Below, piece by piece: positions 1 to 64,000 of a DNA stretch of 64,000 bases; the first letter of the stretch is position 1; each line of letters begins with the position of its first letter. The notes beneath the pieces were generated by a model. That model did no database searches. It was not told the DNA's origin and saw only the letters and a list, made by a program, of their open reading frames with translations. Source of the stretch: Candidatus Krumholzibacteriia bacterium (GTDB taxonomy: Bacteria > Krumholzibacteriota > Krumholzibacteriia > LZORAL124-64-63); contig JANTFX010000003.1 in NCBI GenBank assembly GCA_024763215.1, positions 3,519 through 67,518 of the forward strand, in the 5' to 3' direction. A program made the position numbers and the translations under genes.

Positions 1-491
1 AGCAACAGCTGCTCGGCGGCGGCCTTGCTGCGACCGTAGCCGGTCACTGGCCGGCAGGGGTCATCCTCGCGGGCCGGATGATCGAGCCCTGCGGGGCCGT
101 GGGCGGCCAGGCTCGATACCAGGACGAAGGCGCCGCCGCCGCCCGGGTGCCACTCCCGGCGGCAGGCCGTCAGCAGGGCCCGGGTGGTCTCGGCGTTGGC
201 GCGCAGATACTGCTGGTCGTTGTCGGAGGTGACCCGGCCGGCGCAGTGGATCACGGCCCTGGCCCCGCGCACGAAGGCCGCGCACTCGGCGGGGTCGGCC
301 AGGTTCACCGGGAGGGTCTCGACGGGCTTGCCCGCCAACCAGCGCAGGTCGCTTGTGGGCCTGACCGAGGCCCGCACCCGGTACCCGCCGTCCAGCAGCA
401 GGTCGGCGATATGGCTGCCCAGGAACCCCGTCGCCCCGGTCAGGGCGATGGTCGGTCCGGTGGCGGGCCGCTGACGGGAAGCCGGGGTCAT
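1..491 (-). CDS. Extended-SDR (NAD(P)-dependent epimerase/dehydratase family) reductase, N-terminal 163 codons only; gene runs off the left edge
   Basis: Own minus-strand translation from ATG at 491-489: MTPASRQRPATGPTIALTGATGFLGSHIADLLLDGGYRV... (TGxxGxxG Rossmann motif) ... CRPVTGYGRSKAAAEQLL (YxxxK). Absent from the ORF track because it has no stop in the window. The stop of the upstream gene and this ATG share nt 491 (TGATG). Confidence 0.8.
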   Translation of the reverse strand, partial: MTPASRQRPATGPTIALTGATGFLGSHIADLLLDGGYRVRASVRPTSDLRWLAGKPVETLPVNLADPAECAAFVRGARAVIHCAGRVTSDNDQQYLRANAETTRALLTACRREWHPGGGGAFVLVSSLAAHGPAGLDHPAREDDPCRPVTGYGRSKAAAEQLL

Positions 492-1618
492 CACACCGTA
501 CGCTCGTAGACGCGGTAGGTCTTGTAACAGTCGGCCCCGTAGCCCTCGAGGATGCGGTTCATGGGCACGTTATCGGCCAGGATCCAGGAACACTCCCCGC
601 TGGTCACCCCGATGCTGAAGGCGTACTGCATGGTGCGGTAGACAAGGGCCATGTCCACGCCCAGCTTCCGGTACTCCGGCAGCACGCCCATGAGCAGGGT
701 GCGCGCGTAACGGATCCTGCGCTTGGCCAGCAGGAATTTCAGCCAGCCGAAGGGGTACAGCTTGCCGCGCAGAGGCTGCAGGGCCTGGTTGAAGTCGGGG
801 ATGGTCAGGCTGAAACCGATGGGCTTGCCGTCCATCTCGGCGATGAGCAGGAAATCCGCGTCGACCATGGATTTCATGTCCTTGGCCATGTAGGCGAACT
901 CGGCGTCGTCCAGGGGGATGAACCCCCAGTTCTCGCTCCAACAGGCGTTGTAGAGCTCGCGCACGATGCTGGCCTCGTCGAAGAAGCGCTTCATGTCGAA
1001 AGGGCGGATCTTCAGGCCGGGCCGGGCCAGGATGCGGTCGATGAGCTTCTGCATCTTGGGCGGCAGCTGCCCGCCGGTCCGGATGTCCCAGGCGAAGAGA
1101 TCCTTGGCGCCGGTCAGGCCGAAGTCCTCGAAATGCCGCTCGTAGTAGCGGGGGTTGTAGGGCATGCCGACCACGGGACGGCTGAACTTGCCGCCGACCT
1201 GCAGGCCGTACCAGTCGTGGTTGGAGGTGAAGCAGCCCGGCCCGCGCATGATCTCCATGCCGCGCGAGGCGATCCAGAAGCGGGCGGTTTCCAGCAAGTC
1301 GGCGGCGGCCTCGGGATCGTCGTCCACCTCGTAGAAGCCGAAGAATCCGGTTTTCTCGTCCCAGTGCTCGTTGTTGTAGCGGTCGACCGCCGCGGCGATG
1401 CGCCCGATCACCTGGCCGTCGCGCACGGCCAGCCATAGGGCCGTCTCGGCGTGCTGGAAGAAGGGATTCTTATCCGGGTTGAGGAAATGCTTCATCTCGC
1501 CCAGCAGGGGGAACACGTAGTTGGGATCATCACGGTAGATGCGGTAGGGAACCTGCAGGAACGCGTCGAGGTCGGCCTTGGTGTTCACCGGCTGGATCTG
1601 CAGAGGCATGTCCTTCAT
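491..1618 (-). CDS. GNAT-fold N-acyltransferase-like protein (375 aa); candidate bacterial ceramide-synthase-type enzyme
   Basis: ORF track 491..1618 (-). Coding-like GC3. N-terminal ...LQVPYRIYRDDPNYVFPLLGEMKHFLNPDKNPFFQHAE... C-terminal GNAT motif-A-like ...LLMGVLPEYRKLGVDMALVYR... Alternative start ATG 1609 has better SD spacing. Confidence 0.7.
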   Translation of the reverse strand: MKDMPLQIQPVNTKADLDAFLQVPYRIYRDDPNYVFPLLGEMKHFLNPDKNPFFQHAETALWLAVRDGQVIGRIAAAVDRYNNEHWDEKTGFFGFYEVDDDPEAAADLLETARFWIASRGMEIMRGPGCFTSNHDWYGLQVGGKFSRPVVGMPYNPRYYERHFEDFGLTGAKDLFAWDIRTGGQLPPKMQKLIDRILARPGLKIRPFDMKRFFDEASIVRELYNACWSENWGFIPLDDAEFAYMAKDMKSMVDADFLLIAEMDGKPIGFSLTIPDFNQALQPLRGKLYPFGWLKFLLAKRRIRYARTLLMGVLPEYRKLGVDMALVYRTMQYAFSIGVTSGECSWILADNVPMNRILEGYGADCYKTYRVYERTV

Positions 1619-1671
1619 CCTTCAGGCATCGAGCCCGGGCCAGGCGCCGGGCCGGACAGTGAGCGGTGGTT

Positions 1672-2877
1672 TCAGGAGGGGATAACGCCCAGCTGCCTGG
1701 CCACCCGGATCATGATGTCCATGGCCTTGTTGATCTCATCGTCGGTGTGGGTGGCCATCAGGCTCAGGCGGATCAGGGCGTTGCCCGGTTCGACCGCGGG
1801 GCTGACCACCGGGTTGACGAAAACGCCCTCGTCGGCCAGCTGGCGGCACATCTTGAACGCAACCATGTCTTCGCCGACCACCGCCGGGATGATGGGGGTC
1901 TCGCTGGGGCCGGTGTTGAAGCCGGCTTCCTTCAGGCGTTCGCGCATCAGGTCGTTGTTGTGCCACAGGGCCTTGTGGCGCCATTCCTCCTCGAGCATCA
2001 CGTCGACGGCCGCCGAGACCGAGGCCACCGAGGCCGGCGGCATGCTGGCCGAGAACATCAGGGCCCGGGAGAGGTGCTGGATGTAATGGATGGTGTCGGC
2101 GTCACTGGCGACGAAACCGCCGACCGAGGCCAGGGATTTGCTGAAGGTGCCCATGATCAGGTGGGCGCGGCTGGTCTCGCCGAAATGGTTGCATGTGCCC
2201 CGGCCCTGCTCGCCGAGGACGCCGATGCCGTGGGCGTCGTCCACCATGACCAGGGCGCCGTGCTCGGCGGCCAGGTCCAGGATTTGCGGCAGCTTGGCGA
2301 TGTCGCCCTCCATGGAGAACACGCCGTCGATGATGATCAACTTGTTGTCGCCGGGAATGTTGCTCAGGACCTGGTCCAGGCTCTCCATGTCGTTGTGCTT
2401 GAACTTCACCACGTTGGCGAACGACAGCCGCGCCCCGTCGATGATCGAGGCGTGGTCGGTACGGTCCACGAAGATGGTGTCGCTTCGTCCGGCCAGGGAG
2501 CTGAGCACACCCTGGTTGACCATGAAACCGGTGGAGTAGATCAGGGCCTTCTCCTTGCCCACCAGCTTGGCGAGCTTCTCTTCCAGCTCGATGTGGATGT
2601 CCAGGGTGCCGTTGAGGAAGCGGGAACCCGCGCAGCCGGTGCCGTACTTGGCGATGGCGGCCTGGGCGGCCTCCTTGACCCGGGGATGGTTCGTCAGGCC
2701 GAGGTAGTTGTTGCTGCCCAGCATGATGACTTCCCGGCCCTTGTATTTGACCGTGTTCTCCTGGGCAGACTCGATCACCCGGAAATAGTTGTAGAGGTCC
2801 GCGGCCATCAGTTCCCTGGCCGTCGTGAACTTTTGGACTTTATCGAGCAGGCCCATTATGACTCTCTTCCATGCCAT
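1672..2877 (-). CDS. Alpha-oxoamine synthase family PLP enzyme, serine palmitoyltransferase-like (401 aa)
   Basis: ORF track 1672..2877 (-). GSNNYLGLTNHPRV, DDAHGIGVLG, PLP-lysine motif GTFSKSLASVGGFV (Spt/Kbl/BioF family). Alternative start ATG 2856 is preceded by GGAAGAGAG. Confidence 0.9.
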   Translation of the reverse strand: MAWKRVIMGLLDKVQKFTTARELMAADLYNYFRVIESAQENTVKYKGREVIMLGSNNYLGLTNHPRVKEAAQAAIAKYGTGCAGSRFLNGTLDIHIELEEKLAKLVGKEKALIYSTGFMVNQGVLSSLAGRSDTIFVDRTDHASIIDGARLSFANVVKFKHNDMESLDQVLSNIPGDNKLIIIDGVFSMEGDIAKLPQILDLAAEHGALVMVDDAHGIGVLGEQGRGTCNHFGETSRAHLIMGTFSKSLASVGGFVASDADTIHYIQHLSRALMFSASMPPASVASVSAAVDVMLEEEWRHKALWHNNDLMRERLKEAGFNTGPSETPIIPAVVGEDMVAFKMCRQLADEGVFVNPVVSPAVEPGNALIRLSLMATHTDDEINKAMDIMIRVARQLGVIPS

Positions 2878-2957
2878 GAAGACAGGCGAAGGCCGATCGC
2901 ACCCCGCCTAAGAGTATCGTAGCGCCAGAAACTAGCTGTTTTTGTCCCACAGGACAA

Positions 2958-3527
2958 CTAGAAAACCTCGGCGGTGAAAACCCGGAAGGTGGCGCCCTGA
3001 CGCCAGGCATCGGGGGCCAGGCCGGCCTTGAGGGCGAGGTGGCTCAGGGTGGTCTTCAGGTCCCAGCCCTGTTCCACGGCGACCTGGGGCAAAAATACCG
3101 CTCTGCGCCCGCCCCTGTCCAGAAGGATGCCGTGGGTGCCGATGATGATGTCATCGGGGCCGTCCACCTGTTGCAACGGGCTCAGGGCCGAGATTTCCAG
3201 TTCGAGGGCGGGCAACTCATCCGGTGTCACGGGGGGGAACCGGGGGTCGCGCACCGCGGCCGAGGCGGCGTTCTCGGCCACCGCGTCGAGCAGGGGCTTG
3301 ATGCCCTCGATGTACCCGATGCAGCCGCGCAGGGCGCCGCCTCTGGTCAGGGTCACGAAGGCGCCCCGGTTTTCCAGCAGAGCCGGGCCGGGGACGAGGT
3401 TCAGGTCGGCTGCCAGTTGCCGGGGTTCGGGGCCGGGGCGCCCCGCAGCGGCGGCCTCGACCCATTGCCGGGCCAGTTCCCGCAGGAAACCCCGTTCCTC
3501 GGTGGTGAGGGTGGGTGTGCCGGTCAT
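2958..3527 (-). CDS. AMMECR1-domain protein (AmmeMemoRadiSam system protein A type)
   Basis: Within ORF 2958..3587 (-). Start moved to ATG 3527 (MTGTPTLTTEERGF...), preceded by GGAGGAG. Motif FVTLTRGGALRGCIGYIEGIKPL...RDPRFPPV. Confidence 0.85.
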   Translation of the reverse strand: MTGTPTLTTEERGFLRELARQWVEAAAAGRPGPEPRQLAADLNLVPGPALLENRGAFVTLTRGGALRGCIGYIEGIKPLLDAVAENAASAAVRDPRFPPVTPDELPALELEISALSPLQQVDGPDDIIIGTHGILLDRGGRRAVFLPQVAVEQGWDLKTTLSHLALKAGLAPDAWRQGATFRVFTAEVF

Positions 3528-3549
3528 GGTTCTCCTCCACGGTGTACGA

Positions 3550-4416
3550 TCAAGCTTCTGACCCGCTGCAGACCAGGATGGCCGCATAGCTGACGGACAG
3601 GGAGAAGTCCCCGTTCAGGTCCGCGCTGCGCCGGTAATCCACCAAGGCCGCCTCGTATCCCGGTGGCAGGCCGCAGGACAGGGCCAGGGCGGCGGCTTCC
3701 AGCCCGCACATGGTGATACCCGTGCGCCGGCCGTAGGCAAGCAGGCCCGCGGCGTCACCGGCCAGGATCTTCAGGATGGCTCCCGAATCCAGTTTTTCCA
3801 GTTCCGTCGGGATGTCCTGGGTGAAGGGAACATACCCATAGGCCGCTCCGTAGTGGGTGAAATCGGAGGAAATCACCACCAGCGTTCCGTCGTCCCACAA
3901 TTCGCCCAGGGCGGAGGCCGCCTCGCCGCGCACCCGGTCGTCCAGAACGGGCACCAGGATCGGCACGATGGCCGGGGGATCGTCCGGCCACAGGCGCTGC
4001 AGGAAGGGCAGCTGGATCTCCACGGCGTGCTCGGAGGCGTGGGCGGGCTCGGCCCGGACGAAACCCGGCCGGCCGTCCAGAAATTCGCAGGCCTCGGTGT
4101 CCACCGGCACGGCGCCCAGGGGGGTGGCGAAGGCCGTGGCCGACGTCAGGGCGCACCGCACCAGGGGGGTGCGGTGGTTGGGGGCCAGGATGATCACCCG
4201 CGCGGGCCTCTCGCCGGTCAGCAGCCCGTAGGCCTTGCCGGCGCAGGGGCCGCTGTAGGCATAGCCGGCGTGGGGGACCACCGCCAGCAGGGCGCGTCCG
4301 GCGGGCCGGACCTCAGGGTCGGCCCCAGCCAGGAAACCATCGACCTCCTGGCCCAGGGCGGTCTTGTCCGCGGGGTACCACGCGCCGCTGAGAACGGGTT
4401 GACGAACACGGTTCAT
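3550..4416 (-). CDS. MEMO1-family protein (AmmeMemoRadiSam system protein B type)
   Basis: Within ORF 3550..4533 (-). Start probably ATG 4416 (MNRVRQPVLSGAWYPADK...). Motifs AVVPHAGYAYSGPCAGKAY and VISSDFTHYG. 22-nt gap to the AMMECR1 gene. Confidence 0.85.
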   Translation of the reverse strand: MNRVRQPVLSGAWYPADKTALGQEVDGFLAGADPEVRPAGRALLAVVPHAGYAYSGPCAGKAYGLLTGERPARVIILAPNHRTPLVRCALTSATAFATPLGAVPVDTEACEFLDGRPGFVRAEPAHASEHAVEIQLPFLQRLWPDDPPAIVPILVPVLDDRVRGEAASALGELWDDGTLVVISSDFTHYGAAYGYVPFTQDIPTELEKLDSGAILKILAGDAAGLLAYGRRTGITMCGLEAAALALSCGLPPGYEAALVDYRRSADLNGDFSLSVSYAAILVCSGSEA

Positions 4417-4444
4417 GGCCTGAACGGCTCCGACGGGATAATCC

Positions 4445-4461
4445 GGGTTGGAATCCAACCC
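4445..4461. promoter_or_regulatory. Perfect inverted repeat GGGTTGG-AAT-CCAACCC in the divergent Memo/STAS intergenic region
   Basis: Read directly: 7-bp arms, 3-nt spacer, in the 137-nt spacer between divergent genes. Possible operator or small hairpin. Confidence 0.35.
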
Positions 4462-4553
4462 GAGGACCTTTATCATGAGGGAGCGGCCCCGCCGCCGAGG
4501 ACCGCCGGGAATCGACCACCGGCAGGATACCATAAAATGCGTCAGACGGGAGG

Positions 4554-4904
4554 ATGACTTTGAATATCAAGCAGAACCTCAGGGGCGAGATCATGGTTCT
4601 GAGCCTCAGCGGCAAGATCATGGGTGGACCCGACCACGATATGTTCCAGACCGAGATCAAATCCCTCATCAACCAGGGTTATGTCGATATCCTGCTGGAT
4701 CTGGGCAAGGTCAGCTGGGTGAACTCCACCGGCCTGGGCATCCTGGTCTCGGCGTACCACACGCTGAAGAAGAACGGGGGGACCCTGAAGATCTGCCAGG
4801 TCAGCGACCGCATCGACAACATCCTGAACGTCACCCAGTTGAAGCTGGTCTTCGAGACCTTCAGCGACTGCGAGGAAGCCCTGGCCTCCTTCGGGCAGAG
4901 CTGA
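4554..4904 (+). CDS. STAS-domain anti-sigma-factor antagonist (SpoIIAA/RsbV-like)
   Basis: ORF track 4554..4904 (+), 116 aa. ...DILLDLGKVSWVNSTGLGILVSAYHTLKKNGGTLKI... carries the conserved phosphorylatable Ser context. GGGAGG abuts the ATG, so a TTG at 4560 is an alternative start. Confidence 0.85.
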   Translation: MTLNIKQNLRGEIMVLSLSGKIMGGPDHDMFQTEIKSLINQGYVDILLDLGKVSWVNSTGLGILVSAYHTLKKNGGTLKICQVSDRIDNILNVTQLKLVFETFSDCEEALASFGQS

Positions 4905-4907
4905 ATC

Positions 4908-5351
4908 GTGGCTGAAGCCGCCGAACCGGTCTACCGCAATCCGGCCCTGACCGTCGATGCGGTGATCGTGCACCGTTCCAGCCGGGGGGATTTCGTGCTG
5001 CTCGTCCTGCGGGGCAGGGATCCCTTCGCCGGCTCCTACGCCCTGCCCGGGGGCTTTGTCGAGTACGGCGAGGATCCCAACGACGCGGTGGGGCGCGAGG
5101 TGGCCGAGGAGACGGGTCTGATGAATCTGACCTTTTGCCAGCTGGGGGTTTTCGGCAAACCGGGCCGCGATCCGCGCGGCCACACCGTCTCGGTGGTCTA
5201 CACGTCCGTCCTGGCCGGCGAGCGCCCCGAGGCCACAGGGGGGGATGACGCCGCCGCCGCCAGGTGGGTCTCCGTCGACGAGCTGCCTCCGCTGGCCTTC
5301 GACCACGGAGAAATCTTGACCGCCGCCCTTGCCTCCTTGTCCTGCCGGTAG
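4908..5351 (+). CDS. NUDIX hydrolase
   Basis: ORF track 4908..5351 (+), GTG start. Complete Nudix box GGFVEYGEDPNDAVGREVAEETGL (Gx5Ex7REUxEExGU). Confidence 0.85.
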   Translation: MAEAAEPVYRNPALTVDAVIVHRSSRGDFVLLVLRGRDPFAGSYALPGGFVEYGEDPNDAVGREVAEETGLMNLTFCQLGVFGKPGRDPRGHTVSVVYTSVLAGERPEATGGDDAAAARWVSVDELPPLAFDHGEILTAALASLSCR

Positions 5352-5406
5352 TTCCTTTTGTCCTGATCAGGTTAGTTTTTTCCGCCCTGCAAAGGAGCGT
5401 CATGTT

Positions 5407-6489
5407 ATGAGCAGCCAGCTGAATCCCGAGGTCGTCAGGCAGGCCCTCAAGGAAGTCAAGGTTCCCGGCACCAAGGTGGACGTGCTGTCGATCAACCTCA
5501 TCGGCGAGATCACCGTCACCGGGGGTGACGTCACCGTGACGGTGGTGCACACCACGGAGAAGGAAGAGACCATCGCGGGGGTCCGCGAGGGCGTGGCCAA
5601 GGCCGTCTCGGCCCTGCCGGGGGTCCTGACGGTCAACGTGCCCGTGGATGACCGCCGCGCGCCGAAGAAGAAAGCCCCTACCGGCCCCCACGGACAGTCC
5701 CCCGACCCCTTCGCCGACCGTGCCAAGCTGCCGGGCGTGGCCCGGGTGATCGCCGTGGCCAGCGCCAAGGGCGGCGTGGGAAAATCGTCGGTGGCGGTGA
5801 ACCTGGCCCTGGCCCTCAAGGAGCGTGGCCTGAAGGTGGGCCTGCTGGACGCGGACGTTTACGGCCCCAGCGTGCCGACCATGCTCGGGGTCCGGGAGAT
5901 GCCCGAGGTGACCGAAGACCGCAAGATCTATCCCGTGATGTCCCACGGCCTGCAGGTCATCAGCATGGGCCTTCTGATGCCGCCGGACCAGCCGGTGATC
6001 TGGCGCGGCCCGCTGGTCTTCGCCGCGATCAAGCAGTTCTTGAAGGATGTCCAGTGGCAGGACCTGGATGTCCTGGTCGTGGACATGCCGCCGGGCACGG
6101 GCGACGCGCAGCTGACCCTGGTCCAGCAGGTGCCCCTGAGCGGTGTGGTCATGGTCACCACGCCCCAGGAGGTGGCGCTGGCCGACGTGCGCCGCGGCAT
6201 CAAGATGTTCGGCGACGTGGATGTGCCGGTGCTGGGCATCGTGGAGAACATGAGCTACTTCGTATGCCCGAACTGCAGCAGCGAGCACGACATCTTCGGT
6301 CGCGGCGGCGGGGGCGAGGTGGCCAGGCAGTTCGGCATCCCCCTGCTGGCGGAGATCCCCATCACCGCCGACATCCGCACCGGGGGCGACCAGGGCAAGC
6401 CTGCGGTGGAGATCGACGGCAGCCCGGCCCGTGAGGCCTTCCGGAAACTGGCGGACAAGGTGGACGAGCTGGCGATGGAACCGAAGTAG
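5407..6489 (+). CDS. mrp: Mrp/NBP35-family Fe-S cluster carrier ATPase with N-terminal DUF59/MIP18-like domain
   Basis: Within ORF 5329..6489. Start ATG 5407 (MSSQLNPEVV...) after AAAGGAG. Walker A IAVASAKGGVGKSS. CPNCSSEHDIFG CxxC motif. Confidence 0.9.
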   Translation: MSSQLNPEVVRQALKEVKVPGTKVDVLSINLIGEITVTGGDVTVTVVHTTEKEETIAGVREGVAKAVSALPGVLTVNVPVDDRRAPKKKAPTGPHGQSPDPFADRAKLPGVARVIAVASAKGGVGKSSVAVNLALALKERGLKVGLLDADVYGPSVPTMLGVREMPEVTEDRKIYPVMSHGLQVISMGLLMPPDQPVIWRGPLVFAAIKQFLKDVQWQDLDVLVVDMPPGTGDAQLTLVQQVPLSGVVMVTTPQEVALADVRRGIKMFGDVDVPVLGIVENMSYFVCPNCSSEHDIFGRGGGGEVARQFGIPLLAEIPITADIRTGGDQGKPAVEIDGSPAREAFRKLADKVDELAMEPK

Positions 6490-6569
6490 GGCGCGCGGAA
6501 AAGGAGGCGGGCAAACAGGATAACTTCCTGGATTCGGAGACGCGCGGGCACAGAGAGTCCGCCTGCCGG

Positions 6570-6686
6570 GTTCTGATCAATGGAACCACTTTGGAGGGTT
6601 CGGATCTGAACTTGAATTCTGATGGGCTGATCAATCTGAATGATCTTGGTGTTCTGGCGGCGGCAATGGGTGCTGATTGCCCTTGA
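6570..6686 (+). pseudogene. Dockerin/EF-hand-like C-terminal relic (VLINGTTLEGSDLNLNSDGLINLNDLGVLAAAMGADCP*), no usable start codon
   Basis: Own translation. The DxNxDGxIxxxDL-type repeat plus an ...AAMG.DCP* ending resembles C-terminal dockerin-like tails. GC3 is only about half, against very high GC3 in neighbouring genes. The consensus SD AAGGAGG at 6501-6507 has no ATG/GTG/TTG within 20 nt. Confidence 0.3.
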
Positions 6687-6772
6687 TCCGACCACCTTTA
6701 CGCACGTGCGGTAGTATTCGTCGATCCAGTCAAAAAACCACACCGGGGTCATGCTCCACCGCGAGCCATATG

Positions 6773-8296
6773 CTATTCCGCATACCCCAGATCCTTGAGC
6801 CGCTGGTGGATCTCGGCGTCCATGTCCTGCCAGGAGCCGCCGTCGCCATCGTTCCCTGACGCGGCCCACCCCGAGTCCCGCCAGCGGGTGGCGATGGCCT
6901 GCAGGTCCGCCAGTTCCTGCGGGTGGTCGGCGGCCGCATCCTTCTTTTCGGCGGGATCCCCGGCCAGATCGAACATCGCCAGCGGCGAACCATCGCGGCG
7001 GGCGATGAGCTTCCAGCGGCCTTTTCTGACGCTCACGAGGTCCGGGCCATAGGCCATGGCCTCGGCGAGGATCACGCGTTCGGCGTCGTCCGTGCCGGAC
7101 CGGGCCATGCTGCTGCCCGTCAGCAGCGGCGCCATCTGGTCCGCCGCAGCAGGCGAGACCGTCGGCGGGGCGGGCAGGGGCGGCAACCCCATCCAATCCA
7201 GGAGGGTGGGGGCAAGGTCCAGCAGGCTGACCGGATCCGGGCGCCGCACCCCCGCCGGAACGCCGGATCCCCAGGCCAGCCAGGGCACGTGCAGCAGCTC
7301 CTGGAACATGCTGTGGCCATGGCCGATGCCGAAGATCCCGCGCGGGTCGTGGTCCCAGCTCCGCGCCCATCCCATATGATCCAGGAACTCCTCGCCGTGA
7401 TCCGAGAAGACCGATCGCAGGGTGTGTTCGCCCAGACCCCACGCCACGAGCTGCTTGTCCAGAGTGCCGATGGCGCGGTCGGTCTGGTGGATGGCCGCGT
7501 CGTAGATCGCGAGCTTCACCGCCAGAGCCGGGGCGATTTCCGGCGCATCGGCTGCAGGGGCCTTGCCCAGGTGCGGGGCCGGCGGCTCGCCCCAGCGCGC
7601 CAGCCCGCGCAGCATGGCTGCGGAGGTGTCGGCCCCGTGCGCGGAGGCCGAGGTCAGGAACGGGGCGAGGTCCTCGGGCGCCGGCGTGGTCGGCTCATGG
7701 GGGTCGTTCAGCAGGACGAAGCAGAAGAACGGGCGGTCGCCGTGGCGGCGGATCCACTCCAGCGCCACGCGCACGACCTCTGCGGCCTCATCGTTCAGGT
7801 AATGATGCTCGGCGAAGCTCTCGGCCAGGCCGAAGGCGAAGAACTGGTTGGAGTAGAAGGCCGCCGTGCGGTAGCCCTGCGCCTCCAGATGGGCGGCCAG
7901 GGTGATGATGCGGTCATCCAGGCGGCGCGGGGGCTGGGTATCCATGTTGCGCACCGGACCCGGCAGATAGGCCCCGTGCACACCGGGGGTCACACCGGTC
8001 AGGGCCGAGGCGAACGAGGGCAGGGTCCAGGGGGCGCAGGCGGCCGCGTCGGAGAAAATCGTGCCCTGCCCGGCGAGCCGGTCCAGGTGGGGCGAGGTCG
8101 GCCTGCCGTACCCGTAACAACCGAGATGATCCGCCCTGAGGGTGTCGACCCCGACCAGGACCAGGTTAGCCGGACCCTGCCTGCGGGGCTTGATGCGAGC
8201 CGGCCGCAGGGGTTGCAGCAACCGGCCGGAAAAACGGCGCAGCATGCGTTTGCGGCGCTGCCGGGCGGTCAGGGGTGCGAAAGGATCGTTGCGCAT
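6773..8296 (-). CDS. Sulfatase-fold (alkaline-phosphatase superfamily) hydrolase/transferase, not a canonical formylglycine sulfatase
   Basis: Within ORF 6773..8368 (-). Start ATG 8296 (MRNDPFAPL...) downstream of AAGGAGG. LVGVDTLRADHLGCYGY metal-site motif. The CxPxR position reads TLPSF (..CAPWTLPSFASALTG). Confidence 0.85.
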   Translation of the reverse strand: MRNDPFAPLTARQRRKRMLRRFSGRLLQPLRPARIKPRRQGPANLVLVGVDTLRADHLGCYGYGRPTSPHLDRLAGQGTIFSDAAACAPWTLPSFASALTGVTPGVHGAYLPGPVRNMDTQPPRRLDDRIITLAAHLEAQGYRTAAFYSNQFFAFGLAESFAEHHYLNDEAAEVVRVALEWIRRHGDRPFFCFVLLNDPHEPTTPAPEDLAPFLTSASAHGADTSAAMLRGLARWGEPPAPHLGKAPAADAPEIAPALAVKLAIYDAAIHQTDRAIGTLDKQLVAWGLGEHTLRSVFSDHGEEFLDHMGWARSWDHDPRGIFGIGHGHSMFQELLHVPWLAWGSGVPAGVRRPDPVSLLDLAPTLLDWMGLPPLPAPPTVSPAAADQMAPLLTGSSMARSGTDDAERVILAEAMAYGPDLVSVRKGRWKLIARRDGSPLAMFDLAGDPAEKKDAAADHPQELADLQAIATRWRDSGWAASGNDGDGGSWQDMDAEIHQRLKDLGYAE

Positions 8297-8366
8297 GTGG
8301 TCTCGTCCGCCTCCTTGCCCGGCGGCTTTCTGGACACCGGCCCCTCGTGTCGTTACCATTGCTCCC

Positions 8367-8822
8367 ATGGATCTACTGAACTATACACGAGAAAACGCCG
8401 TTCTACCCCATGTCAAGTGCGGCAGCCTCGAAGAAATCGTCGCCCTGCTGGTCGACAAGCTGGCGGCCTCCGGTTTTTCCGGTTCCGGCCCCGGCCTGGT
8501 GGCGGAGATCATGAGGCGCGAACACGAAGGCAGCACCGCCGTGGGTGGTGGGCTGGTGATTCCCCATGCGCGTTGCAAGGGCCTGGACGAGGTCCACATC
8601 GCCCTGGCCACCTTGCAGGATCCCCTGGATCTGGGTGCCGAGGACGGAGTTCCGGTGGATATCGTCATGCTGCTGGTGGGCCCGGAGCGGGATCCCCGCC
8701 AGATGCTGCGGGTGCTGGCCCGGCTGGCGCGCCTGGTCAAGGACAGCTCCTTTCTGGAAAGCATCCGCAAGGCCGAGACCTCAGGTGACCTGATGGCCGT
8801 GTTCGGAGATCTGGCCGGCTGA
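8367..8822 (+). CDS. PTS EIIA type-2 domain protein (PtsN/EIIA-Ntr-like), copy 1
   Basis: Within ORF 8142..8822. Start ATG 8367 (MDLLNYTRENAVLPHVK...). Active-site context GSTAVGGGLVIPHARC. Confidence 0.85.
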   Translation: MDLLNYTRENAVLPHVKCGSLEEIVALLVDKLAASGFSGSGPGLVAEIMRREHEGSTAVGGGLVIPHARCKGLDEVHIALATLQDPLDLGAEDGVPVDIVMLLVGPERDPRQMLRVLARLARLVKDSSFLESIRKAETSGDLMAVFGDLAG

Positions 8823-8844
8823 GCCCTTCCCCATACCTTCGTTG

Positions 8845-8900
8845 GATATTGACAATTACCGTGTTTTTGGTAAGCTGATATTGATTATGACGAATTGTCA
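8845..8900 (+). promoter_or_regulatory. AT-rich control region: direct repeat GATATTGA x2 (8845-8852, 8877-8884), inverted repeat TGACAATT/AATTGTCA (8850-8857, 8893-8900), TTGACA at 8849-8854
   Basis: Read directly. TTGACA, a 16-17 nt spacer, then TAAGCT gives a weak sigma70-like promoter for the lipoprotein gene. The repeats overlap the -35. Confidence 0.35.
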
Positions 8901-8960
8901 TTCGATTCGTTATTCTCTCCATGATACCGGTATCCTGAGACGACAAGAAGGGGGCCCCTC

Positions 8961-10265
8961 ATGTTTGGACGAGCCGCGAGGCCATGGTTTGCCGCGATGA
9001 TCATCCTGCTGCTGGGGGGATGCTCCCATGATACGATCACCGATCTTCCCCGGCCGGGCAACGGTCCCGCTGCCGCCGTGCATGGTCCCGACTCGGGTGG
9101 CGTGGTCACCCTGCAGGACCTGAATTCCAACCCCGCCGGGGCCGTGGGCTCGGCATCCGCCGATGTCGCGGTGACGCGGTTCACCGGCACCCCGGCCATG
9201 GTTCACCCCGGGGACGATCTGATCCTCAACGCCATGGTGGAAAATTTGGGCGAGCTGGAGGCAGCGGGGCCCTTCCAGGTCTGGATCGGGGTCCTGGGCA
9301 CGAATTTCGTGTTCGGTCAGGTGACCCTTGACGGGTTGAAACCGGGAGAAGGCCGGAGCGGGACCCTGCACTTCACGGTTCCCGTGGGCGAGTTCGCCAA
9401 GGCCTACCCCTCCGGCGTCTATACCCTTTATTGTTCCCATAATTTCATCGACCAGAACCCCACCAACAACTATCTGCTGCAGGATGTCGAACTGCAGGGC
9501 GATGCCCCCCTGGGCGATATCCAGATCAGGGTTTCACCCACGGGTCTGGATGCTCCCTGGACCCTGACGGGCCCCGACGGGGTCGATACAGGCCACGGCT
9601 CCGTCTTGCTGAACGGGATGACCCCCGGCGACTACACCATCGCCTGGGGTGGGGTTTCCGGTTTTCTGACCCCTCCTGAAGAGACGGGGACCCTGCTGGA
9701 AGGCCAGCTCTTGATGTTCACCGGGGCCTATCAAACCACGACCATCAACGATTACATGACGCTCTACTTCGATGCCGGAGGCCCGGAAGTTCCCGGACAG
9801 CCTTGCACCACCGCCGATTTCGCGGAAAACGTGACCGCCTACATCGTGTACATGAACCCTTCCCTTACCAGCACCACCGGATTCGAGTGCGGTTACGACA
9901 TCACTTCTCCCTCCACCACCACCTTCATTTCCCCGGTGTACGTGACCTATCCCACCATGGCCGTGGATGTGGGCACGAGCGACAACCTGGCCGGCACCTA
10001 CAACCATATCGTGGGTTTTTCCTCCCCCCTGGGAATCACCGGCAACAGCTTCGTGCTCGCGACCCTGGACATCCTCTACCTGGAAATGGGCACGGAACTC
10101 GATTTCACCCTGCGGGGGTCCATTCCCAGTTCCCCCCCGAACGACTTGCCCAAGGTCATGCGCGAGGATTTCACCCTCTTGCCCCTGGCCCTGGGCATGG
10201 CCCCCGGTTCACCCACCATGGTGCTCAACCCCGCCGGGGACTGCCCGGTGATCCCCATCCAATGA
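8961..10265 (+). CDS. Lipoprotein with CARDB-like (Ig-fold) N-terminal domain, function unknown
   Basis: ORF track 8961..10265 (+). Lipobox MIILLLGGC-SHD. The segment ...VTRFTGTPAMVHPGDDLILNAMVENLGELEAAGPFQVWIG... resembles CARDB. SD AAGAAGGGGG lies upstream. Confidence 0.75.
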   Translation: MFGRAARPWFAAMIILLLGGCSHDTITDLPRPGNGPAAAVHGPDSGGVVTLQDLNSNPAGAVGSASADVAVTRFTGTPAMVHPGDDLILNAMVENLGELEAAGPFQVWIGVLGTNFVFGQVTLDGLKPGEGRSGTLHFTVPVGEFAKAYPSGVYTLYCSHNFIDQNPTNNYLLQDVELQGDAPLGDIQIRVSPTGLDAPWTLTGPDGVDTGHGSVLLNGMTPGDYTIAWGGVSGFLTPPEETGTLLEGQLLMFTGAYQTTTINDYMTLYFDAGGPEVPGQPCTTADFAENVTAYIVYMNPSLTSTTGFECGYDITSPSTTTFISPVYVTYPTMAVDVGTSDNLAGTYNHIVGFSSPLGITGNSFVLATLDILYLEMGTELDFTLRGSIPSSPPNDLPKVMREDFTLLPLALGMAPGSPTMVLNPAGDCPVIPIQ

Positions 10266-10285
10266 CGTGATGGCGAGGAGGTGCA

Positions 10286-10313
10286 GGGCCCGGCCGCCGG
10301 CCGGGCCCTTTTT
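10286..10313 (+). terminator. Intrinsic terminator GGGCCCGGC-cgccg-GCCGGGCCC-TTTTT
   Basis: Read directly: 9-bp GC stem, 5-nt loop, T5 tract, 21 nt after the lipoprotein stop. Confidence 0.8.
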
Positions 10314-10345
10314 CGGTAAATATGCAGTAAACCTGTAATGAGGCC

Positions 10346-10374
10346 TTGAACCAACGGGGGCCCGGGAGTAATTT
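10346..10374 (+). promoter_or_regulatory. Sigma70-like promoter TTGAAC-17 nt-TAATTT for the envelope operon
   Basis: Read directly. Located between the upstream terminator and the LTD gene start (10432). Confidence 0.45.
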
Positions 10375-10431
10375 ACCCCCTTACCCTTGAGTCTTCCGAC
10401 GCACTCCGGATCCCTGAAAGGGAGTGGTTTC

Positions 10432-12822
10432 ATGTCCCACGCAGATTGGAAGTTGTCCCGCCCACGGCTGCGGACGGGTATTAGTATGGTGATCCTGCTG
10501 GCGGCCGCGGCCTGGGTTCTGCCGCAGACCGGCACGGCGGCCCCCGCCGCCGCCGACCATTTGCTGCTGGCGGAGATCCAGACCCTCAACAGCACCGATA
10601 CCCGCCGCCCCCTGGCCAGCGAGTACATCGAGATCGTCAACCCCACCGCTGGTGCGGTCGACCTGAGCGACTACTACCTGACCGACGCCGTCTTCGCCTC
10701 CGGAGACCAGTACTACTGGCGGATCGCCGAGGGCGCCCCGTCCGGCAGCACGGCCGGCGGCGGGTCGTTCTCCGACTTCCACGGCCGCTTCCCCGACGGT
10801 TACAGCATCGCCCCCGGGGACACCCTGGTGATCGCGGTGTCCGGCGGCAGCAAGGCCTACCAGGACGCCTACGGCAAGCTGCCGGATTTCGAGGTCTATG
10901 AGGATGGGTCGGCTCCGGATGAAGTGCCCGAACTGCGGGAGGCCTTCCCCGGTGCCATCAACGCGGGCCTCGGCGGCGGCGACAACACCCCGAGCCTCAG
11001 CGACGGTTACGAGTCGCTGGTCCTGTACCGCTGGGACGGCACGACCGATCTGGTCCAGGATGTGGATTTCGCCTTCTGGGGCGGGGGCAGCACCGGCAGC
11101 CAGTTCGACAAGACGGGGGTGACGGTGGGCTCGGGCACCTATCTGCCCGATACGCCGGTGGCCGAGCAGCAGACCATCGACACGGCCACCTTGAACCCCG
11201 GCCAGTCCTACATGCGCAAGAGCGCCGACGAGGGAACCGAGGCGGCCTCCGGCGGCAACGGGATCACCGGTCATGACGAGACCAGCGAGCCCCTGGGCGC
11301 GACCTGGGAAATCACCACCCAGGATCCCGCCGCCCAGCCGGACACCTTCTTCCCCTCGGCTCCTTTGATCACCGGTCACGGGGTCAGCCCCGCCGCGCCC
11401 TACGACGGGCAGGCGGTGACCATCACGGTGGAGGCGGCTTCCTATTCGACCCTGTCCGGGGCCACCTTCTACGTGGCCTACGATCGCGGTCCCTTCAACC
11501 CTGTTGCCGGGACCGATGCCGGGAACGGGATTTACACCCTCGCCGTCGAACCCCAGAGCGAGGGTACGGTGGTGAGCTGGTACGTGGCCGTGACCAACAG
11601 CGACGGGGCCGAAACCGTCTACCCCGCCGGGGGCGAGGGCACGCCGGAGAGCTGGACCGTCGGCGCGGTGCCGCCGCCCAGCAACGATCCGGACAAGCTG
11701 CTGCTCACGGAGATCTGCACCCTGGGCACCGACCAGGAGTTCGTGGAGATCTACAATCCCAACGATCATGACGTGGACATGTCGGACTATTACCTGACCG
11801 ACGCCATCTACAGCCCCAACAACCAGTTCTACTGGCGCATCGCCGAGGGCAACCCGGGGCCCAACACGGTCGGCGGCGGGGCGTTCGGCGACTTCGAGGC
11901 CCGGTTCCCGGCCGGGTTCACCATCGCGGCCGACGATACCATCGTGATCACCTGCCCCGGCAGCGCCGCCTTCTCGGCCTCCTACGGCTTCCTGCCGGAC
12001 CTGGAGCTGTTCGAGGACGATCCGGTGCCCGACAACGTGCCGGACATGATTCCGGTCTGGGGCACCACGGACAACGGCAGCATCAAGAGCGCCGACTCGA
12101 CCCCGGGTCTGAGCAACGCCGCCGAGATCGTGATCCTCTACAACTGGCGCGAGGGCGACGACCTGGTCACCGACATCGACGTGTTCTCGTGGAAGGATCC
12201 CTCGTCCACGACCACCAGCTTCTTCTTCGACAAGACGGGGGTGACGGTGGGGGGCTCGACCTATGGTCCCGACACCCCGGTTTCCAACCAGCATCCGTTT
12301 GCCACCCAGCTTTCCTTCGGCCTCTCGTACCAGCGCACCGACCCCCTGGAGGGAAATCAGATCTCCAGCGGCGGCAACGGCGTCAACGGTCGGGACGAGA
12401 CCAGCGAGGACTTCAACGCCACGTTCACCGACCAGCTGGCCGCCGATCCCGCGCGGCCGGGAGGCGTTGCCGGCGAGGGGGCCAAGAGCGCCGAGCTGGT
12501 GGTCGACGCCAAGACCTTCATCCCCACCATGGGCGAGTCCTTCCCCGTCCGCTTCGTCTCCAAGCCCCAGAGCGAGACCAGGCTGAGGATCTTCGATCAG
12601 CAGGGACGCCTGGTGATCACCCTTTTCGACAGCCGTTTCAACGGCGCGCCGTCTGTGATTCCCGGCGCATACACCACAGTGCTGTGGGATGGCCGGGATC
12701 GGGAATTCGAACGAGTCAAGGCCGGCATGTACATCATCCACCTCTCGGTGATTGATCGACGTTCCGGTGACGAGGATACACTGACCGCGCCCGTGGTCGT
12801 GGCCACGCGGTTGAGCAACTAG
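10432..12822 (+). CDS. Secreted protein with two lamin-tail-domain (LTD) units, a central Ig-like domain and a FlgD-Ig-type C-terminal domain
   Basis: Within ORF 10387..12822. Start ATG 10432 (MSHADWKL..., signal peptide ...AAWVLPQTGTAAP) after AAAGGGAG. LTD signatures EYIEIVNPTAGAVDLSDYYLTDA and EFVEIYNPNDHDVDMSDYYLTDA. C-terminus ...RLRIFDQQGRLVITLFD...VLWDGRD...GMYIIHL. Confidence 0.85.
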   Translation: MSHADWKLSRPRLRTGISMVILLAAAAWVLPQTGTAAPAAADHLLLAEIQTLNSTDTRRPLASEYIEIVNPTAGAVDLSDYYLTDAVFASGDQYYWRIAEGAPSGSTAGGGSFSDFHGRFPDGYSIAPGDTLVIAVSGGSKAYQDAYGKLPDFEVYEDGSAPDEVPELREAFPGAINAGLGGGDNTPSLSDGYESLVLYRWDGTTDLVQDVDFAFWGGGSTGSQFDKTGVTVGSGTYLPDTPVAEQQTIDTATLNPGQSYMRKSADEGTEAASGGNGITGHDETSEPLGATWEITTQDPAAQPDTFFPSAPLITGHGVSPAAPYDGQAVTITVEAASYSTLSGATFYVAYDRGPFNPVAGTDAGNGIYTLAVEPQSEGTVVSWYVAVTNSDGAETVYPAGGEGTPESWTVGAVPPPSNDPDKLLLTEICTLGTDQEFVEIYNPNDHDVDMSDYYLTDAIYSPNNQFYWRIAEGNPGPNTVGGGAFGDFEARFPAGFTIAADDTIVITCPGSAAFSASYGFLPDLELFEDDPVPDNVPDMIPVWGTTDNGSIKSADSTPGLSNAAEIVILYNWREGDDLVTDIDVFSWKDPSSTTTSFFFDKTGVTVGGSTYGPDTPVSNQHPFATQLSFGLSYQRTDPLEGNQISSGGNGVNGRDETSEDFNATFTDQLAADPARPGGVAGEGAKSAELVVDAKTFIPTMGESFPVRFVSKPQSETRLRIFDQQGRLVITLFDSRFNGAPSVIPGAYTTVLWDGRDREFERVKAGMYIIHLSVIDRRSGDEDTLTAPVVVATRLSN
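10558..12430 (+). repeat. Internal tandem duplication at protein level (unit 1 about 10558-11310, unit 2 about 11698-12430)
   Basis: The units align by eye: LLLAEI../LLLTEI.., YYWRIAEGAP../FYWRIAEGNP.., GGGSFSDFHGRFPDGYSIAPGDTLVI/GGGAFGDFEARFPAGFTIAADDTIVI, FDKTGVTVGSGTYLPDTPV/FDKTGVTVGGSTYGPDTPV, SGGNGITGHDETSE/SGGNGVNGRDETSE. Confidence 0.8.
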
Positions 12823-12834
12823 AGAGGGTGAGCG

Positions 12835-13725
12835 ATGTCCCGGAAACTAATTATTCTCATTGCGATAGCTGCGCTCGGCCTTGAGGCCGGGCCCGCGGCG
12901 GCCTTTTTCGAGAACACCATGGTCAGCCCCCGGGCCAGGGCCATGGGCGAATCCGCGGTGGCCGTGCCGGGAGGGGCTTACGCCTCGTTCTACAATCCCG
13001 GCCTGCTGGCCGTACGCACCTCGGGCGAGGTGGGGGCCAGTTACGTGGAGCCCTTCCAGCTCGGCTTCAACGATTTCTACGCCATGGGGGCCGTCCTGCC
13101 GCTGCAGGAACGCTACGGCGCCATCGGCATCGGGCTGAGCGAGTACAAGGTGTCCTACCAGGACGTCGATCTGCTCAAGGAGACCCAGGTGACCTTTTCC
13201 CACGGCCTGACGCTCTTCGAGGATTTCCACTCGCGGGTCGACCTCGGGTACAGCGTGAACGTCTACCGGGTCGAGCAGTCCGAGACGGTCAGCGGGCTGA
13301 ATCCCGGCGATGATACGGTCCTGGGCGTGGATTTCGGCATGGTCATGAACCTGCACAAGCGCACCACCCTGGGGTTCCAGGTCAAGAACATGAACAACCC
13401 CCAGATCGGCCTGGACGAGGAGGAGCTGGCCCGCCGCCTGATCGCCGGTGTGACCTATGCTCCCTATGAGGGCGTGCTGACGACCTTCGAGATCGACAAC
13501 GAGCTGGGCCAGGATGTCCAGTACCACGGCGGGATCGAGATGACGGTGGCCGACGGATTCTTCCTGCGCGGCGGCGTGGTGACCGGTCCCAACAAGCTGA
13601 CCGCCGGCTTCGGCTACTACCTGCAGGGCTTCTCCCTGGACTACGGTTTCAGCACCGGCGGCGGCACCCTCGAGACCACGCATCAGTTCGGCGTGAACTT
13701 CGCCTGGGGCGGTGAGGCGCAGTGA
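12835..13725 (+). CDS. Outer-membrane beta-barrel protein, PorQ/PorV/FadL-like (296 aa)
   Basis: ORF track 12835..13725 (+). Signal peptide MSRKLIILIAIAALGLEAGPAAA. Hallmark N-terminal motif SPRARAMGESAVAVPGGAYASFYNPGLLA. Alternating beta-strand pattern, aromatic-rich C-terminus ...HQFGVNFAW. Confidence 0.8.
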   Translation: MSRKLIILIAIAALGLEAGPAAAFFENTMVSPRARAMGESAVAVPGGAYASFYNPGLLAVRTSGEVGASYVEPFQLGFNDFYAMGAVLPLQERYGAIGIGLSEYKVSYQDVDLLKETQVTFSHGLTLFEDFHSRVDLGYSVNVYRVEQSETVSGLNPGDDTVLGVDFGMVMNLHKRTTLGFQVKNMNNPQIGLDEEELARRLIAGVTYAPYEGVLTTFEIDNELGQDVQYHGGIEMTVADGFFLRGGVVTGPNKLTAGFGYYLQGFSLDYGFSTGGGTLETTHQFGVNFAWGGEAQ

Positions 13726-16268
13726 AAAAACTCCTGAACCCGGACGGGATACGGATCCCGTGGTCGCGGGAGGTGGTCGGCTGGGTCCTGTGCCTGGCCT
13801 TGATCGCGGTCCTGGCGCCGTGGCCGGCCAACGCCGGCTCAGCCGCCGGCGACAGGTCCAAGGTGGACTTGAACAGCGCCTCCTACGAGGAAGTGGCCGC
13901 CCTGCCCATCCCGGCGGAACTCGCCCGCAAGATCATCGATTACCGGACCTACCTGCGCTACTTCGACAACGTCTACGACCTGATGGAAATCCGGGGCATG
14001 ACCCCGGAGATCCTGGCCCGGCTCAAGCCCCTGGTCGAGACCATGCCCCCGCCGGAGGTGGACGCCAGCATCGCCCGGCTTTCGGCCAGTTACCGGCAGG
14101 TCCAGCAGTACCTAGGTCAGGAGGGCTCCAGCGAGGGGCTCTCGGACGAGTATCTGGACAAGATGCGCAACCCCGAGAACATCAACGACATGGATCTGTA
14201 CGATCTGATGTCGTACCAGAACGTCTCGCCGGTGGATGCGTCCAACATCCTGAAGGCCCGCGCCCGTCTGGGACATTTCGAGAACATGCGCCAGCTGCGC
14301 CGAGCCGACGGTCTGCGCTACTACGCATACCGCAACCTGCGCGACTTCGTGGTCTACAGCCCCGAGGAGATGGAGGCCAACTCCAGCCACGCGGTGACCG
14401 GTTACGCCCAGACCCGGTACTACGAGACACCGTTCTCGGCCTCGGACGACGAGGTCGGGAGCTTCGCCAGCGGCGCCCCCCGAGGCCGGTACTTCGTCGA
14501 CCAGAAGAGCCTTTACCGGCCCGGCTGGTTGAACAAGCTGCGCATCACCGCCTCCGACGGCCTCGTGGGCGGGATGCTGACCAGCCGCGAATACGGCGAG
14601 AAGGACTGGGACGAGACGGCCAAGGGCTACGTGGGCATCACCGACCGCAAGTTCGGCGGCTTCCGCCTGAAGGGCCTGTATGTGGGCGACTTCCGGGTGG
14701 CCTACGGCCTGGGTCTGGTCATGGACAACACCGACTACATCCACTTCCGCAAGACCGGTTACGGTTTCAACAAGCGGTTGCTGGGCGTGCACGGCGACCT
14801 GAGCCGCAGTTACGAGTACAACCTGCGCGGGGTAGCCGCCGAGGGTTCGTACGGGCGGCTGAACGCCTCCTTCTTCGTATCGAGCGACGACAAGGACGGC
14901 ATCGTCAATCCCGACGGCACCTTGAACCGCTACGTGCTGATGCGTCCGCGTCCGGAGGCCGATTTCCTGGAGAACCGTACGGTCGGCGGCGTGCCTTCCT
15001 ACCTGCGCCGTGACGCCATCAGCGAAAATATCGTCGGCGGCAACCTCAAGGTCAGCCTGGCACCGGGAACCTTCCTGGGCGTGACCGGGTACGAGGCCCG
15101 TTACGATCATGGCTGGAGGGCCGACGAGAACGTCCTGGTCTCCAACACCGACCTTCTCGAGGCCCGCGACAACGGAATCTGGAACTCCTACACCAGCGTC
15201 TACACCGATGCCGACGGCAACACCCAGGAGGCCAAGTGGCGCCGGGTGATGGGCGCCGAGGGGCAGGCCGTGGTCGGCAACGTCGCGGTCCAGGGCGAAT
15301 ACGCCTTCCTGCAGGATCCCCGCAACAACTTCTTCTCTTCGAAGAACCCCGACGCCTACATCATCAACACCTTCGCCCAGTGGGACAACCTGCACGTGCT
15401 GGGCATCTGGCGTGATTACGACGTGGGCTTCGACAACCCCTACGACCGGGCTTTCAGCAACGACAGCCGTTACGAGATGACGTTGCTGGACGCCCCCTAC
15501 CGGCTGAACGACGACCTGTACACCTGGCTGGTATCGGAAACGCCCCAGCCCAAGGCCGAGAAGGGCCTGTACCTGGAGACCCGCTACCGGATCAGCCGGG
15601 CCCTGACCCTCAGCGGCCTGTCGTTCGACCGCTGGAAGCGCAAAGCCGACGGGGCGGACATGACGCGTTACACCCTGAAGGCCGAGTACCAGCCCATCTT
15701 CAATGTGCGGTTCCGCGTGCGGCATCGTTACAGCAGCCGCACCGAGGACAACCCGGAGGATGTGCGGACCTACCGCAACTGGGAAACGCGCTGGCAGATG
15801 ATCACCATGCTGAGCAACTACAACCGGCTGCAGTTCATGTACATGACCAGCAACGTCATGTTCCCCCCGCGGCCCCGCCTGGGCGGCACGCCCGATGCCG
15901 GCGCGGGGGACCCCTCGGTGGGCACCGCGGGCATGCCCGCCCACGCCTTCGAGGTCCGCTACGAGCACAACCTGACCCCGGGCATCAAGCTGATGTTCGC
16001 CTCGTCGGTTTACGACGGATTCCTGTGGAATTTCGAGGGCAACGAATTCGTGCTGCTGGACGGCCAGGGCTTCCGCAACTGGTTCAAGATCCAGAGCCGG
16101 GTGTCCCAGCGGATGCTGTTCCAGCTCAAGGTCACCCGCGACCACAACCTGCCCAAGACCTACGTGGACGTGCGCCGTTTCGGGGATCCCAGCGGGAACG
16201 AGCCCGATACCGACTACGCCCCCAAGGATGACACCATCGTCCGTCTGCAGATGGACTACACCTTCTGA
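13722..16268 (+). CDS. ComEA-type helix-hairpin-helix domain fused to a large outer-membrane beta-barrel (848 aa)
   Basis: ORF track 13722..16268 (+). The GTG start overlaps the previous stop (GTGA). Signal peptide ...LIAVLAPWPANAGS. HhH VDLNSASYEEVAALPIPAELARKIIDYR...LMEIRGMTPEILARLKPLV. Long Tyr/Gly/Asp-rich strand region ending in the OMP signature ...VRLQMDYTF. Confidence 0.85.
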   Translation: MKKLLNPDGIRIPWSREVVGWVLCLALIAVLAPWPANAGSAAGDRSKVDLNSASYEEVAALPIPAELARKIIDYRTYLRYFDNVYDLMEIRGMTPEILARLKPLVETMPPPEVDASIARLSASYRQVQQYLGQEGSSEGLSDEYLDKMRNPENINDMDLYDLMSYQNVSPVDASNILKARARLGHFENMRQLRRADGLRYYAYRNLRDFVVYSPEEMEANSSHAVTGYAQTRYYETPFSASDDEVGSFASGAPRGRYFVDQKSLYRPGWLNKLRITASDGLVGGMLTSREYGEKDWDETAKGYVGITDRKFGGFRLKGLYVGDFRVAYGLGLVMDNTDYIHFRKTGYGFNKRLLGVHGDLSRSYEYNLRGVAAEGSYGRLNASFFVSSDDKDGIVNPDGTLNRYVLMRPRPEADFLENRTVGGVPSYLRRDAISENIVGGNLKVSLAPGTFLGVTGYEARYDHGWRADENVLVSNTDLLEARDNGIWNSYTSVYTDADGNTQEAKWRRVMGAEGQAVVGNVAVQGEYAFLQDPRNNFFSSKNPDAYIINTFAQWDNLHVLGIWRDYDVGFDNPYDRAFSNDSRYEMTLLDAPYRLNDDLYTWLVSETPQPKAEKGLYLETRYRISRALTLSGLSFDRWKRKADGADMTRYTLKAEYQPIFNVRFRVRHRYSSRTEDNPEDVRTYRNWETRWQMITMLSNYNRLQFMYMTSNVMFPPRPRLGGTPDAGAGDPSVGTAGMPAHAFEVRYEHNLTPGIKLMFASSVYDGFLWNFEGNEFVLLDGQGFRNWFKIQSRVSQRMLFQLKVTRDHNLPKTYVDVRRFGDPSGNEPDTDYAPKDDTIVRLQMDYTF

Positions 16269-16289
16269 TAGATCGAGGAGACTGGAGAC

Positions 16290-17660
16290 ATGAATACGAA
16301 TCGACTGCACAACGAAGGTGACCGGCGGACCGCAGGCAGCGACCGGAGCCATGTGCCGGCCGTGGTGCTCGTCCTGCTGGCGGTGTCCCTGCTCATGGCC
16401 GGCGCGGCCCAGGCCGTGCCCCAGATCAACTCGCCCTACGGCGACCAGATGGGCTGGTTCAGCGCCGAGGTCAACGCCATGGGCGGCACCGGCGCGGCCC
16501 TGTACCGCGGCGGTTACAGCACGGTGTTCAATCCGGCCCTGCTGAGCCGGGCCGAGGGTTACCGCCTGGATGCGGGCATGGTGCTGGATCAGGAGCACGA
16601 GGACCGCTTCCAGCCCCTTTTCGACTCCTTCGACAGCTACGTGACCGACGCGGCCATAGCCAGCAACCGCCACCATAATTTCGCGACGGGCTTCGCGGTG
16701 GCCGGCCGCCCCGGCGGGCCCGAGTCCCCTTTCGGTGCCGGCCTGTCCCTGACCGATCGCTACCCCTTCGACTACACCTTCGAGGAGGAGCTGCGCAACC
16801 CCAGCCCCTTCCCCCCCGGCACCGGCGAACCGGCCCGGGACATGATCATCGAGGAGCGCGCGCGCGAGGTCAGCGGCACCCTGCGGGATCTTTCGGTGGG
16901 GGTCGGCTACACCTTCGATGAGCACGTGTCCCTCGGCGCCGCGGCCCACTACGCCTTCGGGACCCGGACCGAGATCATGCGGGACCGGGATTTCGTAACC
17001 CCCGAGAACAGCTACAACCGCCGCAGCGATTTCGATATGGACGGGGTGAACTTCACCCTGGGCGCCCAGGGGGTCATCAGCGAGCGGATCCAGGTCGGGG
17101 TGGCGTGGGAGAGCAAGCTGTCCGCGTCGGGCGACTGGCAACAGACCGATTTCGACGCCGCGGTCGATTCAACCTCCGAGACCATGACCGACGCCTACTT
17201 CAAGTACCCCCAGTCCTTCCGCGCCGGTCTGACCTTCCTGCCGCGCAGCGATCCGCGCACGGTGTTCACCATGGAACTGGAGTACAAGACCTGGAGCGAT
17301 CTGGAGGACTGGCGCGTGCCCGGTGACGACAACCCCCAGCACCTCGAGGACACCACGGACGTCCGCATCGGCCTGCAGCACTCCTTCTACAACGGCATGG
17401 ACGCCCGTTTCGGCTTCCGGCACTACGAGAGCTACCTGGACAAGGAAGCCACCGCCAGCGTGTTCTCCGCGGGCGTGGGCGCGCCCTTCGGCGCGGGTAT
17501 GTTCTCGGCCTCGATGGAACTGGCCAAGGTCACCAGTGTTCAGGCTCACCAGTTCCCGTACCCGGCCAGTTACTTCGGGAACAGCTTCGTCGTCGATCCC
17601 ATGGCCCGGGTCGAAGACACCCGGTTCCGGATCGGCGCCGGTTACAAGGTGGAATTCTAG
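16290..17660 (+). CDS. Outer-membrane beta-barrel protein, FadL/PorV-like (456 aa)
   Basis: ORF track 16290..17660 (+). Signal peptide ...LLMAGAAQA. Motif AEVNAMGGTGAALYRGGYSTVFNPALLS. C-terminal ...RFRIGAGYKVEF. Confidence 0.8.
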   Translation: MNTNRLHNEGDRRTAGSDRSHVPAVVLVLLAVSLLMAGAAQAVPQINSPYGDQMGWFSAEVNAMGGTGAALYRGGYSTVFNPALLSRAEGYRLDAGMVLDQEHEDRFQPLFDSFDSYVTDAAIASNRHHNFATGFAVAGRPGGPESPFGAGLSLTDRYPFDYTFEEELRNPSPFPPGTGEPARDMIIEERAREVSGTLRDLSVGVGYTFDEHVSLGAAAHYAFGTRTEIMRDRDFVTPENSYNRRSDFDMDGVNFTLGAQGVISERIQVGVAWESKLSASGDWQQTDFDAAVDSTSETMTDAYFKYPQSFRAGLTFLPRSDPRTVFTMELEYKTWSDLEDWRVPGDDNPQHLEDTTDVRIGLQHSFYNGMDARFGFRHYESYLDKEATASVFSAGVGAPFGAGMFSASMELAKVTSVQAHQFPYPASYFGNSFVVDPMARVEDTRFRIGAGYKVEF

Positions 17661-17662
17661 TG

Positions 17663-19381
17663 ATGCGTAATAAACTTGCCCTGCTGACTCTGGGTTGCCT
17701 GCTGCTCCTGGTGACGATGACTCCGGCTCTGGCCGGCAAGCCCGGCCCCGACGACGGCGTCATGCGCCTGCATCTGATCTGGACCAACGACATCCACGGG
17801 CACATCGTGCCCGAACCCGCCCGGTTCATGAACCCCGCCTTCCCGCCGCCTCTGGGGGGGGGGTACGCGGCGGCCAGCTACGTCAAGGAGGTCCGCCGCG
17901 AGGCGGCCGAGAAGGGCGAACAGGTTCTGCTGATGGATGTGGGCGACACCTTCCAGGGCACGCCCATAGGCAACAAGACCAAGGGCGAGGCGGTGACCCG
18001 CTATTTCAACGAGCTGCAATACCAGCTTGTGGTGCCCGGCAACCATGATTTCGACAAGGGTCGCGACAACTGCGAGCACCTGGCCAGGATCACGGATTGC
18101 CCCTGGATAAGCGCGAACATCATCGAGAAGAGCACCGGCAAGATCCCCGACTGGCTCATCCCGACCATGATGCTGGATTACCAGGGGATCAAGATCGGCG
18201 TGGTGGGGATCACCACCCCCAGCACGGCGGTCATGTCGTTCCCCGAGAACATCAAGGGCCTGGAATTTCTGCCCATGCCGCCGGTGATCGAGAAATACCG
18301 CGACCAGCTAAAGGACCAGGGGGCGGACCTGATCCTGCTGGCGATCCATGAGGGGCTGCCCTACGACCCCAAGAAGGGGTGGGAGCGCATTGCCGGCCGC
18401 ACCGAGACCGAGACCGCCCAGGAACAGCAGGGCACCTACGGCAGCAACTACTCCCACGGCGGCATGAACCTCATGGAACTGGTCAACAAGGTGGCGGGCA
18501 TCGACATCGCCGTCGGCGGCCATACCCACCGGGGTTACTACCATCCGTGGATCGATCCGGTGCACCATACCATGTGCTTCGAGACCTTCGGCAACGGCTC
18601 GAGCATCGGGCACGTGATCCTGAAGATCGACCGCAAGACCAAGTCCCTGATCGGCTACGAAACGGCCGACAGCAGGGGGACCCTGATCACCCTCTTCGAG
18701 GATGAGATCTGGCCTGACGAGGACATGGAAAAGGTGCTCAAACCCTACCGGGACGAGGCCGAGGCCCAGATGGGTCGGGTCGTGGGCACCACCGCCGTCG
18801 CCCTGGGCCGGGGGGGGCCGGGGGCCAACCTGGTGGGCAACCTCGTGACCGACGCCATGCGGGAGTACTTCAACGCCGACTTCAGCTTCCAGAACATGGG
18901 CGGTTTGCGGGCGGACCTGCCGGCCGGAGACCTGACCTCCCGGGATATCTTCAGCGTGCTGCCGTTCGGCAACGAGCTGGTCACGGTGCAGATGGACGGC
19001 CGCATGCTGCGCCGCATCCTCGAACGCAAGGTGGCCGGGCGCAGCGGGGGCATCTGCATCTCGGGAGCCCAGTGGACTTTTGATACCACGAGGCCGGATT
19101 ACGACCGTGGCGTGTCCCTGCTCATCGGCGGCCAGCCCTGGGACCCGGATCGGATGTACAAGGCCGTGTGCACCAACTTCCTCATGGAAGGCAACAGCGG
19201 GCTGGATTTCCTGACCAGCGTACCGCCCGAGCGCGTCACCCCGACCCAGATCACGACCCAGGAGGCGGTCGAGCACTACCTCCAGCTCCACTCGCCGGTC
19301 CGGCCCCGGGTGGACGACCGCTGGGTGGAGAAGCAGGGAGCGCCCCAGGCTCCGTACCTGGCCAGGCCATACATGCCCTGA
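17663..19381 (+). CDS. Bifunctional metallophosphatase/5'-nucleotidase (UshA-like), secreted
   Basis: ORF track 17660..19381. ATG at 17663 directly follows the previous stop (TAGTGATG). Signal peptide MRNKLALLTLGCLLLLVTMTPALA. Metallophosphatase motifs TNDIHGH, GDTFQGT, VPGNHDFD, GGHTH. Confidence 0.9.
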   Translation: MRNKLALLTLGCLLLLVTMTPALAGKPGPDDGVMRLHLIWTNDIHGHIVPEPARFMNPAFPPPLGGGYAAASYVKEVRREAAEKGEQVLLMDVGDTFQGTPIGNKTKGEAVTRYFNELQYQLVVPGNHDFDKGRDNCEHLARITDCPWISANIIEKSTGKIPDWLIPTMMLDYQGIKIGVVGITTPSTAVMSFPENIKGLEFLPMPPVIEKYRDQLKDQGADLILLAIHEGLPYDPKKGWERIAGRTETETAQEQQGTYGSNYSHGGMNLMELVNKVAGIDIAVGGHTHRGYYHPWIDPVHHTMCFETFGNGSSIGHVILKIDRKTKSLIGYETADSRGTLITLFEDEIWPDEDMEKVLKPYRDEAEAQMGRVVGTTAVALGRGGPGANLVGNLVTDAMREYFNADFSFQNMGGLRADLPAGDLTSRDIFSVLPFGNELVTVQMDGRMLRRILERKVAGRSGGICISGAQWTFDTTRPDYDRGVSLLIGGQPWDPDRMYKAVCTNFLMEGNSGLDFLTSVPPERVTPTQITTQEAVEHYLQLHSPVRPRVDDRWVEKQGAPQAPYLARPYMP

Positions 19382-19435
19382 TGGTGAGGTTGTTTGCAAT
19401 ATGATGAAATAGGCCCAGTTACAGGGTTTTTGCTC

Positions 19436-19478
19436 AAGCCCGCCCCGCGCTGACCGATCATGGGTCAGGGGCGGGCTT
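19436..19478 (+). terminator. Long GC hairpin (AAGCCCGCCCC..CTGACC-gatcat-GGTCAG-GGGGCGGGCTT), no U-tract
   Basis: Read directly: 11-bp outer plus 6-bp inner stem with a 3-nt bulge, 55 nt after the 5'-nucleotidase stop. Confidence 0.6.
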
Positions 19479-19552
19479 CAGCATTGCCGCCCCGGGACAA
19501 GGAAGTCCTGGCACCGCGTCGCAGAGGCGCTAACGACAAGGCGGTCGATCAC

Positions 19553-20797
19553 GTGAAGACTCTGCGTAAAGAAATCCGCAATGAACAGCTCGTACGTTTC
19601 GCCACCCACATGAACAAGACGGTCATCGGCCAACCCCAGGCCATCGACAGGCTCAGCGACAGCTTCAGCCGCCTGATCGCGGGGGTCCACGACCCGGAAC
19701 GGCCCCTGTTGACCATGATGTTCATGGGCCCGACCGGTGTCGGCAAGACCGAGACCGTCCGCGCCCTGGCCGAGACCATCTTCGGCAACAAGCGGGCCTT
19801 CACGCGGGTCAACTGCCAGGAATATTCCGCGCACTACAACATCTCCAAGTTGCTGGGCTCGCCCCCGGGCTACGTGGGGGGCGAGATCCGTCCCCTGCTG
19901 GCCCAGGAAAACCTGGACCGCCACCACAAGAAGGCCCTGGAGAAGCAGTCGGGGCTGGTCAGCGAAAGCGGCAGCAAGCTGAACCGCCTGTTCCCTCCCG
20001 ATTCCGAGCGCTACCTGAACATCGTGCTGTTCGACGAGATCGAAAAGGCGCACCCCAAGCTGTGGAACCTGCTGCTGGGGATCCTGGAGGACGGCACCGT
20101 GGTGCTGGGCAACAACGAGGAAGTCGATTTCCGCCAGTCCATCATCATCCTGACCACCAACGTGGGCAGCGAGGCCATGGGCGCCCACCTGGGCCAGACC
20201 AACATCGGTTTTTCATCCGGCATGGACAACGAACGCATGGACCGGGATGTCGAGGAGGCCGCCCTGCGCGCGGCGAAGAAGGTGTTCCCCTTCGAGTTCC
20301 TCAACCGCTTCGACGACATCATCACCTACCACACGCTGAAGGAGGAGCACCTCTACAGCATCCTCGACATCCTCATCGGGCAGATCCACCAGCGTTCGCT
20401 GATGTGCTCGGAGCCGTTCCTGCTGGAGATCACCGACGAGGCCAAGGCCCACCTCGTGGCCGCGGGCAAGGATATCCAGTACGGGGCCCGGCCGCTGAAG
20501 CGCGTGGTGGAGAAGGAGATCGTCACGCCCATTTCCCACTACATCTGCTCGGACCAGATCCGCAAGGGGGATCTGATCACCGTGGACTACAGCGAGCAGG
20601 ATGGGGAGCTGGTCTTCCGGAAGGAGACCGGGGTGACCAGCTGGGAAGAGCTGGAGAGTCTGGGACCCTTCCCCGCCGACCAGTGGTCCAAGGACGATCT
20701 GGGCGTCAAGGACGACGGGGGCGAGAAGAAGGAACTCGTCGAGGAGATCACCCAGGTCGTCGCCACGGCCGGTTGCATGACCGGGGCCGACGATTAG
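19553..20797 (+). CDS. Stand-alone AAA+ ATPase of the ClpA/ClpB second-nucleotide-binding-domain (D2) type with D2-small domain
   Basis: Within ORF 19460..20797. The listed ATG 19460 lies inside the hairpin loop/stem, so I prefer GTG 19553 (VKTLRKEIRNEQL...). Start uncertain. Walker A FMGPTGVGKTETVRALAE, Walker B IVLFDEIEKAHP, sensor-2 GARPLKRVVEKEI. Confidence 0.8.
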   Translation: MKTLRKEIRNEQLVRFATHMNKTVIGQPQAIDRLSDSFSRLIAGVHDPERPLLTMMFMGPTGVGKTETVRALAETIFGNKRAFTRVNCQEYSAHYNISKLLGSPPGYVGGEIRPLLAQENLDRHHKKALEKQSGLVSESGSKLNRLFPPDSERYLNIVLFDEIEKAHPKLWNLLLGILEDGTVVLGNNEEVDFRQSIIILTTNVGSEAMGAHLGQTNIGFSSGMDNERMDRDVEEAALRAAKKVFPFEFLNRFDDIITYHTLKEEHLYSILDILIGQIHQRSLMCSEPFLLEITDEAKAHLVAAGKDIQYGARPLKRVVEKEIVTPISHYICSDQIRKGDLITVDYSEQDGELVFRKETGVTSWEELESLGPFPADQWSKDDLGVKDDGGEKKELVEEITQVVATAGCMTGADD

Positions 20798-20798
20798 C

Positions 20799-20822
20799 GG
20801 TCCCGCAGCGGGATCAGGGACC
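20799..20822. terminator. Hairpin GGTCCC-(12 nt)-GGGACC between convergent genes
   Basis: Read directly in the 33-nt convergent spacer. Short stem, no U-tract. Confidence 0.35.
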
Positions 20823-20830
20823 TTCGCGGC

Positions 20831-21169
20831 CTACGGCCAGTAGAGGATCCGCCCGCAGCTCTCGCAACGTTGCAGCTTGCCGGCGTTGGTCTTGCTCACG
20901 AAAGACGAGGGGATCTGGGCGAAGCAACCGGTGCAGTGGTTGCCGACCACCGGCACCACGGCGCGGCCGAACTTCGCGGTCAGACGCTGGAAGGCCCCCA
21001 TCAGCTGGGGTTCGATCTGCCCTTCCAGTTCCTCCCTGGCGCGCTTCAGATCATCCAGCCCCGCGGTCTTGAAGCCCATGCCCTCCAGCTCGGAACCCTT
21101 TTCCTCGACTTCCTTGATCATGCCCGTCATGTCCTGCAGGGCCACCAGCAGTTGCAATTGCGGATGCAT
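20831..21169 (-). CDS. Coiled-coil / C4 zinc-ribbon protein (112 aa)
   Basis: ORF track 20831..21169 (-). C-terminal CTGCFAQIP...(16)...RCESCGRILYWP zinc ribbon. The start lies 2 nt after the stop of the upstream EIIA gene. Confidence 0.7.
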   Translation of the reverse strand: MHPQLQLLVALQDMTGMIKEVEEKGSELEGMGFKTAGLDDLKRAREELEGQIEPQLMGAFQRLTAKFGRAVVPVVGNHCTGCFAQIPSSFVSKTNAGKLQRCESCGRILYWP

Positions 21170-21171
21170 GC

Positions 21172-21633
21172 TTATTCCCCCCTCAAGGCTGCGCAGAAGG
21201 CCTCGTAATCATCGGCCGCCATGAGCTTTTCGCGCAGACTTGCCTCCTGAACGGTGTCGATGAGCGTGGCCAGGGATTTGATGTACTGGTGTCCCAGGTC
21301 CTGGGGCGGAGCGATGAGCACGAAGAACAGATGGGTGGGTTCGCCGTCCTCGGAATCGAAATCCACCCCGGCGGTCGAGCGGGCCATGAGGATGGTCAGG
21401 CGCTGAACGGCAAGGGTCCGCCCGTGGGGGAAAGCGATGCCCGGTCCCACCGCGGTGCTGCCCAGGGATTCCCTGCTCTGCAGCATCTGCAGGATGGTGT
21501 CGGGATTCTTGATGTCCATGCCGGCGGTCAGGCCCGCGACGAGTTCGGAGAGGGCGGATTCTTTGTCGGTCGCTTTGAGGTCGGGGAGGAAAAGCTCGGG
21601 TGAGGTATTTTTGAGAACCTCGGCAATGTCCAT
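21172..21633 (-). CDS. PTS EIIA type-2 domain protein (PtsN/EIIA-Ntr-like), copy 2
   Basis: Within ORF 21172..21903 (-). Start ATG 21633 (MDIAEVLKNTSPELFLPDLKA...). Active-site context GSTAVGPGIAFPHGRT. Confidence 0.85.
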   Translation of the reverse strand: MDIAEVLKNTSPELFLPDLKATDKESALSELVAGLTAGMDIKNPDTILQMLQSRESLGSTAVGPGIAFPHGRTLAVQRLTILMARSTAGVDFDSEDGEPTHLFFVLIAPPQDLGHQYIKSLATLIDTVQEASLREKLMAADDYEAFCAALRGE

Positions 21634-21754
21634 GAGAACTGCACCGCCTTGAGATAACGAGGAAATTGTGCTAGGACTACCTGCAAAGCTAATCCAATAT
21701 CTGGCTTGAGACAAGCCGCAATGACCTGTTTGTGCACCGGAAGGGCCGCGCGCG

Positions 21755-22756
21755 ATGAGCGAAGGGAAGGCACCGAGCGGGGACTCGGAAAACAAGGCGA
21801 CGGCGCCCCGTCTGGAAGGTGTGGTGGTCAGGACCAGCGGAGGGCGCTGCTTCGTGGCCGTAGATGGCCGCCAATGGAATTGCCAGCTCAGGGGCAAGCT
21901 CAAGCAGGGCGAGCGTAGAACCCAGAGCGTGGCCGTGGCCGGGGATCACGTCGTGATCAGGGCCCTGCACCCGGAACTGGATCCTCCCGAGGGGATCGTC
22001 GAGGAGGTCCTGCCCCGCCGCAACCGCATCTCACGCGTGGCCGCCCGGCGCAGCGGTGGCCGGCGGGAGCAGGTCCTGGTGGCCAACCTGGACCAGGTCG
22101 TGGTGGTGCAGTCGGTGACGTCGCCGGTTCCCCAGAAGGGGTTCGTGGACCGGCTGCTGGTAGCGGCCGAAAGGTTCGGGGTGGCCGGCATCCTGGTCCT
22201 CAACAAGGTCGATCTGGCCCCCGCCGCGGCCGGTGAAGATCCCTGGCCCTATTACCGGACCCTGGGCTACCGTGTCCTGCATACTTCGGCGACCACCGGC
22301 GAGGGGATCGGGGACCTGGTCCAGGTCCTGACCGGGCGCACTTCCATCCTGATGGGCGCATCGGGGGTGGGCAAGACGAGCCTGTTGAACACCATCGATC
22401 CCGACCTGGCGCTGCAGGTCACCGCGGTCGGGGGCAAGACCGGGCTGGGCCGGCACACCACAACTTCCACGGAGCTCTTCCCGCTCCCGCAGGGGGGGTT
22501 CATCGCCGATTCGCCGGGCCTACGGGGGTTCGATCCCTGGGATGTTGATCCCCGCCAGGTGCGGGACTACTTTCCTGAATTCGCCCAGGGCGCGGACGAG
22601 TGCCGCTTCCGGACCTGCATGCATATCCATGAACCCGAATGCGGGGTCAAGAAGCTGGTGGCCTGCGGGGTCATCCCCGGTTGGCGCTATGAAGCCTACC
22701 AGGCCCTGGTGCGGGACCTGGAAGCGCGGAGGCGGGAGAATAGGCCGAGGCCCTGA
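21755..22756 (+). CDS. rsgA: Ribosome small-subunit-dependent GTPase A
   Basis: ORF track 21755..22756 (+). LNKVDL, GASGVGKTSLLNTI, GRHTTTSTELF, zinc-finger CRFRTCMHIHEPECGV. Confidence 0.9.
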   Translation: MSEGKAPSGDSENKATAPRLEGVVVRTSGGRCFVAVDGRQWNCQLRGKLKQGERRTQSVAVAGDHVVIRALHPELDPPEGIVEEVLPRRNRISRVAARRSGGRREQVLVANLDQVVVVQSVTSPVPQKGFVDRLLVAAERFGVAGILVLNKVDLAPAAAGEDPWPYYRTLGYRVLHTSATTGEGIGDLVQVLTGRTSILMGASGVGKTSLLNTIDPDLALQVTAVGGKTGLGRHTTTSTELFPLPQGGFIADSPGLRGFDPWDVDPRQVRDYFPEFAQGADECRFRTCMHIHEPECGVKKLVACGVIPGWRYEAYQALVRDLEARRRENRPRP

Positions 22757-23045
22757 GGGGCCCGATACCCTTCCCGGGTCGGGGCGGCCGGAACGGGTTG
22801 ACGATCCCGGCCATCATCCCGTAGTACAGGGATGCTTCCTTCCCTTCGTGCAGAACCTTGTCCAGGGGGTAGATCCTGGTCGGCCGGCGCCAGGGCACCA
22901 TGTGTTCCACCCGCACGGTCCGGTACCACCCCGGCAAGGGTTGCCCCAGCAGGCGGGGAGATTTTGCCGTCAACTCGTAACCGCTCATGGCGACGGTTCC
23001 CAGCACGGCGAGGATGAAGGCGGATTCCAGCAGGATTCGGCGCAT
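22671..23045 (-). CDS. Small hypothetical exported/membrane protein (124 aa)
   Basis: Within ORF 22671..23147 (-). ATG 23045 gives MRRILLESAFILAVLGTVAMSGYELTAK... (signal-peptide-like). GC3 is high over the first ~95 codons and then decays where it overlaps the rsgA 3' end. Confidence 0.4.
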   Translation of the reverse strand: MRRILLESAFILAVLGTVAMSGYELTAKSPRLLGQPLPGWYRTVRVEHMVPWRRPTRIYPLDKVLHEGKEASLYYGMMAGIVNPFRPPRPGKGIGPLRASAYSPASALPGPAPGPGRLHSANRG

Positions 23046-23128
23046 GGGCACTCCAGGGTCACGATACCGGTACGGGCTCCGTTCCCGTGAGGCAAGGCGC
23101 GTGCCATCCGCAGGCAAAGGAGGCGGCC

Positions 23129-24304
23129 ATGGCCGGGACGATGACAAGGCGTTTCAAGCAGCACCTGGTCGCCGCGGTCGCCCGCCTGTGGCGGCGGCCC
23201 CGATTGACGGCCGGGCAGCTGCGGGCGCTCGCGCCCCGGGGCGTGCTCATCGTCAAACAGCACAATCAGATGGGCGACATGGTGTGCGCCATCCCCGCCC
23301 TGCGCGCCCTGCGCGGGGCCTACCCTGAGGGGCGCATGGTGCTGGTCACTTCGCCGGTCAACGGGGCGGTGGTCAGCCATGACCCGAACCTCGACGCGGT
23401 CATGACCTTTTCCCAGCGGATGTGGCGCCGGCCCTGGGCCCTGCTGCGGTTCGTGCGGGAGCTGCGCGCCCATGACTGCGAGCTGGCCTTCATCCTGGGC
23501 AGCGTGTCGTTCTCGGTGACCAGCGCGGTGATCGCCCTGGCCAGCGGGGCGCGCTGGATCGTCGGACCCGACAGCCGGCCCTACGGCTGGGACATCAGCG
23601 GCCACCTGTTCGCCGTGGAGTTGCCTGCGTCCCCTCATCTGGACCGTCATGCGGTGGCGCACAACCTGGCGCCCCTGCAGGCTGTGGGCATCGATACCGG
23701 GGACCGGTTGCCCCGCTTCGACCCCGACGCCGCCGAACGGGCCCGGGCGGCCTCGGTCATGGCCGAACTCGGCCTGCGGGACGGATTCTGGTCCCTGCAT
23801 CCGGGGGCTGGCAAGCGGCAGAACGTGTGGCGGGCGGACAGGTTCGCGGCCGTGGCGGCGAAGGCGGCGGCGGCAGGCAGGCAGGTCTTGATCCTGCACG
23901 GTCCGGCCGATGGGCCTTACCTGCAACGGCTGCTGGCGGCGCTGGCGCCTGCAGAGGATCCGAACATCAGGGTGGCGCCGGACCTGGAAGTCGGGGTGTG
24001 CGCCGCTTTGTTGCAGCGGTCCGACCGTTTCCTGTGTAATGATACGGGGATAATGCACGTGGCCGGAGCCGTGGGCACGCCCACCCTGGCCCTGTTCGGC
24101 CCCACCGACCCCCGGCTGTGGAAACCCCCGGCCCCACAGGTCGTGGCCCTGCGCAGCCCGCGGCGCAGTGCCGATGACCGGGGTGACGAATTCGGCTGGA
24201 TGCAGAACATCGCTGTCGAGGACGTGTGGCGGGCCTGGACATCCCTGCCCTCGGGGGACGATCGAGGCGGTTCCCTTGCCAATGAGCGGAGTCAGCGTGG
24301 ATGA
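23129..24304 (+). CDS. Glycosyltransferase family 9 (LPS heptosyltransferase-like)
   Basis: Within ORF 23087..24304. ATG 23129 lies 5 nt after AAAGGAGG. KQHNQMGDMVCAIPALRAL, NDTGIMHVAGAVGTPTLALFGPT. Confidence 0.9.
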   Translation: MAGTMTRRFKQHLVAAVARLWRRPRLTAGQLRALAPRGVLIVKQHNQMGDMVCAIPALRALRGAYPEGRMVLVTSPVNGAVVSHDPNLDAVMTFSQRMWRRPWALLRFVRELRAHDCELAFILGSVSFSVTSAVIALASGARWIVGPDSRPYGWDISGHLFAVELPASPHLDRHAVAHNLAPLQAVGIDTGDRLPRFDPDAAERARAASVMAELGLRDGFWSLHPGAGKRQNVWRADRFAAVAAKAAAAGRQVLILHGPADGPYLQRLLAALAPAEDPNIRVAPDLEVGVCAALLQRSDRFLCNDTGIMHVAGAVGTPTLALFGPTDPRLWKPPAPQVVALRSPRRSADDRGDEFGWMQNIAVEDVWRAWTSLPSGDDRGGSLANERSQRG

Positions 24305-24992
24305 TATCCTGGTCAATATCCTGGTGCTCGTGTTCTCGGTGGTGTTCCATGAGGTGGCCCACGGCTGGATGGCCATGCGCCTGGGGGATGATACGGCCCT
24401 CAGGTCCGGAAGGTTGACCCTCAACCCGCTGCCCCATATCGACCCCATGGGCAGCATCATCGTGCCGGTGCTGCTGTCGTTCACCAATTCGATCATGTTC
24501 GGCTGGGCCAAGCCCGTGCCTGTGGATCCGCGGCGCCTGCGCGATCCCTGGAACGATCATCCCAAGGTCGCGGCGGCCGGTCCTGCCAGCAATCTGTTGC
24601 TGGCGTTGGTCTGCGCCCTGTTGCTGGGGCTGACGGTGGGCCTGGCCGCCAAGACCGGCGCCATGGCCCAGGCCTATGCCGAGGGGCCGACACCGCTGAA
24701 ATTCCTGCTGTCTCTGTTCCAGACCGGCATCCTGATCAACCTGGTCCTGGCGCTGTTCAACCTCATCCCCCTGCCGCCTTTGGACGGCAGCTGGATCCTG
24801 ACCCGCTTTCTGCCCCGGGATCTGCACCTGAGGTACGAGGGGCTGCGGCGATACGGGTTCGTGCTGGTCATCGGGTTCATCGTGCTCATGCGCTACACGC
24901 CCCTGGGCGGGGCGTTCGGCAAGGGCCTGATGTCCGCTGTGCAGCCGTTCACCAAGCTCGCCATGGTCGTGGCGGGTCTATTCGGAGCCTGA
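24282..24992 (+). CDS. Site-2-protease-family (M50-like) membrane zinc metalloprotease
   Basis: Within ORF 24168..24992. ATG 24282 (MSGVSVDDILVNILVLVF...) overlaps the GT9 3' end by 23 nt; alternative start GTG 24297. HExxH = FHEVAHGWMA. LNPLPHIDPMGS. Confidence 0.85.
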   Translation: MSGVSVDDILVNILVLVFSVVFHEVAHGWMAMRLGDDTALRSGRLTLNPLPHIDPMGSIIVPVLLSFTNSIMFGWAKPVPVDPRRLRDPWNDHPKVAAAGPASNLLLALVCALLLGLTVGLAAKTGAMAQAYAEGPTPLKFLLSLFQTGILINLVLALFNLIPLPPLDGSWILTRFLPRDLHLRYEGLRRYGFVLVIGFIVLMRYTPLGGAFGKGLMSAVQPFTKLAMVVAGLFGA

Positions 24993-25007
24993 TTCCGGAA
25001 AACCCAA

Positions 25008-25035
25008 GGCCTTCCACCCTGGGGGGTGGAAGGCC
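25008..25035. terminator. Bidirectional hairpin GGCCTTCCACCC-tggg-GGGTGGAAGGCC between convergent genes
   Basis: Read directly: perfect 12-bp stem, 4-nt loop, no U-tract. Confidence 0.7.
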
Positions 25036-25070
25036 CGGGGAGCGCCCGGCGAATCGGGATGCAGTCCTGC

Positions 25071-25493
25071 CTAGTGGGAGAGCTGCCCGTCGGTGTGGGT
25101 GCTGGCCAGGGTCAAGGTGGCGTTCTGAACGGCACTCTGGTTGCCGGCCTGGTCCACGGCGTAGACGCTGTAGACGTTGATGCCGGGCTGGGGATCCGGG
25201 TCCTGGACGCTGTAGACCAGGGTGGGGTTCGAGACGAGGTCCACGACGTTGCCTTTGTTTTCGCGGGTAACCACGTATCCGGCCAGGTCGGTGTCCACGG
25301 TGTCGACGGCCCAGGAGACCACGGCCGCTCCGGTGGTGTAATCGATGGTGCTGCGCACGGCGTAGGGGGTCGCCGGGGGAGCGGTGTCGATGGCGTCGTT
25401 CACGTTAACGGGGTTGCTGTCGCTGCAACCGGTGGCCATGATGGCTACGGTCAGCAGCATGATTCCTACCAGGATCTTCTTGTTGTTCGCCAT
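25071..25493 (-). CDS. Lipoprotein with fibronectin-III/Ig-like domain (140 aa)
   Basis: Within ORF 25071..25631 (-). ATG 25493 after GAAGGAGG. MANNKKILVGIMLLTVAIMATGC-SD lipobox. Confidence 0.7.
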   Translation of the reverse strand: MANNKKILVGIMLLTVAIMATGCSDSNPVNVNDAIDTAPPATPYAVRSTIDYTTGAAVVSWAVDTVDTDLAGYVVTRENKGNVVDLVSNPTLVYSVQDPDPQPGINVYSVYAVDQAGNQSAVQNATLTLASTHTDGQLSH

Positions 25494-25540
25494 GTGAATG
25501 TCCTCCTTCAATTCGCCAGAGAGCTCGGTTCGTTTGTTGT

Positions 25541-25598
25541 GCGGCCGGAGGAGATCGGTTGCAGTGGCACGGTGTTCATGAGCAGCTCCTCCGGCCGC
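25541..25598. other. 13-bp perfect GC stem (GCGGCCGGAGGAG ... CTCCTCCGGCCGC) with 32-nt loop
   Basis: Read directly. Lies 48 nt upstream of the lipoprotein start on the minus strand, within a 411-nt spacer. Flanked by similar words GATCGGTTGCAG (25553-25564) and GACCGATTGCAA (25608-25619). Confidence 0.5.
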
Positions 25599-25819
25599 GA
25601 CCTGCCGGACCGATTGCAAGGGGGGGACCACGCGGGCGGGTCAAAATCAAAAATTGCCGATCATGCTTTATTACAAGAAGTTACCGATGTCATGGAGGAA
25701 GGATGAGGAACTCCGGGGAAGGCTGGCACCCGACCAGCCGTTTCGAGATGCCCTGTCCCGGGTGGCTCCGCATTGCACGATGCCCGACTGCCGTTTTTCC
25801 CGGATCGCAAGTTTACTCC

Positions 25820-25849
25820 TTGACATGGCGAAGGTTATGTTGAAATAAT
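25820..25849 (+). promoter_or_regulatory. Sigma70-like promoter TTGACA-17/18 nt-AAATAAT upstream of the IHF/HU gene
   Basis: Read directly. About 55 nt upstream of ATG 25905. Confidence 0.45.
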
Positions 25850-25904
25850 CCCCTGGAAATCCCAATTCCGGCAAATCTATGGTCAGTTGAACGGGAGGCA
25901 TGAC

Positions 25905-26186
25905 ATGACCAAAGCCGATATTGTCGAGGACATTGCCCAGAAAACCGGTCTGACCAAGAAAGAGGTGGCCGAGACCGTCGATCTGTTTCTGGCCCGGATC
26001 GGTGATCTCCTGGTGCAGGGCAAACACCTGGAAATACGTGGATTCGGCACCTTCAAGGTGAAAGAGCGCAATGAGCGCATGGCACGCAACCCACGCACGG
26101 GGGAAGCCGTGCCGGTCCCCGCCCGCAAGGTTCCGGTTTTCAAGGTGTCGAAGATGCTCAAGGACAAGGTCGCAGGCATCTCCTGA
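25905..26186 (+). CDS. IHF/HU-family DNA-binding protein
   Basis: Within ORF 25887..26186. ATG 25905 after GGGAGG. ...LEIRGFGTFKVKERNERMARNPRTGEAVPVPARKVPVFK... Confidence 0.9.
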   Translation: MTKADIVEDIAQKTGLTKKEVAETVDLFLARIGDLLVQGKHLEIRGFGTFKVKERNERMARNPRTGEAVPVPARKVPVFKVSKMLKDKVAGIS

Positions 26187-26229
26187 CCCGGTCCGCACCC
26201 CGGCGGCCCCATGTGGCCAAGGGTTATTT

Positions 26230-26270
26230 CCGGTTTCCCGCCGCCGGCCGGGGGGAAACCGGTTACTTTT
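26230..26270 (+). terminator. Intrinsic terminator CCGGTTTCCC-(13 nt)-GGGAAACCGG followed by TTACTTTTGTG
   Basis: Read directly: 10-bp stem, T-rich tail, 44 nt after the IHF/HU stop. Confidence 0.75.
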
Positions 26271-26316
26271 GTGTGCAGGATCGTGATCCTCAGCAACGAG
26301 CAGGGGGCAAACCATC

Positions 26317-27348
26317 GTGAGTCAGCCAGTTGTCGACATGCGCAGCGATACCGTCACCAGACCCGATCAGGGTATGCGCCAGGCCATGGCCACGGCCGAG
26401 GTCGGAGACGATGTCTTCGGCGACGACCCCACCGTCAACCGCCTGCAGGCCGAAGTCGCGGCGCTGCTTGGCAAGGAAGCAGCCCTGTTCGTGCCCAGCG
26501 GCACCATGGGCAACCAACTCGCCTTGCGCGCCCAGACCCGCCATGGCGACCAGATCCTGCTGGAGGACGGAGCCCACATATACCGTTACGAGGCGGGGGG
26601 GCCGGCGGCCCTGAGCGGTCTGCTGGTGACCTGCATCCCCGCACCCGGGGGAATCTTGACCGCAGGCCTTGTGGAAGCGGCCCTGAACCCCGACAATGTG
26701 CATTGCGCGCCGCCGGCGCTGGTTTGCCTGGAGAACACCCATAACCGAGCCGGCGGGCGGATCCTGCCCCAGGAAAACATGGCCGAGATCGCCGCTTTGG
26801 CCCATGACGCCGGGATGCGGGTGCACCTGGACGGGGCAAGGCTCTGGCACGCGCACATCGCCACCGGTGCGCCCCTGGCCGCCCTGGCCGGTGCGGCCGA
26901 CACCGTGAGCGTCTGTTTTTCCAAGGGCCTGGGGGCCCCGGTCGGCTCGGTGCTGGCCGGCGATGCCCGGACCATGGCCCGCGCCCACCGCTTCCGCAAG
27001 ATGTTCGGGGGCGGCATGCGGCAGGTGGGCATCCTCGCGGCGGCCTGCCTGTACGCCCTGGAGCACAACCTGGTCCGGCTGGAGCAGGACCACAAGCGGG
27101 CACGGCGCCTCGCCTCCGAGGTGGATCACCCTGATCTGAAGGTGGGCCATCCTGTGGAGACGAACATCGTGATTTTCGACGTGGCCGGCGGCAGGGACCA
27201 TGAGCTGCTGGCCCATCTGGAGGCCGCAGGGGTCCTGGGCGTGGGTTTCGGGCCAGGGCGGGTGCGGCTGGTGCCCAACCTGGACACCGACGATGAGGGC
27301 ATCGGGCGCGCCGTAGCGGCCCTCAACGCTTTCCCCCGCATGACGTGA
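26317..27348 (+). CDS. ltaE: Low-specificity L-threonine aldolase
   Basis: ORF track 26317..27348 (+), GTG start (alternative ATG 26338). [25 protein letters not shown]-lysine context [12 protein letters not shown]. Confidence 0.9.
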
Positions 27349-27363
27349 CAGATCAAGGGAGTT

Positions 27364-28221
27364 GTGACCATGCATGACGATTATCAGAACCCGGAACGGC
27401 CCGACTGGGCCCTGGACCCCGTGACCGCGGCCGATCGCTGCGTGGCGTTCATCCGCGATGTCCTGGCCGCAGCAGGCAAGCCCCGCCTGGTGATCGGCCT
27501 TTCCGGCGGGATCGACTCGGCGGTCTCGGCGGGGTTGGCGGTGCGGGCGATCGGAGCGGCCAACGTCCATGGTCTGCTCCTGCCCTACGCCACGAGTTCG
27601 GCCTCCTCGCTCGAGGATGCCGCCGCGGTGGCCGCGCACCTGGGCATCGCCACCGAGACCATCCCCATCACCCACCTGGCGGACCCTTTCCTGGCGGACA
27701 TCCCGGCCGACCGCAAGGTGCGCCGCGGCAACGTCATGGCGCGTTGCCGGATGATCCTGCTGTACGACCGCTCCGCGGTTCTGGAGGCCCTGGTCCTGGG
27801 CACGGGCAATCGCACCGAGGCCCTGCTGGGCTATACGACCCTTTACGGGGACAACGCCTGCGCCCTGAACCCCGTCGGCCAGCTCTACAAGACCGAGATC
27901 AGGCTGCTGGCCAGGTGGCTGGAGCTGCCCCGGGCGGTGCTGGACAAGGCGCCCAGCGCGGACCTGTGGGAGGGCCAGGCCGACGAGGACGAACTGGGGT
28001 TCACCTACGCCGAGGCCGACAACCTTCTGCACCAGATGATCGACCGCGGCCGGCACAGGCACGAGCTGGAAGCCATGGGTTTCGCGGGGGAACTGGTGGA
28101 CCGGGTGGCCGCCCGGGTCGAGGCCGCCCGTTTCAAGCGCCAGTTGCCGCCGGTGGCGGTGATGCCGGGCCGGAGGGATCCCGACCGGAAGGATGAGTTC
28201 ACCGACGGAGGTTTTCATTGA
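27364..28221 (+). CDS. nadE: Ammonia-dependent NAD+ synthetase
   Basis: ORF track 27364..28221 (+). PP-loop GLSGGIDSAV. PSADLWEGQADEDELGFTY. Confidence 0.9.
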   Translation: MTMHDDYQNPERPDWALDPVTAADRCVAFIRDVLAAAGKPRLVIGLSGGIDSAVSAGLAVRAIGAANVHGLLLPYATSSASSLEDAAAVAAHLGIATETIPITHLADPFLADIPADRKVRRGNVMARCRMILLYDRSAVLEALVLGTGNRTEALLGYTTLYGDNACALNPVGQLYKTEIRLLARWLELPRAVLDKAPSADLWEGQADEDELGFTYAEADNLLHQMIDRGRHRHELEAMGFAGELVDRVAARVEAARFKRQLPPVAVMPGRRDPDRKDEFTDGGFH

Positions 28222-28946
28222 CCTCGGTCGAAGTGCCCGTGGTGGATATGCCCGCGGGCCTGTGCCACTTCGTGGCCACGCCCATCGGCAACCTGCACGA
28301 CATCACCCTGCGCGCGCTGGGGGTGCTGGCCGAGGCGGAGGTCGTCTACGCCGAGGACACGCGCCACACGGGGACCCTCATGAAACGCTACGGCCTGAGA
28401 GTGCCCCTGGTCAGCTACCACGACCACAACAAGCTGGAGGTCGTGCCCCGGATCGTGGCCGATCTGAAGGCGCAGCGGAAGGTCGCGGTGGTCAGCGACG
28501 CGGGCATGCCGTGCATCAACGACCCGGGCTACTCCCTGGTGCTGGCCCTGTTGCGGGAGGAACTTCCCTGGACGATCATTCCCGGACCATCCAGCGTGCT
28601 TGCGGCAGTGGTGCTGGCCGGATTTTCCCCGGACAGATTCCTCTTCGCGGGGTATCCTCCCCGCAAGAAGGGGCAGCGCCGCCGTTACCTGGAGGAGCTG
28701 GTGCAGGCCGGCCCCACGGTGGTCATGCTGGAGTCCTGCCACCGCATCACCAGCACCCTGGAGATGGTCGGCGAGCTGGACGCGGCGCGCCGGGTGGCCG
28801 TGGTGCGGGAGATCACCAAGTTGCACGAGGAGACCCTGCGCGGCACGGCCGGGGAAGTCCTGCCCCTGATGACGGGCAAGCGGCTGCGCGGGGAACTGGT
28901 TCTGGTCCTGGCTGGGCAGGGCAAAAAGGAGTCCAAAGTTGACTGA
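28218..28946 (+). CDS. rsmI: 16S rRNA (cytidine-2'-O)-methyltransferase RsmI
   Basis: ORF track 28218..28946 (+). The TTG start overlaps the nadE stop (TTGA); alternative ATG 28248. FVATPIGNLHDITLRAL, VSDAGMPCINDPG. Confidence 0.88.
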   Translation: MTSVEVPVVDMPAGLCHFVATPIGNLHDITLRALGVLAEAEVVYAEDTRHTGTLMKRYGLRVPLVSYHDHNKLEVVPRIVADLKAQRKVAVVSDAGMPCINDPGYSLVLALLREELPWTIIPGPSSVLAAVVLAGFSPDRFLFAGYPPRKKGQRRRYLEELVQAGPTVVMLESCHRITSTLEMVGELDAARRVAVVREITKLHEETLRGTAGEVLPLMTGKRLRGELVLVLAGQGKKESKVD

Positions 28947-29568
28947 AGACACACGGTCGTTCAAGAGGCGGCTCAGGGACCATCTGCGGCCGGTGATCCT
29001 GACCCTGGACCGCATGGGCATCTCGCCCCTGGGCGTTTCGATCCTGGGCCTGGCGATCACGGCCTGGAGCGGGCTGGTCGTGGGCGGCGGTCACCTGTTC
29101 TGGGGCGGCGTGGTGTTCGTGCTGGGGTCGGCCTTCGACATGCTCGACGGGGACCTGGCGCGCCTGCAGGGGACGGTCTCGGCGCGCGGGGCCTTCCTCG
29201 ATTCGTGCTTCGACCGCCTGGGCGAGGCCTTTCTCCTGGCGGGTTTGACATGGTACTTCGCCACCACGGGGCCTGCTCCTGACGCCTGGCCCCTGGTGCT
29301 GATCGTTGCCGTGGTCGCCGGCAGCCTGACCACCAGCTACGTGCGGGCCCGCGCCGAGGGCGTGGGCGAGACCTGCTTCGTGGGCTGGTTGCAGCGCACC
29401 GAGCGGGTGATCCTGCTGACGGCGGCCCTGTTGCTGGGCCGCTGGGCCGTGACCCCCATGCTGGTGCTGCTGGCCGTCGCGACCCTGGCGACCACCGTCC
29501 AGCGCATGGTCCATGTGGCAGCCAAGCTGCCGGGCCCGGATCCCGACGGCAGGGGCGGCGATTCATGA
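28939..29568 (+). CDS. CDP-alcohol phosphatidyltransferase family protein (PgsA-like)
   Basis: ORF track 28939..29568 (+). Signature DMLDGDLARLQGTVSARGAFLDSCFDRLGE (DGx2ARx8Gx3Dx3D). Multiple TM helices. Overlaps rsmI by 8 nt. Confidence 0.85.
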   Translation: MTEDTRSFKRRLRDHLRPVILTLDRMGISPLGVSILGLAITAWSGLVVGGGHLFWGGVVFVLGSAFDMLDGDLARLQGTVSARGAFLDSCFDRLGEAFLLAGLTWYFATTGPAPDAWPLVLIVAVVAGSLTTSYVRARAEGVGETCFVGWLQRTERVILLTAALLLGRWAVTPMLVLLAVATLATTVQRMVHVAAKLPGPDPDGRGGDS

Positions 29569-30215
29569 CCGCAGGGGCCGCCAGGGGGTTGCTGGTCACT
29601 TTCGAGGGGCCCGAGGGCAGCGGCAAGACGACCCTCATCGAGGGCATCGTCCGGCGCCTGGAGGCCGCCGGGCAAGACCCGGTGCTGATCCGGGAACCCG
29701 GAGGCACCGCCATCGGCGAACGCATCCGCGCGATTCTGCTGGATACGGCCTCGGTGGGCATGTTTCCGGAAACGGAATTGCTCCTGATGGTGGCCAGCCG
29801 GGCCCAGCTGGTCAGGCAGATGATCAAACCCGCCCTGGAAGAGGGCCGGATCGTGCTGTGCGACCGGTTCGCCGACGCCTCGGTGGCCTACCAGGGTTAT
29901 GGTCGCGGCCTGGGCGCCGGGGTTGTCCACCAGCTCAACGCCTTCGCCCTGGACGAGGTGGCGCCGGACATGACCCTGCTGTGCATGCTGCCCCCGGAGC
30001 AGGGCCAGGCCCGTCTGGACCAGCGCCATACCGACCGTCTGGACCGCGAGGCCCTGGCGTTCCACGAGCGGGTGTACGAGGGTTACCTGGCCATGGCCGG
30101 CTCGGGCGATCCGCGCTTCAAGGTGGTCGACGCCACGCTCCCGCCTGGGGATATGCTCGACCAGGCCGTCGCCCATCTCAGGAAACTGGAACATGGCTTG
30201 CTGAAGGACCTTTAA
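29565..30215 (+). CDS. tmk: Thymidylate kinase
   Basis: ORF track 29565..30215 (+). ATGA overlap with the previous gene. P-loop FEGPEGSGKTT, REPGGTAIGERIR. Confidence 0.92.
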   Translation: MTAGAARGLLVTFEGPEGSGKTTLIEGIVRRLEAAGQDPVLIREPGGTAIGERIRAILLDTASVGMFPETELLLMVASRAQLVRQMIKPALEEGRIVLCDRFADASVAYQGYGRGLGAGVVHQLNAFALDEVAPDMTLLCMLPPEQGQARLDQRHTDRLDREALAFHERVYEGYLAMAGSGDPRFKVVDATLPPGDMLDQAVAHLRKLEHGLLKDL

Positions 30216-30251
30216 GATTCCGGCGCGAGGGCCGTCATCCCCCGCAGCGCA

Positions 30252-30280
30252 GGGCGGTAAACGCTTGGCCGCCCGTTTTT
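30252..30280 (+). terminator. Hairpin GGGCGG-(11 nt)-CCGCCC followed by GTTTTT
   Basis: Read directly, 37 nt after the tmk stop. Confidence 0.55.
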
Positions 30281-30304
30281 CTGGCTTGTCCCGAAGGAAC
30301 AGAC

Positions 30305-32125
30305 ATGAAACTCGGATTCCATGATGCCACCCCCCGAGGCGGGAGATTCGTCCCGGTGGGGATGTTTTTGCTGGTGTTGCTGCTGCTGGCTGGGAATTCC
30401 CCGGCCCAGACCAAGGGCCTGGCCCAGACTCCTGCGGAGACCGCCACCACCGCTGCCGACAGCGATACGGTCAACGCCGTGCTCACCGATCCGGCGGTCC
30501 GCCGCCGGGCCTTCTACGAAGACCTGAAGATGCTCGGGGACGTCTACGAGCGGATCATCAACAACTACGTCGATGTCCTGGATCCCCACGAGGTGATGGT
30601 GGGCGCCATCGAGGGCATGCTGGACGAGCTGGACGAACACTCCAACTACCTGCCCCCGGTCAACTACGAGGATCTGATGACCAGCACCGAGGGCGAATTC
30701 GGCGGGCTGGGGATCTCCATCCAGGTGCGCGACCACTACCCCACGGTGATCTCGCCCATCGAGGGCACACCGGCCTACTACATGGGCATCCAGGGCGGCG
30801 ACCAGATCATCGAGATCGAAGGCGAGAGCAGCAAGGACCTGACCAGCACCCAGGCCGTCAAGCTTCTGCGGGGGCCTCCGGGCACCAAGGTGAACATCAC
30901 CCTGGCACGTCCGGGCCGCGCGGAACCCATCCCGCTGACCATCACCCGCGACATCATCAAGCTCGAGAGCGTGCCCTACGCCTTCATGATGGGCGACATC
31001 GGGTACATCCGGATCCAGAACTTCGCCCGCACGACCCCGCGCGAGGTGCGGGACAAGCTGGAAATGCTCACCCAGCAGGGGATGAAGGGGCTGATCCTGG
31101 ATCTGCGCTTCAACCCGGGCGGCCTGCTGGAGGCAGCCAAGGGGGTCAGCGAGCTGTTCCTGCCAAAGGGCGAGCTCATCGTCTCGACCAAGGGCCGGCT
31201 GCCCTCCCAGGATCAGCAGCTTTACAGCGAGGCGCGTGGCAAGGTGTATGACGATGTGCCCCTGGTTGTGCTGGTCAACGGGTCGTCGGCTTCGGCCAGC
31301 GAGATCGTCTCGGCGGCCATCCAGGACCACGACGCGGGCCTGGTCGTGGGCCAGACCAGCTTCGGCAAGGGTTCGGTGCAGACGGTGTTCCGTCTGGACG
31401 AGGACGAGGCCCTCAAGCTGACCACCGCCCGCTATTACACCCCCAGCGGGCGCTCCATCCACAAGACCCGGCCGCGGCATCCCCGGATCGGCCAGGATGA
31501 GAGCGCGGCCGCCGCGCCGCCTCTGGAGAAGAAGCCGGCGGAGAAGGAGAAAGCCCGCTTCGAGAAGGAGAAGTACTACACCGACAGCGGCCGGGTGGTG
31601 TACGGCGGTGGCGGCATCACTCCGGACATCGAGATCGACCAGGATTTCCTGTCCGATTTTGAGGTGGCCGTCGAGCGTGACGGGGCCCTGTTCAGCTTCG
31701 CGGTGGACTACGTGGCCAAGCTGGATGCGGTGCCGGAGAATCCCGTGATCGACGATGCGACCTTCCGGGACTTCGAGCAGTTCCTGCGCGGCAGGGAGAA
31801 CATCGAGGAGTACCTCGGCGCCTTCAAGCTGACCCTGAGCGACTCGTTGATGGAGGCCAACCGGGGCTTCATCACCCGCGGCATCCGGCGCGAAGTGGCC
31901 CGCCGGGCCCATGGCGCCCAGGCCGCCTACAAGGTGGCCATCGAGGCCGATACGCAGCTGCACCACGCCCTGGACCTGTTCAAGAAGGCCCACTCTTTGC
32001 CCGAGCTGCTGGATCTGGCCCAGCAGTGGAACCAGGAGCAGCTGGCCAAGCACCAGGCCGCGGCTGCCGCGGCGGCGGATTCGGCCTCCGCGGCGGAGGC
32101 CGCCGAACAGGGGAAGGCGGACTGA
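30305..32125 (+). CDS. Carboxyl-terminal processing protease (peptidase S41) with PDZ domain
   Basis: In-frame part of ORF 29513..32125. ATG 30305 (MKLGFHDATPRGGRFVPVGMFLLVLLLLAG...). GGLGISIQ (PDZ), FNPGGLL, catalytic NGSSASASEI and TSFGKGSVQ. Confidence 0.9.
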   Translation: MKLGFHDATPRGGRFVPVGMFLLVLLLLAGNSPAQTKGLAQTPAETATTAADSDTVNAVLTDPAVRRRAFYEDLKMLGDVYERIINNYVDVLDPHEVMVGAIEGMLDELDEHSNYLPPVNYEDLMTSTEGEFGGLGISIQVRDHYPTVISPIEGTPAYYMGIQGGDQIIEIEGESSKDLTSTQAVKLLRGPPGTKVNITLARPGRAEPIPLTITRDIIKLESVPYAFMMGDIGYIRIQNFARTTPREVRDKLEMLTQQGMKGLILDLRFNPGGLLEAAKGVSELFLPKGELIVSTKGRLPSQDQQLYSEARGKVYDDVPLVVLVNGSSASASEIVSAAIQDHDAGLVVGQTSFGKGSVQTVFRLDEDEALKLTTARYYTPSGRSIHKTRPRHPRIGQDESAAAAPPLEKKPAEKEKARFEKEKYYTDSGRVVYGGGGITPDIEIDQDFLSDFEVAVERDGALFSFAVDYVAKLDAVPENPVIDDATFRDFEQFLRGRENIEEYLGAFKLTLSDSLMEANRGFITRGIRREVARRAHGAQAAYKVAIEADTQLHHALDLFKKAHSLPELLDLAQQWNQEQLAKHQAAAAAAADSASAAEAAEQGKAD

Positions 32126-32146
32126 CGGGTCGCCCTCTTCATGCGG

Positions 32147-32177
32147 CCGGGCAACCTGCCAGGAGCGGGTTGCCCGG
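32147..32177 (+). terminator. Hairpin CCGGGCAACC-(11 nt)-GGTTGCCCGG
   Basis: Read directly: 10-bp stem, 22 nt after the ctp stop, no clear U-tract. Confidence 0.55.
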
Positions 32178-32250
32178 TCTCAATAGTATGTGATCTTGGA
32201 TGCGCCGGGGCAAAAGTTCTGGACCTGGGCCGCCTTGCTGGAGTTCCACC

Positions 32251-32880
32251 ATGACCTGGATCGAAATCCTCGGCTACGCCGCCTCGTTGCTGGTGGCCGC
32301 CTCGCTGAGCATGAAGTCGGTGGCCCGGCTGCGTTTTCTGAACCTGCTGGGAGCCGTGGCCTTCGCCCTGTACGGGCTGCTGTTGAAGGTCTACCCGGTC
32401 ATGGTGGTCAACGCGTACATCGCGTTGGTCAACATCGTCTTCCTGCTGAAGATGCAGCCGGGACGCAGCGAGGCGTTCGAGCTGCTGACCATCAGCAGCC
32501 CGGACAACCGGTATCTGCGCCGGTTCCTGGAGTTCCACGCCGATGATATCGCCCGCTTTTTCCCGGGGTTCGATCTGGACCAGATCGTCCAGCCGCGCCT
32601 GATCTTCATCCTGCGGGACATGCTGCCGGTGGGGCTGGTGATCGGCCATTCGGCACCGGATGGGACCTTCACCGTGGATCTGGATTATGTCATTCCTTCC
32701 CACCGCGATTTCCGCTGCGCAGAGTACTTCTACCGCTCCTGGCGGTCGGTGATCGACGACCAGGGTATTCGGACGTTCCGGGCCCGGTCCGAGGTTCCAG
32801 CCCATCTGAAATACCTGCGCAAGCTGGGATTCTGTCCGGAAGCCGGTGATGACAAGGGCTGGTTCGCCCGGCCAGCATGA
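32251..32880 (+). CDS. Fusion protein: N-terminal three-helix membrane domain (YgjV/SemiSWEET-like) plus C-terminal GNAT-like domain (209 aa)
   Basis: Within ORF 32200..32880. ATG 32251 (MTWIEILGYAASLLVAASLSMKSVARLRFLNLLGAVAFALYGLLLKVYPVMVVNAYIALVNIVFLL...). C-terminal ...AHLKYLRKLGFCPE. High GC3 throughout. Confidence 0.65.
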   Translation: MTWIEILGYAASLLVAASLSMKSVARLRFLNLLGAVAFALYGLLLKVYPVMVVNAYIALVNIVFLLKMQPGRSEAFELLTISSPDNRYLRRFLEFHADDIARFFPGFDLDQIVQPRLIFILRDMLPVGLVIGHSAPDGTFTVDLDYVIPSHRDFRCAEYFYRSWRSVIDDQGIRTFRARSEVPAHLKYLRKLGFCPEAGDDKGWFARPA

Positions 32881-33044
32881 AAACGAAGGTGAACCCGGTG
32901 GAATTCTTCTGCACCACCTGCTGCCGGGAAAAGCAAACGACCCCGGGTCTGATGCCTGCCTGTGAGCGGTATACCGACCCCAGGATCCATGACATCCATG
33001 CCCGCAGCATCGAGGCGGACGGGCCGGAAGGCCGAGGTTGCTGA
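32877..33044 (+). CDS. Unlisted small Cys-rich ORF (55 aa): MKTKVNPVEFFCTTCCREKQTTPGLMPACERYTDPRIHDIHARSIEADGPEGRGC
   Basis: Own translation; below the 60-aa cut-off of the ORF track. ATGA start/stop overlap with the upstream gene (32877-32880). About three-quarters of third positions are G/C. Could be a truncated remnant. Confidence 0.35.
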   Translation: MKTKVNPVEFFCTTCCREKQTTPGLMPACERYTDPRIHDIHARSIEADGPEGRGC

Positions 33045-33361
33045 AGCCAGGAGGGCGTAAGCAACCGTCCATTTGGTAAGCACTTATGGTGTATCAGACC
33101 CGTATTGCCAACTTCGGCTATACCCGCAGACACAATTTCCGAGGCACAAGGTATTTAGTACTGGCGAAATCCTCTTTAGGATGCTACCTTGCGGCCATCA
33201 ATTGCCGGCCCCCAGCCGGCGGCGGCGAACAACAGGGCCCCCTTCCCAAACCGGGCCACGCCGCGTTCGACTCTCTCTTGCCCTACACTGTTGTTCGGGT
33301 CGGAAAACAGGCCGCTGTGTGCGGGTGTACCCGGATGCTGACGGCGGAGACCATTGACATC
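33045..33361 (+). promoter_or_regulatory. Long non-coding leader/promoter region upstream of the DEAD-box helicase gene, partly AT-rich
   Basis: About 317 nt without a convincing ORF; track ORFs 33073 and 33086 here have no domain content before MTKTS. Weak promoter-like TTTAGT-17-TAGGAT near 33154-33182. Confidence 0.3.
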
Positions 33362-34597
33362 ATGACAAAAACAAGCAATTCCCAGCCCTCCGGCTTCGAC
33401 CGGTTCGGGCTTCATCCGTCCCTGCTGCGCGGCATCGAGGCCGCCGGTTTCACCTCGCCGCGTCCCATCCAGGACGCCACGATTCCCGCCGGACAGTCCG
33501 GACAGGATGTGCTGGGCCTGGCCCAGACCGGAACCGGCAAGACGGCCGCTTTCGCGCTGCCCTTGCTGCAGCGGATCCTCGACCATCCTCATCGCGGTCC
33601 GCGGGCCCTGGTGCTGGCGCCCACGCGGGAACTGGCGAACCAGATCGCCGCGGAGATCCGCCTCCTGGCCAGGTTCACCCGGATCAAGATGGTCACCATC
33701 TACGGCGGGGTCTCGGCCCGCAATCAGGTCTACGCCCTGCGGCACGGCCCCGAGATCGTGGTCGGATGCCCCGGCCGGGTGCTGGACCTGCTGCAGCAGG
33801 GGCTGCTGCGACTGGGACGCGTCGAGACCCTGGTCCTGGACGAGGCGGACCACATGTTCGACATGGGGTTCCTGCCGGATATCCGCAAGATCCTGGCCGC
33901 GTTGCCCGACCGCAGGCAGAACCTGCTGTTCTCGGCGACCATGCCGCGGGAGATCCGCCATCTGGCGGACGAGCTGCTCCATGAACCCGAGGTCGTCGAA
34001 CTGGCCGACGCCGCGCCGGCCGCGACCATCGACCACGACCTGGTCCTGATCCCCGAGAACCGCAAGAAGGATCTGTTGGTGCACCTGCTGGGCGGCAGGA
34101 GCTGCCGTTCGGCCATCGTCTTCACCCGCACCAAGCATCGCGCCCGCCGGCTGGCCGACCAGCTCAACAAGGCCGGTTATCGTGCCGTGGGGCTGCAGGG
34201 CAACATGTCCCAGTCCCAGCGTGACCGCGCCATGCGCGGGTTCCGGACGCACCGCTTCGACGTTCTGGTGGCCACCGACATCGCGGCCCGGGGCATCGAT
34301 GTCAGCGACGTGTCCCACGTGATCAACTTCGACGTGCCCAACACGCCCGAGGCCTACACCCACCGCATCGGGCGAACCGGACGCTCGGGCAGCGCGGGCA
34401 CCGCCTGCACGTTCGTCACCGGCGGCGACCACCGCTGGCTGAAGGCCACCGAGCGCATGATCGGCTCATCCATCCCGCGGCGCGAAGTGGCGGGGTTCGC
34501 GCCCGATACCATGGTAATCGAGACCAGCCGGCGCCGGCCTCAGGGCCGGGGGTACGGCAACGGCAGGAATCGCGCCGGTGCGCGGAGGCGGTCGTGA
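33362..34597 (+). CDS. DEAD-box ATP-dependent RNA helicase with RG-rich C-terminal tail
   Basis: Within ORF 33086..34597. ATG 33362 (MTKTSNSQPSGFDRFGLHPSLL...); alternative ATG 33335. Q-motif GFTSPRPIQ, AQTGTGKT, PTRELA, LVLDEADHMFDMGF, SAT, HRIGRTGRSG. Confidence 0.9.
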   Translation: MTKTSNSQPSGFDRFGLHPSLLRGIEAAGFTSPRPIQDATIPAGQSGQDVLGLAQTGTGKTAAFALPLLQRILDHPHRGPRALVLAPTRELANQIAAEIRLLARFTRIKMVTIYGGVSARNQVYALRHGPEIVVGCPGRVLDLLQQGLLRLGRVETLVLDEADHMFDMGFLPDIRKILAALPDRRQNLLFSATMPREIRHLADELLHEPEVVELADAAPAATIDHDLVLIPENRKKDLLVHLLGGRSCRSAIVFTRTKHRARRLADQLNKAGYRAVGLQGNMSQSQRDRAMRGFRTHRFDVLVATDIAARGIDVSDVSHVINFDVPNTPEAYTHRIGRTGRSGSAGTACTFVTGGDHRWLKATERMIGSSIPRREVAGFAPDTMVIETSRRRPQGRGYGNGRNRAGARRRS

Positions 34598-35625
34598 GCG
34601 ATCATCTGCGGGCGAAAGTCGAGAAGATGGGGCGGTCCGATCTGGGCCGCGCCATCGCGCCGTTCAGCAATCCGGACACCCGGCGGGCGCTCTGGCAGCT
34701 GGCCAACACGGTGGTGCCGTATTTCGGCCTGCTGGCCCTGATGGTCTTCAGCCGCCTGCAGGGCTGGCCTTACCCGGTGACCCTGGCCCTGGCGGTGCCC
34801 GCGGCCGGATTGTCCGTGCGGATCTTCATCTTCTTCCACGATTGCTGCCACGATTCGTTCTTCGCCTCGCGGCGCGCCAACCGCATCGTGGGCTACCTGA
34901 CGGGAATCCTGACCTTCACCCCCTTCGACGCCTGGCGGCGCAGCCACAACACCCATCATGCCACCGCCGGCGACCTGGACAACCGGGGCACCGGGGATAT
35001 CTGGACCATGACCGTGGCCGAGTACCGGCGGGCCTCGATGCTCAAACGGCTGTGCTACCGGCTGGTGCGCAATCCGTTTTTCCTGCTGCTGGTCGTCCCG
35101 GGCTGGCTGGCGATGATCGCCTACCGGATCCCCTGGCCGGGGCAGGGGCGGGCGGCGACGGTCAGCGTGATGATCACCAATCTGGCTCTGGGTGGGATCT
35201 TCGCGGCGATGGCTCTCACGGTGGGTTGGCGGACGTACCTGCTGGTGCAGGTGCCGGTGGTCCTGATAGCCTGGTCCTGCGGGGTCTGGCTGTTCTACGT
35301 CCAGCACCAGTACGAGGACACCTACTGGATGCCCGGCGACCAGCGGGATCCGGTGGAGGTCGCACTGCGGGGCAGTTCCTACTACAAGTTGCCCCGGATC
35401 CTGCAGTGGTTCACCGGCAACATCGGCCTGCATCATATCCATCATCTGCGCCCGCGCATTCCCAACTACCACCTGCAGTCCTGCCAGGATTCGATCCCGC
35501 TGCTGCAGACGGTCAAGCCCCTGACTTTCCGCCGCAGCCTGCGTTCGGCGTCCCTGGACCTGTGGGATGAGCGGCATGGGAAATTGGTGGGATTCGGGGC
35601 GGCGCGGCTTGATGGCATGTGCTGA
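34594..35625 (+). CDS. Membrane fatty-acid desaturase (three His boxes)
   Basis: ORF track 34594..35625 (+). The GTG start overlaps the helicase stop (GTGA). His boxes HDCCH, HNTHH, HHIHH. Confidence 0.9.
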   Translation: MSDHLRAKVEKMGRSDLGRAIAPFSNPDTRRALWQLANTVVPYFGLLALMVFSRLQGWPYPVTLALAVPAAGLSVRIFIFFHDCCHDSFFASRRANRIVGYLTGILTFTPFDAWRRSHNTHHATAGDLDNRGTGDIWTMTVAEYRRASMLKRLCYRLVRNPFFLLLVVPGWLAMIAYRIPWPGQGRAATVSVMITNLALGGIFAAMALTVGWRTYLLVQVPVVLIAWSCGVWLFYVQHQYEDTYWMPGDQRDPVEVALRGSSYYKLPRILQWFTGNIGLHHIHHLRPRIPNYHLQSCQDSIPLLQTVKPLTFRRSLRSASLDLWDERHGKLVGFGAARLDGMC

Positions 35626-35630
35626 GGCAG

Positions 35631-35667
35631 GCAAGCGGCCTGAGGCTCATTTCCCCAGGCCGCTTGC
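35631..35667. terminator. Bidirectional hairpin GCAAGCGGCCTG-(13 nt)-CAGGCCGCTTGC between convergent genes
   Basis: Read directly: perfect 12-bp stem in the 48-nt convergent spacer. Confidence 0.7.
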
Positions 35668-35673
35668 AAGGTT

Positions 35674-36585
35674 TCAGCTCTTCTTGATCAACCTCGTCGC
35701 CGCCGCGACCACACCGCCCACGTCCGAAAGGTCGGTGGGGATGATCATGGTGTTGCTCTCGCGGGCCAGGTTGCCGAACTGCTTGATGTACTGCTCGGCC
35801 ACGCGCAGGTTCACCGCGTCCGAGCCTCCGGGCTGCTCGATGGCCTGGGCGATGTTGCGGATCCCCTCGGCCGTCGCCACGGCCACCAGTTCTATCTCCT
35901 TGGCCCGGCCTTCGGCCTCGTTGATCCGCTTCATCTTCTCGCCCTCGGATATGGCGATGGCCTGCTGCTTGGTGCCTTCGGCCACGTTGATCAGGGCCTG
36001 GCGCTGGCCCTCGGATTCGGCGATGGCCGCGCGCTTCTCGCGCTCGGCGCGCATCTGCTTCTCCAGGGCGTCGCGCACCGTCTGCGGCGGGTGGATGTTC
36101 TTGATCTCGTAACGGGTGATCTTCACGCCCCAGGGATCGGACGCCTTGTCCACCGCGGCGATGATGGCGTGGTTGATGGCGTCGCGTTCCTCGAAGGTCT
36201 TGTCCAGCTCCAGCTTGCCGATCTCCGAACGCATGGTGGTCTGGGAGAGCTGGGTGGAGGCGAACAGGTAGTTCTCGATGCCGTAGCTGGCCTTGACCGG
36301 GTCGATCACCTGCATGTAGAGCACGCCGTCCACCTCGACGGCGATGTTGTCCTTGGTGATGCACACCTGGGGGGGCACGTCGACCGCGGTTTCCTTCAGG
36401 GAGTGCTTGTAGGCGATGCGGTCCAGGAACGGGGTCAGGATGTGGAACCCCGCCTGCAAGGTGCGCGAATACTTGCCCAGCCTCTCGACGATGTAGGCGC
36501 TCTTCTGGGGCACGATGCGGGCGGTGTTCAAAAGGGTGATGATGACCAGGATCACGATTCCAAAGGCTATGATGGTGCCGGCCAT
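35674..36585 (-). CDS. SPFH/band-7 (stomatin/paraslipin-like) membrane protein
   Basis: ORF track 35674..36585 (-). N-terminal TM, ...ARIVPQKSAYIVERLGKYSRTLQAGFHILTPFLDRIA...TKDNIAVEVDGVLYMQV... Confidence 0.9.
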   Translation of the reverse strand: MAGTIIAFGIVILVIITLLNTARIVPQKSAYIVERLGKYSRTLQAGFHILTPFLDRIAYKHSLKETAVDVPPQVCITKDNIAVEVDGVLYMQVIDPVKASYGIENYLFASTQLSQTTMRSEIGKLELDKTFEERDAINHAIIAAVDKASDPWGVKITRYEIKNIHPPQTVRDALEKQMRAEREKRAAIAESEGQRQALINVAEGTKQQAIAISEGEKMKRINEAEGRAKEIELVAVATAEGIRNIAQAIEQPGGSDAVNLRVAEQYIKQFGNLARESNTMIIPTDLSDVGGVVAAATRLIKKS

Positions 36586-36621
36586 GTCGGACCTCCCGGG
36601 GCGCTCGGCGCCCGGCTGGGG

Positions 36622-37062
36622 TTAATGGGGTTTGACGATCAGGGTGATGCCCTCGTGCGCGGTGATGATGGCGCGGTCACCCTTGGCCAGGGGAGCCTCG
36701 CAGAGAGCCTGCCACGTCGCTCCCTTGTACTCGACCCTGCCCTTGGCGCCGGGGGTCATGGCCTCCAGGACCACGACCACACCGCCGACCTCGTCATCGA
36801 TGTTGTCCCCGGTCAGGCCTTCCTCGCTGACCTTGCCCAGGAATCCATCGCGGAATCGCCTGCGCAGGAAAACCAACAGCAGCACCGAGGACACGGCGAA
36901 CACGATGAGCTGGGAGCTCAGGTTCGGGGTCAGGCCCAGCCAGGCGCCGAGGGCGGCCAGCCAGGCTCCGGCCCCGAAGAAGACCAGGATCACGCCCGGA
37001 ACCACGAACTCGCTGAGGATCAGGATCACACCTGCTACGAACCACAGGACGACGGGACTCAT
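36622..37062 (-). CDS. NfeD-family membrane protein
   Basis: Within ORF 36622..37116 (-). ATG 37062 lies 8 nt after GGGGGAG. Three TM helices, then an OB-fold-like C-terminus ...GAKGRVEYKGATWQALCEAPLAKGDRAIITAHEGITLIVKP. Confidence 0.85.
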   Translation of the reverse strand: MSPVVLWFVAGVILILSEFVVPGVILVFFGAGAWLAALGAWLGLTPNLSSQLIVFAVSSVLLLVFLRRRFRDGFLGKVSEEGLTGDNIDDEVGGVVVVLEAMTPGAKGRVEYKGATWQALCEAPLAKGDRAIITAHEGITLIVKPH

Positions 37063-37181
37063 GGGCATCACTCCCCCGGCTGGAATACATAGTTGACGAC
37101 CGGGTGATATAACCATACCTGGGGGTCATTATTCAATTGGAAGTCGGAATATTTCCAAGGTGGGGTGGGGCCGCCGGCCGC

Positions 37182-37526
37182 TCAGCCGACGAGGCTGAAC
37201 TTGTGCAACACTTCCTCCAGCAGGTACCCTTCCTCCCCCGAGATATTGACGAACTTGAATCCGGCGCGGAAGAAGCGGGGATTCTGGTCCTGGTTGCACC
37301 AGACGGTTTCGGCTTCGATGAGGATCTCCGACCGGTTCTGCACCATGGCCGGCAGGTTGATGCGGACCAGGAACTTGCGCCCGGGGGTCAGGGCTTCGGA
37401 GGCGACGATCATCATGCCGTTGCAGGTGATGTCCACGATACGGCCGAGCGCCCGGCCTGATTCGTGGTCGATGGCCTTGACGTTGTGGGGCGTGTTCTTG
37501 CGCGGCCTGCGACGGATATCGATCAT
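37182..37526 (-). CDS. Single-domain PilZ protein (putative c-di-GMP receptor)
   Basis: Within ORF 37182..37676 (-). ATG 37526 after AAAGGA. RxxxR = RRRPR, and DxSxxG-like DITCNG 26 residues later. Confidence 0.6.
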   Translation of the reverse strand: MIDIRRRPRKNTPHNVKAIDHESGRALGRIVDITCNGMMIVASEALTPGRKFLVRINLPAMVQNRSEILIEAETVWCNQDQNPRFFRAGFKFVNISGEEGYLLEEVLHKFSLVG

Positions 37527-37695
37527 GACGATCCTTTCATGGCTTACGTTCTGGTCCTGGATATCGGCACCAGGCGGGGTGGGCTTGAATGTAAAATGGA
37601 GCCATCTGCAGGTCCGCCCCGGTTGACAAAACATCTGCATACCCTTAACCCTGTTCCTCTGCGTGAAGCCAAGCAATCAAGAGGGAGCAATCGTC

Positions 37696-38772
37696 ATGAG
37701 CCAGATTGTCGACAAGGTCCACCATGTGGAACTGGTGGTGGGGAACGCCAAGCAGGCGGCCTACTATTACCGCAAGGCCTTCGGCTTCGGCCAGGTGGCG
37801 TATCGGGGCCCAGAGACCGGTGATCGGGAAAGGGTTTCGTATGTCCTGCGGCAGGGGGATATCTGGCTGGTCCTGACCACGCCCCTCCACCACCTGGATC
37901 CCCTGAACATCTGGCTCACCCTGCACGGGGACGGGGTGCGGGACATCGCCCTCGAGGTCGCGGACGTGGACGCCGCCTTCAGCCACGCGGTGGCCGGCGG
38001 AGCGGTGCCCAAAGCCGAGCCGGCAACCCGGAAGGACGACATGGGGGAGGTGAGGACCGCGGCCATCGCCACCTACGGCGAGGTGATCCACACCTTCGTC
38101 CAGCGCATGGATTACAAGGGGTTCCTGCCCGGATTCCGGCCCAGCGAGGTTCCCGGCGCGGGCGCGGGCCTGACCTTCATCGATCACATCGTCGGCAACG
38201 TCGAGGACCGGCAGATGGACCGCTGGGTCGACTGGTACGACAGGACCCTGGGCCTGGACCGCTTCGTTTCCTACGACGACAAGGACATCTCCACCGAATT
38301 CACGGCCCTGCGCAGCACGGTGGTCGCCTCGGCCGACAGGGTGGTCAAGTTCCCCCTCAACGAACCGGCCGCCGGCCGCCGCAAGAGCCAGATCCAGGAG
38401 TACATCGACGCGAACGTGACCGCGGGCGTGCAGCACATCGCCCTGGCCAGCCGGGACATCATCGCGACCATCGCCACCCTGCGGGCCAACGGCGTGGAAT
38501 TCCTGGCGGTTCCGCGCGGGTACTACGACAATCTGTGGCAGCGGGTGGGGGAGGTCCAGGAGGACCCCGGGCGTCTGAGCGAACTGGGCATCCTGGTGGA
38601 CCGGGACGACAAGGGCTACCTGCTGCAGCTGTTCACCCGGCCGGTCCAGGACCGCCCCACGCTGTTCATCGAGATCATCCAGCGCCGGGGCAGCAACAGC
38701 TTCGGCAAGGGGAACTTCAAGGCGCTGTTCGAAACCATCGAGCAGGAGCAGGCCCATCGCGGCAATCTCTAG
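37696..38772 (+). CDS. hppD: 4-hydroxyphenylpyruvate dioxygenase
   Basis: Within ORF 37663..38772. ATG 37696 after AGGGAG. ...HHVELVVGNAKQAAYYYRKAFGF..., GVQHIALAS, LLQLFTRPVQDRPTLFIEIIQR...GKGNFKALFE. Confidence 0.92.
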   Translation: MSQIVDKVHHVELVVGNAKQAAYYYRKAFGFGQVAYRGPETGDRERVSYVLRQGDIWLVLTTPLHHLDPLNIWLTLHGDGVRDIALEVADVDAAFSHAVAGGAVPKAEPATRKDDMGEVRTAAIATYGEVIHTFVQRMDYKGFLPGFRPSEVPGAGAGLTFIDHIVGNVEDRQMDRWVDWYDRTLGLDRFVSYDDKDISTEFTALRSTVVASADRVVKFPLNEPAAGRRKSQIQEYIDANVTAGVQHIALASRDIIATIATLRANGVEFLAVPRGYYDNLWQRVGEVQEDPGRLSELGILVDRDDKGYLLQLFTRPVQDRPTLFIEIIQRRGSNSFGKGNFKALFETIEQEQAHRGNL

Positions 38773-38784
38773 GGGACGCACGAC

Positions 38785-39957
38785 ATGCCTTTCTACCACC
38801 GGCTAGGCCGGATCCCGCCCAAGCGGCACACGGTGTTCCCCAATCCCGACGGCGGCATCTACTACGAGCACCTCATGGGCAACCTCGGGTTCACGGGTCT
38901 GCAATCCCTGCTCTACTCGCTGCGGCGGCCGACCACGGTCAAGAGTATCGAGACCGCGTGGAGTTCCCCTCTGCGGCCCGAACCCGATCCCGAAGCCCGC
39001 TGGGGCATGCGCCACCTGCGCACCCACGAGCTGGCCTGCGGCCCCAGCGCCGTCCAGGACAGGGTGCCGCTGGTCTTCAACGGGGATGTGGCGCTCTTTC
39101 TGACCCGGCCTAGGCGAACCGACCCGTTCTTCTACCGCAACGGCAGGGCCGACGAGGTGGTCTACGTCACCTGCGGGAGCGGCCGGCTCGAGTCCCAGTT
39201 CGGGTGCCTGGACTACCGCGAAGGGGACTATCTGGTCATCCCCCGGGGCATCATCTGGCGCCTGGCGCCGGACGCGGGCGAACAGATCCATCTGGTCATC
39301 GAGAGCCGCGGGCATATACGGACCCCCGAGCGGTACCGCAACCGGCACGGCCAGCTGCTGGAACACAGCCCCTACTGCGAGCGGGACATCCGCGCGCCGC
39401 AGGAGCTGGAGGTGCACGACGAGACGGGGGACTTCGAGATCATCACCCGCACCGGCGAGGTCTGCCGCCGCGTGGTCCTGGACCATCATCCGTTCGACAC
39501 GGTGGGCTGGGACGGCTGCTACTATCCCTGGGCCTTCAATATCCACGACTTCGAACCCATCGTCGGCCGGCTGCACCAGCCGCCGCCGGTGCACCAGACC
39601 TTCGCGGGGGACGGTTTCGTGATCTGTTCCTTCGTGCCCAGGCTGTACGACTTCCACCCCGAGGCGGTGCCCGCCCCGTACAACCACTCCAACGTCATGA
39701 CCGACGAGGTGCTCTACTACTGCAACGACGAGTTCATGAGCCGGAGCGGAATCGCCCGGGGCTCGTTGACCCTGCATCCTGACGGCCTGCCCCACGGACC
39801 CCAGCCGGGCCGCACCGAGGCTTCCATCGGGGCCAGGCAGACCGACGAGCTGGCCGTGATGATCGATGCCTTCAAGCCCTTGCAGGTGGCGGCCGCCGCG
39901 CTGCCCTGCGAGGTGCCGGACTACGGGCGGTCGTGGCTGGAAGGGGGCCAGGCGTGA
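38785..39957 (+). CDS. hmgA: Homogentisate 1,2-dioxygenase (short form)
   Basis: ORF track 38785..39957 (+). MPFYHRLGRIPPKRHTVF...YYEHLMGNLGFTG.. ...HPDGLPHGPQPG. Sits between hppD and fahA. Confidence 0.85.
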   Translation: MPFYHRLGRIPPKRHTVFPNPDGGIYYEHLMGNLGFTGLQSLLYSLRRPTTVKSIETAWSSPLRPEPDPEARWGMRHLRTHELACGPSAVQDRVPLVFNGDVALFLTRPRRTDPFFYRNGRADEVVYVTCGSGRLESQFGCLDYREGDYLVIPRGIIWRLAPDAGEQIHLVIESRGHIRTPERYRNRHGQLLEHSPYCERDIRAPQELEVHDETGDFEIITRTGEVCRRVVLDHHPFDTVGWDGCYYPWAFNIHDFEPIVGRLHQPPPVHQTFAGDGFVICSFVPRLYDFHPEAVPAPYNHSNVMTDEVLYYCNDEFMSRSGIARGSLTLHPDGLPHGPQPGRTEASIGARQTDELAVMIDAFKPLQVAAAALPCEVPDYGRSWLEGGQA

Positions 39958-40928
39958 AACGGACCCTCAGGGAATTCATGGCCGGGCTGGTGGATTATGC
40001 CGGCCTGTTCCCGCCGGCCGGCCTGTCCATGGACGCGGCGGTGGCCGAGTATGGCCGCTGGCTTGCCGATCCGGCGGCCTGGATGCTGGGCCGCTTCATC
40101 GTCCCGGCGTCCCGTCTGCCCGAGCTGGACGACGCCCTGGCCGCCTCCGGCTTCAACGGGACCTGGCGCTACTCCGTCCTGGTGGGCGATGGCCGGAATC
40201 CGGTACACGGCCTGGACGTTCTGGCAGATCAGGGCCGCCTGATCCGGGACTTCGACGAGCGTCAGGCGGGCTCGGCCGGCATCGAGACCCTGGAGTATCC
40301 CCTGCCGGCCACCGTGTGCCGCGATCCGGACGATCTGGACCGCCATCTGGATGCCTTGCTGACGGGCCTGGCGGCCATGGAGACCTCCGTGGCGGCTATC
40401 TACCTCGAACTGCCTCCCGCGGCGGAGGCCCTGTTGGTGGTCGAAGCCCTGGCCCGGGCCGCCGAGCGGTACCCGAGCCGGAGTGAAGACAACGGTCAGG
40501 GTGGTCCGCTGATAGCAGCCAAGCTGCGCTGCGGGGGGCTGACGCGCGAGGCGTTTCCCGCGACCGGCAGGGTGGCGTCCGTGCTGGCCTTCTGCGCGGC
40601 CGCCAAGGTGCCCCTGAAGTTCACCGCCGGCCTCCATCACCCGCTGCGCCATCAGGCGGAGGATCCGCCCGTGATGATGCACGGGTTCCTCAACGTGTTC
40701 GGGGCCGGCCTGCTGGCCTGGGGAGGGTTGACGGGAGAGGAACTGGCCGCCTGCGTGGCCGAGACCTCCCCGGAGGCCTTTTCCTTCGACGACAAGCATT
40801 TCGCCTGGCGAGAGCACAAGGTGGCCGTGGACGAGATCGCCGTCCTGCGCCGCCGTTATCTTCACGGTTTCGGCAGCTGTTCCTTCGCCGAACCGGTCAC
40901 CGGATTGCAAGGGTTGGACCTGATCTGA
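39954..40928 (+). CDS. Conserved-looking hypothetical protein (324 aa) embedded in the homogentisate operon
   Basis: Within ORF 39933..40928. GTG 39954 overlaps the hmgA stop (GTGA) and follows GGAAGGGGG; alternative ATG 39981. No motif I recognise. Notable strings GLFPPAGLS, AAKLRCGG, KFTAGLHHPLRH, GFGSCSF. Confidence 0.75.
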   Translation: MKRTLREFMAGLVDYAGLFPPAGLSMDAAVAEYGRWLADPAAWMLGRFIVPASRLPELDDALAASGFNGTWRYSVLVGDGRNPVHGLDVLADQGRLIRDFDERQAGSAGIETLEYPLPATVCRDPDDLDRHLDALLTGLAAMETSVAAIYLELPPAAEALLVVEALARAAERYPSRSEDNGQGGPLIAAKLRCGGLTREAFPATGRVASVLAFCAAAKVPLKFTAGLHHPLRHQAEDPPVMMHGFLNVFGAGLLAWGGLTGEELAACVAETSPEAFSFDDKHFAWREHKVAVDEIAVLRRRYLHGFGSCSFAEPVTGLQGLDLI

Positions 40929-40957
40929 AACGGTTCGCCCGGGGAATGAGGATACCC

Positions 40958-42240
40958 ATGCCGACTGCCATCGATCCCAAGGTGCCGTCCTTCGTGCCGG
41001 TGCCCGCCGCCTCCCACTTCCCGCTTTACAACCTCCCCTACGGGATCTTCAGCCCCGCCCCGACGGCCTCCTTGCGGGCCGGGGTGCGCATCGGGGACCA
41101 TGTGCTGGACCTGTCGGTGATCGAGGATTGCGGCCTGCTGGCGGCGGCCGGTCTGCCGCCCGGAACCTTCGACCAGCCCTGGCTGAACCGGTTCATGGAG
41201 TTGCCGGCCGAGCAGCGGCGCCTGGTGCGGCTGTTGATCCACGGCTTGCTGCGGGAGGACGAGCCCACCCTGCGCGACGATGCGACCCTGCGTGCGCGGT
41301 CGCTGTTGCCTGCATCCAGCGTCACCATGCACATGCCGGTGATGATCCGCGACTACACCGATTTCTATTCCTCGCGTGAACACGCCACCAACGTGGGCAT
41401 CATGTTCCGGGGCAAGGAAAACGCCCTGATGCCCAACTGGCTGCACCTGCCGGTGGGCTACCACGGACGCGCGAGCTCGGTGGTGGTCTCGGGCACCGAT
41501 ATCGTACGGCCCTGCGGCCAGACCATCGCCCCTGACGCGGCAACCCCGTCCTTCGGCCCCAGCCGGTTGCTGGACATCGAGCTGGAGATGGGGTTCCTGG
41601 TCGCCGGCAGCAACGAACTGGGAACGCCGGTGTCCGTGGACGAGGCCTGGGACCGAATCTTCGGCATGGTGGTGGTCAACGACTGGTCGGCCCGGGATAT
41701 CCAGAAGTGGGAATACCAGCCGTTGGGACCGTTCAACGCCAAGAACTTCGCCACCAGCATCTCGCCCTGGATCGTGACCATCGACGCCTTGATGCCGTTC
41801 GCATGCGAGGCTCCGGCCCAGGACCCCGAACCGTTGCCGTACCTGCGCGAGCAGGATCGGCGCACTTTCGACATCACACTGAGCATCGATCTGCAGGCCG
41901 AGGACGACGAGCCGCTGACCATCTGCCGCAGCAACTTCAAGCACCTGTACTGGACCATGGCTCAGCAGCTGGCCCACCACACCTGCACCGGCTGCAACCT
42001 GGGCACCGGAGACCTGCTGGCCTCCGGCACGATCAGCGGCCCGGACAAGGGCAGCTACGGATCCCTGCTGGAGATCACCTGGCGGGGGACCGAGCCGGTG
42101 ACCCTGCCCGGGGGTGGTATCCGGAAGTTCCTGGCCGACGGGGACCGGGTGACCATGTCCGGGGTGTGCGAGAAGGACGGCCTGCACCTGGGCTTCGGCG
42201 AGGTCACCGGCAGGATCCTGCCGGCCCACAAGGACCTGCA

Positions 42241-42244
<4 letters not shown>
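40958..42244 (+). CDS. fahA: Fumarylacetoacetase
   Basis: Within ORF 40946..42244. ATG 40958 lies 5 nt after GAGGA. ...HFPLYNLPYGIFS..., DYTDFYSSREHATNVGIMFRG, LPVGYHGRASSVVVSG. Confidence 0.9.
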
Positions 42245-44187
<1,943 letters not shown>

Positions 44188-44197
44188 AGAGGGACCC

Positions 44198-46366
44198 ATG
44201 AAATTTCGCAAAACCTGTTCGGCCGTGGTTTTTTTCATCGTGGCGGCGCTGCGGCCGCCGGTGGCCGCGGCGGATGCCGGCATGTACCCCATGAGCGAGC
44301 TGAACCGTCTGGACCTTGCGGCCGCCGGCCTGGAGGTCACCGCCGCCGACATCTACAACCCCGACGGGACGGCCCTGGTCGACGGCATCGTCAAGCTGGG
44401 CGGGTGCACCGGCGCCTTCGTGTCGGACCAGGGGCTGATCCTGACCAATCATCATTGCGCCTTCCGGGCCATCAGGGATGCCAGCGACCCCGAGCACGAC
44501 TTCCTGCGCGATGGTTTCGCGGCCGCGGATTTCGGCGCCGAGTTCCCGGCCGCCGGTTATACCGTACGTATCACCGAGAGCTACCGCGACGTCTCGGCGC
44601 AGGTCCTGGCGGCCGTGACCGGGGATATGGATCCCGGCCGGCGGACCGCCGCCATCGAAAAGCGCATGAAGCAGCTGAGCCTCGATTACGAAGCGGCTCA
44701 TCCGGGGAAACGGGCCGAGGTCAGCGAGATGTTCCCGGGCGAGAGCTACGTGCTGTTCGTCTACACGTTCCTGAAGGATGTGCGCCTGGTGTACGCGCCG
44801 CCCCGGGCCATCGGGAATTTCGGGGGGGAGCAGGACAACTGGATCTGGCCACGCCACGCGGGGGATTTCTCCTTCATGCGCGCCTACACCGGGCCCGATG
44901 GGGAGCCAGCCGCCTACAGCCCCGACAACGTGCCCTACCGTCCCCGGAAGGTGCTTCAGGTCGTGCGGTCGGGGGTGGGGAGCGGGGATCCGGTTTTCAT
45001 CTGCGGCTATCCCGGCCGGACCTACCGCCAGCGGTCTTCCTTTTATCTGGAACATCTGGCCCGGTATACCATGCCCTTGACCGTGGACTGGTACACCTGG
45101 CAGATCGAGCACCTGGAAGCGCTGGGGCAAGGAGACCGTTCCCGTCAGCTCGCCCTGGCCTCGCGCATCAAGCAGCTGCACAACACGGCCAAGAACTACC
45201 GGGGCAAGCTGCAGGGCATCTCCCGGCTGGATCTGATCACCCGGAAGCGCGCCGAGGAGGTCCGGTTGCAGGAGTTCATCGCCGCCGACCCCCAGCGGCA
45301 AAGGCTCTATGGACATGTGCTGCGGGACCTGGAGGGTTACTACCGGGATCTGGACCGGGAGATGCCGTACGAGATGTGGCTCCGTTTCCTGAAGCGCAGC
45401 CCCCAGGCCCTGCAGGTGGCCTTGACGGTGTGGGAAAGCGCCCAGGAGCGGCAGAAACCCGAGGACGAACGGGATACTGCCTACATGGACCGCAACCTGG
45501 ACCAAACCCTGCAGCGGTTGCAGGTCCAGGCGGAGCATTTCGATGCGGGTGCCGACAGCCTGCTGCTGGCCGAGTTGCTCAGGCGCGGCGGCGCATTCCC
45601 CCGCTCCCATGAGCTGGAGCCGCTGTCGCGCGTGCTGGGCCCGGAGGGGTCGGCCGAGGCCGCGGATATGCTGGCCCATCTATTCAAGACCACGACCCTG
45701 ATGGACCCGCAGTTCCTGGCCGCGGCCATGGCCATGACGCCGGCGCAGCTGCGCCGGCTGGATGAACCGTTCCTGAACCTGGCGGCGGATCTGTACCCCG
45801 AGTACCTGCGGGTCAAGCTGGAGGGCAAGCGCCGCAAGGGGGTGCTCGACCCCCTGCGGGCGGCCCTGGTGGATGCGCGTCGTGGATTCCTCGGCGGCCG
45901 GTTCATCCCCGACGCCAACGGCACCCTCCGCTTCACCTACGGTCATATCGAGGGCTATTCGCCCCGTGACGCGGTGCTCTACACGCCGCTGACCACGGTG
46001 GGCGGGCTGCTGGAAAAGGAAACCGGCACCCCACCTTACGCCTTGCCCCCCCGCATGCGTGAACTGGTCGAGGCGCGGGATTTCGGGCCTTTCGCGGACT
46101 CCGACCTGGGCGGCGTGCCCGTGGACATCCTCTACAGCACCGACACCACCGGGGGCAATTCAGGCAGCCCGGTGCTGGATGCCCGGGGCCGCGTGGTGGG
46201 CCTCAATTTCGACCGGTCCTGGGAGGCGACCATCAACGATTTCGCATGGGACCATTCCTACAGCCGTTCCATCGGCGTGGACATCCGCTATGTGCTGTGG
46301 GTGACCTGGAAATTCGGGGGCGGGGTGAGGCTGCTGGATGAGATGGGGGTCGGCCTGGCGGATTGA
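44198..46366 (+). CDS. Peptidase S46 family dipeptidyl-peptidase (DPP7/DPP11-like), secreted
   Basis: ORF track 44198..46366 (+). Signal peptide. GMYPMSEL, GGCTGAFVSDQGLILTNHHCA (catalytic His), TTGGNSGSPVLDARGRVVGLNFD (catalytic Ser). Confidence 0.9.
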   Translation: MKFRKTCSAVVFFIVAALRPPVAAADAGMYPMSELNRLDLAAAGLEVTAADIYNPDGTALVDGIVKLGGCTGAFVSDQGLILTNHHCAFRAIRDASDPEHDFLRDGFAAADFGAEFPAAGYTVRITESYRDVSAQVLAAVTGDMDPGRRTAAIEKRMKQLSLDYEAAHPGKRAEVSEMFPGESYVLFVYTFLKDVRLVYAPPRAIGNFGGEQDNWIWPRHAGDFSFMRAYTGPDGEPAAYSPDNVPYRPRKVLQVVRSGVGSGDPVFICGYPGRTYRQRSSFYLEHLARYTMPLTVDWYTWQIEHLEALGQGDRSRQLALASRIKQLHNTAKNYRGKLQGISRLDLITRKRAEEVRLQEFIAADPQRQRLYGHVLRDLEGYYRDLDREMPYEMWLRFLKRSPQALQVALTVWESAQERQKPEDERDTAYMDRNLDQTLQRLQVQAEHFDAGADSLLLAELLRRGGAFPRSHELEPLSRVLGPEGSAEAADMLAHLFKTTTLMDPQFLAAAMAMTPAQLRRLDEPFLNLAADLYPEYLRVKLEGKRRKGVLDPLRAALVDARRGFLGGRFIPDANGTLRFTYGHIEGYSPRDAVLYTPLTTVGGLLEKETGTPPYALPPRMRELVEARDFGPFADSDLGGVPVDILYSTDTTGGNSGSPVLDARGRVVGLNFDRSWEATINDFAWDHSYSRSIGVDIRYVLWVTWKFGGGVRLLDEMGVGLAD

Positions 46367-46393
46367 TCCCGGAGCGCCGTGGCCCGGCCGGGA

Positions 46394-46777
46394 CTATTCC
46401 GCGGCGGCGTCCCGGTCGAGCAGCTCGGCCACGGCCGAGAGCAGCTCCTGGTTGGAAAACGGTTTCTTCATGGTCAGATCGGCGCCCAGCAGGCGGGCCG
46501 AGTTCAGATAGCTGTCGGGTCCGCTGCGCCCCCCGCCCGAGATCGCCATCACCTTCAACCCGGGGTTGTCCCGCCGCAGGTCCAGGATGGTCTCGATGCC
46601 GTCCTTCTCGGGCATGAGGATGTCGGTGATCACCAGATCCATGGGCTGGGTACGGCACAGGTCCACACCGGCCTGGCCGTCGGCTGCGGTATGCACCTGG
46701 TAGTCGGCGCGCTGCAACACCTCGGCCAGGTAGTCCCGCACAAGGTCGTCGTCTTCAATGATCAAGATCCTGGTCAT
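46394..46777 (-). CDS. Single-domain response regulator (CheY-like receiver)
   Basis: Within ORF 46394..46789 (-). ATG 46777 (MTRILIIEDDDLV...). Phospho-acceptor context DLVITDILMPEKDG. KVMAISGG. Confidence 0.9.
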   Translation of the reverse strand: MTRILIIEDDDLVRDYLAEVLQRADYQVHTAADGQAGVDLCRTQPMDLVITDILMPEKDGIETILDLRRDNPGLKVMAISGGGRSGPDSYLNSARLLGADLTMKKPFSNQELLSAVAELLDRDAAAE

Positions 46778-46797
46778 GATATACCTCACCCTTGGAC

Positions 46798-46826
46798 ATC
46801 ATAGAGGAGAATTCACATCATGTAAA
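46798..46826 (-). promoter_or_regulatory. Sigma70-like promoter TTTACA-17 nt-TATGAT (minus strand) for the receiver gene
   Basis: Read directly (forward ATCATA at 46798-46803, TGTAAA at 46821-46826) in an AT-rich 100-nt spacer. Confidence 0.55.
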
Positions 46827-46877
46827 GGTATATTTGCCCTAACTCCTTTGCAGATAACTGTATAGCGATCTACATGC

Positions 46878-48083
46878 TCAGATCAAGGCCAGGGCCTGCC
46901 GCAGATCGGCGATGATGTCCTCGACGTTTTCCAGGCCCACCGACAGACGCACCAGGCCGGGGTCGATCCCCACCCGGACCAGTTCCTCCTCGCTGTAGGT
47001 GGAGTGGGTCATGGAGGCCGGGTGCTCGATGAGGGTGTCCACGTCCCCGAGGCTGACGGCCAGGGTGCAGAGCTGGACGTTGTCCATGACCGTGCTGCCG
47101 GCCTCGCGTCCGCCCTGGACGGTGAAGCTGATCATGCCCCCGAAACCGCGTTGCTGCCGCTTGGCCAGCTCGTGCTGGGGGTGGGTCTTCAGGCCGGGGT
47201 AGATGACGCGTGTGACCTTGGGGTGGTAGCTGAGGAAGTGGGCGATCTCCATGGCGTTCTCCATGTGGCGGTCCATGCGCACCGGCAGGGTCTTCAGCCC
47301 CCGCAGCAGCAGCCAGGCGTTGAACGGCGAGATGCAGCCGCCCACGTCGCGCAGGATCTCCATCCTCGCGGTCATGATCCAGTCGGCCTTGCCGACGAGG
47401 ATGCCGGCCACGGTGTCGCCGTGCCCGCCGATGTACTTGGTGGCCGAGTGCAGGACGATGTCCGCGCCCAGCTCCAGGGGGTTCTGCAGGTACGGGGTGC
47501 AGAAGGTGTTGTCCACCAGCACGGGGATGCCCTTGCGGTGGGCGATCTCGGCGATGGCCGGGATGTCCGAGAGCACCAGGGTGGGGTTGGCGGGGGTTTC
47601 CAGGTACACCAGGCGCGTCTTCTTGGTGATGGCCGCGGCCACGTTCGCCGGCTCCTGGACAGGCACCTCGGTCACGGTGATGCCCATGCGCGGCAGGGTC
47701 TGGGTGAAGAGCTGGTGCGTGCCGCCGTAGAGGGTGTCGCCGGCCACGATATGGTCTCCGCTGCGGCAGCAGGTCAGCACGGCGGTGGTGGCGGCGGCCA
47801 TGCCGCTGGCCACGGCAAGGGCCGCCTCGCCCTTTTCCAGGTAGGCCAGCTCGGTTTCCAGGGCCGTCTGGGTGGGATTGCCCAGACGGGTGTAGACGTA
47901 GCTGGGGTCCTCGCCGCGGAAGACGGCGGCCCCGTGGGCCACGTTCTCGAAGGCGAAGGTCGAACTCTGGAAGATGGGGGTGCTGACCGCGCGGATGGGG
48001 CGCCCGCTCTCGTGCTTGTTCAGGTGCTTCTTGCCGTGGATGCACAGGGTGGCGAACCCGGGGTTCCTGTCCTTGCCCTTCAT
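46878..48083 (-). CDS. Cys/Met-metabolism PLP enzyme (cystathionine gamma-lyase/synthase / methionine gamma-lyase family)
   Basis: ORF track 46878..48086 (-). ATG 48083 lies 6 nt after AGGGAGG. YTRLGNPT, PLP-lysine HSATKYIGGHGD. LYGGTH (Gly where methionine gamma-lyases have Cys). Confidence 0.9.
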   Translation of the reverse strand: MKGKDRNPGFATLCIHGKKHLNKHESGRPIRAVSTPIFQSSTFAFENVAHGAAVFRGEDPSYVYTRLGNPTQTALETELAYLEKGEAALAVASGMAAATTAVLTCCRSGDHIVAGDTLYGGTHQLFTQTLPRMGITVTEVPVQEPANVAAAITKKTRLVYLETPANPTLVLSDIPAIAEIAHRKGIPVLVDNTFCTPYLQNPLELGADIVLHSATKYIGGHGDTVAGILVGKADWIMTARMEILRDVGGCISPFNAWLLLRGLKTLPVRMDRHMENAMEIAHFLSYHPKVTRVIYPGLKTHPQHELAKRQQRGFGGMISFTVQGGREAGSTVMDNVQLCTLAVSLGDVDTLIEHPASMTHSTYSEEELVRVGIDPGLVRLSVGLENVEDIIADLRQALALI

Positions 48084-49267
48084 CACTTGCCTCCCTTGCG
48101 CGCTTGCTTCAGAAAGGGGCGCAGGGCCTCGACACGGCCGAGGTCCTCCCAGCTGAATGCCACGTCCGGGCGTCCGAAGTGCCCGAACACGGCCGTGGGG
48201 GTGTAGATGGGGCGCCGCAGGTCCAGGTCTTCGATGATGCCGGCGGGCGAGAAGTCGAACACCTCCTGCAGGATGCGTCCGAGCTTGTCATCGCCCAGCT
48301 TGCCGGTGCCGAAGGTGTCGACGGTGACGGCCAGGGGCTGGGCATGGCCGATGACGTAGGCGATCTCCACGCTGCAGCGGTCGGCCAGCCCCGCGGCGAC
48401 CAGGTTCTTGGCGGCCCAGCGGGCCCCGTAGCTGCCGCTGCGGTCGGGCTTGGTGGGGTCCTTGCCGCTGAAGGCGCTGCCGCCGTGGCCGCAGCTGGGC
48501 CCGTAACAGTCCACGGTGATCTTGCGCCCGGTCAGCCCGGCGTCGGCGCGCGGCCCGCCCTCGGTGAACGAACCCACAGGATTGATCATGACCTCCGTCT
48601 CCCCGGTCAACAATCCGGACGGGGCCAGGGCCGGCTTGACCACCAGGCGCTTGATGTCCCGGCGCAGCTTGGCCAAATCGGCCTGGGCGTGGTGGTGGGC
48701 CGAGACGACCACGTGGGTCAGGGCCCGGGGCTTCAGGTTCCGGTACTGCACCGAGACCTGGACCTTGCCGTCGGGGTAGAGGTAGGGGAGCTTGCCGGCC
48801 CGCCGCACCGTCTCCAGCTTGCGGGCCAGGCTGTTGGCCAGGAACGTGGGCACCGGCATGTAGTGGGTGTCCATGGGCAGCCCCTTGCCCTCGTTGGTGG
48901 CGTAGCCCACGCAGACGCTCTGGTCGCCGGCCCCCTTGCGGTCCACGCCCAGGGAGACGTCGTGGGCCTGTTCGCCCAGCATGACGATCACCGCGCAGCT
49001 GTTGTGGTCGAAGCCCGTGGTCGGGTCGTTGTAGCCCACCTGCTTGATGGTTTCACGGACCACCGCGGTGATGTCCACGTAGCATTTGGTGGTGATCTGA
49101 CCGGTGACGATGACCATGCCGGTGGTGACCATGACCTCGCACGATACGCGCGCGAACCGGTCGTGGGCCAGCACGGCGTCCAGGACCGAGTCGGCCAGCA
49201 GGTCGCAGAGCTTGTCGGCGTGGCCGGAGGTAACCGATTCGGCGGACTGGATCCAGGTGCGTGTCAT
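48083..49267 (-). CDS. metK: S-adenosylmethionine synthetase
   Basis: Within ORF 48083..49288 (-). ATG 49267 lies 5 nt after AAGGAGG. SESVTSGHADKLCD, GAGDQS, GGSAFSGKDPTKPDRSGSY. Confidence 0.93.
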   Translation of the reverse strand: MTRTWIQSAESVTSGHADKLCDLLADSVLDAVLAHDRFARVSCEVMVTTGMVIVTGQITTKCYVDITAVVRETIKQVGYNDPTTGFDHNSCAVIVMLGEQAHDVSLGVDRKGAGDQSVCVGYATNEGKGLPMDTHYMPVPTFLANSLARKLETVRRAGKLPYLYPDGKVQVSVQYRNLKPRALTHVVVSAHHHAQADLAKLRRDIKRLVVKPALAPSGLLTGETEVMINPVGSFTEGGPRADAGLTGRKITVDCYGPSCGHGGSAFSGKDPTKPDRSGSYGARWAAKNLVAAGLADRCSVEIAYVIGHAQPLAVTVDTFGTGKLGDDKLGRILQEVFDFSPAGIIEDLDLRRPIYTPTAVFGHFGRPDVAFSWEDLGRVEALRPFLKQARKGGK

Positions 49268-49391
49268 GAGATCCTCCTTGGCGGGCAAAGCAGAGGGCCG
49301 GGGGCGAAAAAAACGTTCTCAATCCGGATCCCGCCTGAAACAATCAGGGCCGGAATCCGTCTAGAGCGGGTCGTCGCCGTATTTTTCAAGA

Positions 49392-50378
49392 ATGGATGGG
49401 TCCGTGTCCAAAGTCAACCCTGCCGCCGCCACCGGAATCCAGGTTTCGGACTTGACCTTCGCCTATGCCCGCAGGCCGGTGCTGAAGGGGATATCCTGCG
49501 CGTTGCAGCAGGGGGCGATCGGCCTGCTGGGGCCCAACGGCTCCGGCAAGACCACCTTATTGCGCTGCCTGCTGGGGCAGGTTCCCCTGACCAGGGGCAA
49601 GGTCAAGGTGGCCGGATTCGACATGGCGGCATCGGCCCGCCGGGCCCGCGCCCATCTGGGCTGGATGCCCGAGCGGGGCGGGGTGATCCCCGGCATGAGC
49701 GGGGTGGGGCTGACCGCCTATCTGGGCGAGCTTTCCGGCATGTGCGCGCGCGACGCCATGCAGCGGGCCCACGAGGTGCTGCACTACGTGGGGTTGGCCG
49801 ACGAGCGCTACCGCAAGTGCGAGGACTACAGCCAGGGCATGAAGCAGCGTCTGAAGCTGGCCCAGGCCCTGGTCCACGATCCCCAGTGGCTGCTGCTGGA
49901 TGAACCCACCAGCGGTCTGGATCCCCAGGGCCGGATCGCCATCCTGGAACTGGTCCGCGACCTGGCCTGGAACAAGGGGCTGGGGGTGATCCTCTCGACC
50001 CACCTGCTGGCCGACGTGGAGGCGGTCTGCCGGGAGATCCTGGTCCTCAAGGAGGGCCGGCTGCTGGCCAGGGAGCAGGTGGACGGCGGCACCGGGGAGC
50101 CACGCCAGGTCTTCGAGGTCGAGGGCTTCGGCGACGAGGAGGCCTTCCGGGCGGGGCTGGACCGCCTGGGCGCCGAGGTGGTCAGGGACAACCGTCTGTG
50201 GCTGGTGACCCTGGATCTGGTCCGGCTGGCCGCAGAGGGCTCCGGGCGGGGAATCGATGCGGCCGCCGGCACCGGAGCCATCCTGAAGGCGGCCGCCCAG
50301 GCGGATTTCGCACTGCGCCGTCTGCGCCGCCGGCCGCTGACCCTGGCCGAGGAATTCTACCGTCTGGTGGAGGCCTGA
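49392..50378 (+). CDS. ABC transporter ATP-binding protein (copy 1, with C-terminal extension)
   Basis: ORF track 49392..50378 (+). Walker A GPNGSGKTT, signature YSQGMKQRL, Walker B LLLDEPTSGLD. Confidence 0.9.
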   Translation: MDGSVSKVNPAAATGIQVSDLTFAYARRPVLKGISCALQQGAIGLLGPNGSGKTTLLRCLLGQVPLTRGKVKVAGFDMAASARRARAHLGWMPERGGVIPGMSGVGLTAYLGELSGMCARDAMQRAHEVLHYVGLADERYRKCEDYSQGMKQRLKLAQALVHDPQWLLLDEPTSGLDPQGRIAILELVRDLAWNKGLGVILSTHLLADVEAVCREILVLKEGRLLAREQVDGGTGEPRQVFEVEGFGDEEAFRAGLDRLGAEVVRDNRLWLVTLDLVRLAAEGSGRGIDAAAGTGAILKAAAQADFALRRLRRRPLTLAEEFYRLVEA

Positions 50379-50379
50379 C

Positions 50380-51234
50380 ATGCCCGTCTACGACCGCGGC
50401 TATACCCACTGGCAGCCTTCCGGGGGCGCCCACCTGCCAGCCTGGCTGGTCATCGCCCGGCGCGGGATCGTCGAGCCCCTCAAGCGGCGCTGGCTGCTCC
50501 TGCTGATCCTGACGGGGTGGGTGCCGGCCATCGCCAAGGGCGGGATCATCTACATCAAGCTCAAGGCCGGCAACCTGGCCGATCTGCTGGGCGGCGGCTG
50601 GACGAGCATCGGCCCGGACGGGTTCCTCAACTTCCTGGAACACCAGCGCTTCTTCGTCTTCGTATTGCTGGCCATCGTGGGAGCGGGGCTGATCGCCGAC
50701 GACCGGCGTGACAACGGGCTGTCCCTGTACTTTTCCCGGCCCCTGAGCCTGACCGATTACCTGGGTGGCAAGGCGGCCGTCATCGTGTTCTTCTACTTCA
50801 TGGTCACCCTCTTCCCCAGCTACGCCCTGTGCCTGCTGGCCTACCTGGTGGCGCCGGGGGCCACCGGTCTGGACATGCTGTTGCTGATGCCCCTGCGGGT
50901 GACGGCCTACTGCCTGGTCAGCGGCGTCAGCATCGCCCTGGTGCTGCTGGCGTTTTCCAGCCTGGGCAAGCGGTCCATCTTCGTCATGGTCTGGTGGGCC
51001 ATCATGGTCACCGGCACCGAGGCCATTGCGGCCATCGCGGGCGGGCTTGGCAGTCATGGCCTGGAGGCGGTCAACTTCCTGGGCCAGTACCACAACCTGG
51101 GGGCGGTGTTCTTCTCCACGGGACCGCGGCTCCAGGTTCCGGTGCCGGTCAGCCTGGTGATGATCCTGGCCTGGACCGCCCTGGCGTTCCTCGTCCTGCG
51201 GCGCCAGGTGCGCCCGGTGGAGGTGGTCTCATGA
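50380..51234 (+). CDS. ABC-2-type permease-like membrane protein (copy 1)
   Basis: ORF track 50380..51234 (+). The start lies 1 nt after the ATPase stop. About 6 hydrophobic helices. Confidence 0.75.
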   Translation: MPVYDRGYTHWQPSGGAHLPAWLVIARRGIVEPLKRRWLLLLILTGWVPAIAKGGIIYIKLKAGNLADLLGGGWTSIGPDGFLNFLEHQRFFVFVLLAIVGAGLIADDRRDNGLSLYFSRPLSLTDYLGGKAAVIVFFYFMVTLFPSYALCLLAYLVAPGATGLDMLLLMPLRVTAYCLVSGVSIALVLLAFSSLGKRSIFVMVWWAIMVTGTEAIAAIAGGLGSHGLEAVNFLGQYHNLGAVFFSTGPRLQVPVPVSLVMILAWTALAFLVLRRQVRPVEVVS

Positions 51235-52181
51235 CCACCGGCACGGCCGCGGCAGGCCCGGTTGCGCGCATCACCGCCGAACGGGTGGGGAAGTGGTTCG
51301 GCGAGGTCATCGCCGTCAACAACTGCAGCTTGAGCGTGGGCGCCGGGGTGGTGGGCCTGCTTGGGGCCAACGGGGCGGGAAAATCCACCCTGTTCAAGAT
51401 GCTCGCCGGCCTGATCGAGCCCAGCCACGGCCAGGTGCGGGTGTTGGGCGCCAGGTTGCGGGATCAGGTGGGCTGGTACCGGCGGGTGGGCTTCTGCCCC
51501 GAGAGCGACGCTTTGCCCGAGTGGATGACCGGCCGGGAATACCTCTCGCTGATGCTGCGGCTCATGGGCTTCGACCGCGCCGAGACCGCCACGCGGGTGG
51601 CCCGGTGGCTGGAGCGTTTCGAGCTGACCGCGGCCGGCGACCGCAGGCTGGGCGGATATTCCAAGGGCATGCGCCAGAAGCTCAAGCTGGCCCAGGCCCT
51701 GGCCCACGAACCGGAGGTCGTGTTCCTGGATGAGCCCCTCAACGGGATGGACCCGGTTTCGCGCCGCGCGGCCATCGATCTGGTGCGCAAGCTGGGCGAA
51801 GAGGGCCGGACCGTGCTCGTGTCCAGCCACATCCTGCCCGAGGTCGAGGCCATGACCGACCGCATCATCCTCATCGACCGGGGCCGGGTCCTGGCCGAGG
51901 GCGCGGTGGCCGAGATCCGCGACAAGATCCCCGAGCACCCCACCACGGTGGCCCTGGTCTCGCCCGCGGCGCGCGCGCTGGCCGCCTTCCTGATCGGCCA
52001 TGAGTACGTGACCGGGGTGCGGATCGAAGACCGGCAGCGGGTGGTCGTGCACACGGACCACGCGGTGGCCTTCTACCGGGCCCTGCCCGGCTGGGTGCTG
52101 GAGAACAACCTGCAGGTCGACGAGATCCTGACCCTGGACGACAACCTGGAAGCCGTGTTCCAGTACCTGACCGAACGGTGA
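51231..52181 (+). CDS. ABC transporter ATP-binding protein (copy 2)
   Basis: In-frame part of ORF 50829..52181. ATG 51231 overlaps the previous stop (ATGA). GANGAGKST, YSKGMRQKL, VFLDEPLNGMD. Confidence 0.9.
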   Translation: MTTGTAAAGPVARITAERVGKWFGEVIAVNNCSLSVGAGVVGLLGANGAGKSTLFKMLAGLIEPSHGQVRVLGARLRDQVGWYRRVGFCPESDALPEWMTGREYLSLMLRLMGFDRAETATRVARWLERFELTAAGDRRLGGYSKGMRQKLKLAQALAHEPEVVFLDEPLNGMDPVSRRAAIDLVRKLGEEGRTVLVSSHILPEVEAMTDRIILIDRGRVLAEGAVAEIRDKIPEHPTTVALVSPAARALAAFLIGHEYVTGVRIEDRQRVVVHTDHAVAFYRALPGWVLENNLQVDEILTLDDNLEAVFQYLTER

Positions 52182-53050
52182 AAGTCATGCACGAGAGCGA
52201 CCTCAGCCCAGCCGACGACCCGGGAACCGGCAAGATGCCCACCCCGTTGCCCGGCCTGCCGGCGGCGGGCTGGATCGCCTGGTTCTCCCTGCGCGAGATG
52301 GCGCGCCGCAAGCGGCTGGTCTCCCTGGGCCTGATCAACCTCTTGCCCGTGCTGGTGGTCCTGGCGGTGCGCCTGTGGTTCGCCGACCGGGGTATCACCG
52401 CCCACCTGCAGCTGGCCGGATTGACCCACGACACCTTCATCCCCTTCCTGATCCCCATCGTGGCCATGGCGGTGGGCGTTTCGGCCATCGGCGAGCAGAT
52501 CGAGGAAGGCACCATCGTCTACACGTGGACGCGGCCGGTGCGGCGCTGGACCATCTACCTGGGCAGGTTGCTGGCCGCCCAGGGCGTGGCCGGCGGGTTG
52601 CTGTCGCTGTCCCTGGTGTTGTGTTTCCTGGTCATGGTCGCCGGCCGACCGGGTGTGATCTCCTGGGATTTCCTCAAGCTCTACCTGCAGACCTTCGTGA
52701 TCATCATCCTGGGCACCTTGACCTACACGGCCCTGTTCGCGGCCATGGGCACGTTCTTCAAGAAGCCGGTGCTGCCGGCGCTGCTGTTCGCCTTCGGCTG
52801 GGAGAAGCTCGTCGCGGGCATTCCGGCGCGGGTGCAGGAGCTGAGCCTGCAGTTCCACCTCCAGAACCTGGTTTCCCGGCCCCAGAGCGTGCCCGAGGAC
52901 CTGCCGGGCATGCTGGCGGCCATCCTGAACACGGCCATGCACCGGGAGCCGGTGCCCACCTGGCAGTCGGCGCTGGTGCTGGTGCTGGTAGCGGCCGCGG
53001 CCACGGTGCTGGGGGTGTGGTTGCTGCGGAACAAGGAGATCGAGAAGTAG
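52178..53050 (+). CDS. ABC-2-type permease-like membrane protein (copy 2)
   Basis: ORF track 52178..53050 (+). GTG overlaps the previous stop (GTGA); alternative ATG 52187. Multiple TM helices. Confidence 0.75.
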   Translation: MKVMHESDLSPADDPGTGKMPTPLPGLPAAGWIAWFSLREMARRKRLVSLGLINLLPVLVVLAVRLWFADRGITAHLQLAGLTHDTFIPFLIPIVAMAVGVSAIGEQIEEGTIVYTWTRPVRRWTIYLGRLLAAQGVAGGLLSLSLVLCFLVMVAGRPGVISWDFLKLYLQTFVIIILGTLTYTALFAAMGTFFKKPVLPALLFAFGWEKLVAGIPARVQELSLQFHLQNLVSRPQSVPEDLPGMLAAILNTAMHREPVPTWQSALVLVLVAAAATVLGVWLLRNKEIEK

Positions 53051-53656
53051 GTGTGCGAGGAGCCGGACAAGGTTCTGGGGACGAGTTTTTTCGCGCGGGA
53101 CACCCTGACGGTGGCCCGTGAGCTGCTGGGCTGCGTGATCGAGGTCTCGGCCGCCGGGGGCGCCGCATCCGGCCGGATCGTCGAGACCGAAGCGTACCTG
53201 GGCCGGGAAGACCCCGCCTCCCACGCGGGCCGGGGCCGCACCCCGCGCAGCGGGATCATGTTCGGGCCGCCCGGCGTGGTGTATGTCTACCTCATCTACG
53301 GCATGCACCACTGCCTGAATTTCGTGACCGAACAGGATGGCACACCGGGCGCCGTGCTGATCCGGGCGCTGGAACCGGTGGCCGGGAGGGATCTGATGGC
53401 CCGGCGCCGCGGGCTGGACGCGGCGCGCTGCCGGGACCGGGATCTGACGGCCGGGCCGGGCCGCCTTTGCCGCGCCCTGGGGATCGACCGGATGTGGAAC
53501 GGCCGGTCGTTGGCCGATCCGGGCAGCGGTATCCGGGTGCTGGACGGGGCGTCCGCCCCGCCAGAGGTGCTGGTCGGGCCCCGGGTGGGGATCAGGCAGG
53601 CCGTGGAACTGCCGTACCGTTTCCGGGTCGCCGGCAGCGGGTGCCTGACCGATTGA
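53051..53656 (+). CDS. mpg: DNA-3-methyladenine glycosylase (Mpg/AAG family)
   Basis: ORF track 53051..53656 (+). The GTG start immediately follows the previous stop. ETEAYLGREDPASHA, VYVYLIYGMHHCLNFV, AVLIRALEP. Confidence 0.9.
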   Translation: MCEEPDKVLGTSFFARDTLTVARELLGCVIEVSAAGGAASGRIVETEAYLGREDPASHAGRGRTPRSGIMFGPPGVVYVYLIYGMHHCLNFVTEQDGTPGAVLIRALEPVAGRDLMARRRGLDAARCRDRDLTAGPGRLCRALGIDRMWNGRSLADPGSGIRVLDGASAPPEVLVGPRVGIRQAVELPYRFRVAGSGCLTD

Positions 53657-53808
53657 CAGGGAAAGGGGATTCCCTTAGGTTGCAGATCGATCCCCCGCTT
53701 GAAATCGAGCCTGCCCCACCAGGCCAGTGGATTGGAGTACCCGGTCTGCCACCAGACCGGGAATGTTCGTGTCGCTTCCCTGGGGAAGCAAAGATATCGG
53801 AGGCGTTC

Positions 53809-55476
53809 ATGGCGTTGAGAAACCGCTTGCTTGCCGTGCTGACCGTCCTGGCCGTGGTGCTGGGCGCGGGCAGCGTTCTGGGTCAGACCTACCTCGATCT
53901 GGAAAACCAGGTCCATGAATTCACCCTGGACAACGGGGTCAGGTTCCTGGTCCTGGAGAAGCACGATGTTCCCGTGTTTTCCTTCCGCACCTTCGTCAAC
54001 GTCGGCAGCGCCAACGAGGTGCGCGGCATCACGGGGCTGTCCCACATCCTCGAGCACATGGCCTTCAAGGGCACGGCCGAGGTCGGGACCAAGGACTATC
54101 GGGGGGAGAAGAAGGCCATGGCGCAGGAGGACGCGGCCTTCGACGCCTTCAAGCAGGTGCGCCTGGCCATCCGCCCGGTGCGCGCCAAGTATGAAAGCAT
54201 GACCGCACGGATTCCCGCGGACCAGCGCGAGGCCTACGACAAGCTGGCCGCCGAAGCCGAGGCCATGCCTGCCGATTTCGACCTGGGCCCGGAGGCCCAT
54301 GACGCCCTGGCCTTCTACCTGGACAAGGTCAAGGCCATGGAAGCCGACTATGCCGCCAAGGAGAAGGCCTTCAACGACGCCAAGGACGCCGCGCGCGAAT
54401 TCGTGGTGACCAACGAGTACGGGCAGATCGTCGAGAACAACGGCGGGCAGGGCCTGAACGCCTACACCACCAACGATGTGACGGTCTACCACTACAACCT
54501 GCCCAGCAACCGTCTGGAGCTGTGGGCCTACCTCGAGGGCAGCCGCATGGCCCACCCGGTGTTCCGCGAGTTCTACACCGAGAAGGACGGGCCGGTCACC
54601 GAGGAACGGCGCATGCGCACGGACGACAACCCCATCGGGCGCATCATCGAACAGTTCGAGAACCTGATGTTCATGGCCAACGGCTACCACCATTCCACCA
54701 TCGGCTACATGTCCGACATCCAGAACGTCAGCCGCGCCGACTGCCAGGCGTACTTCGACAAGAACTACGTGGGTTCGAACATCGTGGTCTCGGTGGTCGG
54801 CGACGTGGATTACAAGGATGTCCGGAAGTACGCCAAGAAGTACTTCTCCGGGATCCCGGCCGGCCACCCCGAGCCCGTGGAGACCTTCGAGCCCAAGCAG
54901 CTTGGCGAGAAGCGGTTCATCATGACCGACCCCAGCCAGCCGCTGTTCATCTCCGGCTACCATCTCCACAACGTGCGGCATCCGGACTGGCCCGTGTACG
55001 AGGTCATCGCCGATGTCCTGGGCCAGGGCCGCACCAGCCGTCTGTACAAGAGCCTCATCAAGGACCAGAAGATCGCCGTCAACGCCATGGCCATGCCCGG
55101 TTTCCCGGGGCAGAAATACGACACCGGTCTGCTGGTGTTCGCCATGCCCGCCAAGGACAAGACGGGGCAGGACATGGAAGAGGCCATCGAGGAGCAGATC
55201 CAGAAGATCGTGGACGAGGGCATCACCGCCGACGAGCTGGCGGCGGTCAAGCAGCGGGCCCGCGCCAATTTCATCCGGGGTCTGGACGGCAACGCCGGCA
55301 TGGCCAGCCAGCTTGCCTGGTACCAGACCTATTTCGGAGACTGGCACGAACTGTTCCGGCAGGTGGACGTGATCGATGCGGTGACCCTGGAGGACGTCCA
55401 GCGGGTCGCCAAGGAGATCTTCCAGCCGAACAACCGCACCATCGCCATCATCAAGACCCAGGATCAGGCATCCTGA
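53809..55476 (+). CDS. M16 (pitrilysin-family) zinc peptidase, catalytic subunit type, secreted
   Basis: In-frame part of ORF 53467..55476. ATG 53809 (MALRNRLLAVLTVLAVVLGAGSVLG...). Inverted zinc motif HILEHMAFKGT. Confidence 0.9.
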   Translation: MALRNRLLAVLTVLAVVLGAGSVLGQTYLDLENQVHEFTLDNGVRFLVLEKHDVPVFSFRTFVNVGSANEVRGITGLSHILEHMAFKGTAEVGTKDYRGEKKAMAQEDAAFDAFKQVRLAIRPVRAKYESMTARIPADQREAYDKLAAEAEAMPADFDLGPEAHDALAFYLDKVKAMEADYAAKEKAFNDAKDAAREFVVTNEYGQIVENNGGQGLNAYTTNDVTVYHYNLPSNRLELWAYLEGSRMAHPVFREFYTEKDGPVTEERRMRTDDNPIGRIIEQFENLMFMANGYHHSTIGYMSDIQNVSRADCQAYFDKNYVGSNIVVSVVGDVDYKDVRKYAKKYFSGIPAGHPEPVETFEPKQLGEKRFIMTDPSQPLFISGYHLHNVRHPDWPVYEVIADVLGQGRTSRLYKSLIKDQKIAVNAMAMPGFPGQKYDTGLLVFAMPAKDKTGQDMEEAIEEQIQKIVDEGITADELAAVKQRARANFIRGLDGNAGMASQLAWYQTYFGDWHELFRQVDVIDAVTLEDVQRVAKEIFQPNNRTIAIIKTQDQAS

Positions 55477-55522
55477 CCTGCGCCGGAAAATCCGCCGCTG
55501 GCGGGAGCCGAAAGGATTGGAC

Positions 55523-57652
55523 ATGAAGCGAATCAAGAGTGTGCAGGCGGGGGTGTTGCTGCTGCTGGCGGTCGTCCTGCTGATGCCCGTTTCCTCCCAG
55601 GCCAAGAAACCGTGGGAGAAGATCAAGGTGCCTCAGCTGCACCAGATCCGGATGCCGGACTACCAGCGCGTCGAGCTGGACAACGGCATGGTGCTGTACC
55701 TGGCCGAGGATCACGAACTGCCGCTGGTGAACATGCGCGCCACCATCGACGTGGGCAGCATCTATGAACCGGCCGACAAGATCGGGCTGGCTTCGATGAC
55801 CGGCACGGTCATGCGCAGCGGCGGTACCGCCACCCACAGCGGTGACGAGATCGACGAGATGGTCGAATCCCGCGGCATGTCGGTGGAGACCTGGATCGGG
55901 CAGACCGACGGCGGCGCCCGTGTCTCGACCCTCAAGGAGGATACCCAGCTGGGTCTGGACCTGCTGGCCGACATCCTGCGCAACCCGGTGTTCCCGGAGG
56001 ACAAGATCAAGCTGGCCAAGGAGCAGCAGAAGGCCGCCATCAGCCGGCGCAACGACGACCCCATGACCATCGCCCGGCGCGAGGGCATGGTGGCGGTGTT
56101 CGGCAAGGATCATCCCCTGGCCCGCTACCCGGAGTACAGCACCATCGCCGCGGTGACCCGCCAGGACATGATCGATTTCCATGACGCCTGGTTCCACCCC
56201 GACCGCATGTACCTTGTGGTGACGGGCGATTTCCGGACCCAGGACATGATCGACCGCATCACCCAGGCGTTCGCCGGGTGGGCCAAGGCGACCGTGGACC
56301 TGCCGGATGACCCGGAGATCCCCGACCTGCCGCGCACCGTGAACATCGTGGACAAGGACGATCTGACCCAGACCACGGTACTCATGGGCCACAAGGGCAT
56401 CCGCGCCGACAGCCCCTACTACGCGGGCGTCATGGTCGGCAACCGGATCCTGGGCGGGGGGTTCTCCACCCGTTTGTTCAACGAGATTCGCAGCCGCCAG
56501 GGCCTGGCCTATTCGGTGGGCAGCAGCCCGGGTACGGGATTTCGGTATCCGGGTATGTTCAATGCCTTCTGCATGACCAAGAGCGAGACCAGCCAGAAGG
56601 CTACCGAGGGCGTGCTCAAGGAGATCAAGCGGATGATCACCGAGCCGGTGACCCAGGAGGAGCTGGATCAGGCCAAGGACGGGATCCTCAATTCCGAGGT
56701 CTTCAAGTTCGACACCAAGGAAGAGATCCTGGGCCGCATGGTCATGTTCGAGCGGTACGGCTATCCCGCGGACTTCCTGCAGAAGTACCAGGAGCAGGTG
56801 CGCGCCATGACCGCCGACGAGGTGCTCAAGGCCTGCCAGGCCGTGTGGAAACCCGATCAGATGACCATTCTGGCGGTGGGCGACTACAAGGACTGGGACG
56901 GTGATTTCAGCGAATTCGGTCCGGTGAACATGGTGGACATCACCATCCCCGAACCGGCCCTGGAGATCCCCGACGCCACCCCCGAGTCCCTGGCCCGAGG
57001 CAAGAAGCTGATGGAGGCCGCCCGCGAAGCCGCCGGCGGCAAGGCCCTCTTCGACGGTCTGAAGGCGTACTACAACAAGTCCCTGCTGGCGGCCACGATC
57101 CAGGGTATGGACATGAACTTCACCATCGAGAAGACGGTCGTCTTCCCGGACAAGGCCTACACCCTGCAGAAGACCCCGTTCGGGACCATGACCAGCGTGC
57201 TGGCCGGGGACAAGGGCTGGGGGACCGGCCCCATGGGCAACAAGGACATGTCCGGGGACGAACTGCAGGCCGCCCGGGATGAACTCATGAACGACACCGT
57301 CGGCGTGTTCAAGCACCTGGACCGGTTCCAGTGCCAGGCCCTGGATGCGACCAAGGTCGACGGCGTGCTCTGCAACCCGGTGCACGTCAGCGGGGTGGGG
57401 GACGATTACCAGATCTTCTTCCTGAACGCCGAGAACGGCCGGGTGTTCATGATCCAGGCCCCGGGACGCTCTCCCATGACCGGTTCACCGGTGACGCAGA
57501 AGGTCTACGTGGACGACTACATGCAGGCCGGCGGATTCACCATGCCCAAGGCCATGCGCCTGACCTACGACGACGACCTGTTCGGGACCATCACCGTCCA
57601 GGAGTTCCAGGCGAACCCCAAGGTGGACATGGGGCTGTTCGAGAAGAAGTAG
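55523..57652 (+). CDS. M16-family peptidase-like protein lacking HxxEH, with ~250-aa C-terminal extension
   Basis: ORF track 55517..57652 (listed start TTG). ATG 55523 lies 6 nt after AAAGGA. Signal peptide. GLASMTGTVMRSG occupies the zinc-motif position. Confidence 0.85.
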   Translation: MKRIKSVQAGVLLLLAVVLLMPVSSQAKKPWEKIKVPQLHQIRMPDYQRVELDNGMVLYLAEDHELPLVNMRATIDVGSIYEPADKIGLASMTGTVMRSGGTATHSGDEIDEMVESRGMSVETWIGQTDGGARVSTLKEDTQLGLDLLADILRNPVFPEDKIKLAKEQQKAAISRRNDDPMTIARREGMVAVFGKDHPLARYPEYSTIAAVTRQDMIDFHDAWFHPDRMYLVVTGDFRTQDMIDRITQAFAGWAKATVDLPDDPEIPDLPRTVNIVDKDDLTQTTVLMGHKGIRADSPYYAGVMVGNRILGGGFSTRLFNEIRSRQGLAYSVGSSPGTGFRYPGMFNAFCMTKSETSQKATEGVLKEIKRMITEPVTQEELDQAKDGILNSEVFKFDTKEEILGRMVMFERYGYPADFLQKYQEQVRAMTADEVLKACQAVWKPDQMTILAVGDYKDWDGDFSEFGPVNMVDITIPEPALEIPDATPESLARGKKLMEAAREAAGGKALFDGLKAYYNKSLLAATIQGMDMNFTIEKTVVFPDKAYTLQKTPFGTMTSVLAGDKGWGTGPMGNKDMSGDELQAARDELMNDTVGVFKHLDRFQCQALDATKVDGVLCNPVHVSGVGDDYQIFFLNAENGRVFMIQAPGRSPMTGSPVTQKVYVDDYMQAGGFTMPKAMRLTYDDDLFGTITVQEFQANPKVDMGLFEKK

Positions 57653-57671
57653 GGATCAGCCTTGATCCGAT

Positions 57672-57700
57672 AGGGTGGGCGGCGGTGAGCCGCCCACCCT
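57672..57700 (+). terminator. Perfect hairpin AGGGTGGGCGGC-ggtga-GCCGCCCACCCT
   Basis: Read directly: 12-bp stem, 20 nt after the M16 stop, no U-tract. Confidence 0.65.
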
Positions 57701-57755
57701 GTTAATGCGTAGGTGGAAATTCCGGTGTTTATTTCGGCTCGTTGCCGCTTGTGCG

Positions 57756-57784
57756 TTGACCCGGATGCTGTGGCGTGGTAGAAT
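57756..57784 (+). promoter_or_regulatory. Near-consensus sigma70 promoter TTGACC-17 nt-(TGg)TAGAAT with extended -10
   Basis: Read directly. The best promoter match I found in the window. No protein gene begins within 330 nt downstream. Confidence 0.6.
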
Positions 57785-57790
57785 GCCGGT

Positions 57791-57995
57791 AGTTGAAAAG
57801 ATATAGCTGCTTCAGAGGTCTACCCGGAATTGAAGGATTGAAGTGCGCGAGCTTCGAAATCCCCGGGAGCTGTCGCCAAAGAAGCAGCTATGTTCATATT
57901 ATAGCATTTAATGATATATCATGTCCAGTATTTTGTGAAATGAAAATATCACCGTGATTTGTACGCGTTTTGACGCCCTCCCGCGGGAGTTTTTG
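57791..57995 (+). ncRNA. Candidate ~200-nt structured transcript (orphan sRNA, or long regulatory leader of the downstream small membrane-protein gene)
   Basis: Predicted TSS about 7 nt after the -10. 93-nt extended hairpin at 57801-57893. AT-rich tail with palindrome ATGATATATCAT (57911-57922). Weak terminator CTCC-cgcg-GGAG-TTTTT (57978-57994). No class assignment possible by eye. Confidence 0.35.
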
Positions 57996-58121
57996 TGCGA
58001 AAGTCCGAATATTCTTGCCGTCCAGGGGTATAATTACCACCTGATGACATGAAACTCGATGCGGGTTTTGACGTATCACGCCTACCGGACGCAGTGGCGC
58101 GGCCGGTTGGCAGGGGGAGAG

Positions 58122-58400
58122 ATGATCATGTTCTTGCTGGATCTGGTGGTCCTGATGGCCATTCTGACGGTGGTGCTGAGCGTGGGCCTGCTGGTGCTGA
58201 AGTTCGCCTTCGCCCTGGTTTTGCTGCCGCTGAAGCTGGTCTTTTTCCTGACCAAGGGCCTGCTGGCCCTGGTGGTCGCCCTGCCCTTGATGCTGATCTT
58301 CGGCGGCCTGGTCACGGCGCTGTTGCCGGTGGGGCTGATCCTGCTGCTCCTGCCGGTGATCGTCCTGGGGGGGATCGCCTGCAAGCTGGTGGGCATCTGA
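58122..58400 (+). CDS. Small Leu/Val-rich integral membrane protein (92 aa, about 3 TM helices)
   Basis: Within ORF 58059..58400. ATG 58122 or 58128 directly after GGGGGAGAG. Very high GC3. MIMFLLDLVVLMAILTVVLSVGLLVLKFAFALVLLPLKLVFFLTKGLLALVVALPLMLIFGGLVTALLPVGLILLLLPVIVLGGIACKLVGI. Confidence 0.6.
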   Translation: MIMFLLDLVVLMAILTVVLSVGLLVLKFAFALVLLPLKLVFFLTKGLLALVVALPLMLIFGGLVTALLPVGLILLLLPVIVLGGIACKLVGI

Positions 58401-58415
58401 TCCGCGGTGTGACGG

Positions 58416-58892
58416 TCAGCGCTTCTTCATGCTGATGGTCAGGCGGAACTCGGCCACGGGTTCGTCGCCCAGCTTGTCCGGGCAGGTGGCCGTGACCCGG
58501 ACGGTGCCTTCCTCGCGCTCGCCGCTCTGCTCGGCCGCCGCCAGCAGGCCGGCCAGCATGTCTCCGTCCCGGCAGGTGAACACCGTGGCGCCCTCGGCGC
58601 GCTTGAGGAAATCGGCGTGGAAGTCCTTGAACAGGAACGCCACGCGGGACTGCCGGCGGCGGATCATTTCCATGATGATCAAACCCCCGGCCAGATCGGC
58701 CCCGATGCACAGGGCCCCGAAGTAAAGGCTGCGCAGATGATTGCGGTTATAGTAATTGCAGGGGATCCGGATAACACATTCCCGGTCGTCGAGGGCCAGC
58801 ACACCCGGGCGCACGGCGGCGATCAGGGGGATCTTCCACAGGGCGAACATTCGTAGCCAGAGCGTGGATTTCCAGAGTGTGGGCCGTCCCAT
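58416..58892 (-). CDS. DUF4442-type hot-dog-fold (thioesterase-like) protein
   Basis: Within ORF 58416..58970 (-). ATG 58892 after GGAAGGA. ...LWKIPLIAAVRPGVLALDDRECVIRIPCNYYNRNHLRSLYFGALCIGADLAGG... Confidence 0.8.
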   Translation of the reverse strand: MGRPTLWKSTLWLRMFALWKIPLIAAVRPGVLALDDRECVIRIPCNYYNRNHLRSLYFGALCIGADLAGGLIIMEMIRRRQSRVAFLFKDFHADFLKRAEGATVFTCRDGDMLAGLLAAAEQSGEREEGTVRVTATCPDKLGDEPVAEFRLTISMKKR

Positions 58893-59014
58893 GATTTCCT
58901 TCCGGCCGATTGCCCCTGCGGGGGGGCGTGTGTTACCTTTGCCGTGCGAATGACCGGTTGATTTTCCCATCTGTCCGGTCTTTTGGCCACCCCAATCCCC
59001 TACCGAGGAACACC

Positions 59015-62000
59015 ATGCCTGCTGCCAAGGCCACTCATCCGGAGCCCGCGCCCTACCGTCCCGAGAACCACATCCGCATCGTGACCGCCGCCAGCCTGTT
59101 CGACGGGCACGATGCCGCGATCAACATCATGCGCCGCATCCTGCAGCAGAGCGGGGCCGAGGTGATCCATCTGGGTCACAACCGGGCGGTCAAGGAGATC
59201 GTGGACTGCGCCGTCCAGGAGGACGCCCAGGGCATCGCCATCACCAGCTACCAGGGCGGGCACGTCGAATACCTGAAGTACATGCACGATCTGGTACGCG
59301 AGGCCGGGGTGGACATCAAGATCTTCGCCGGCGGCGGCGGGACCATCCTGCCCCAGGAGATCGAGGAGCTGCACGCCTACGGCATCGCGCGCATCTTCTC
59401 GCCCGACGACGGGCGCGAGATGGGCCTGCAGGGGATGATCAACGAGGTGCTGCGGCAGTGCGATTTCCCGGTGGGCAAGGACGAGGATCCGCGCGGCCTG
59501 CTGCCGGGCGTGGTCGAGCGTGATCCGATGGCCATCGGCCGCATGATCTCACTGGCCGAGAACGCCCCCGAGCACGAGAGCGACCTCATGACGGCGCTGG
59601 CGGCGGCCCGCAAGGACGACAAGGTGATCCCCGTGCTGGGCATCACCGGCACCGGCGGTTCCGGCAAGTCGTCCCTGGTGGACGAGCTGGTCAGGCGCTA
59701 CCTGCAGGATTTTTCCGACAAGACCGTGGCCATCGTGTCGGTGGATCCCTCGCGGCGGCGCAGCGGCGGCGCCCTGCTGGGCGACCGCATCCGCATGAAC
59801 GCCATCGACGATCCGCGCGTGTACATGCGCTCGCTGGCCACGCGCCAGTCCAACCTCGCGCTGTCCCACTACGTGAAGCACAGCATCGAGATCTGCCAGG
59901 CCGCCGGGTTCGACCTGGTGATCGTCGAGACCAGCGGCATCGGCCAGAGCGACACCGAGATCACCGACCACTCAGACGTCGCCCTGTATGTGATGACCGC
60001 CGAGTACGGCGCGGCGACCCAGCTCGAGAAGATCGACATGCTGGATTTCGCGGACCTGATCGCCATCAACAAGTTCGACCACCGCGGCGCGCTGGACGCG
60101 CTGCGGGACGTGCGCAAGCAGTACCGCCGCAACCACAACCTGTTCGAGGTGGATGACGAGGAGTTGCCGATCTTCGGGACCATCGCCTCGCAGTTCAACG
60201 ACCCGGGCATGAACCGGCTCTACCGCGCGGTGATCGACACCCTGGCGCGCAAGACCGGCGCCGATCTGCATTCGGGATTCGAGATCAGCTCGGCCATGGA
60301 GACGCGCAAGTTCATCATCCCCCCCGAGCGCACGCGCTACCTGGCCGAGATCGTCGAGACCAGCCGGCGCTACGACAAGTTCGTGGACGCCCAGTGCGCC
60401 CTGGCCGCCAGGCTGTACCAGCTGCACGGGGTGATCATGCAGCTGCGCGGGCAGGAAGATGCCGACGAAGCGGTGCTGCCGGTGCTGGAACCGCGCGAGG
60501 AGGATGCCGGGACGGTGCGGGAACTGGTCGGGATCTACGCCGAGCTGCGCGACAGGCTGGACAGCGACTGCCGCAAGCGGCTGAACAGCTGGCCGGAGCT
60601 GGCGGCGGCCTACCGCGCCGACAAGTTCGTGTACGAGGTCCGCGGCCGGAAGATCGAGCAGGACCTGTACCGCACCTCCCTGTCCGGCTCGCGCATCCCG
60701 CGCGTGAGCCTGCCCCGCTACCGGGACTGGAGCGAGGTCCTGCGCTGGTTGTTGACCGAGAACGTGCCCGGCGCGTTTCCGTTCGCGGCCGGTGTGTTCC
60801 CCCTCAAGCGCCAGGGCGAGGATCCCACGCGCATGTTCGCCGGCGAGGGCGGTCCCGAGCGCACCAACCGCCGCTTCCATTACGTCTCGCTGGGGATGCC
60901 GGCCGCGCGGCTCTCGACCGCTTTCGACTCGGTGACCCTGTACGGGGAGGACCCGGACCTCCGCCCGGACATCTACGGCAAGATCGGCAACAGCGGCGTT
61001 TCCATCGCGACGGTGGACGACGCCAAGAAGCTGTACAGCGGCTTCGACCTGGCCGATCCCAAGACCTCGGTCTCGATGACCATCAACGGCCCGGCGCCCA
61101 TGATGCTGGCCTTCTTCATGAACGCCGCGATCGATCAGGGTTGCGAGAAGTACATCAAGGCCAACGGGCTGGAAGACGAGGTCGCGCGGAAGATCGACGC
61201 CATCTACAAGGATCTCGGCCAGCCCAGGCCCGCCTACCAGGGCGAGCTGCCCGAGGGCAACGACGGCCTGGGTTTGATGCTGCTGGGGGTCAACGGTGAC
61301 CAGGTCCTGCCGCGCGAGGTGTACGAGCAGATCAAGGCCGAGACCATGAGCGCGGTGCGCGGTACGGTGCAGGCGGATATCCTCAAGGAGGACCAGGCCC
61401 AGAACACGTGCATCTTCTCCACCGAGTTCGCCCTGCGCATGATGGGGGACATCCAGCAGTACTTCATCGACCACCGGGTGCGCAACTTCTACTCGGTTTC
61501 GATCAGCGGCTACCACATCGCCGAGGCCGGCGCCAACCCCATCACCCAGCTCGCGCTGACGCTGGCCAACGGGTTCACCTTCGTGGAGTACTACCTCTCG
61601 CGCGGCATGCCCATCGACAGTTTCGCGCCCAACCTGTCGTTCTTCTTCAGCAACGGCATGGATCCCGAATACTCGGTCATGGGCCGTGTGGCGCGCCGCA
61701 TCTGGGCCAAGGCCATGAGGAACCTCTACGGCGGCAGCGAGCGCAGCCAGAAGCTGAAGTACCACATCCAGACCTCGGGCCGCAGCCTCCATGCCCAGGA
61801 GATCGCCTTCAACGACATCCGCACGACCCTGCAGGCCCTGTACGCCATCTACGACAACTGCAACAGCCTGCACACCAACGCCTACGACGAGGCCATCACC
61901 ACCCCCACCGAGGAATCGGTACGGCGGGCCATGGCCATCCAGCTGATCATCAACAAGGAGCTGGGGCTGGCCAGGAACGAGAACCCCCTGCAGGGCGCGT

Positions 62001-62458
62001 TCATCATCGAGGAGCTGACCAACTTGGTGGAAGAGGCTGTGCTGCAGGAGTTCCTGTCGCTGAGCGAGCGCGGGGGGGTCCTCGGGGCCATGGAGCGCAT
62101 GTACCAGCGCACCAAGATCCAGGAGGAGTCCATGCTCTACGAGCGGCTCAAGCACACCGGCGAGCTGCCCATCGTCGGGGTGAACACCTACCTGGATCCC
62201 AAGGGTTCGCCGACCATCATCCCGGACGAGGTGATCCGCAGCACCGAGCAGGAGAAGCATTACGCCATCGCCAGCCTGGAGGCCTTCAAGGCGCGCAACG
62301 TTGAGCGCGCCCCGGCGGCCATGGCGGCCTTGCAGCGGGCCGCCGTCGAGCACGCCAACACCTTCGAGGCCATGATGGAGGCGGCCAAGTACTGCACCCT
62401 GGGCCAGATCTCCGGCGCCCTGTACGGGGTGGGGGGGCAGTACCGGCGGAATATGTAG
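59015..62458 (+). CDS. icmF: Fused isobutyryl-CoA mutase (B12-binding domain + MeaB-like G-protein + mutase catalytic domain)
   Basis: Within ORF 58910..62458. ATG 59015 ([43 protein letters not shown]...). P-loop [17 protein letters not shown]. Large C-terminal acyl-CoA mutase domain. Confidence 0.92.
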
Positions 62459-62477
62459 CTGAACGGGGGGACGGGCC

Positions 62478-63743
62478 ATGATGATCCGGCATGCGCGAAT
62501 TTTCTTGCGGATCCTGCCTTTGCTTTTGCCGGTCCTCGGGCTTTGCGGCTGCAAGGATGATCCGGTGGAAATCAGGGCCCCGGGCGAGTTGCGGGGCACG
62601 GTGCGGTCGGCTGACGGCACGCCCGTGTCCGGAGCCTCGGTGTATCTGGCCCAACCGCCCTTGTATTTCGGTTCGGAAGTGCCCGTGGTCATTGATTCCA
62701 TGGCCACCGACGGCAGCGGCCGCTATGCCTTCGGTGAGCTGGAAGACCAGAACCTGCTCGTGTATGCGGGTCAGTGGGATTCCCATGATGATGATTTTTC
62801 CGCCGTCAGCCCCTTCAGCGCTCCCTTCAGTTTTCCCTCCCCTTCCGGCCGGCAGGTCTGGGACCCGGTCCTGACCGGCGTCGTGCACGACGGGGTGGTC
62901 TCCGGCAAGGTCCTGACCTTCGACGGCACCCAGTGGATCGCCGCCGACAGCGTGGAGGTGACCGTCGAGCGCTACCTCGGGGGGCAGTTCGTGGTCGCGG
63001 GCCAGTCCACTTCCGGTGTGAGCGGCGACTATGCCGTGGCGGGTCTCCCCACGGCCAACTGCATCGTCCATGGGAGGAAGGTCATCGCCTGTGACGGACC
63101 CTTCCCCGCCGTTCTGGTCGGAGAAGCGGGACCGTTTTTCTGCGACGGGAGCACGCTGGCGCGTGCGCCGGAGCTGCGCCTGTACGATATGGCAGTGGAA
63201 AAGCCCGCCATCTATATCTACCCCGCCACCGCGGGCAGATACCGTGTGAGCCTGAACCTGAATTCCAGGGTGCGCATCACGCGCAGCGAGCCCGCGTACG
63301 GTGCCGGTTGGGACGTGTTCATCGCCGAGGGCGGTCGCATCGACGGCCGCTGGGATTACCTGTTCTATGAGGCGGCTCTGCAGGGCGTGCCGCTGCTGGA
63401 TGAAGGCTGGTGCCTGCCGGCTGGGGACCGGGCCCCGGAGCTGCGGCGGATCGTTCGTCAGCTGGGGTTGGACGAAAATGAGGCCGAGGATTTTCTGGCC
63501 TACTGGTTGCCTCGTCTGCCCCGGTCGCCCTGGCTGACGGTCAAACCCTTGCTGGGGGCGGGGCTGGATCACCTGGTGGCCGTCCGGGCCGACCCGGCGC
63601 CCGATAGCGTGCGGCGCTTCTGGTTGCTGTTCAGTGCCGGGGATCGGGAGGTGGCCCTGCCCGCGCCGGTGGTGGCGCCCTTCGTCAGGCGCGGCACGGT
63701 GCTGGTCGAATGGGGTGGCCTGGTCGTCTCGCCCCTGCCTTGA
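62478..63743 (+). CDS. Lipoprotein with carboxypeptidase-regulatory-like N-terminal domain(s), function unknown
   Basis: ORF track 62478..63743 (+). Lipobox LLPVLGLCGC-KDD. GTVRSADGTPVSGASVYL (CarboxypepD_reg-like). Confidence 0.75.
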   Translation: MMIRHARIFLRILPLLLPVLGLCGCKDDPVEIRAPGELRGTVRSADGTPVSGASVYLAQPPLYFGSEVPVVIDSMATDGSGRYAFGELEDQNLLVYAGQWDSHDDDFSAVSPFSAPFSFPSPSGRQVWDPVLTGVVHDGVVSGKVLTFDGTQWIAADSVEVTVERYLGGQFVVAGQSTSGVSGDYAVAGLPTANCIVHGRKVIACDGPFPAVLVGEAGPFFCDGSTLARAPELRLYDMAVEKPAIYIYPATAGRYRVSLNLNSRVRITRSEPAYGAGWDVFIAEGGRIDGRWDYLFYEAALQGVPLLDEGWCLPAGDRAPELRRIVRQLGLDENEAEDFLAYWLPRLPRSPWLTVKPLLGAGLDHLVAVRADPAPDSVRRFWLLFSAGDREVALPAPVVAPFVRRGTVLVEWGGLVVSPLP

Positions 63744-63756
63744 TCCCGGCTTACCC

Positions 63757-64000
63757 TCAGCGCGCGAGCAGGAGCTTGCGCGCCTCGCTGTAGGCTCCTG
63801 CGCGCAATCCCACCAGGTACATGCCCGAGGGCACCGAGCGTCCGGCGGCGTCACGCCCGTCCCAGACGACGGCCTGCCGGCCGGCCTGCAGCATGTCGTC
63901 GAGCAGCACGGCGATCTCCCGCCCGCGCACATCGAAGATCGAAAGCCGGCAGGATGCCTCGTGCTGCAGCTCGAAGGAGATTTCGGTGCGGGGGTTGAAG
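63757..64000 (-). CDS. C-terminal 81 codons of a secreted protein ending in a FlgD-Ig-type domain; 5' part beyond the window
   Basis: Own minus-strand translation: ...FNPRTEISFELQHEASCRLSIFDVRGREIAVLLDDMLQAGRQAVVWDGRDAAGRSVPSGMYLVGLRAGAYSEARKLLLAR*. Stop at 63759-63757. Not in the ORF track (no start in the window). Confidence 0.75.
   Translation of the reverse strand, partial: FNPRTEISFELQHEASCRLSIFDVRGREIAVLLDDMLQAGRQAVVWDGRDAAGRSVPSGMYLVGLRAGAYSEARKLLLAR

What the first reader, a model, noticed from the sequence alone, without database searches (positions are those of the whole stretch)
10286..19478. Insulated five-gene envelope operon: LTD surface protein, two PorQ/PorV/FadL-like barrels, a ComEA-HhH::beta-barrel fusion and a 5'-nucleotidase (candidate undescribed extracellular nucleic-acid capture/scavenging system)
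Seen in sequence: the block is framed by a strong intrinsic terminator (10286-10313) and a 17-bp GC hairpin (19436-19478), and has its own TTGAAC-17-TAATTT promoter. The five CDS are joined by a 12-nt gap, a GTGA overlap, a 21-nt gap and a TAGTGATG junction, which indicates one transcription/translation unit. All five products begin with signal peptides. Established knowledge: bacterial lamin-tail domains are typically found in secreted or membrane-associated hydrolases. ComEA-type (HhH)2 modules bind dsDNA non-specifically. UshA-type 5'-nucleotidases turn nucleotides into nucleosides plus phosphate in the envelope. PorV-type FadL-fold barrels bind the C-terminal sorting domains of surface cargo. 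Inference: this pairs a CTD-tagged LTD surface protein with two CTD-binding-type barrels, a DNA-binding giant barrel and a nucleotidase. I know of no described system with that combination. A plausible role is capturing extracellular DNA or nucleotides at the outer membrane and feeding them to phosphate/nucleoside salvage. No nuclease, T9SS core gene or ComEC-like channel lies in the window, so the mechanism is open.
Basis: partly seen in the sequence, partly recalled or inferred. Interest (0 to 1): 0.8.

Follow-up and report, generated by a model that had tools for sequence, protein, structure and literature searches.

The report
Outer-membrane nucleic-acid capture and import locus
Five tightly linked envelope genes of an uncultured Krumholzibacteriota bacterium most likely form an undescribed outer-membrane machine that catches extracellular DNA or RNA, passes it through a large DNA-binding-domain-tipped pore and strips phosphate from the products, a new route to a known ecological function.

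Summary
Five co-directional genes (10432-19381) with a 12-nt gap, a GTGA overlap, a 21-nt gap and a TAGTG junction encode a 2xLTD surface protein with a T9SS-like C-terminal domain, a PorV-like 14-strand barrel, a tandem ComEA-type HhH module fused to a ~24-strand barrel with no known family, a FadL/TodX/BamG-like barrel, and an intact 5'-nucleotidase.

The order g1-g5 recurs in about 80 Krumholzibacteriota loci. The core (CTD protein, PorV-like barrel, HhH-barrel, FadL-like barrel) recurs in 8 of 9 distant loci at 28-38% identity, including MAGs labelled Lentisphaeria, Elusimicrobiota and Gemmatimonadetes.

There the surface protein carries LTD, OB-fold or DUF5689 domains. The downstream enzymes vary among 5'-nucleotidase, EEP nuclease, endonuclease I and ComEC-like MBL proteins. 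That pattern ties the core to nucleic acids.

Best reading (about 0.55): a TonB- and pilus-independent DNA/RNA capture and import complex feeding periplasmic hydrolysis. It is functionally analogous to the Bacteroidales ddb locus but built from unrelated parts.

Caveats: the HhH hairpins lack the canonical Gly-x-Gly, the window holds no nuclease, and nothing is experimentally tested. I found no published description.

The parts
10285..10314 (+). Intrinsic terminator of the upstream gene (8961-10265): 11-bp G+C stem plus T run.
   Evidence: 11 pairs, 10 G-C, then TTTTTCGG. (-26.1 kcal/mol, z -2.2).
10346..10374 (+). Promoter-like TTGAAC-N17-TAATTT. A candidate only.
   Evidence: Read. It fails the sigma-70 scan. 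TTGAAC/TTGCAC-N17-TAnnTT is conserved in L001, L057 and L069.
10411..10423 (+). Conserved leader hairpin TCCCT-GAA-AGGGA overlapping the g1 ribosome-binding site.
   Evidence: The columns are invariant across 6 loci. There is no Rfam match.
10432..12822 (+). g1: 796-aa secreted protein. It has a signal peptide, an LTD, an Ig-like middle, a second LTD, and a ~105-aa T9SS-like C-terminal domain (nt ~12499-12819).
   Evidence: LTD 68.4 bits, 2 stretches. The CTD profile gives sub-threshold hits to FlgD_ig in 29/34 members, CHU_C in 18/34 and Por_Secre_tail in 15/34. The CTD is conserved immediately upstream of g2 in 72 loci and in 7 distant loci.
12835..13725 (+). g2: 296-aa PorV-like 14-strand outer-membrane barrel with the FadL-type NPx motif. 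Proposed anchor for the g1 CTD.
   Evidence: PorV_fam 58.6 bits, below the cutoff of 90. The profile hits PorV 6h3i_F at 1.9e-8. The AF2 model has pLDDT 84 and 14 strands. Best Foldseek hits are PorV 8gl6_F and 6h3i_F, TM 0.75/0.74.
13722..16268 (+). g3: 848-aa fusion. It has a signal peptide, two ComEA-type (HhH)2 modules (aa ~46-225, nt 13857-14396) and a ~24-strand beta-barrel (aa ~225-848) ending in Y-T-F.
   Evidence: HHH_3 69.5 bits, 2 stretches. It aligns to ComEA 2duy and to EEPD1 9yi2. The AF2 model has pLDDT 71, pTM 0.69 and about 24 long strands. Foldseek gives no specific fold relative. The family has 104 clusters at E<1e-30.
16290..17660 (+). g4: 456-aa FadL/TodX/BamG-superfamily barrel with an invariant N-P-A motif.
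   Evidence: BamG 70.5 bits, below the cutoff of 250, and Toluene_X 20 bits. The profile hits BAM-complex chain 9hiv_F at 6e-13, TodX at 8e-11 and BamG 9n2d_B at 7e-6. N81, P82 and A83 are invariant.
17660..19381 (+). g5: 573-aa UshA-type 5'-nucleotidase with an SPI-type signal peptide. It is predicted periplasmic and the catalytic motifs are intact.
   Evidence: Metallophos 37 bits plus 5_nucleotid_C 108 bits. UshA 1.3e-48. The motifs NDIHGH, GDTFQG, GNHDFD and GGHTH were read.
19436..19478 (+). Strong G+C hairpin after g5 with no U tract. Its loop contains the ATG (19460) of the HslU ORF.
   Evidence: (-37 kcal/mol, z -5.4). Not called a terminator.

Best explanation
The locus most likely encodes an outer-membrane complex that acquires extracellular nucleic acid as a nutrient.

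**Proposed steps (all inferred)**
1. g1 is exported and held on the cell surface through its T9SS-like C-terminal domain, bound by the PorV-like barrel g2. This mirrors PorV binding a CTD and PorQ binding PorZ.
2. The LTD domains of g1 bind polymeric nucleic acid. In relatives OB-fold or DUF5689 domains sit at the same position.
3. The polymer, or fragments cut by nucleases encoded in the locus in other lineages and elsewhere in this genome, enters the periplasm through the ~24-strand barrel of g3. Its strand positions facing the lumen are rich in conserved Arg and Lys.
4. The two ComEA-type HhH modules at the periplasmic N-terminus of g3 hold the incoming chain, as free ComEA does in competence. 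This would give directionality without TonB or a pilus.
5. g4, a FadL/BamG-type barrel, is a third complex subunit. It may dock a lipoprotein or a second CTD protein.
6. g5 dephosphorylates the resulting 5'-nucleotides in the periplasm. Nucleosides and phosphate can then cross the inner membrane.

**Shown versus inferred**
- Shown computationally: gene arrangement, domain and fold assignments, cross-phylum conservation, and the link to nucleic-acid enzymes.
- Inferred: every binding, localisation and transport step.
For: **Operon-like packing**
- Junctions were read.

**Conservation**
- The order g1-g5 is conserved in about 80 Krumholzibacteriota loci, down to 40% g3 identity.
- g2-g3-g4 is kept in the same order in 8 of 9 distant loci, with g3 at 28-38% identity. 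These include MAGs labelled Lentisphaeria, Elusimicrobiota and Gemmatimonadetes.
- The cognate-CTD protein sits upstream of g2 in the 7 of these loci whose contig reaches that far.

**The g1 slot always carries nucleic-acid-associated modules**
- LTD in the window.
- Big_5 plus an OB fold matching the ExeM/NucH N-terminus in 10 loci.
- DUF5689 plus OB in L081, L083 and L086.
- DUF5689 proteins are the proposed DNA-binding partner of the Bacteroidales DNA transporter DdbC. The Riemerella homologue is essential for natural transformation (PMC12478041, PMC8459023).
- LTD plus OB plus EEP is the architecture of the extracellular nuclease ExeM (PMC6085458).

**Enzymes after the core vary but are all nucleic-acid enzymes**
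- 5'-nucleotidase (window, L082, L084, L085, L087, L089).
- A 5'-nucleotidase-like domain fused to EEP, plus a second EEP protein (L081).
- Endonuclease_1 plus two MBL proteins plus a further HHH_3 protein (L083).
- A ComEC/Rec2-like MBL protein in 15 of 87 loci. In 12 of them it lies between g4 and g5, and the one read, in L033, has a lipobox.

**Individual proteins**
- The g3 N-terminus is homologous to ComEA and to the tandem HhH of EEPD1.
- g3 strand positions assigned to the lumen hold 37 K+R against 17 D+E, while the barrel region as a whole is neutral. They include an invariant ladder R663/R667/R669/R673.
- The best structural match of g2 is PorV in a CTD-bound T9SS complex.
- g5 has a complete 5'-nucleotidase active site and a periplasmic-type signal peptide.
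Against: - The four HhH hairpins lack the canonical Gly-h-Gly. They read LP-IP, RGMTP, QNVSP and DGLRY where ComEA has LPGIGP and KGIGP. DNA binding by g3 is therefore not assured.
- HhH-like folds also occur in GspK, which does not bind DNA. g3 gives weak hits to it.
- The function of LTD is unknown. In ExeM it was dispensable for extracellular DNA degradation (PMC6085458).
- The window holds no homologue of the eight nuclease and related hydrolase queries taken from relatives.
- Within the phylum the flanking housekeeping genes (HslU, RsgA, a sulfatase-family gene) are also syntenic. Within-phylum synteny alone is therefore weak evidence of coupling.
- One distant locus has no hydrolase next to the core (L086).
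- The most remote homologue (Ca. Caldipriscus, L088) lacks the partners altogether.
- The lumen-charge estimate rests on hydrophobic phasing of predicted strands, not on coordinates.
- No energy source is evident.
- There are no expression or experimental data.
Confidence: 0.55

Rival explanations
1. Dedicated secretion and attachment module. g3 is a small translocon, a miniature functional analogue of SprA, that exports the CTD-bearing g1. The PorV-like g2 and the FadL-like g4 collect and anchor g1. The nucleic-acid enzymes are only the cargo's working partners, and nothing is imported through g3.
For: - The best fold match of g2 is PorV from the SprA/CTD-substrate complex.
- A specific CTD subtype always lies directly upstream of g2. 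It scores 55-85 bits there, against 19-46 bits for four of the six other CTD proteins in the same loci.
- g3 is a large barrel of unknown family.
- Several distant loci encode two CTD proteins alongside the two small barrels.
Against: - g3 has no detectable similarity to SprA or to any secretion pore.
- A periplasmic ComEA-type module has no evident role in protein export.
- No PorLM-type motor is nearby.
- Periplasmic-type (SPI) 5'-nucleotidases need a way for nucleotides to enter the periplasm.
Confidence: 0.15
2. Natural-transformation uptake pore. The same complex imports long double-stranded DNA for ComEC-dependent transformation rather than for food. It would be a pilus-independent counterpart of PilQ plus ComEA, as in the Riemerella system.
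For: - ComEA-type HhH modules are fused to the pore.
- ComEC/Rec2-like MBL proteins are present in 15 of 87 loci.
- There is precedent for one outer-membrane machinery serving either transformation or DNA catabolism (PMC12478041; PMC8459023).
Against: - The constant partners are degradative: 5'-nucleotidase, EEP nuclease and endonuclease I.
- No ComEC, DprA or ComF gene was seen next to the core in any locus read.
- ABC importers are adjacent in three loci.
Confidence: 0.12
3. The substrate is not nucleic acid. The complex scavenges other phosphorylated or anionic compounds, such as nucleotide sugars, NAD, extracellular ATP or organophosphate polymers. The HhH modules would then be structural protein-protein domains.
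For: - UshA-type enzymes act on UDP-sugars, NAD and many nucleotides (family names).
- The HhH hairpins are degenerate.
- A sulfatase/phosphodiesterase-family gene is conserved upstream on the other strand.
- CUT1-type ABC importers are adjacent in L084, L085 and L089.
Against: Recurrent OB-fold or DUF5689 surface modules, endonuclease I, EEP nucleases and ComEC-like MBL proteins in homologous loci point specifically to polynucleotides.
Confidence: 0.1
4. Outer-membrane biogenesis accessory. g4 is the organism's BamG, and g2 and g3 are BAM- or TAM-associated barrels unrelated to nucleic acids.
For: - g4's best NCBIfam hit is BamG.
- The g4 profile hits BAM-complex chains 9hiv_F and 9n2d_B.
- BamG is reported as conserved in most FCB phyla (PMC12611786).
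Against: - The BamG score is 70.5 against a cutoff of 250, and TodX scores comparably.
- No BamA/POTRA, BamD or BamH-like gene lies in the locus.
- The locus is tied to LTD/OB proteins and nucleases across phyla.
Confidence: 0.03

Closest known systems
Bacteroidales DNA-utilisation locus ddbABCDEF and the related Riemerella anatipestifer transformation genes RA0C_RS04915/04920 (PMC12478041, PMC8459023)
   Same: - Both are envelope loci that combine a surface DNA-binding protein, an outer-membrane channel and secreted or periplasmic nucleic-acid hydrolases.
- DUF5689/OB modules occur in the surface proteins of homologous loci here (L081, L083, L086).
- Riemerella also needs a separate periplasmic HhH protein.
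   Different: - The channel here is not a TonB-dependent transporter. g3 has no Plug, TonB_dep_Rec or CarboxypepD_reg domain.
- The HhH module is fused to the barrel.
- Two FadL/PorV-type barrels are obligatory partners.
- The surface protein is CTD-tagged rather than a lipoprotein.
- The window's version has LTDs and no nuclease.
ComEA plus the PilQ/type IV pilus DNA-uptake route of competent Gram-negative bacteria
   Same: A ComEA-type (HhH)2 module is placed on the periplasmic side of an outer-membrane pore. g3 aligns to T. thermophilus ComEA 2duy.
   Different: - There is no secretin and no pilus genes.
- The HhH is covalently fused and duplicated.
- The hairpins lack Gly-h-Gly.
- The partners are degradative enzymes.
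T9SS PorV-CTD and PorQ-PorZ pairs
   Same: - g2 is a 14-strand PorV-like barrel, TM 0.75 to PorV in the CTD-bound complex 8gl6.
- It is encoded next to a protein ending in a T9SS-like Ig-fold CTD.
   Different: - g2 is about 100 residues shorter than PorV and scores below the PorV_fam cutoff.
- No SprA, PorU, PorZ or PorKLMN gene lies in the locus.
- The CTD is below all Pfam CTD thresholds.
ExeM/NucH and B. subtilis YhcR-type extracellular nucleases/nucleotidases
   Same: The domain vocabulary is the same: LTD, OB fold, EEP nuclease and 5'-nucleotidase (PMC6085458; ExeM_NucH hit).
   Different: There the modules are fused into one secreted enzyme. Here they are split over separate proteins organised around three outer-membrane barrels. 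g1 itself has no catalytic domain.
FadL/TodX channels and Bacteroidota BamG
   Same: g4, and more distantly g2, share the 14-strand fold and the N-terminal NPA hatch motif.
   Different: They show no link to hydrophobic substrates or to BamA. All curated family cutoffs are missed.

Membership tests
Lamin-tail domain (PF00932), g1 | Pfam LTD score above the gathering cutoff | tested here: met
   68.4 bits against a cutoff of 34.3, in two stretches.
T9SS C-terminal sorting domain (Por_Secre_tail / CHU_C / FlgD_ig-like), g1 C-terminus | Score above the Pfam gathering cutoff for a CTD family | tested here: not met
   The window CTD scores FlgD_ig 16.7 bits (cutoff 27) and CHU_C 14.2 bits (cutoff 27). 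Across 34 orthologues the hits are recurrent but sub-threshold: 29, 18 and 15 members.
T9SS C-terminal sorting domain, g1 C-terminus | An Ig-like domain of ~80-110 aa at the extreme C-terminus, recognised by PorV and removed by PorU | not testable with these tools
   Position and length fit. Profile hits to FlgD Ig domains are weak, E 0.01-0.07. Binding and cleavage need experiments or multimer models.
PorV/PorQ family (NF033709), g2 | NCBIfam score above the curated cutoff | tested here: not met
   58.6 bits against a cutoff of 90.
PorV/PorQ family, g2 | 14-strand FadL-type barrel closest in fold to PorV | tested here: met
   The AF2 model has pLDDT 84 and 14 strands. The top Foldseek hits are PorV 8gl6_F (TM 0.75, rmsd 4.1) and 6h3i_F (TM 0.74), ahead of FadL at 0.63. 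The profile hits PorV at 1.9e-8.
PorV/PorQ family, g2 | Operates with T9SS core components (SprA, PorU, PorZ, PorKLMN) | not tested
   None lies in the locus or in the parts of the window annotated.
ComEA (HHH_3 / TIGR01259), g3 N-terminus | HHH_3 domain above the Pfam cutoff | tested here: met
   69.5 bits against a cutoff of 27, in two stretches. It aligns to ComEA 2duy_A and 8dss_A.
ComEA, g3 N-terminus | Canonical Gly-h-Gly hairpins that contact DNA phosphates, and an equivalog-level score | tested here: not met
   The hairpins read LP-IP, RGMTP, QNVSP and DGLRY. TIGR01259 scores 40.7 against a cutoff of 152.
ComEA, g3 N-terminus | Sequence-independent dsDNA binding | not testable with these tools
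   This needs an EMSA or similar assay on residues 46-225.
Known large outer-membrane barrels (BamA/TamA, LptD, SprA, ushers, TonB-dependent transporters, secretins), g3 barrel | Family-specific domains or a specific fold match | tested here: not met
   There is no Pfam or NCBIfam hit outside the HhH region. The PDB profile search finds only HhH proteins. Foldseek hits are generic barrels with TMq <= 0.30.
FadL/TodX (PF03349) and BamG (NF053685), g4 | Curated family cutoffs | tested here: not met
   Toluene_X 20 bits against 29.7. BamG 70.5 bits against 250.
FadL superfamily, g4 | Profile-level homology and the N-terminal NPA hatch motif | tested here: met
   The profile hits 9hiv_F at 6e-13, TodX at 8e-11 and BamG at 7e-6. 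N81, P82 and A83 are invariant.
UshA-type 5'-nucleotidase, g5 | Metallophos plus 5_nucleotid_C domains with the metal and catalytic motifs | tested here: met
   37.4 and 107.9 bits, both above cutoff. The motifs DIHG, GDxxQG, GNHDFD and GGHTH were read. The UshA equivalog cutoff is not reached, 166 against 600.
Bacteroidota ddb-type DNA-utilisation locus | TonB-dependent DdbC-type transporter with a DUF5689 partner | tested here: not met
   g3 has no TBDT domains. The window's g1 has no DUF5689. DUF5689 does occur in the equivalent proteins of L081, L083 and L086.
Bacteroidota ddb-type DNA-utilisation locus | Secreted or periplasmic nucleases encoded in the locus | tested here: not met
   The window has none. 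They are present in homologous loci: L081 EEP, L083 Endonuclease_1 plus MBL, and an MBL protein in 15 of 87 loci.

The most novel reading that the evidence does not exclude
g3 founds a new class of outer-membrane polynucleotide translocon. It would be a ~24-strand, arginine-lined barrel with a built-in ComEA-type periplasmic ratchet. It would be flanked by two FadL/PorV-type barrels that dock CTD-anchored DNA-binding proteins. Such a pore would import DNA without TonB, a secretin or a pilus, in several mostly uncultured phyla.
Probability: 0.3. Interest if true: 0.9.

Novelty: new variant of a known kind. Interest (0 to 1): 0.75.

Why it matters
- **Ecology.** Extracellular DNA is a major phosphorus, nitrogen and carbon pool in sediments and soils. 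Only two outer-membrane routes for it are described: the pilus/secretin/ComEA route and the Bacteroidota TonB-dependent DdbCD/Riemerella route.
- **What this adds.** A third, unrelated architecture conserved across Krumholzibacteriota and found in MAGs labelled Lentisphaeria, Elusimicrobiota and Gemmatimonadetes would help explain how these uncultured groups feed.
- **Mechanism.** It would show PorV-type barrels used outside classical type IX secretion. A passive, ratchet-driven DNA pore could also interest nanopore engineers.

Tried and rejected
- **Known family for the g3 barrel.** The PDB sequence search with g3 alone and with the family profile, Pfam and NCBIfam and Foldseek against the PDB gave only the HhH match or generic barrels.
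- **BamG identity of g4.** Rejected as membership: 70.5 bits against a cutoff of 250, with TodX scoring equally well.
- **Defence-system reading.** PADLOC gave no hits for any of the five proteins.
- **RNA elements.** Rfam found nothing in the window or in the leader.
- **Sigma-70 promoter scan.** It found 0 sites in 9000-21000.
- **Nuclease in the window.** tblastn with eight nuclease and related hydrolase queries taken from relatives found only g5 itself and one unrelated CTD fragment.
- **Apparent paralogy.** Three loci in one MAG (L034, L038, L040) are collinear at 80-90% nucleotide identity including the flanks. This is most likely strain mixing in a co-assembled bin, not paralogues.
- **Literature.** Searches for a description of the system found none.
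- **The 'up2' ORF.** I first used the + strand ORF 6923-8788 as an upstream marker. The real gene there is probably the minus-strand sulfatase-family ORF 6773-8368.
- **Not possible with these tools.** Multimer modelling of g1-CTD with g2 could not be run, and the AF2 coordinates could not be inspected.


Full report
**1. What is in the sequence**

The window has about 66% G+C. Homologues of its proteins come almost entirely from Krumholzibacteriota MAGs.

Between 10432 and 19381 lie five + strand ORFs.
- g1/g2: TAG, 12 nt, ATG.
- g2/g3: a GTGA overlap.
- g3/g4: TGA, 21 nt, ATG.
- g4/g5: TAGTGATG.

Each start is preceded by a purine-rich stretch.

The upstream gene ends in a strong terminator. 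It has an 11-bp stem with 10 G-C pairs, followed by TTTTT. Its energy is -26.1 kcal/mol.

The downstream hairpin at 19436-19478 is real (-37 kcal/mol, z -5.4). It has no U tract, and its loop contains the ATG of the next ORF, HslU. 'Insulation' on that side is therefore not shown.

The proposed promoter TTGAAC-N17-TAATTT (10346-10374) fails a sigma-70 scan. The pattern TTGAAC/TTGCAC-N17-TAnnTT is conserved in the four closest loci.

**2. The five proteins**

*g1 (796 aa)*
- It has two lamin-tail domains (68 bits).
- It ends in a domain of about 105 aa. Its orthologues recurrently hit FlgD_ig, CHU_C and Por_Secre_tail below threshold. This is a T9SS-type Ig-fold CTD in character, not a certified member.

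*g2 (296 aa)*
- It scores below the PorV/PorQ cutoff (58.6 against 90).
- Its family profile finds PorV (1.9e-8).
- A confident AF2 model (pLDDT 84, 14 strands) is closest to PorV from the SprA complex and from the CTD-bound complex (TM 0.74-0.75). FadL follows at 0.63.

*g3 (848 aa)*
- After the signal peptide come two ComEA-type (HhH)2 modules (HHH_3 69.5 bits). They align to T. thermophilus ComEA and to the tandem HhH of EEPD1.
- About 24 long beta-strands follow, ending in Y-T-F (AF2 pLDDT 71, pTM 0.69).
- The barrel has no Pfam, NCBIfam or PDB sequence relative. Foldseek gives only generic barrel matches with TM <= 0.30.

*g4 (456 aa)*
- It is a FadL/TodX/BamG-superfamily barrel with an invariant NPA motif.
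- It misses every curated cutoff, including BamG at 70.5 against 250. The comparison protein is described in PMC12611786.

*g5 (573 aa)*
- It is an intact UshA-type 5'-nucleotidase with an SPI-type signal peptide.

**3. Conservation**

A scan of species-representative genomes gave 80 loci. In all that extend far enough the order g1-g2-g3-g4-g5 is kept, down to 40% g3 identity.

This alone is weak evidence of functional coupling. HslU, RsgA and an upstream sulfatase-family gene are syntenic too.

The informative evidence comes from remote relatives. An exhaustive HMMER search found 104 clusters (50% identity) at E<1e-30, typically 760-890 aa long. Where they carry a name, it is only 'HhH domain-containing', 'ComEA family', 'ComE-like DNA uptake protein' or 'hypothetical protein'. 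They include MAGs labelled Lentisphaeria, Elusimicrobiota, Gemmatimonadetes and Ca. Caldipriscus.

I read nine such loci.
- Eight keep g2-g3-g4 orthologues in the same order. A protein with the cognate CTD lies directly upstream wherever the contig reaches that far (hmmsearch).
- The Caldipriscus gene stands alone.

**4. What varies, and why it matters**

*The g1 slot*
- It holds 2xLTD in the window.
- It holds Ig-like repeats plus an OB fold matching the N-terminus of ExeM/NucH nucleases in ten Krumholzibacteriota or 'Eisenbacteria' loci.
- It holds LTD, OB and DUF5689 combinations in the distant loci.
- All versions end in the same CTD.

*The slot after g4*
- A 5'-nucleotidase in the window, L082, L084, L085, L087 and L089.
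- A 5'-nucleotidase-like domain fused to an EEP nuclease, plus a second EEP protein, in L081.
- Endonuclease I, two MBL proteins and another HHH_3 protein in L083.
- In 12 Krumholzibacteriota loci an extra ComEC/Rec2-like MBL protein sits between g4 and g5. The one read, in L033, has a lipobox. Homologues occur in 15 of 87 loci overall.
- CUT1-type ABC importers are adjacent in three loci.

A constant three-barrel core is thus combined with interchangeable nucleic-acid-binding heads and interchangeable nucleic-acid hydrolases. This is the signature of a substrate-acquisition locus for polynucleotides.

**5. Mechanism proposed**

All steps are inferred.
1. g1 is exported and docked on the cell surface through its CTD, bound by the PorV-like g2.
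2. The LTDs of g1 bind DNA or RNA. OB or DUF5689 domains do so in relatives.
3. The polymer or its fragments cross the outer membrane through g3.
4. The periplasmic tandem HhH modules of g3 retain the chain, as free ComEA does. This gives directionality without TonB.
5. g4 is a further subunit, perhaps docking a lipoprotein as BamG does.
6. g5 removes 5'-phosphates in the periplasm.

A rough phasing of the predicted strands puts 37 Arg/Lys against 17 Asp/Glu on the lumen side. The barrel region overall is neutral (77 against 80). An invariant ladder R663/R667/R669/R673 is included. This fits a polyanion path, but it is not based on coordinates.

**6. Weak points**

- All four HhH hairpins lack Gly-h-Gly.
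- The function of LTD is unknown. In ExeM it was dispensable for extracellular DNA degradation (PMC6085458).
- The window has no nuclease.
- One distant locus lacks adjacent hydrolases.
- No energy source is evident, and there are no expression data.
- The rivals I considered are a dedicated secretion/anchoring module for g1, a transformation pore, a non-nucleic-acid phosphate scavenger, and a BAM accessory.

**7. Comparison with what is known**

- **Closest by function: the Bacteroidales ddbABCDEF DNA-utilisation locus and the related Riemerella transformation genes** (PMC12478041, PMC8459023). They share the logic of a surface DNA binder, an outer-membrane channel and hydrolases. They also share the DUF5689/OB vocabulary and a requirement for an HhH protein. 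Their channel, however, is a TonB-dependent transporter and their binder a lipoprotein. Neither is true here.
- **The ComEA/PilQ route** shares only the HhH module.
- **T9SS** shares only the PorV-like barrel and the CTD.
- **Literature.** Searches found no description of this combination.

I therefore file it as a new variant of a known kind, namely an envelope nucleic-acid acquisition locus. There is about a 0.3 chance that g3 is a genuinely new class of DNA translocon.

**8. Verdict**

- Observation: confirmed.
- Mechanism: plausible but untested.
- Interest: 0.75.

Noticed in passing
window 10411-10423 (+), within the g1 leader 10376-10431: A small hairpin TCCCT-GAA-AGGGA overlaps the g1 ribosome-binding site. 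It sits in a block (GGATCCCTnGAAGGGAGTGATTCCATG) that is nearly invariant in six loci, while the surrounding intergenic sequence diverges. It may be a translational control element. There is no Rfam match.
   Followed up: partly
L033:13794-15128 and the same position in L032, L035, L039, L048, L052, L064, L067, L072, L074, L076, L077: An extra gene between g4 and g5 encodes a metallo-beta-lactamase-fold protein whose best named matches are the ComEC/Rec2 nuclease domain. The L033 copy has a lipobox. Homologues also lie near the core in L083, L084 and L085.
   Followed up: partly
window 63760-63999 (-): The C-terminal end of a gene that runs off the window carries the same type of CTD as g1 (36 bits to the CTD profile). 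CTD-tagged proteins are therefore not confined to this locus, and a general CTD export route probably exists in the genome.
   Followed up: no
window 6773-8368 (-) versus 6923-8788 (+): The long + strand ORF upstream is probably an antisense artefact of a minus-strand sulfatase/alkaline-phosphatase-superfamily gene (Sulfatase 134 bits, weak Phosphodiest hit). That gene is conserved upstream of the locus in most Krumholzibacteriota relatives. Any functional link is unknown.
   Followed up: partly
window 19436-19478 (+): A very stable hairpin (-37 kcal/mol) encloses the first ATG of the HslU ORF (19460) in its loop. Either the true HslU start is further downstream, or the structure affects HslU translation.
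   Followed up: no
L084:1876-5008, L085:1407-4806, L089:6598-9717: CUT1-type ABC importer genes (two BPD_transp_1 permeases plus an SBP_bac_1 binding protein) lie next to the core in three distant loci. They are candidates for inner-membrane uptake of the products.
   Followed up: no
L034, L038, L040 (all from MAG CAYMCR01): One co-assembled MAG holds three collinear copies of the whole locus at 80-90% nucleotide identity. This is most likely strain or species mixing in the bin rather than paralogues. Many carrier MAGs are labelled 'uncultured Fibrobacteraceae' or 'Gemmatimonadales' although their loci match those of MAGs labelled Krumholzibacteriota.
   Followed up: partly
L088:10001-12286 (Ca. 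Caldipriscus): The most remote full-length homologue of g3 (761 aa) has none of the partner genes. It sits among housekeeping genes, so the family may predate the system or have other uses.
   Followed up: partly
window 44198-46366, 53467-57652, 29513-32125, 62478-63743: The window also encodes an S46 dipeptidyl-peptidase, two M16 peptidases in tandem, an S41 tail-specific protease with a PDZ domain, and a CarboxypepD_reg-domain protein. This suggests a polymer-degrading, protein-scavenging lifestyle.
   Followed up: no

Follow-up and report, generated by a model that had tools for sequence, protein, structure and literature searches.

The intergenic region between the M16b gene and the gene of a small membrane protein in the 64,000-nt stretch of Candidatus Krumholzibacteriia DNA analysed here (the window) harbors a conserved hairpin, which on balance is probably the body of an sRNA gene of about 97 nt transcribed from the minus strand. 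In approximately two thirds of the bacterial family, this gene would be opposed by a convergent promoter. Among the genomes compared, the hairpin is conserved, shows covariation, is accompanied by promoter-like sequences and U-tracts, and is linked to the membrane-protein gene. From these patterns we infer that transcripts are produced, where they would end, which strand acts, and that there would be a target.

The conserved part of the intergenic region

The stop codon (57652) of M16b, the second M16 peptidase gene, and the start codon of the 92-aa membrane protein (58122) are separated by a gap of 469 nt. The initial annotation of this region had described an AT-rich island, and indeed GC content, calculated in 200-nt windows, drops to 45% in the gap (0.45 to 0.455 at 57800-58099 vs 0.60 to 0.70 on both flanks). 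All sequence features included in that annotation are present at the positions given here. It had combined them to an orphan sRNA of about 200 nt consisting of three parts or, alternatively, to a long leader of the membrane-protein gene. Related genomes were searched at the DNA level and then with blastn, which revealed that only the part from about 57745 to 57935 is conserved. For the region from about 57943 to 58070, no relatives were obtained by these searches, even within the genus, and no similarity to relatives was detected beyond 57942. The conserved unit comprises about 190 bp, two promoters and an 88-nt hairpin. A structured sRNA locus without counterpart in Rfam was retained from the original proposal, but not the transcript of about 200 nt in three parts, the palindromes and the short hairpin with T5 being unconserved.

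Both palindromes were found, ATGATATATCAT at 57911-57922, which has no strand assignment, and GAATATTC at 58007-58014. The former is located within the spacer of the minus-strand promoter described below, in a stretch that varies in the alignments. The sequence CTCCCGCGGGAG followed by T5 (57978-57994, plus strand) is present as well, but it was not called by a terminator scan and is not conserved even within the genus, being specific to this genome and outside the conserved element. The GC-rich hairpin at 57672-57700 (plus strand), 3' of the M16b stop codon and annotated as M16 terminator, has 12-bp arms, but no T-run follows it here. In relatives devoid of the plus-strand promoter, a classical M16b terminator occupies this place and abuts the hairpin region.

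Distribution of the hairpin

When prokaryotes, represented by one genome per species, were scanned for exact patterns, 30 loci were obtained, nearly all from genomes labelled Candidatus Krumholzibacteriota; the few carrying other labels show the same gene neighbours. With a first covariance model the hairpin was detected in 64 of the 208 genomes of the phylum, and with a second one, built from 54 members, in 73 of the 208, which belong to 24 genera. All matches of both models fall within the family to which the window belongs, and each genome matched contains a single locus. When the filters were switched off, three further members from three more genera of this family were obtained. In the 3.23-Mb genome containing the window, the hairpin is likewise present as a single copy.

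Four of the loci (L037, L046, L049, L051) are from records labelled Fibrobacteraceae and one (L058) is from a record labelled Gemmatimonadales. All five share the M16-hairpin-membrane protein-DUF4442-icmF neighbourhood with Krumholzibacteriota genomes, and the labels of these MAG records are probably wrong or outdated.

Horizontal origin of the segment, which had also been considered, is unsupported, since the locus is single-copy and syntenic across at least 24 genera and no similarity to phages or plasmids was found. The end of a repeat or mobile element (REP, MITE, IS end, attC) was rejected on similar grounds: there is one copy per genome without phage or plasmid similarity, and the neighbours inserted in some genomes appear to be ordinary genes.

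The flanking proteins, including M16b, are less conserved than the hairpin, with identities of 63-70%. Since the hairpin is far better conserved than these proteins, its conservation points to a specific partner. This could be a protein or a target in trans, either of which appears likely, as the sequence is conserved beyond the needs of a purely cis-antisense role.

Structure and covariation of the hairpin

Predicted folding and the alignment of relatives define an irregular hairpin of about 88 nt at 57803-57891, assigned to the minus strand as the body of the proposed sRNA. Its perfect arms of 11 bp are located at 57803-57813 and 57881-57891; P1 is formed by ATAGCTGCTTC/GAAGCAGCTAT, and the closing stem of 12 bp by AUAGCUGCUUCA/UGAAGCAGCUAU. 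The hairpin also contains a short helix with a conserved asymmetric internal loop (GGTCTAC / TGTCGCC) and a variable middle helix, P3, which is CCCGG/CCGGG here and adopts many forms among the relatives. The apical stem-loop GAAGTGCGCGAGCTTC (57840-57855) has a stem of 5 bp and a conserved GCGC-containing loop; across relatives, this stem (P4) alternates between GAAG/CUUC, GGAA/UUCC, and AAGG/CCUU. The core of the apical loop is self-complementary, CGCG/GCGC in the window and GCGCGC in genus g35, which in principle could allow self-dimerisation by loop-loop contact, as in retroviral dimerisation hairpins, or kissing between sense and antisense RNAs. A K-turn or loop E motif was looked for by eye in the conserved internal loop without a consistent fit across clades.

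The extended hairpin of the initial annotation is real (57800-57893). The stretch of 211 nt from 57790 to 58000 folds at -62.1 kcal/mol with a z-score of -3.05, a value reached by none of 200 shuffled sequences. The covariation test in relatives that had been proposed was strongly positive. In 54 distinct sequences, 95.5% of the cells are standard pairs, and changes on both sides were observed for 16 of the 26 pairs. The covariation score, which is somewhat favoured by the model-fitted alignment, is 0.220, compared to 0.096 for shuffled alignments (none of 500 reached it) and 0.03 to 0.07 for slid partners. As expected for a structured non-coding RNA, compensatory changes keep the base pairs across relatives. 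Judged from the alignments, the element is a selected nucleic-acid hairpin, and neither a coding sequence nor a protein operator. A coding alternative, a 54-aa open reading frame starting with TTG (57793-57957), was discarded, as insertions/deletions and compensatory changes track the helices and not codons.

The search of Rfam 15 that had been suggested was performed with cmscan for 57500-58500 on both strands (E up to 10), and nothing was found on the hairpin. The sole match in this region is a chance hit to mir-2066 at 58002-58067 with 21.9 bits, the gathering score being 100. The hairpin is also not one of the housekeeping RNAs of comparable shape. Bacterial SRP (4.5S) RNA (RF00169) matches elsewhere, at C1:30652-30749 with 68 bits, and 6S RNA (RF00013) at C2:5836-6015 with 72 bits; the hairpin is matched by neither model, and 6S RNA, at about 180 nt with a central bubble, is much longer than its approximately 88 nt.

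In four loci of genera g9 and g7 (L105-L108), about 30-45 nt separate the plus-strand promoter from the main hairpin, and this interval contains an extra GC-rich hairpin, GCCCGCGGGCGCC...GGCGCCCGCG. The membrane-protein gene is missing in these genomes.

Promoters flanking the hairpin

The initial annotation had placed the relevant promoter on the plus strand and regarded it as the best sigma-70 match in the window. This sequence, designated P+, is present at 57756-57784 (TTGACC-17-TGgTAGAAT) and matches 10 of 12 consensus positions. However, the better match is on the minus strand (57927..57898, 11 of 12), and it is this promoter, P-, which would fire into the hairpin from the right, that is universally conserved. 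Its extended -10 sequence TGcTATAAT is located at 57898-57906, the hexamer being the complement of 57898-57903 and TGc that of 57904-57906. An 18-nt spacer separates it from a -35-like hexamer, TGGACA (57922-57927), where GTCCA or GTCTA is kept in many relatives, and an A/T-rich stretch lies just beyond. Transcription is predicted to start at 57891, the first base of P1. In the entire 64-kb window only five sigma-70 matches of at least 10/12 were detected, and two of them flank the hairpin. Other such matches are TTGACA-18-AATAAT with TG at 25820-25849 on the plus strand and TTTACA-17-TATGAT at 46826-46798 on the minus strand.

Among 55 unique loci, the P- pattern TGnTAnnnT is found in 45, with a chance expectation of 0.07 per locus, and the other ten retain TATAAT without TG. 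In the hexamer, no change is seen in TA or in the final T, whereas positions 3 to 5 vary, as does the base after TG, which is free; the variants of the hexamer are limited to TATAAT, TATGAT, TACAAT, TATTAT, TATCAT, and TAAAAT. This stretch behaves like one conserved as a promoter and not as RNA. The spacing between P- and the stem core is fixed at 6-11 nt, and P- is found at the same spacing in the most divergent genera g10, g12, and g13. In these genera and in g35, P- is present and P+ is missing.

P+ obeys the same rules for a promoter but is more variable. TGnTAnnnT, mostly with TTGACC at a distance of 17 nt, was detected in 40 of the 55 loci and is missing in 15, including whole genera; it is separated from the hairpin by 14-23 nt in 31 loci and by 29-95 nt in nine. 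Both promoter patterns, whose convergent arrangement would be expected of a cis-antisense pair, occur together in 40/55 loci, and the remainder contains P- alone. In the window, the start predicted for P+ is near 57791, and the two starts are about 100 bp apart. The overlap of the two transcripts (about 57791-57891) would cover no ribosome-binding site or comparable control point, the nearest start codon being that at 58122; this possibility was rejected.

As a yardstick for promoters, the SRP and 6S RNA genes were inspected, but no recognisable promoter was found in the 70 nt upstream of either. The SRP RNA gene (C1:30580-30749) is located about 40 nt downstream of an apparent tRNA 3' end (…GGTTCGAGCCC…CCA), which suggests that it may be co-transcribed with the tRNA and processed.

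At the other side of the hairpin, a U-rich tail, AUCUUUUCAACUA, is encoded on the minus strand (57790-57802), and the sRNA is proposed to end within it, at about 57795. Of 64 loci, 39 have a run of at least three U within 14 nt after the stem core on the minus strand, compared to ten on the plus strand; the minus-strand U-tract is missing in about 40% of the loci. Intrinsic terminators consist of a short GC-rich stem followed by a U-tract. The hairpin was not called by the terminator scan, and its size of 88 nt and its conserved loops are atypical of them.

Assignment of the strand

Base pairing did not decide which strand is functional. Folding of the plus strand is better by about 4 kcal/mol in 30 of the 31 members from the window's clade, which is caused by two fixed U.G pairs, C.A on the other strand. 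In contrast, all nine of the most divergent members and several others show better folding of the minus strand, by 1-11 kcal/mol. In divergent members, GAAGCCGC/GCAGCUUC reads as U.G on the minus strand, as opposed to C.A on the plus strand. Counted over all pairs, 102 wobble cells are of the G.U type on the plus strand vs 26 of the A.C type, which are G.U on the minus strand; the numbers of positions with plus-only and minus-only wobbles are about equal, nine vs ten. Genus g35, devoid of P+, shows a mixed folding preference. By these comparisons, the base pairs appear to leave the strand assignment split between clades, and the near-symmetric pairing would be consistent with transcription of both strands in many members.

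Since pairing and folding energies conflict between clades, the assignment of the strand rests on the promoter and U-tract patterns. P- is universal and at fixed spacing, and the U-tracts are biased to the same strand; therefore, the minus-strand RNA is read as the constant product of the family. P- would start transcription at about 57891, the first base of the 12-bp closing stem, and the RNA would fold into an irregular hairpin of about 88 nt with conserved internal loops and a GCGC-containing apical loop. It would end in the U-rich stretch near 57795, resulting in a stable RNA of about 97 nt. Here and in approximately two thirds of the family, P+ would produce a perfectly complementary RNA from about 100 bp away. 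The locus would then act as a sense/antisense pair, by formation of an RNA duplex, collision of polymerases, or both, and the plus-strand transcript would be an antisense partner varying between lineages.

The functional RNA could instead be the plus-strand transcript from P+, either an sRNA of about 110 nt ending in the AU-rich stretch 3' of the hairpin or a long sigma-70-dependent leader extending into the membrane-protein gene, with P- in a secondary or antisense role. We regard this as rather unlikely, though more probable than the other alternatives. P+ is a very good promoter kept in 40 loci, and the orientation of the hairpin relative to the membrane-protein gene is constant. In addition to the folding preference in the window's clade, one locus (L042) has U-A in place of U.G, which is consistent with pairing on the plus strand. 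On the other hand, whole genera without P+ retain the hairpin and P-, P+ is located at variable distances of 14 to 95 nt from the hairpin, and just ten of 64 loci have a U-run after the hairpin on the plus strand. Neither the 5' leader nor the sequence after the hairpin is conserved like an RNA, only as the promoter pattern of the other strand. Also against the plus-strand reading are the conserved downstream promoters predicted for the membrane-protein gene itself and the persistence of P+ and hairpin where this gene is missing.

The membrane-protein gene and its predicted ECF promoters

The gene downstream of the hairpin (58122-58400, plus strand) encodes a protein of 92 aa with three predicted membrane helices and no match in Pfam or NCBIfam, referred to here as TM92. 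It is found in 71 of 91 genomes of the family, single-copy and syntenic, with 40-89% identity. In the loci compared, it is on the same contig as the hairpin within a few hundred bases, in nearly all of them 150-350 nt downstream, and the order M16a-M16b-hairpin-membrane protein is kept in nearly all. In three loci, genes have been inserted into the interval from the M16b stop codon to the hairpin, 2.5 kb in L049, 1.3 kb in L057, and 4.4 kb in L031. The inserts encode proteins of 805, 329, and 1392 aa, and the hairpin stays with the TM92 gene. Integration of genomic islands at the 3' end of the sRNA was considered for these three inserts and rejected, as they appear to carry ordinary genes and no integrase was seen.

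Aligning the sequences upstream of the TM92 start codon revealed two motifs resembling promoters of ECF sigma factors. The first, GAATAT-N13-GGGTA at 58007-58030 (plus strand), is present with strict spacing in 38 of 53 loci; its consensus in the family is GAA[T/C]A[A/T]-N14-GGGTA. It contains the palindrome GAATATTC and overlaps the TATAAT sequence at 58029-58034, which was present as annotated. The second, TGAAAC-N16-CGTATC at 58050-58077 (plus strand), about 45 nt 5' of the TM92 start, resembles sigma-W-type promoters. It was detected in 42 of 53 loci, in 38 with a 16-nt spacer, its form in the family being TG[C/A]AAC-N16-CGTA. Both motifs vanish exactly where the TM92 gene is missing.

Elsewhere in the window's genome, GAATAA-N14-GGGTA is found directly 5' of an operon for an ECF sigma factor and a zf-HC2 anti-sigma factor (C65:1320, plus strand), the pattern expected of an autoregulated ECF promoter, and 5' of a LemA gene (C52:18158, minus strand). 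It is a candidate motif of an ECF-sigma regulon. It also precedes a possible outer-membrane protein gene (C3:74030, plus strand, outside the window). TG[C/A]AAC-N16-CGTA[T/C] occurs just four times in the genome.

Since the TM92 gene has its own predicted promoters downstream of the hairpin, a leader of 330 nt or a riboswitch is unlikely. Riboswitches and other cis-regulatory leaders are located within the 5' UTR of the regulated gene, between promoter and start codon. Here, the two predicted ECF promoters at 58007-58077 are 3' of the hairpin, the sequence from 57943 to about 58005 is not conserved, and the hairpin persists in four genomes without the gene; the long leader or attenuator proposed initially is considered unlikely for these reasons. 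In these genomes, of genera g7 and g9, hairpin, P+, and P- are all kept, and no TM92 homologue was found anywhere in the genome. Two genera lack both the hairpin and TM92. The distribution suggests that the hairpin is functionally tied to an envelope-stress neighbourhood and may have a role beyond the TM92 gene alone, and the minus-strand RNA is probably a regulatory RNA of this ECF envelope-stress neighbourhood. Pairing of the RNA of either strand with the TM92 translation start was not indicated in a crude comparison of whole-length duplexes (duplexfold) with shuffled sequences, the mean z-scores being -0.17 and -0.04.

The setting of the hairpin between genes allows other interpretations. 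It could be a large bidirectional terminator or insulator that separates TM92 from the M16 operon, with promoter-like sequences next to it by chance and without function as an RNA, but this appears improbable. The hairpin is always located between convergent or tandem transcription units, and in some genera an A-tract and a U-tract flank the stem (AAAAAGAAGC...GCUUCUUUUU), as in a terminator acting in both directions. Terminators, however, drift rapidly in sequence, whereas here almost no variation is seen in 12 stem pairs, two internal loops, and the apical loop, next to proteins of only 63-70% identity. Many members possess a classical M16b terminator upstream, an irregular 88-nt hairpin with conserved loops is not terminator-like, and in every member a promoter is found at fixed spacing, 7 nt, from the hairpin base.

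Even less probable is an arrangement as in type I toxin-antitoxin systems, in which TM92 would be a hydrophobic toxin translated from a long mRNA initiated at P+, and the minus-strand hairpin RNA its antisense antitoxin. Convergent promoters, a stable antisense hairpin, a small and very hydrophobic protein encoded downstream, and the close co-occurrence of hairpin and TM92 gene, including the two genera without both, would fit such a system. Type I toxins, however, are small (less than 60 aa) and hydrophobic with a patchy, often multi-copy distribution, quite unlike the syntenic single-copy protein of 92 aa and three helices whose identity is 40-89%. Moreover, the TM92 translation start is 230 nt outside the overlap, no complementarity to this region was found in the crude duplex search, TM92 has its own ECF promoters, and the RNA locus persists without it.

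That the hairpin acts as DNA, as a cruciform or single-strand hairpin for recombination, replication, or protein binding, is hardly credible: its two strands are almost equally paired, G.U-type and A.C-type pairs being similarly rare except for two fixed sites, and its apical loop has a self-complementary GCGC/CGCG core, but it is single-copy and syntenic without phage or plasmid match, no recombinase or mobile-element genes are nearby, the promoters on both sides are aimed into it, and the helix sequences are too variable for co-evolution with a DNA-binding dimer.

Comparison with known regulatory RNAs

By analogy, the locus is most like cis-encoded antisense hairpin RNAs or orphan sRNA genes divergent from a related gene. 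The former are represented by RNA-OUT/RNA-IN of IS10, CopA/CopT of plasmid R1, and FinP/traJ of F, which are arranged with face-to-face promoters. As predicted here, RNA-OUT, CopA, and FinP are stable stem-loop RNAs of about 70-100 nt transcribed from a strong promoter, with a convergent promoter about 100 bp away and fully complementary transcripts, and loop-loop contact as a first step of interaction is plausible for the hairpin as well. In contrast to these plasmid- or transposon-borne systems, the locus is found on the chromosome as a single, syntenic copy throughout a bacterial family, no translation start is located within the overlap, the opposing promoter is missing in one third of the members, and the sequence is conserved far beyond the needs of complementarity.

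OxyS-oxyR, GcvB-gcvA, MicF-ompC, and IstR-tisB are examples of orphan trans-acting sRNA genes divergent from a functionally related gene. Shared with these are an sRNA gene that stands alone and has a promoter of its own, the hairpin here appearing to double as terminator, a position back-to-back with the promoters of a neighbouring conserved gene, in this case that of the ECF-controlled membrane protein, and retention in a few genomes from which this neighbour has been lost. Unlike these sRNAs, almost the whole RNA is one hairpin without an evident single-stranded seed, and the target search, a crude one directed at the TM92 start, found none. We know of no RNA chaperone in Krumholzibacteriota.

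With SRP 4.5S RNA and 6S RNA, the hairpin has in common that it is long and irregular, with paired 5' and 3' ends, conserved internal loops, and a single copy. It differs in being about half as long as 6S RNA, restricted to one family, and without match to either model, and both RNAs were found elsewhere in the genome. Like a riboswitch or 5' leader, it is a conserved structured element upstream of a conserved gene in the same orientation; unlike these, it is separated from the start codon by predicted promoters of the gene, has no conserved expression platform and no Rfam match, and persists without the gene.

A more specific proposal can be put forward only tentatively: the face-to-face promoters, fixed on the chromosome throughout the family, may give rise to two perfectly complementary hairpin RNAs of about 100 nt each, forming a sense/antisense switch coupled to an ECF envelope-stress gene, or the invariant loops and the 12-bp stem may be the mark of a structural RNA that binds a protein and represents a new class confined to Krumholzibacteriota.

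Significance for Krumholzibacteriota

Candidate sRNAs of such kind are regularly found by comparative genomics, and the locus is not a new kind of system. As far as can be judged from sequence, the hairpin is a previously undescribed RNA family outside the curated RNA families, belonging to a known kind of system. To our knowledge, no cultured model is available for Krumholzibacteriota, and a literature search for sRNAs in this phylum revealed nothing relevant and no described regulatory RNA. The hairpin provides the phylum with a well-supported RNA family of about 76 members that shows covariation and for which both promoter and context are defined. A first look at the promoter grammar of the phylum is offered as well, with a predicted extended -10 sigma-70 promoter and two predicted ECF-type motifs, one of which is also located 5' of an ECF sigma operon. 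The convergent-promoter design, kept in many genera, could serve as a simple and testable example of chromosomal antisense control or transcriptional interference.
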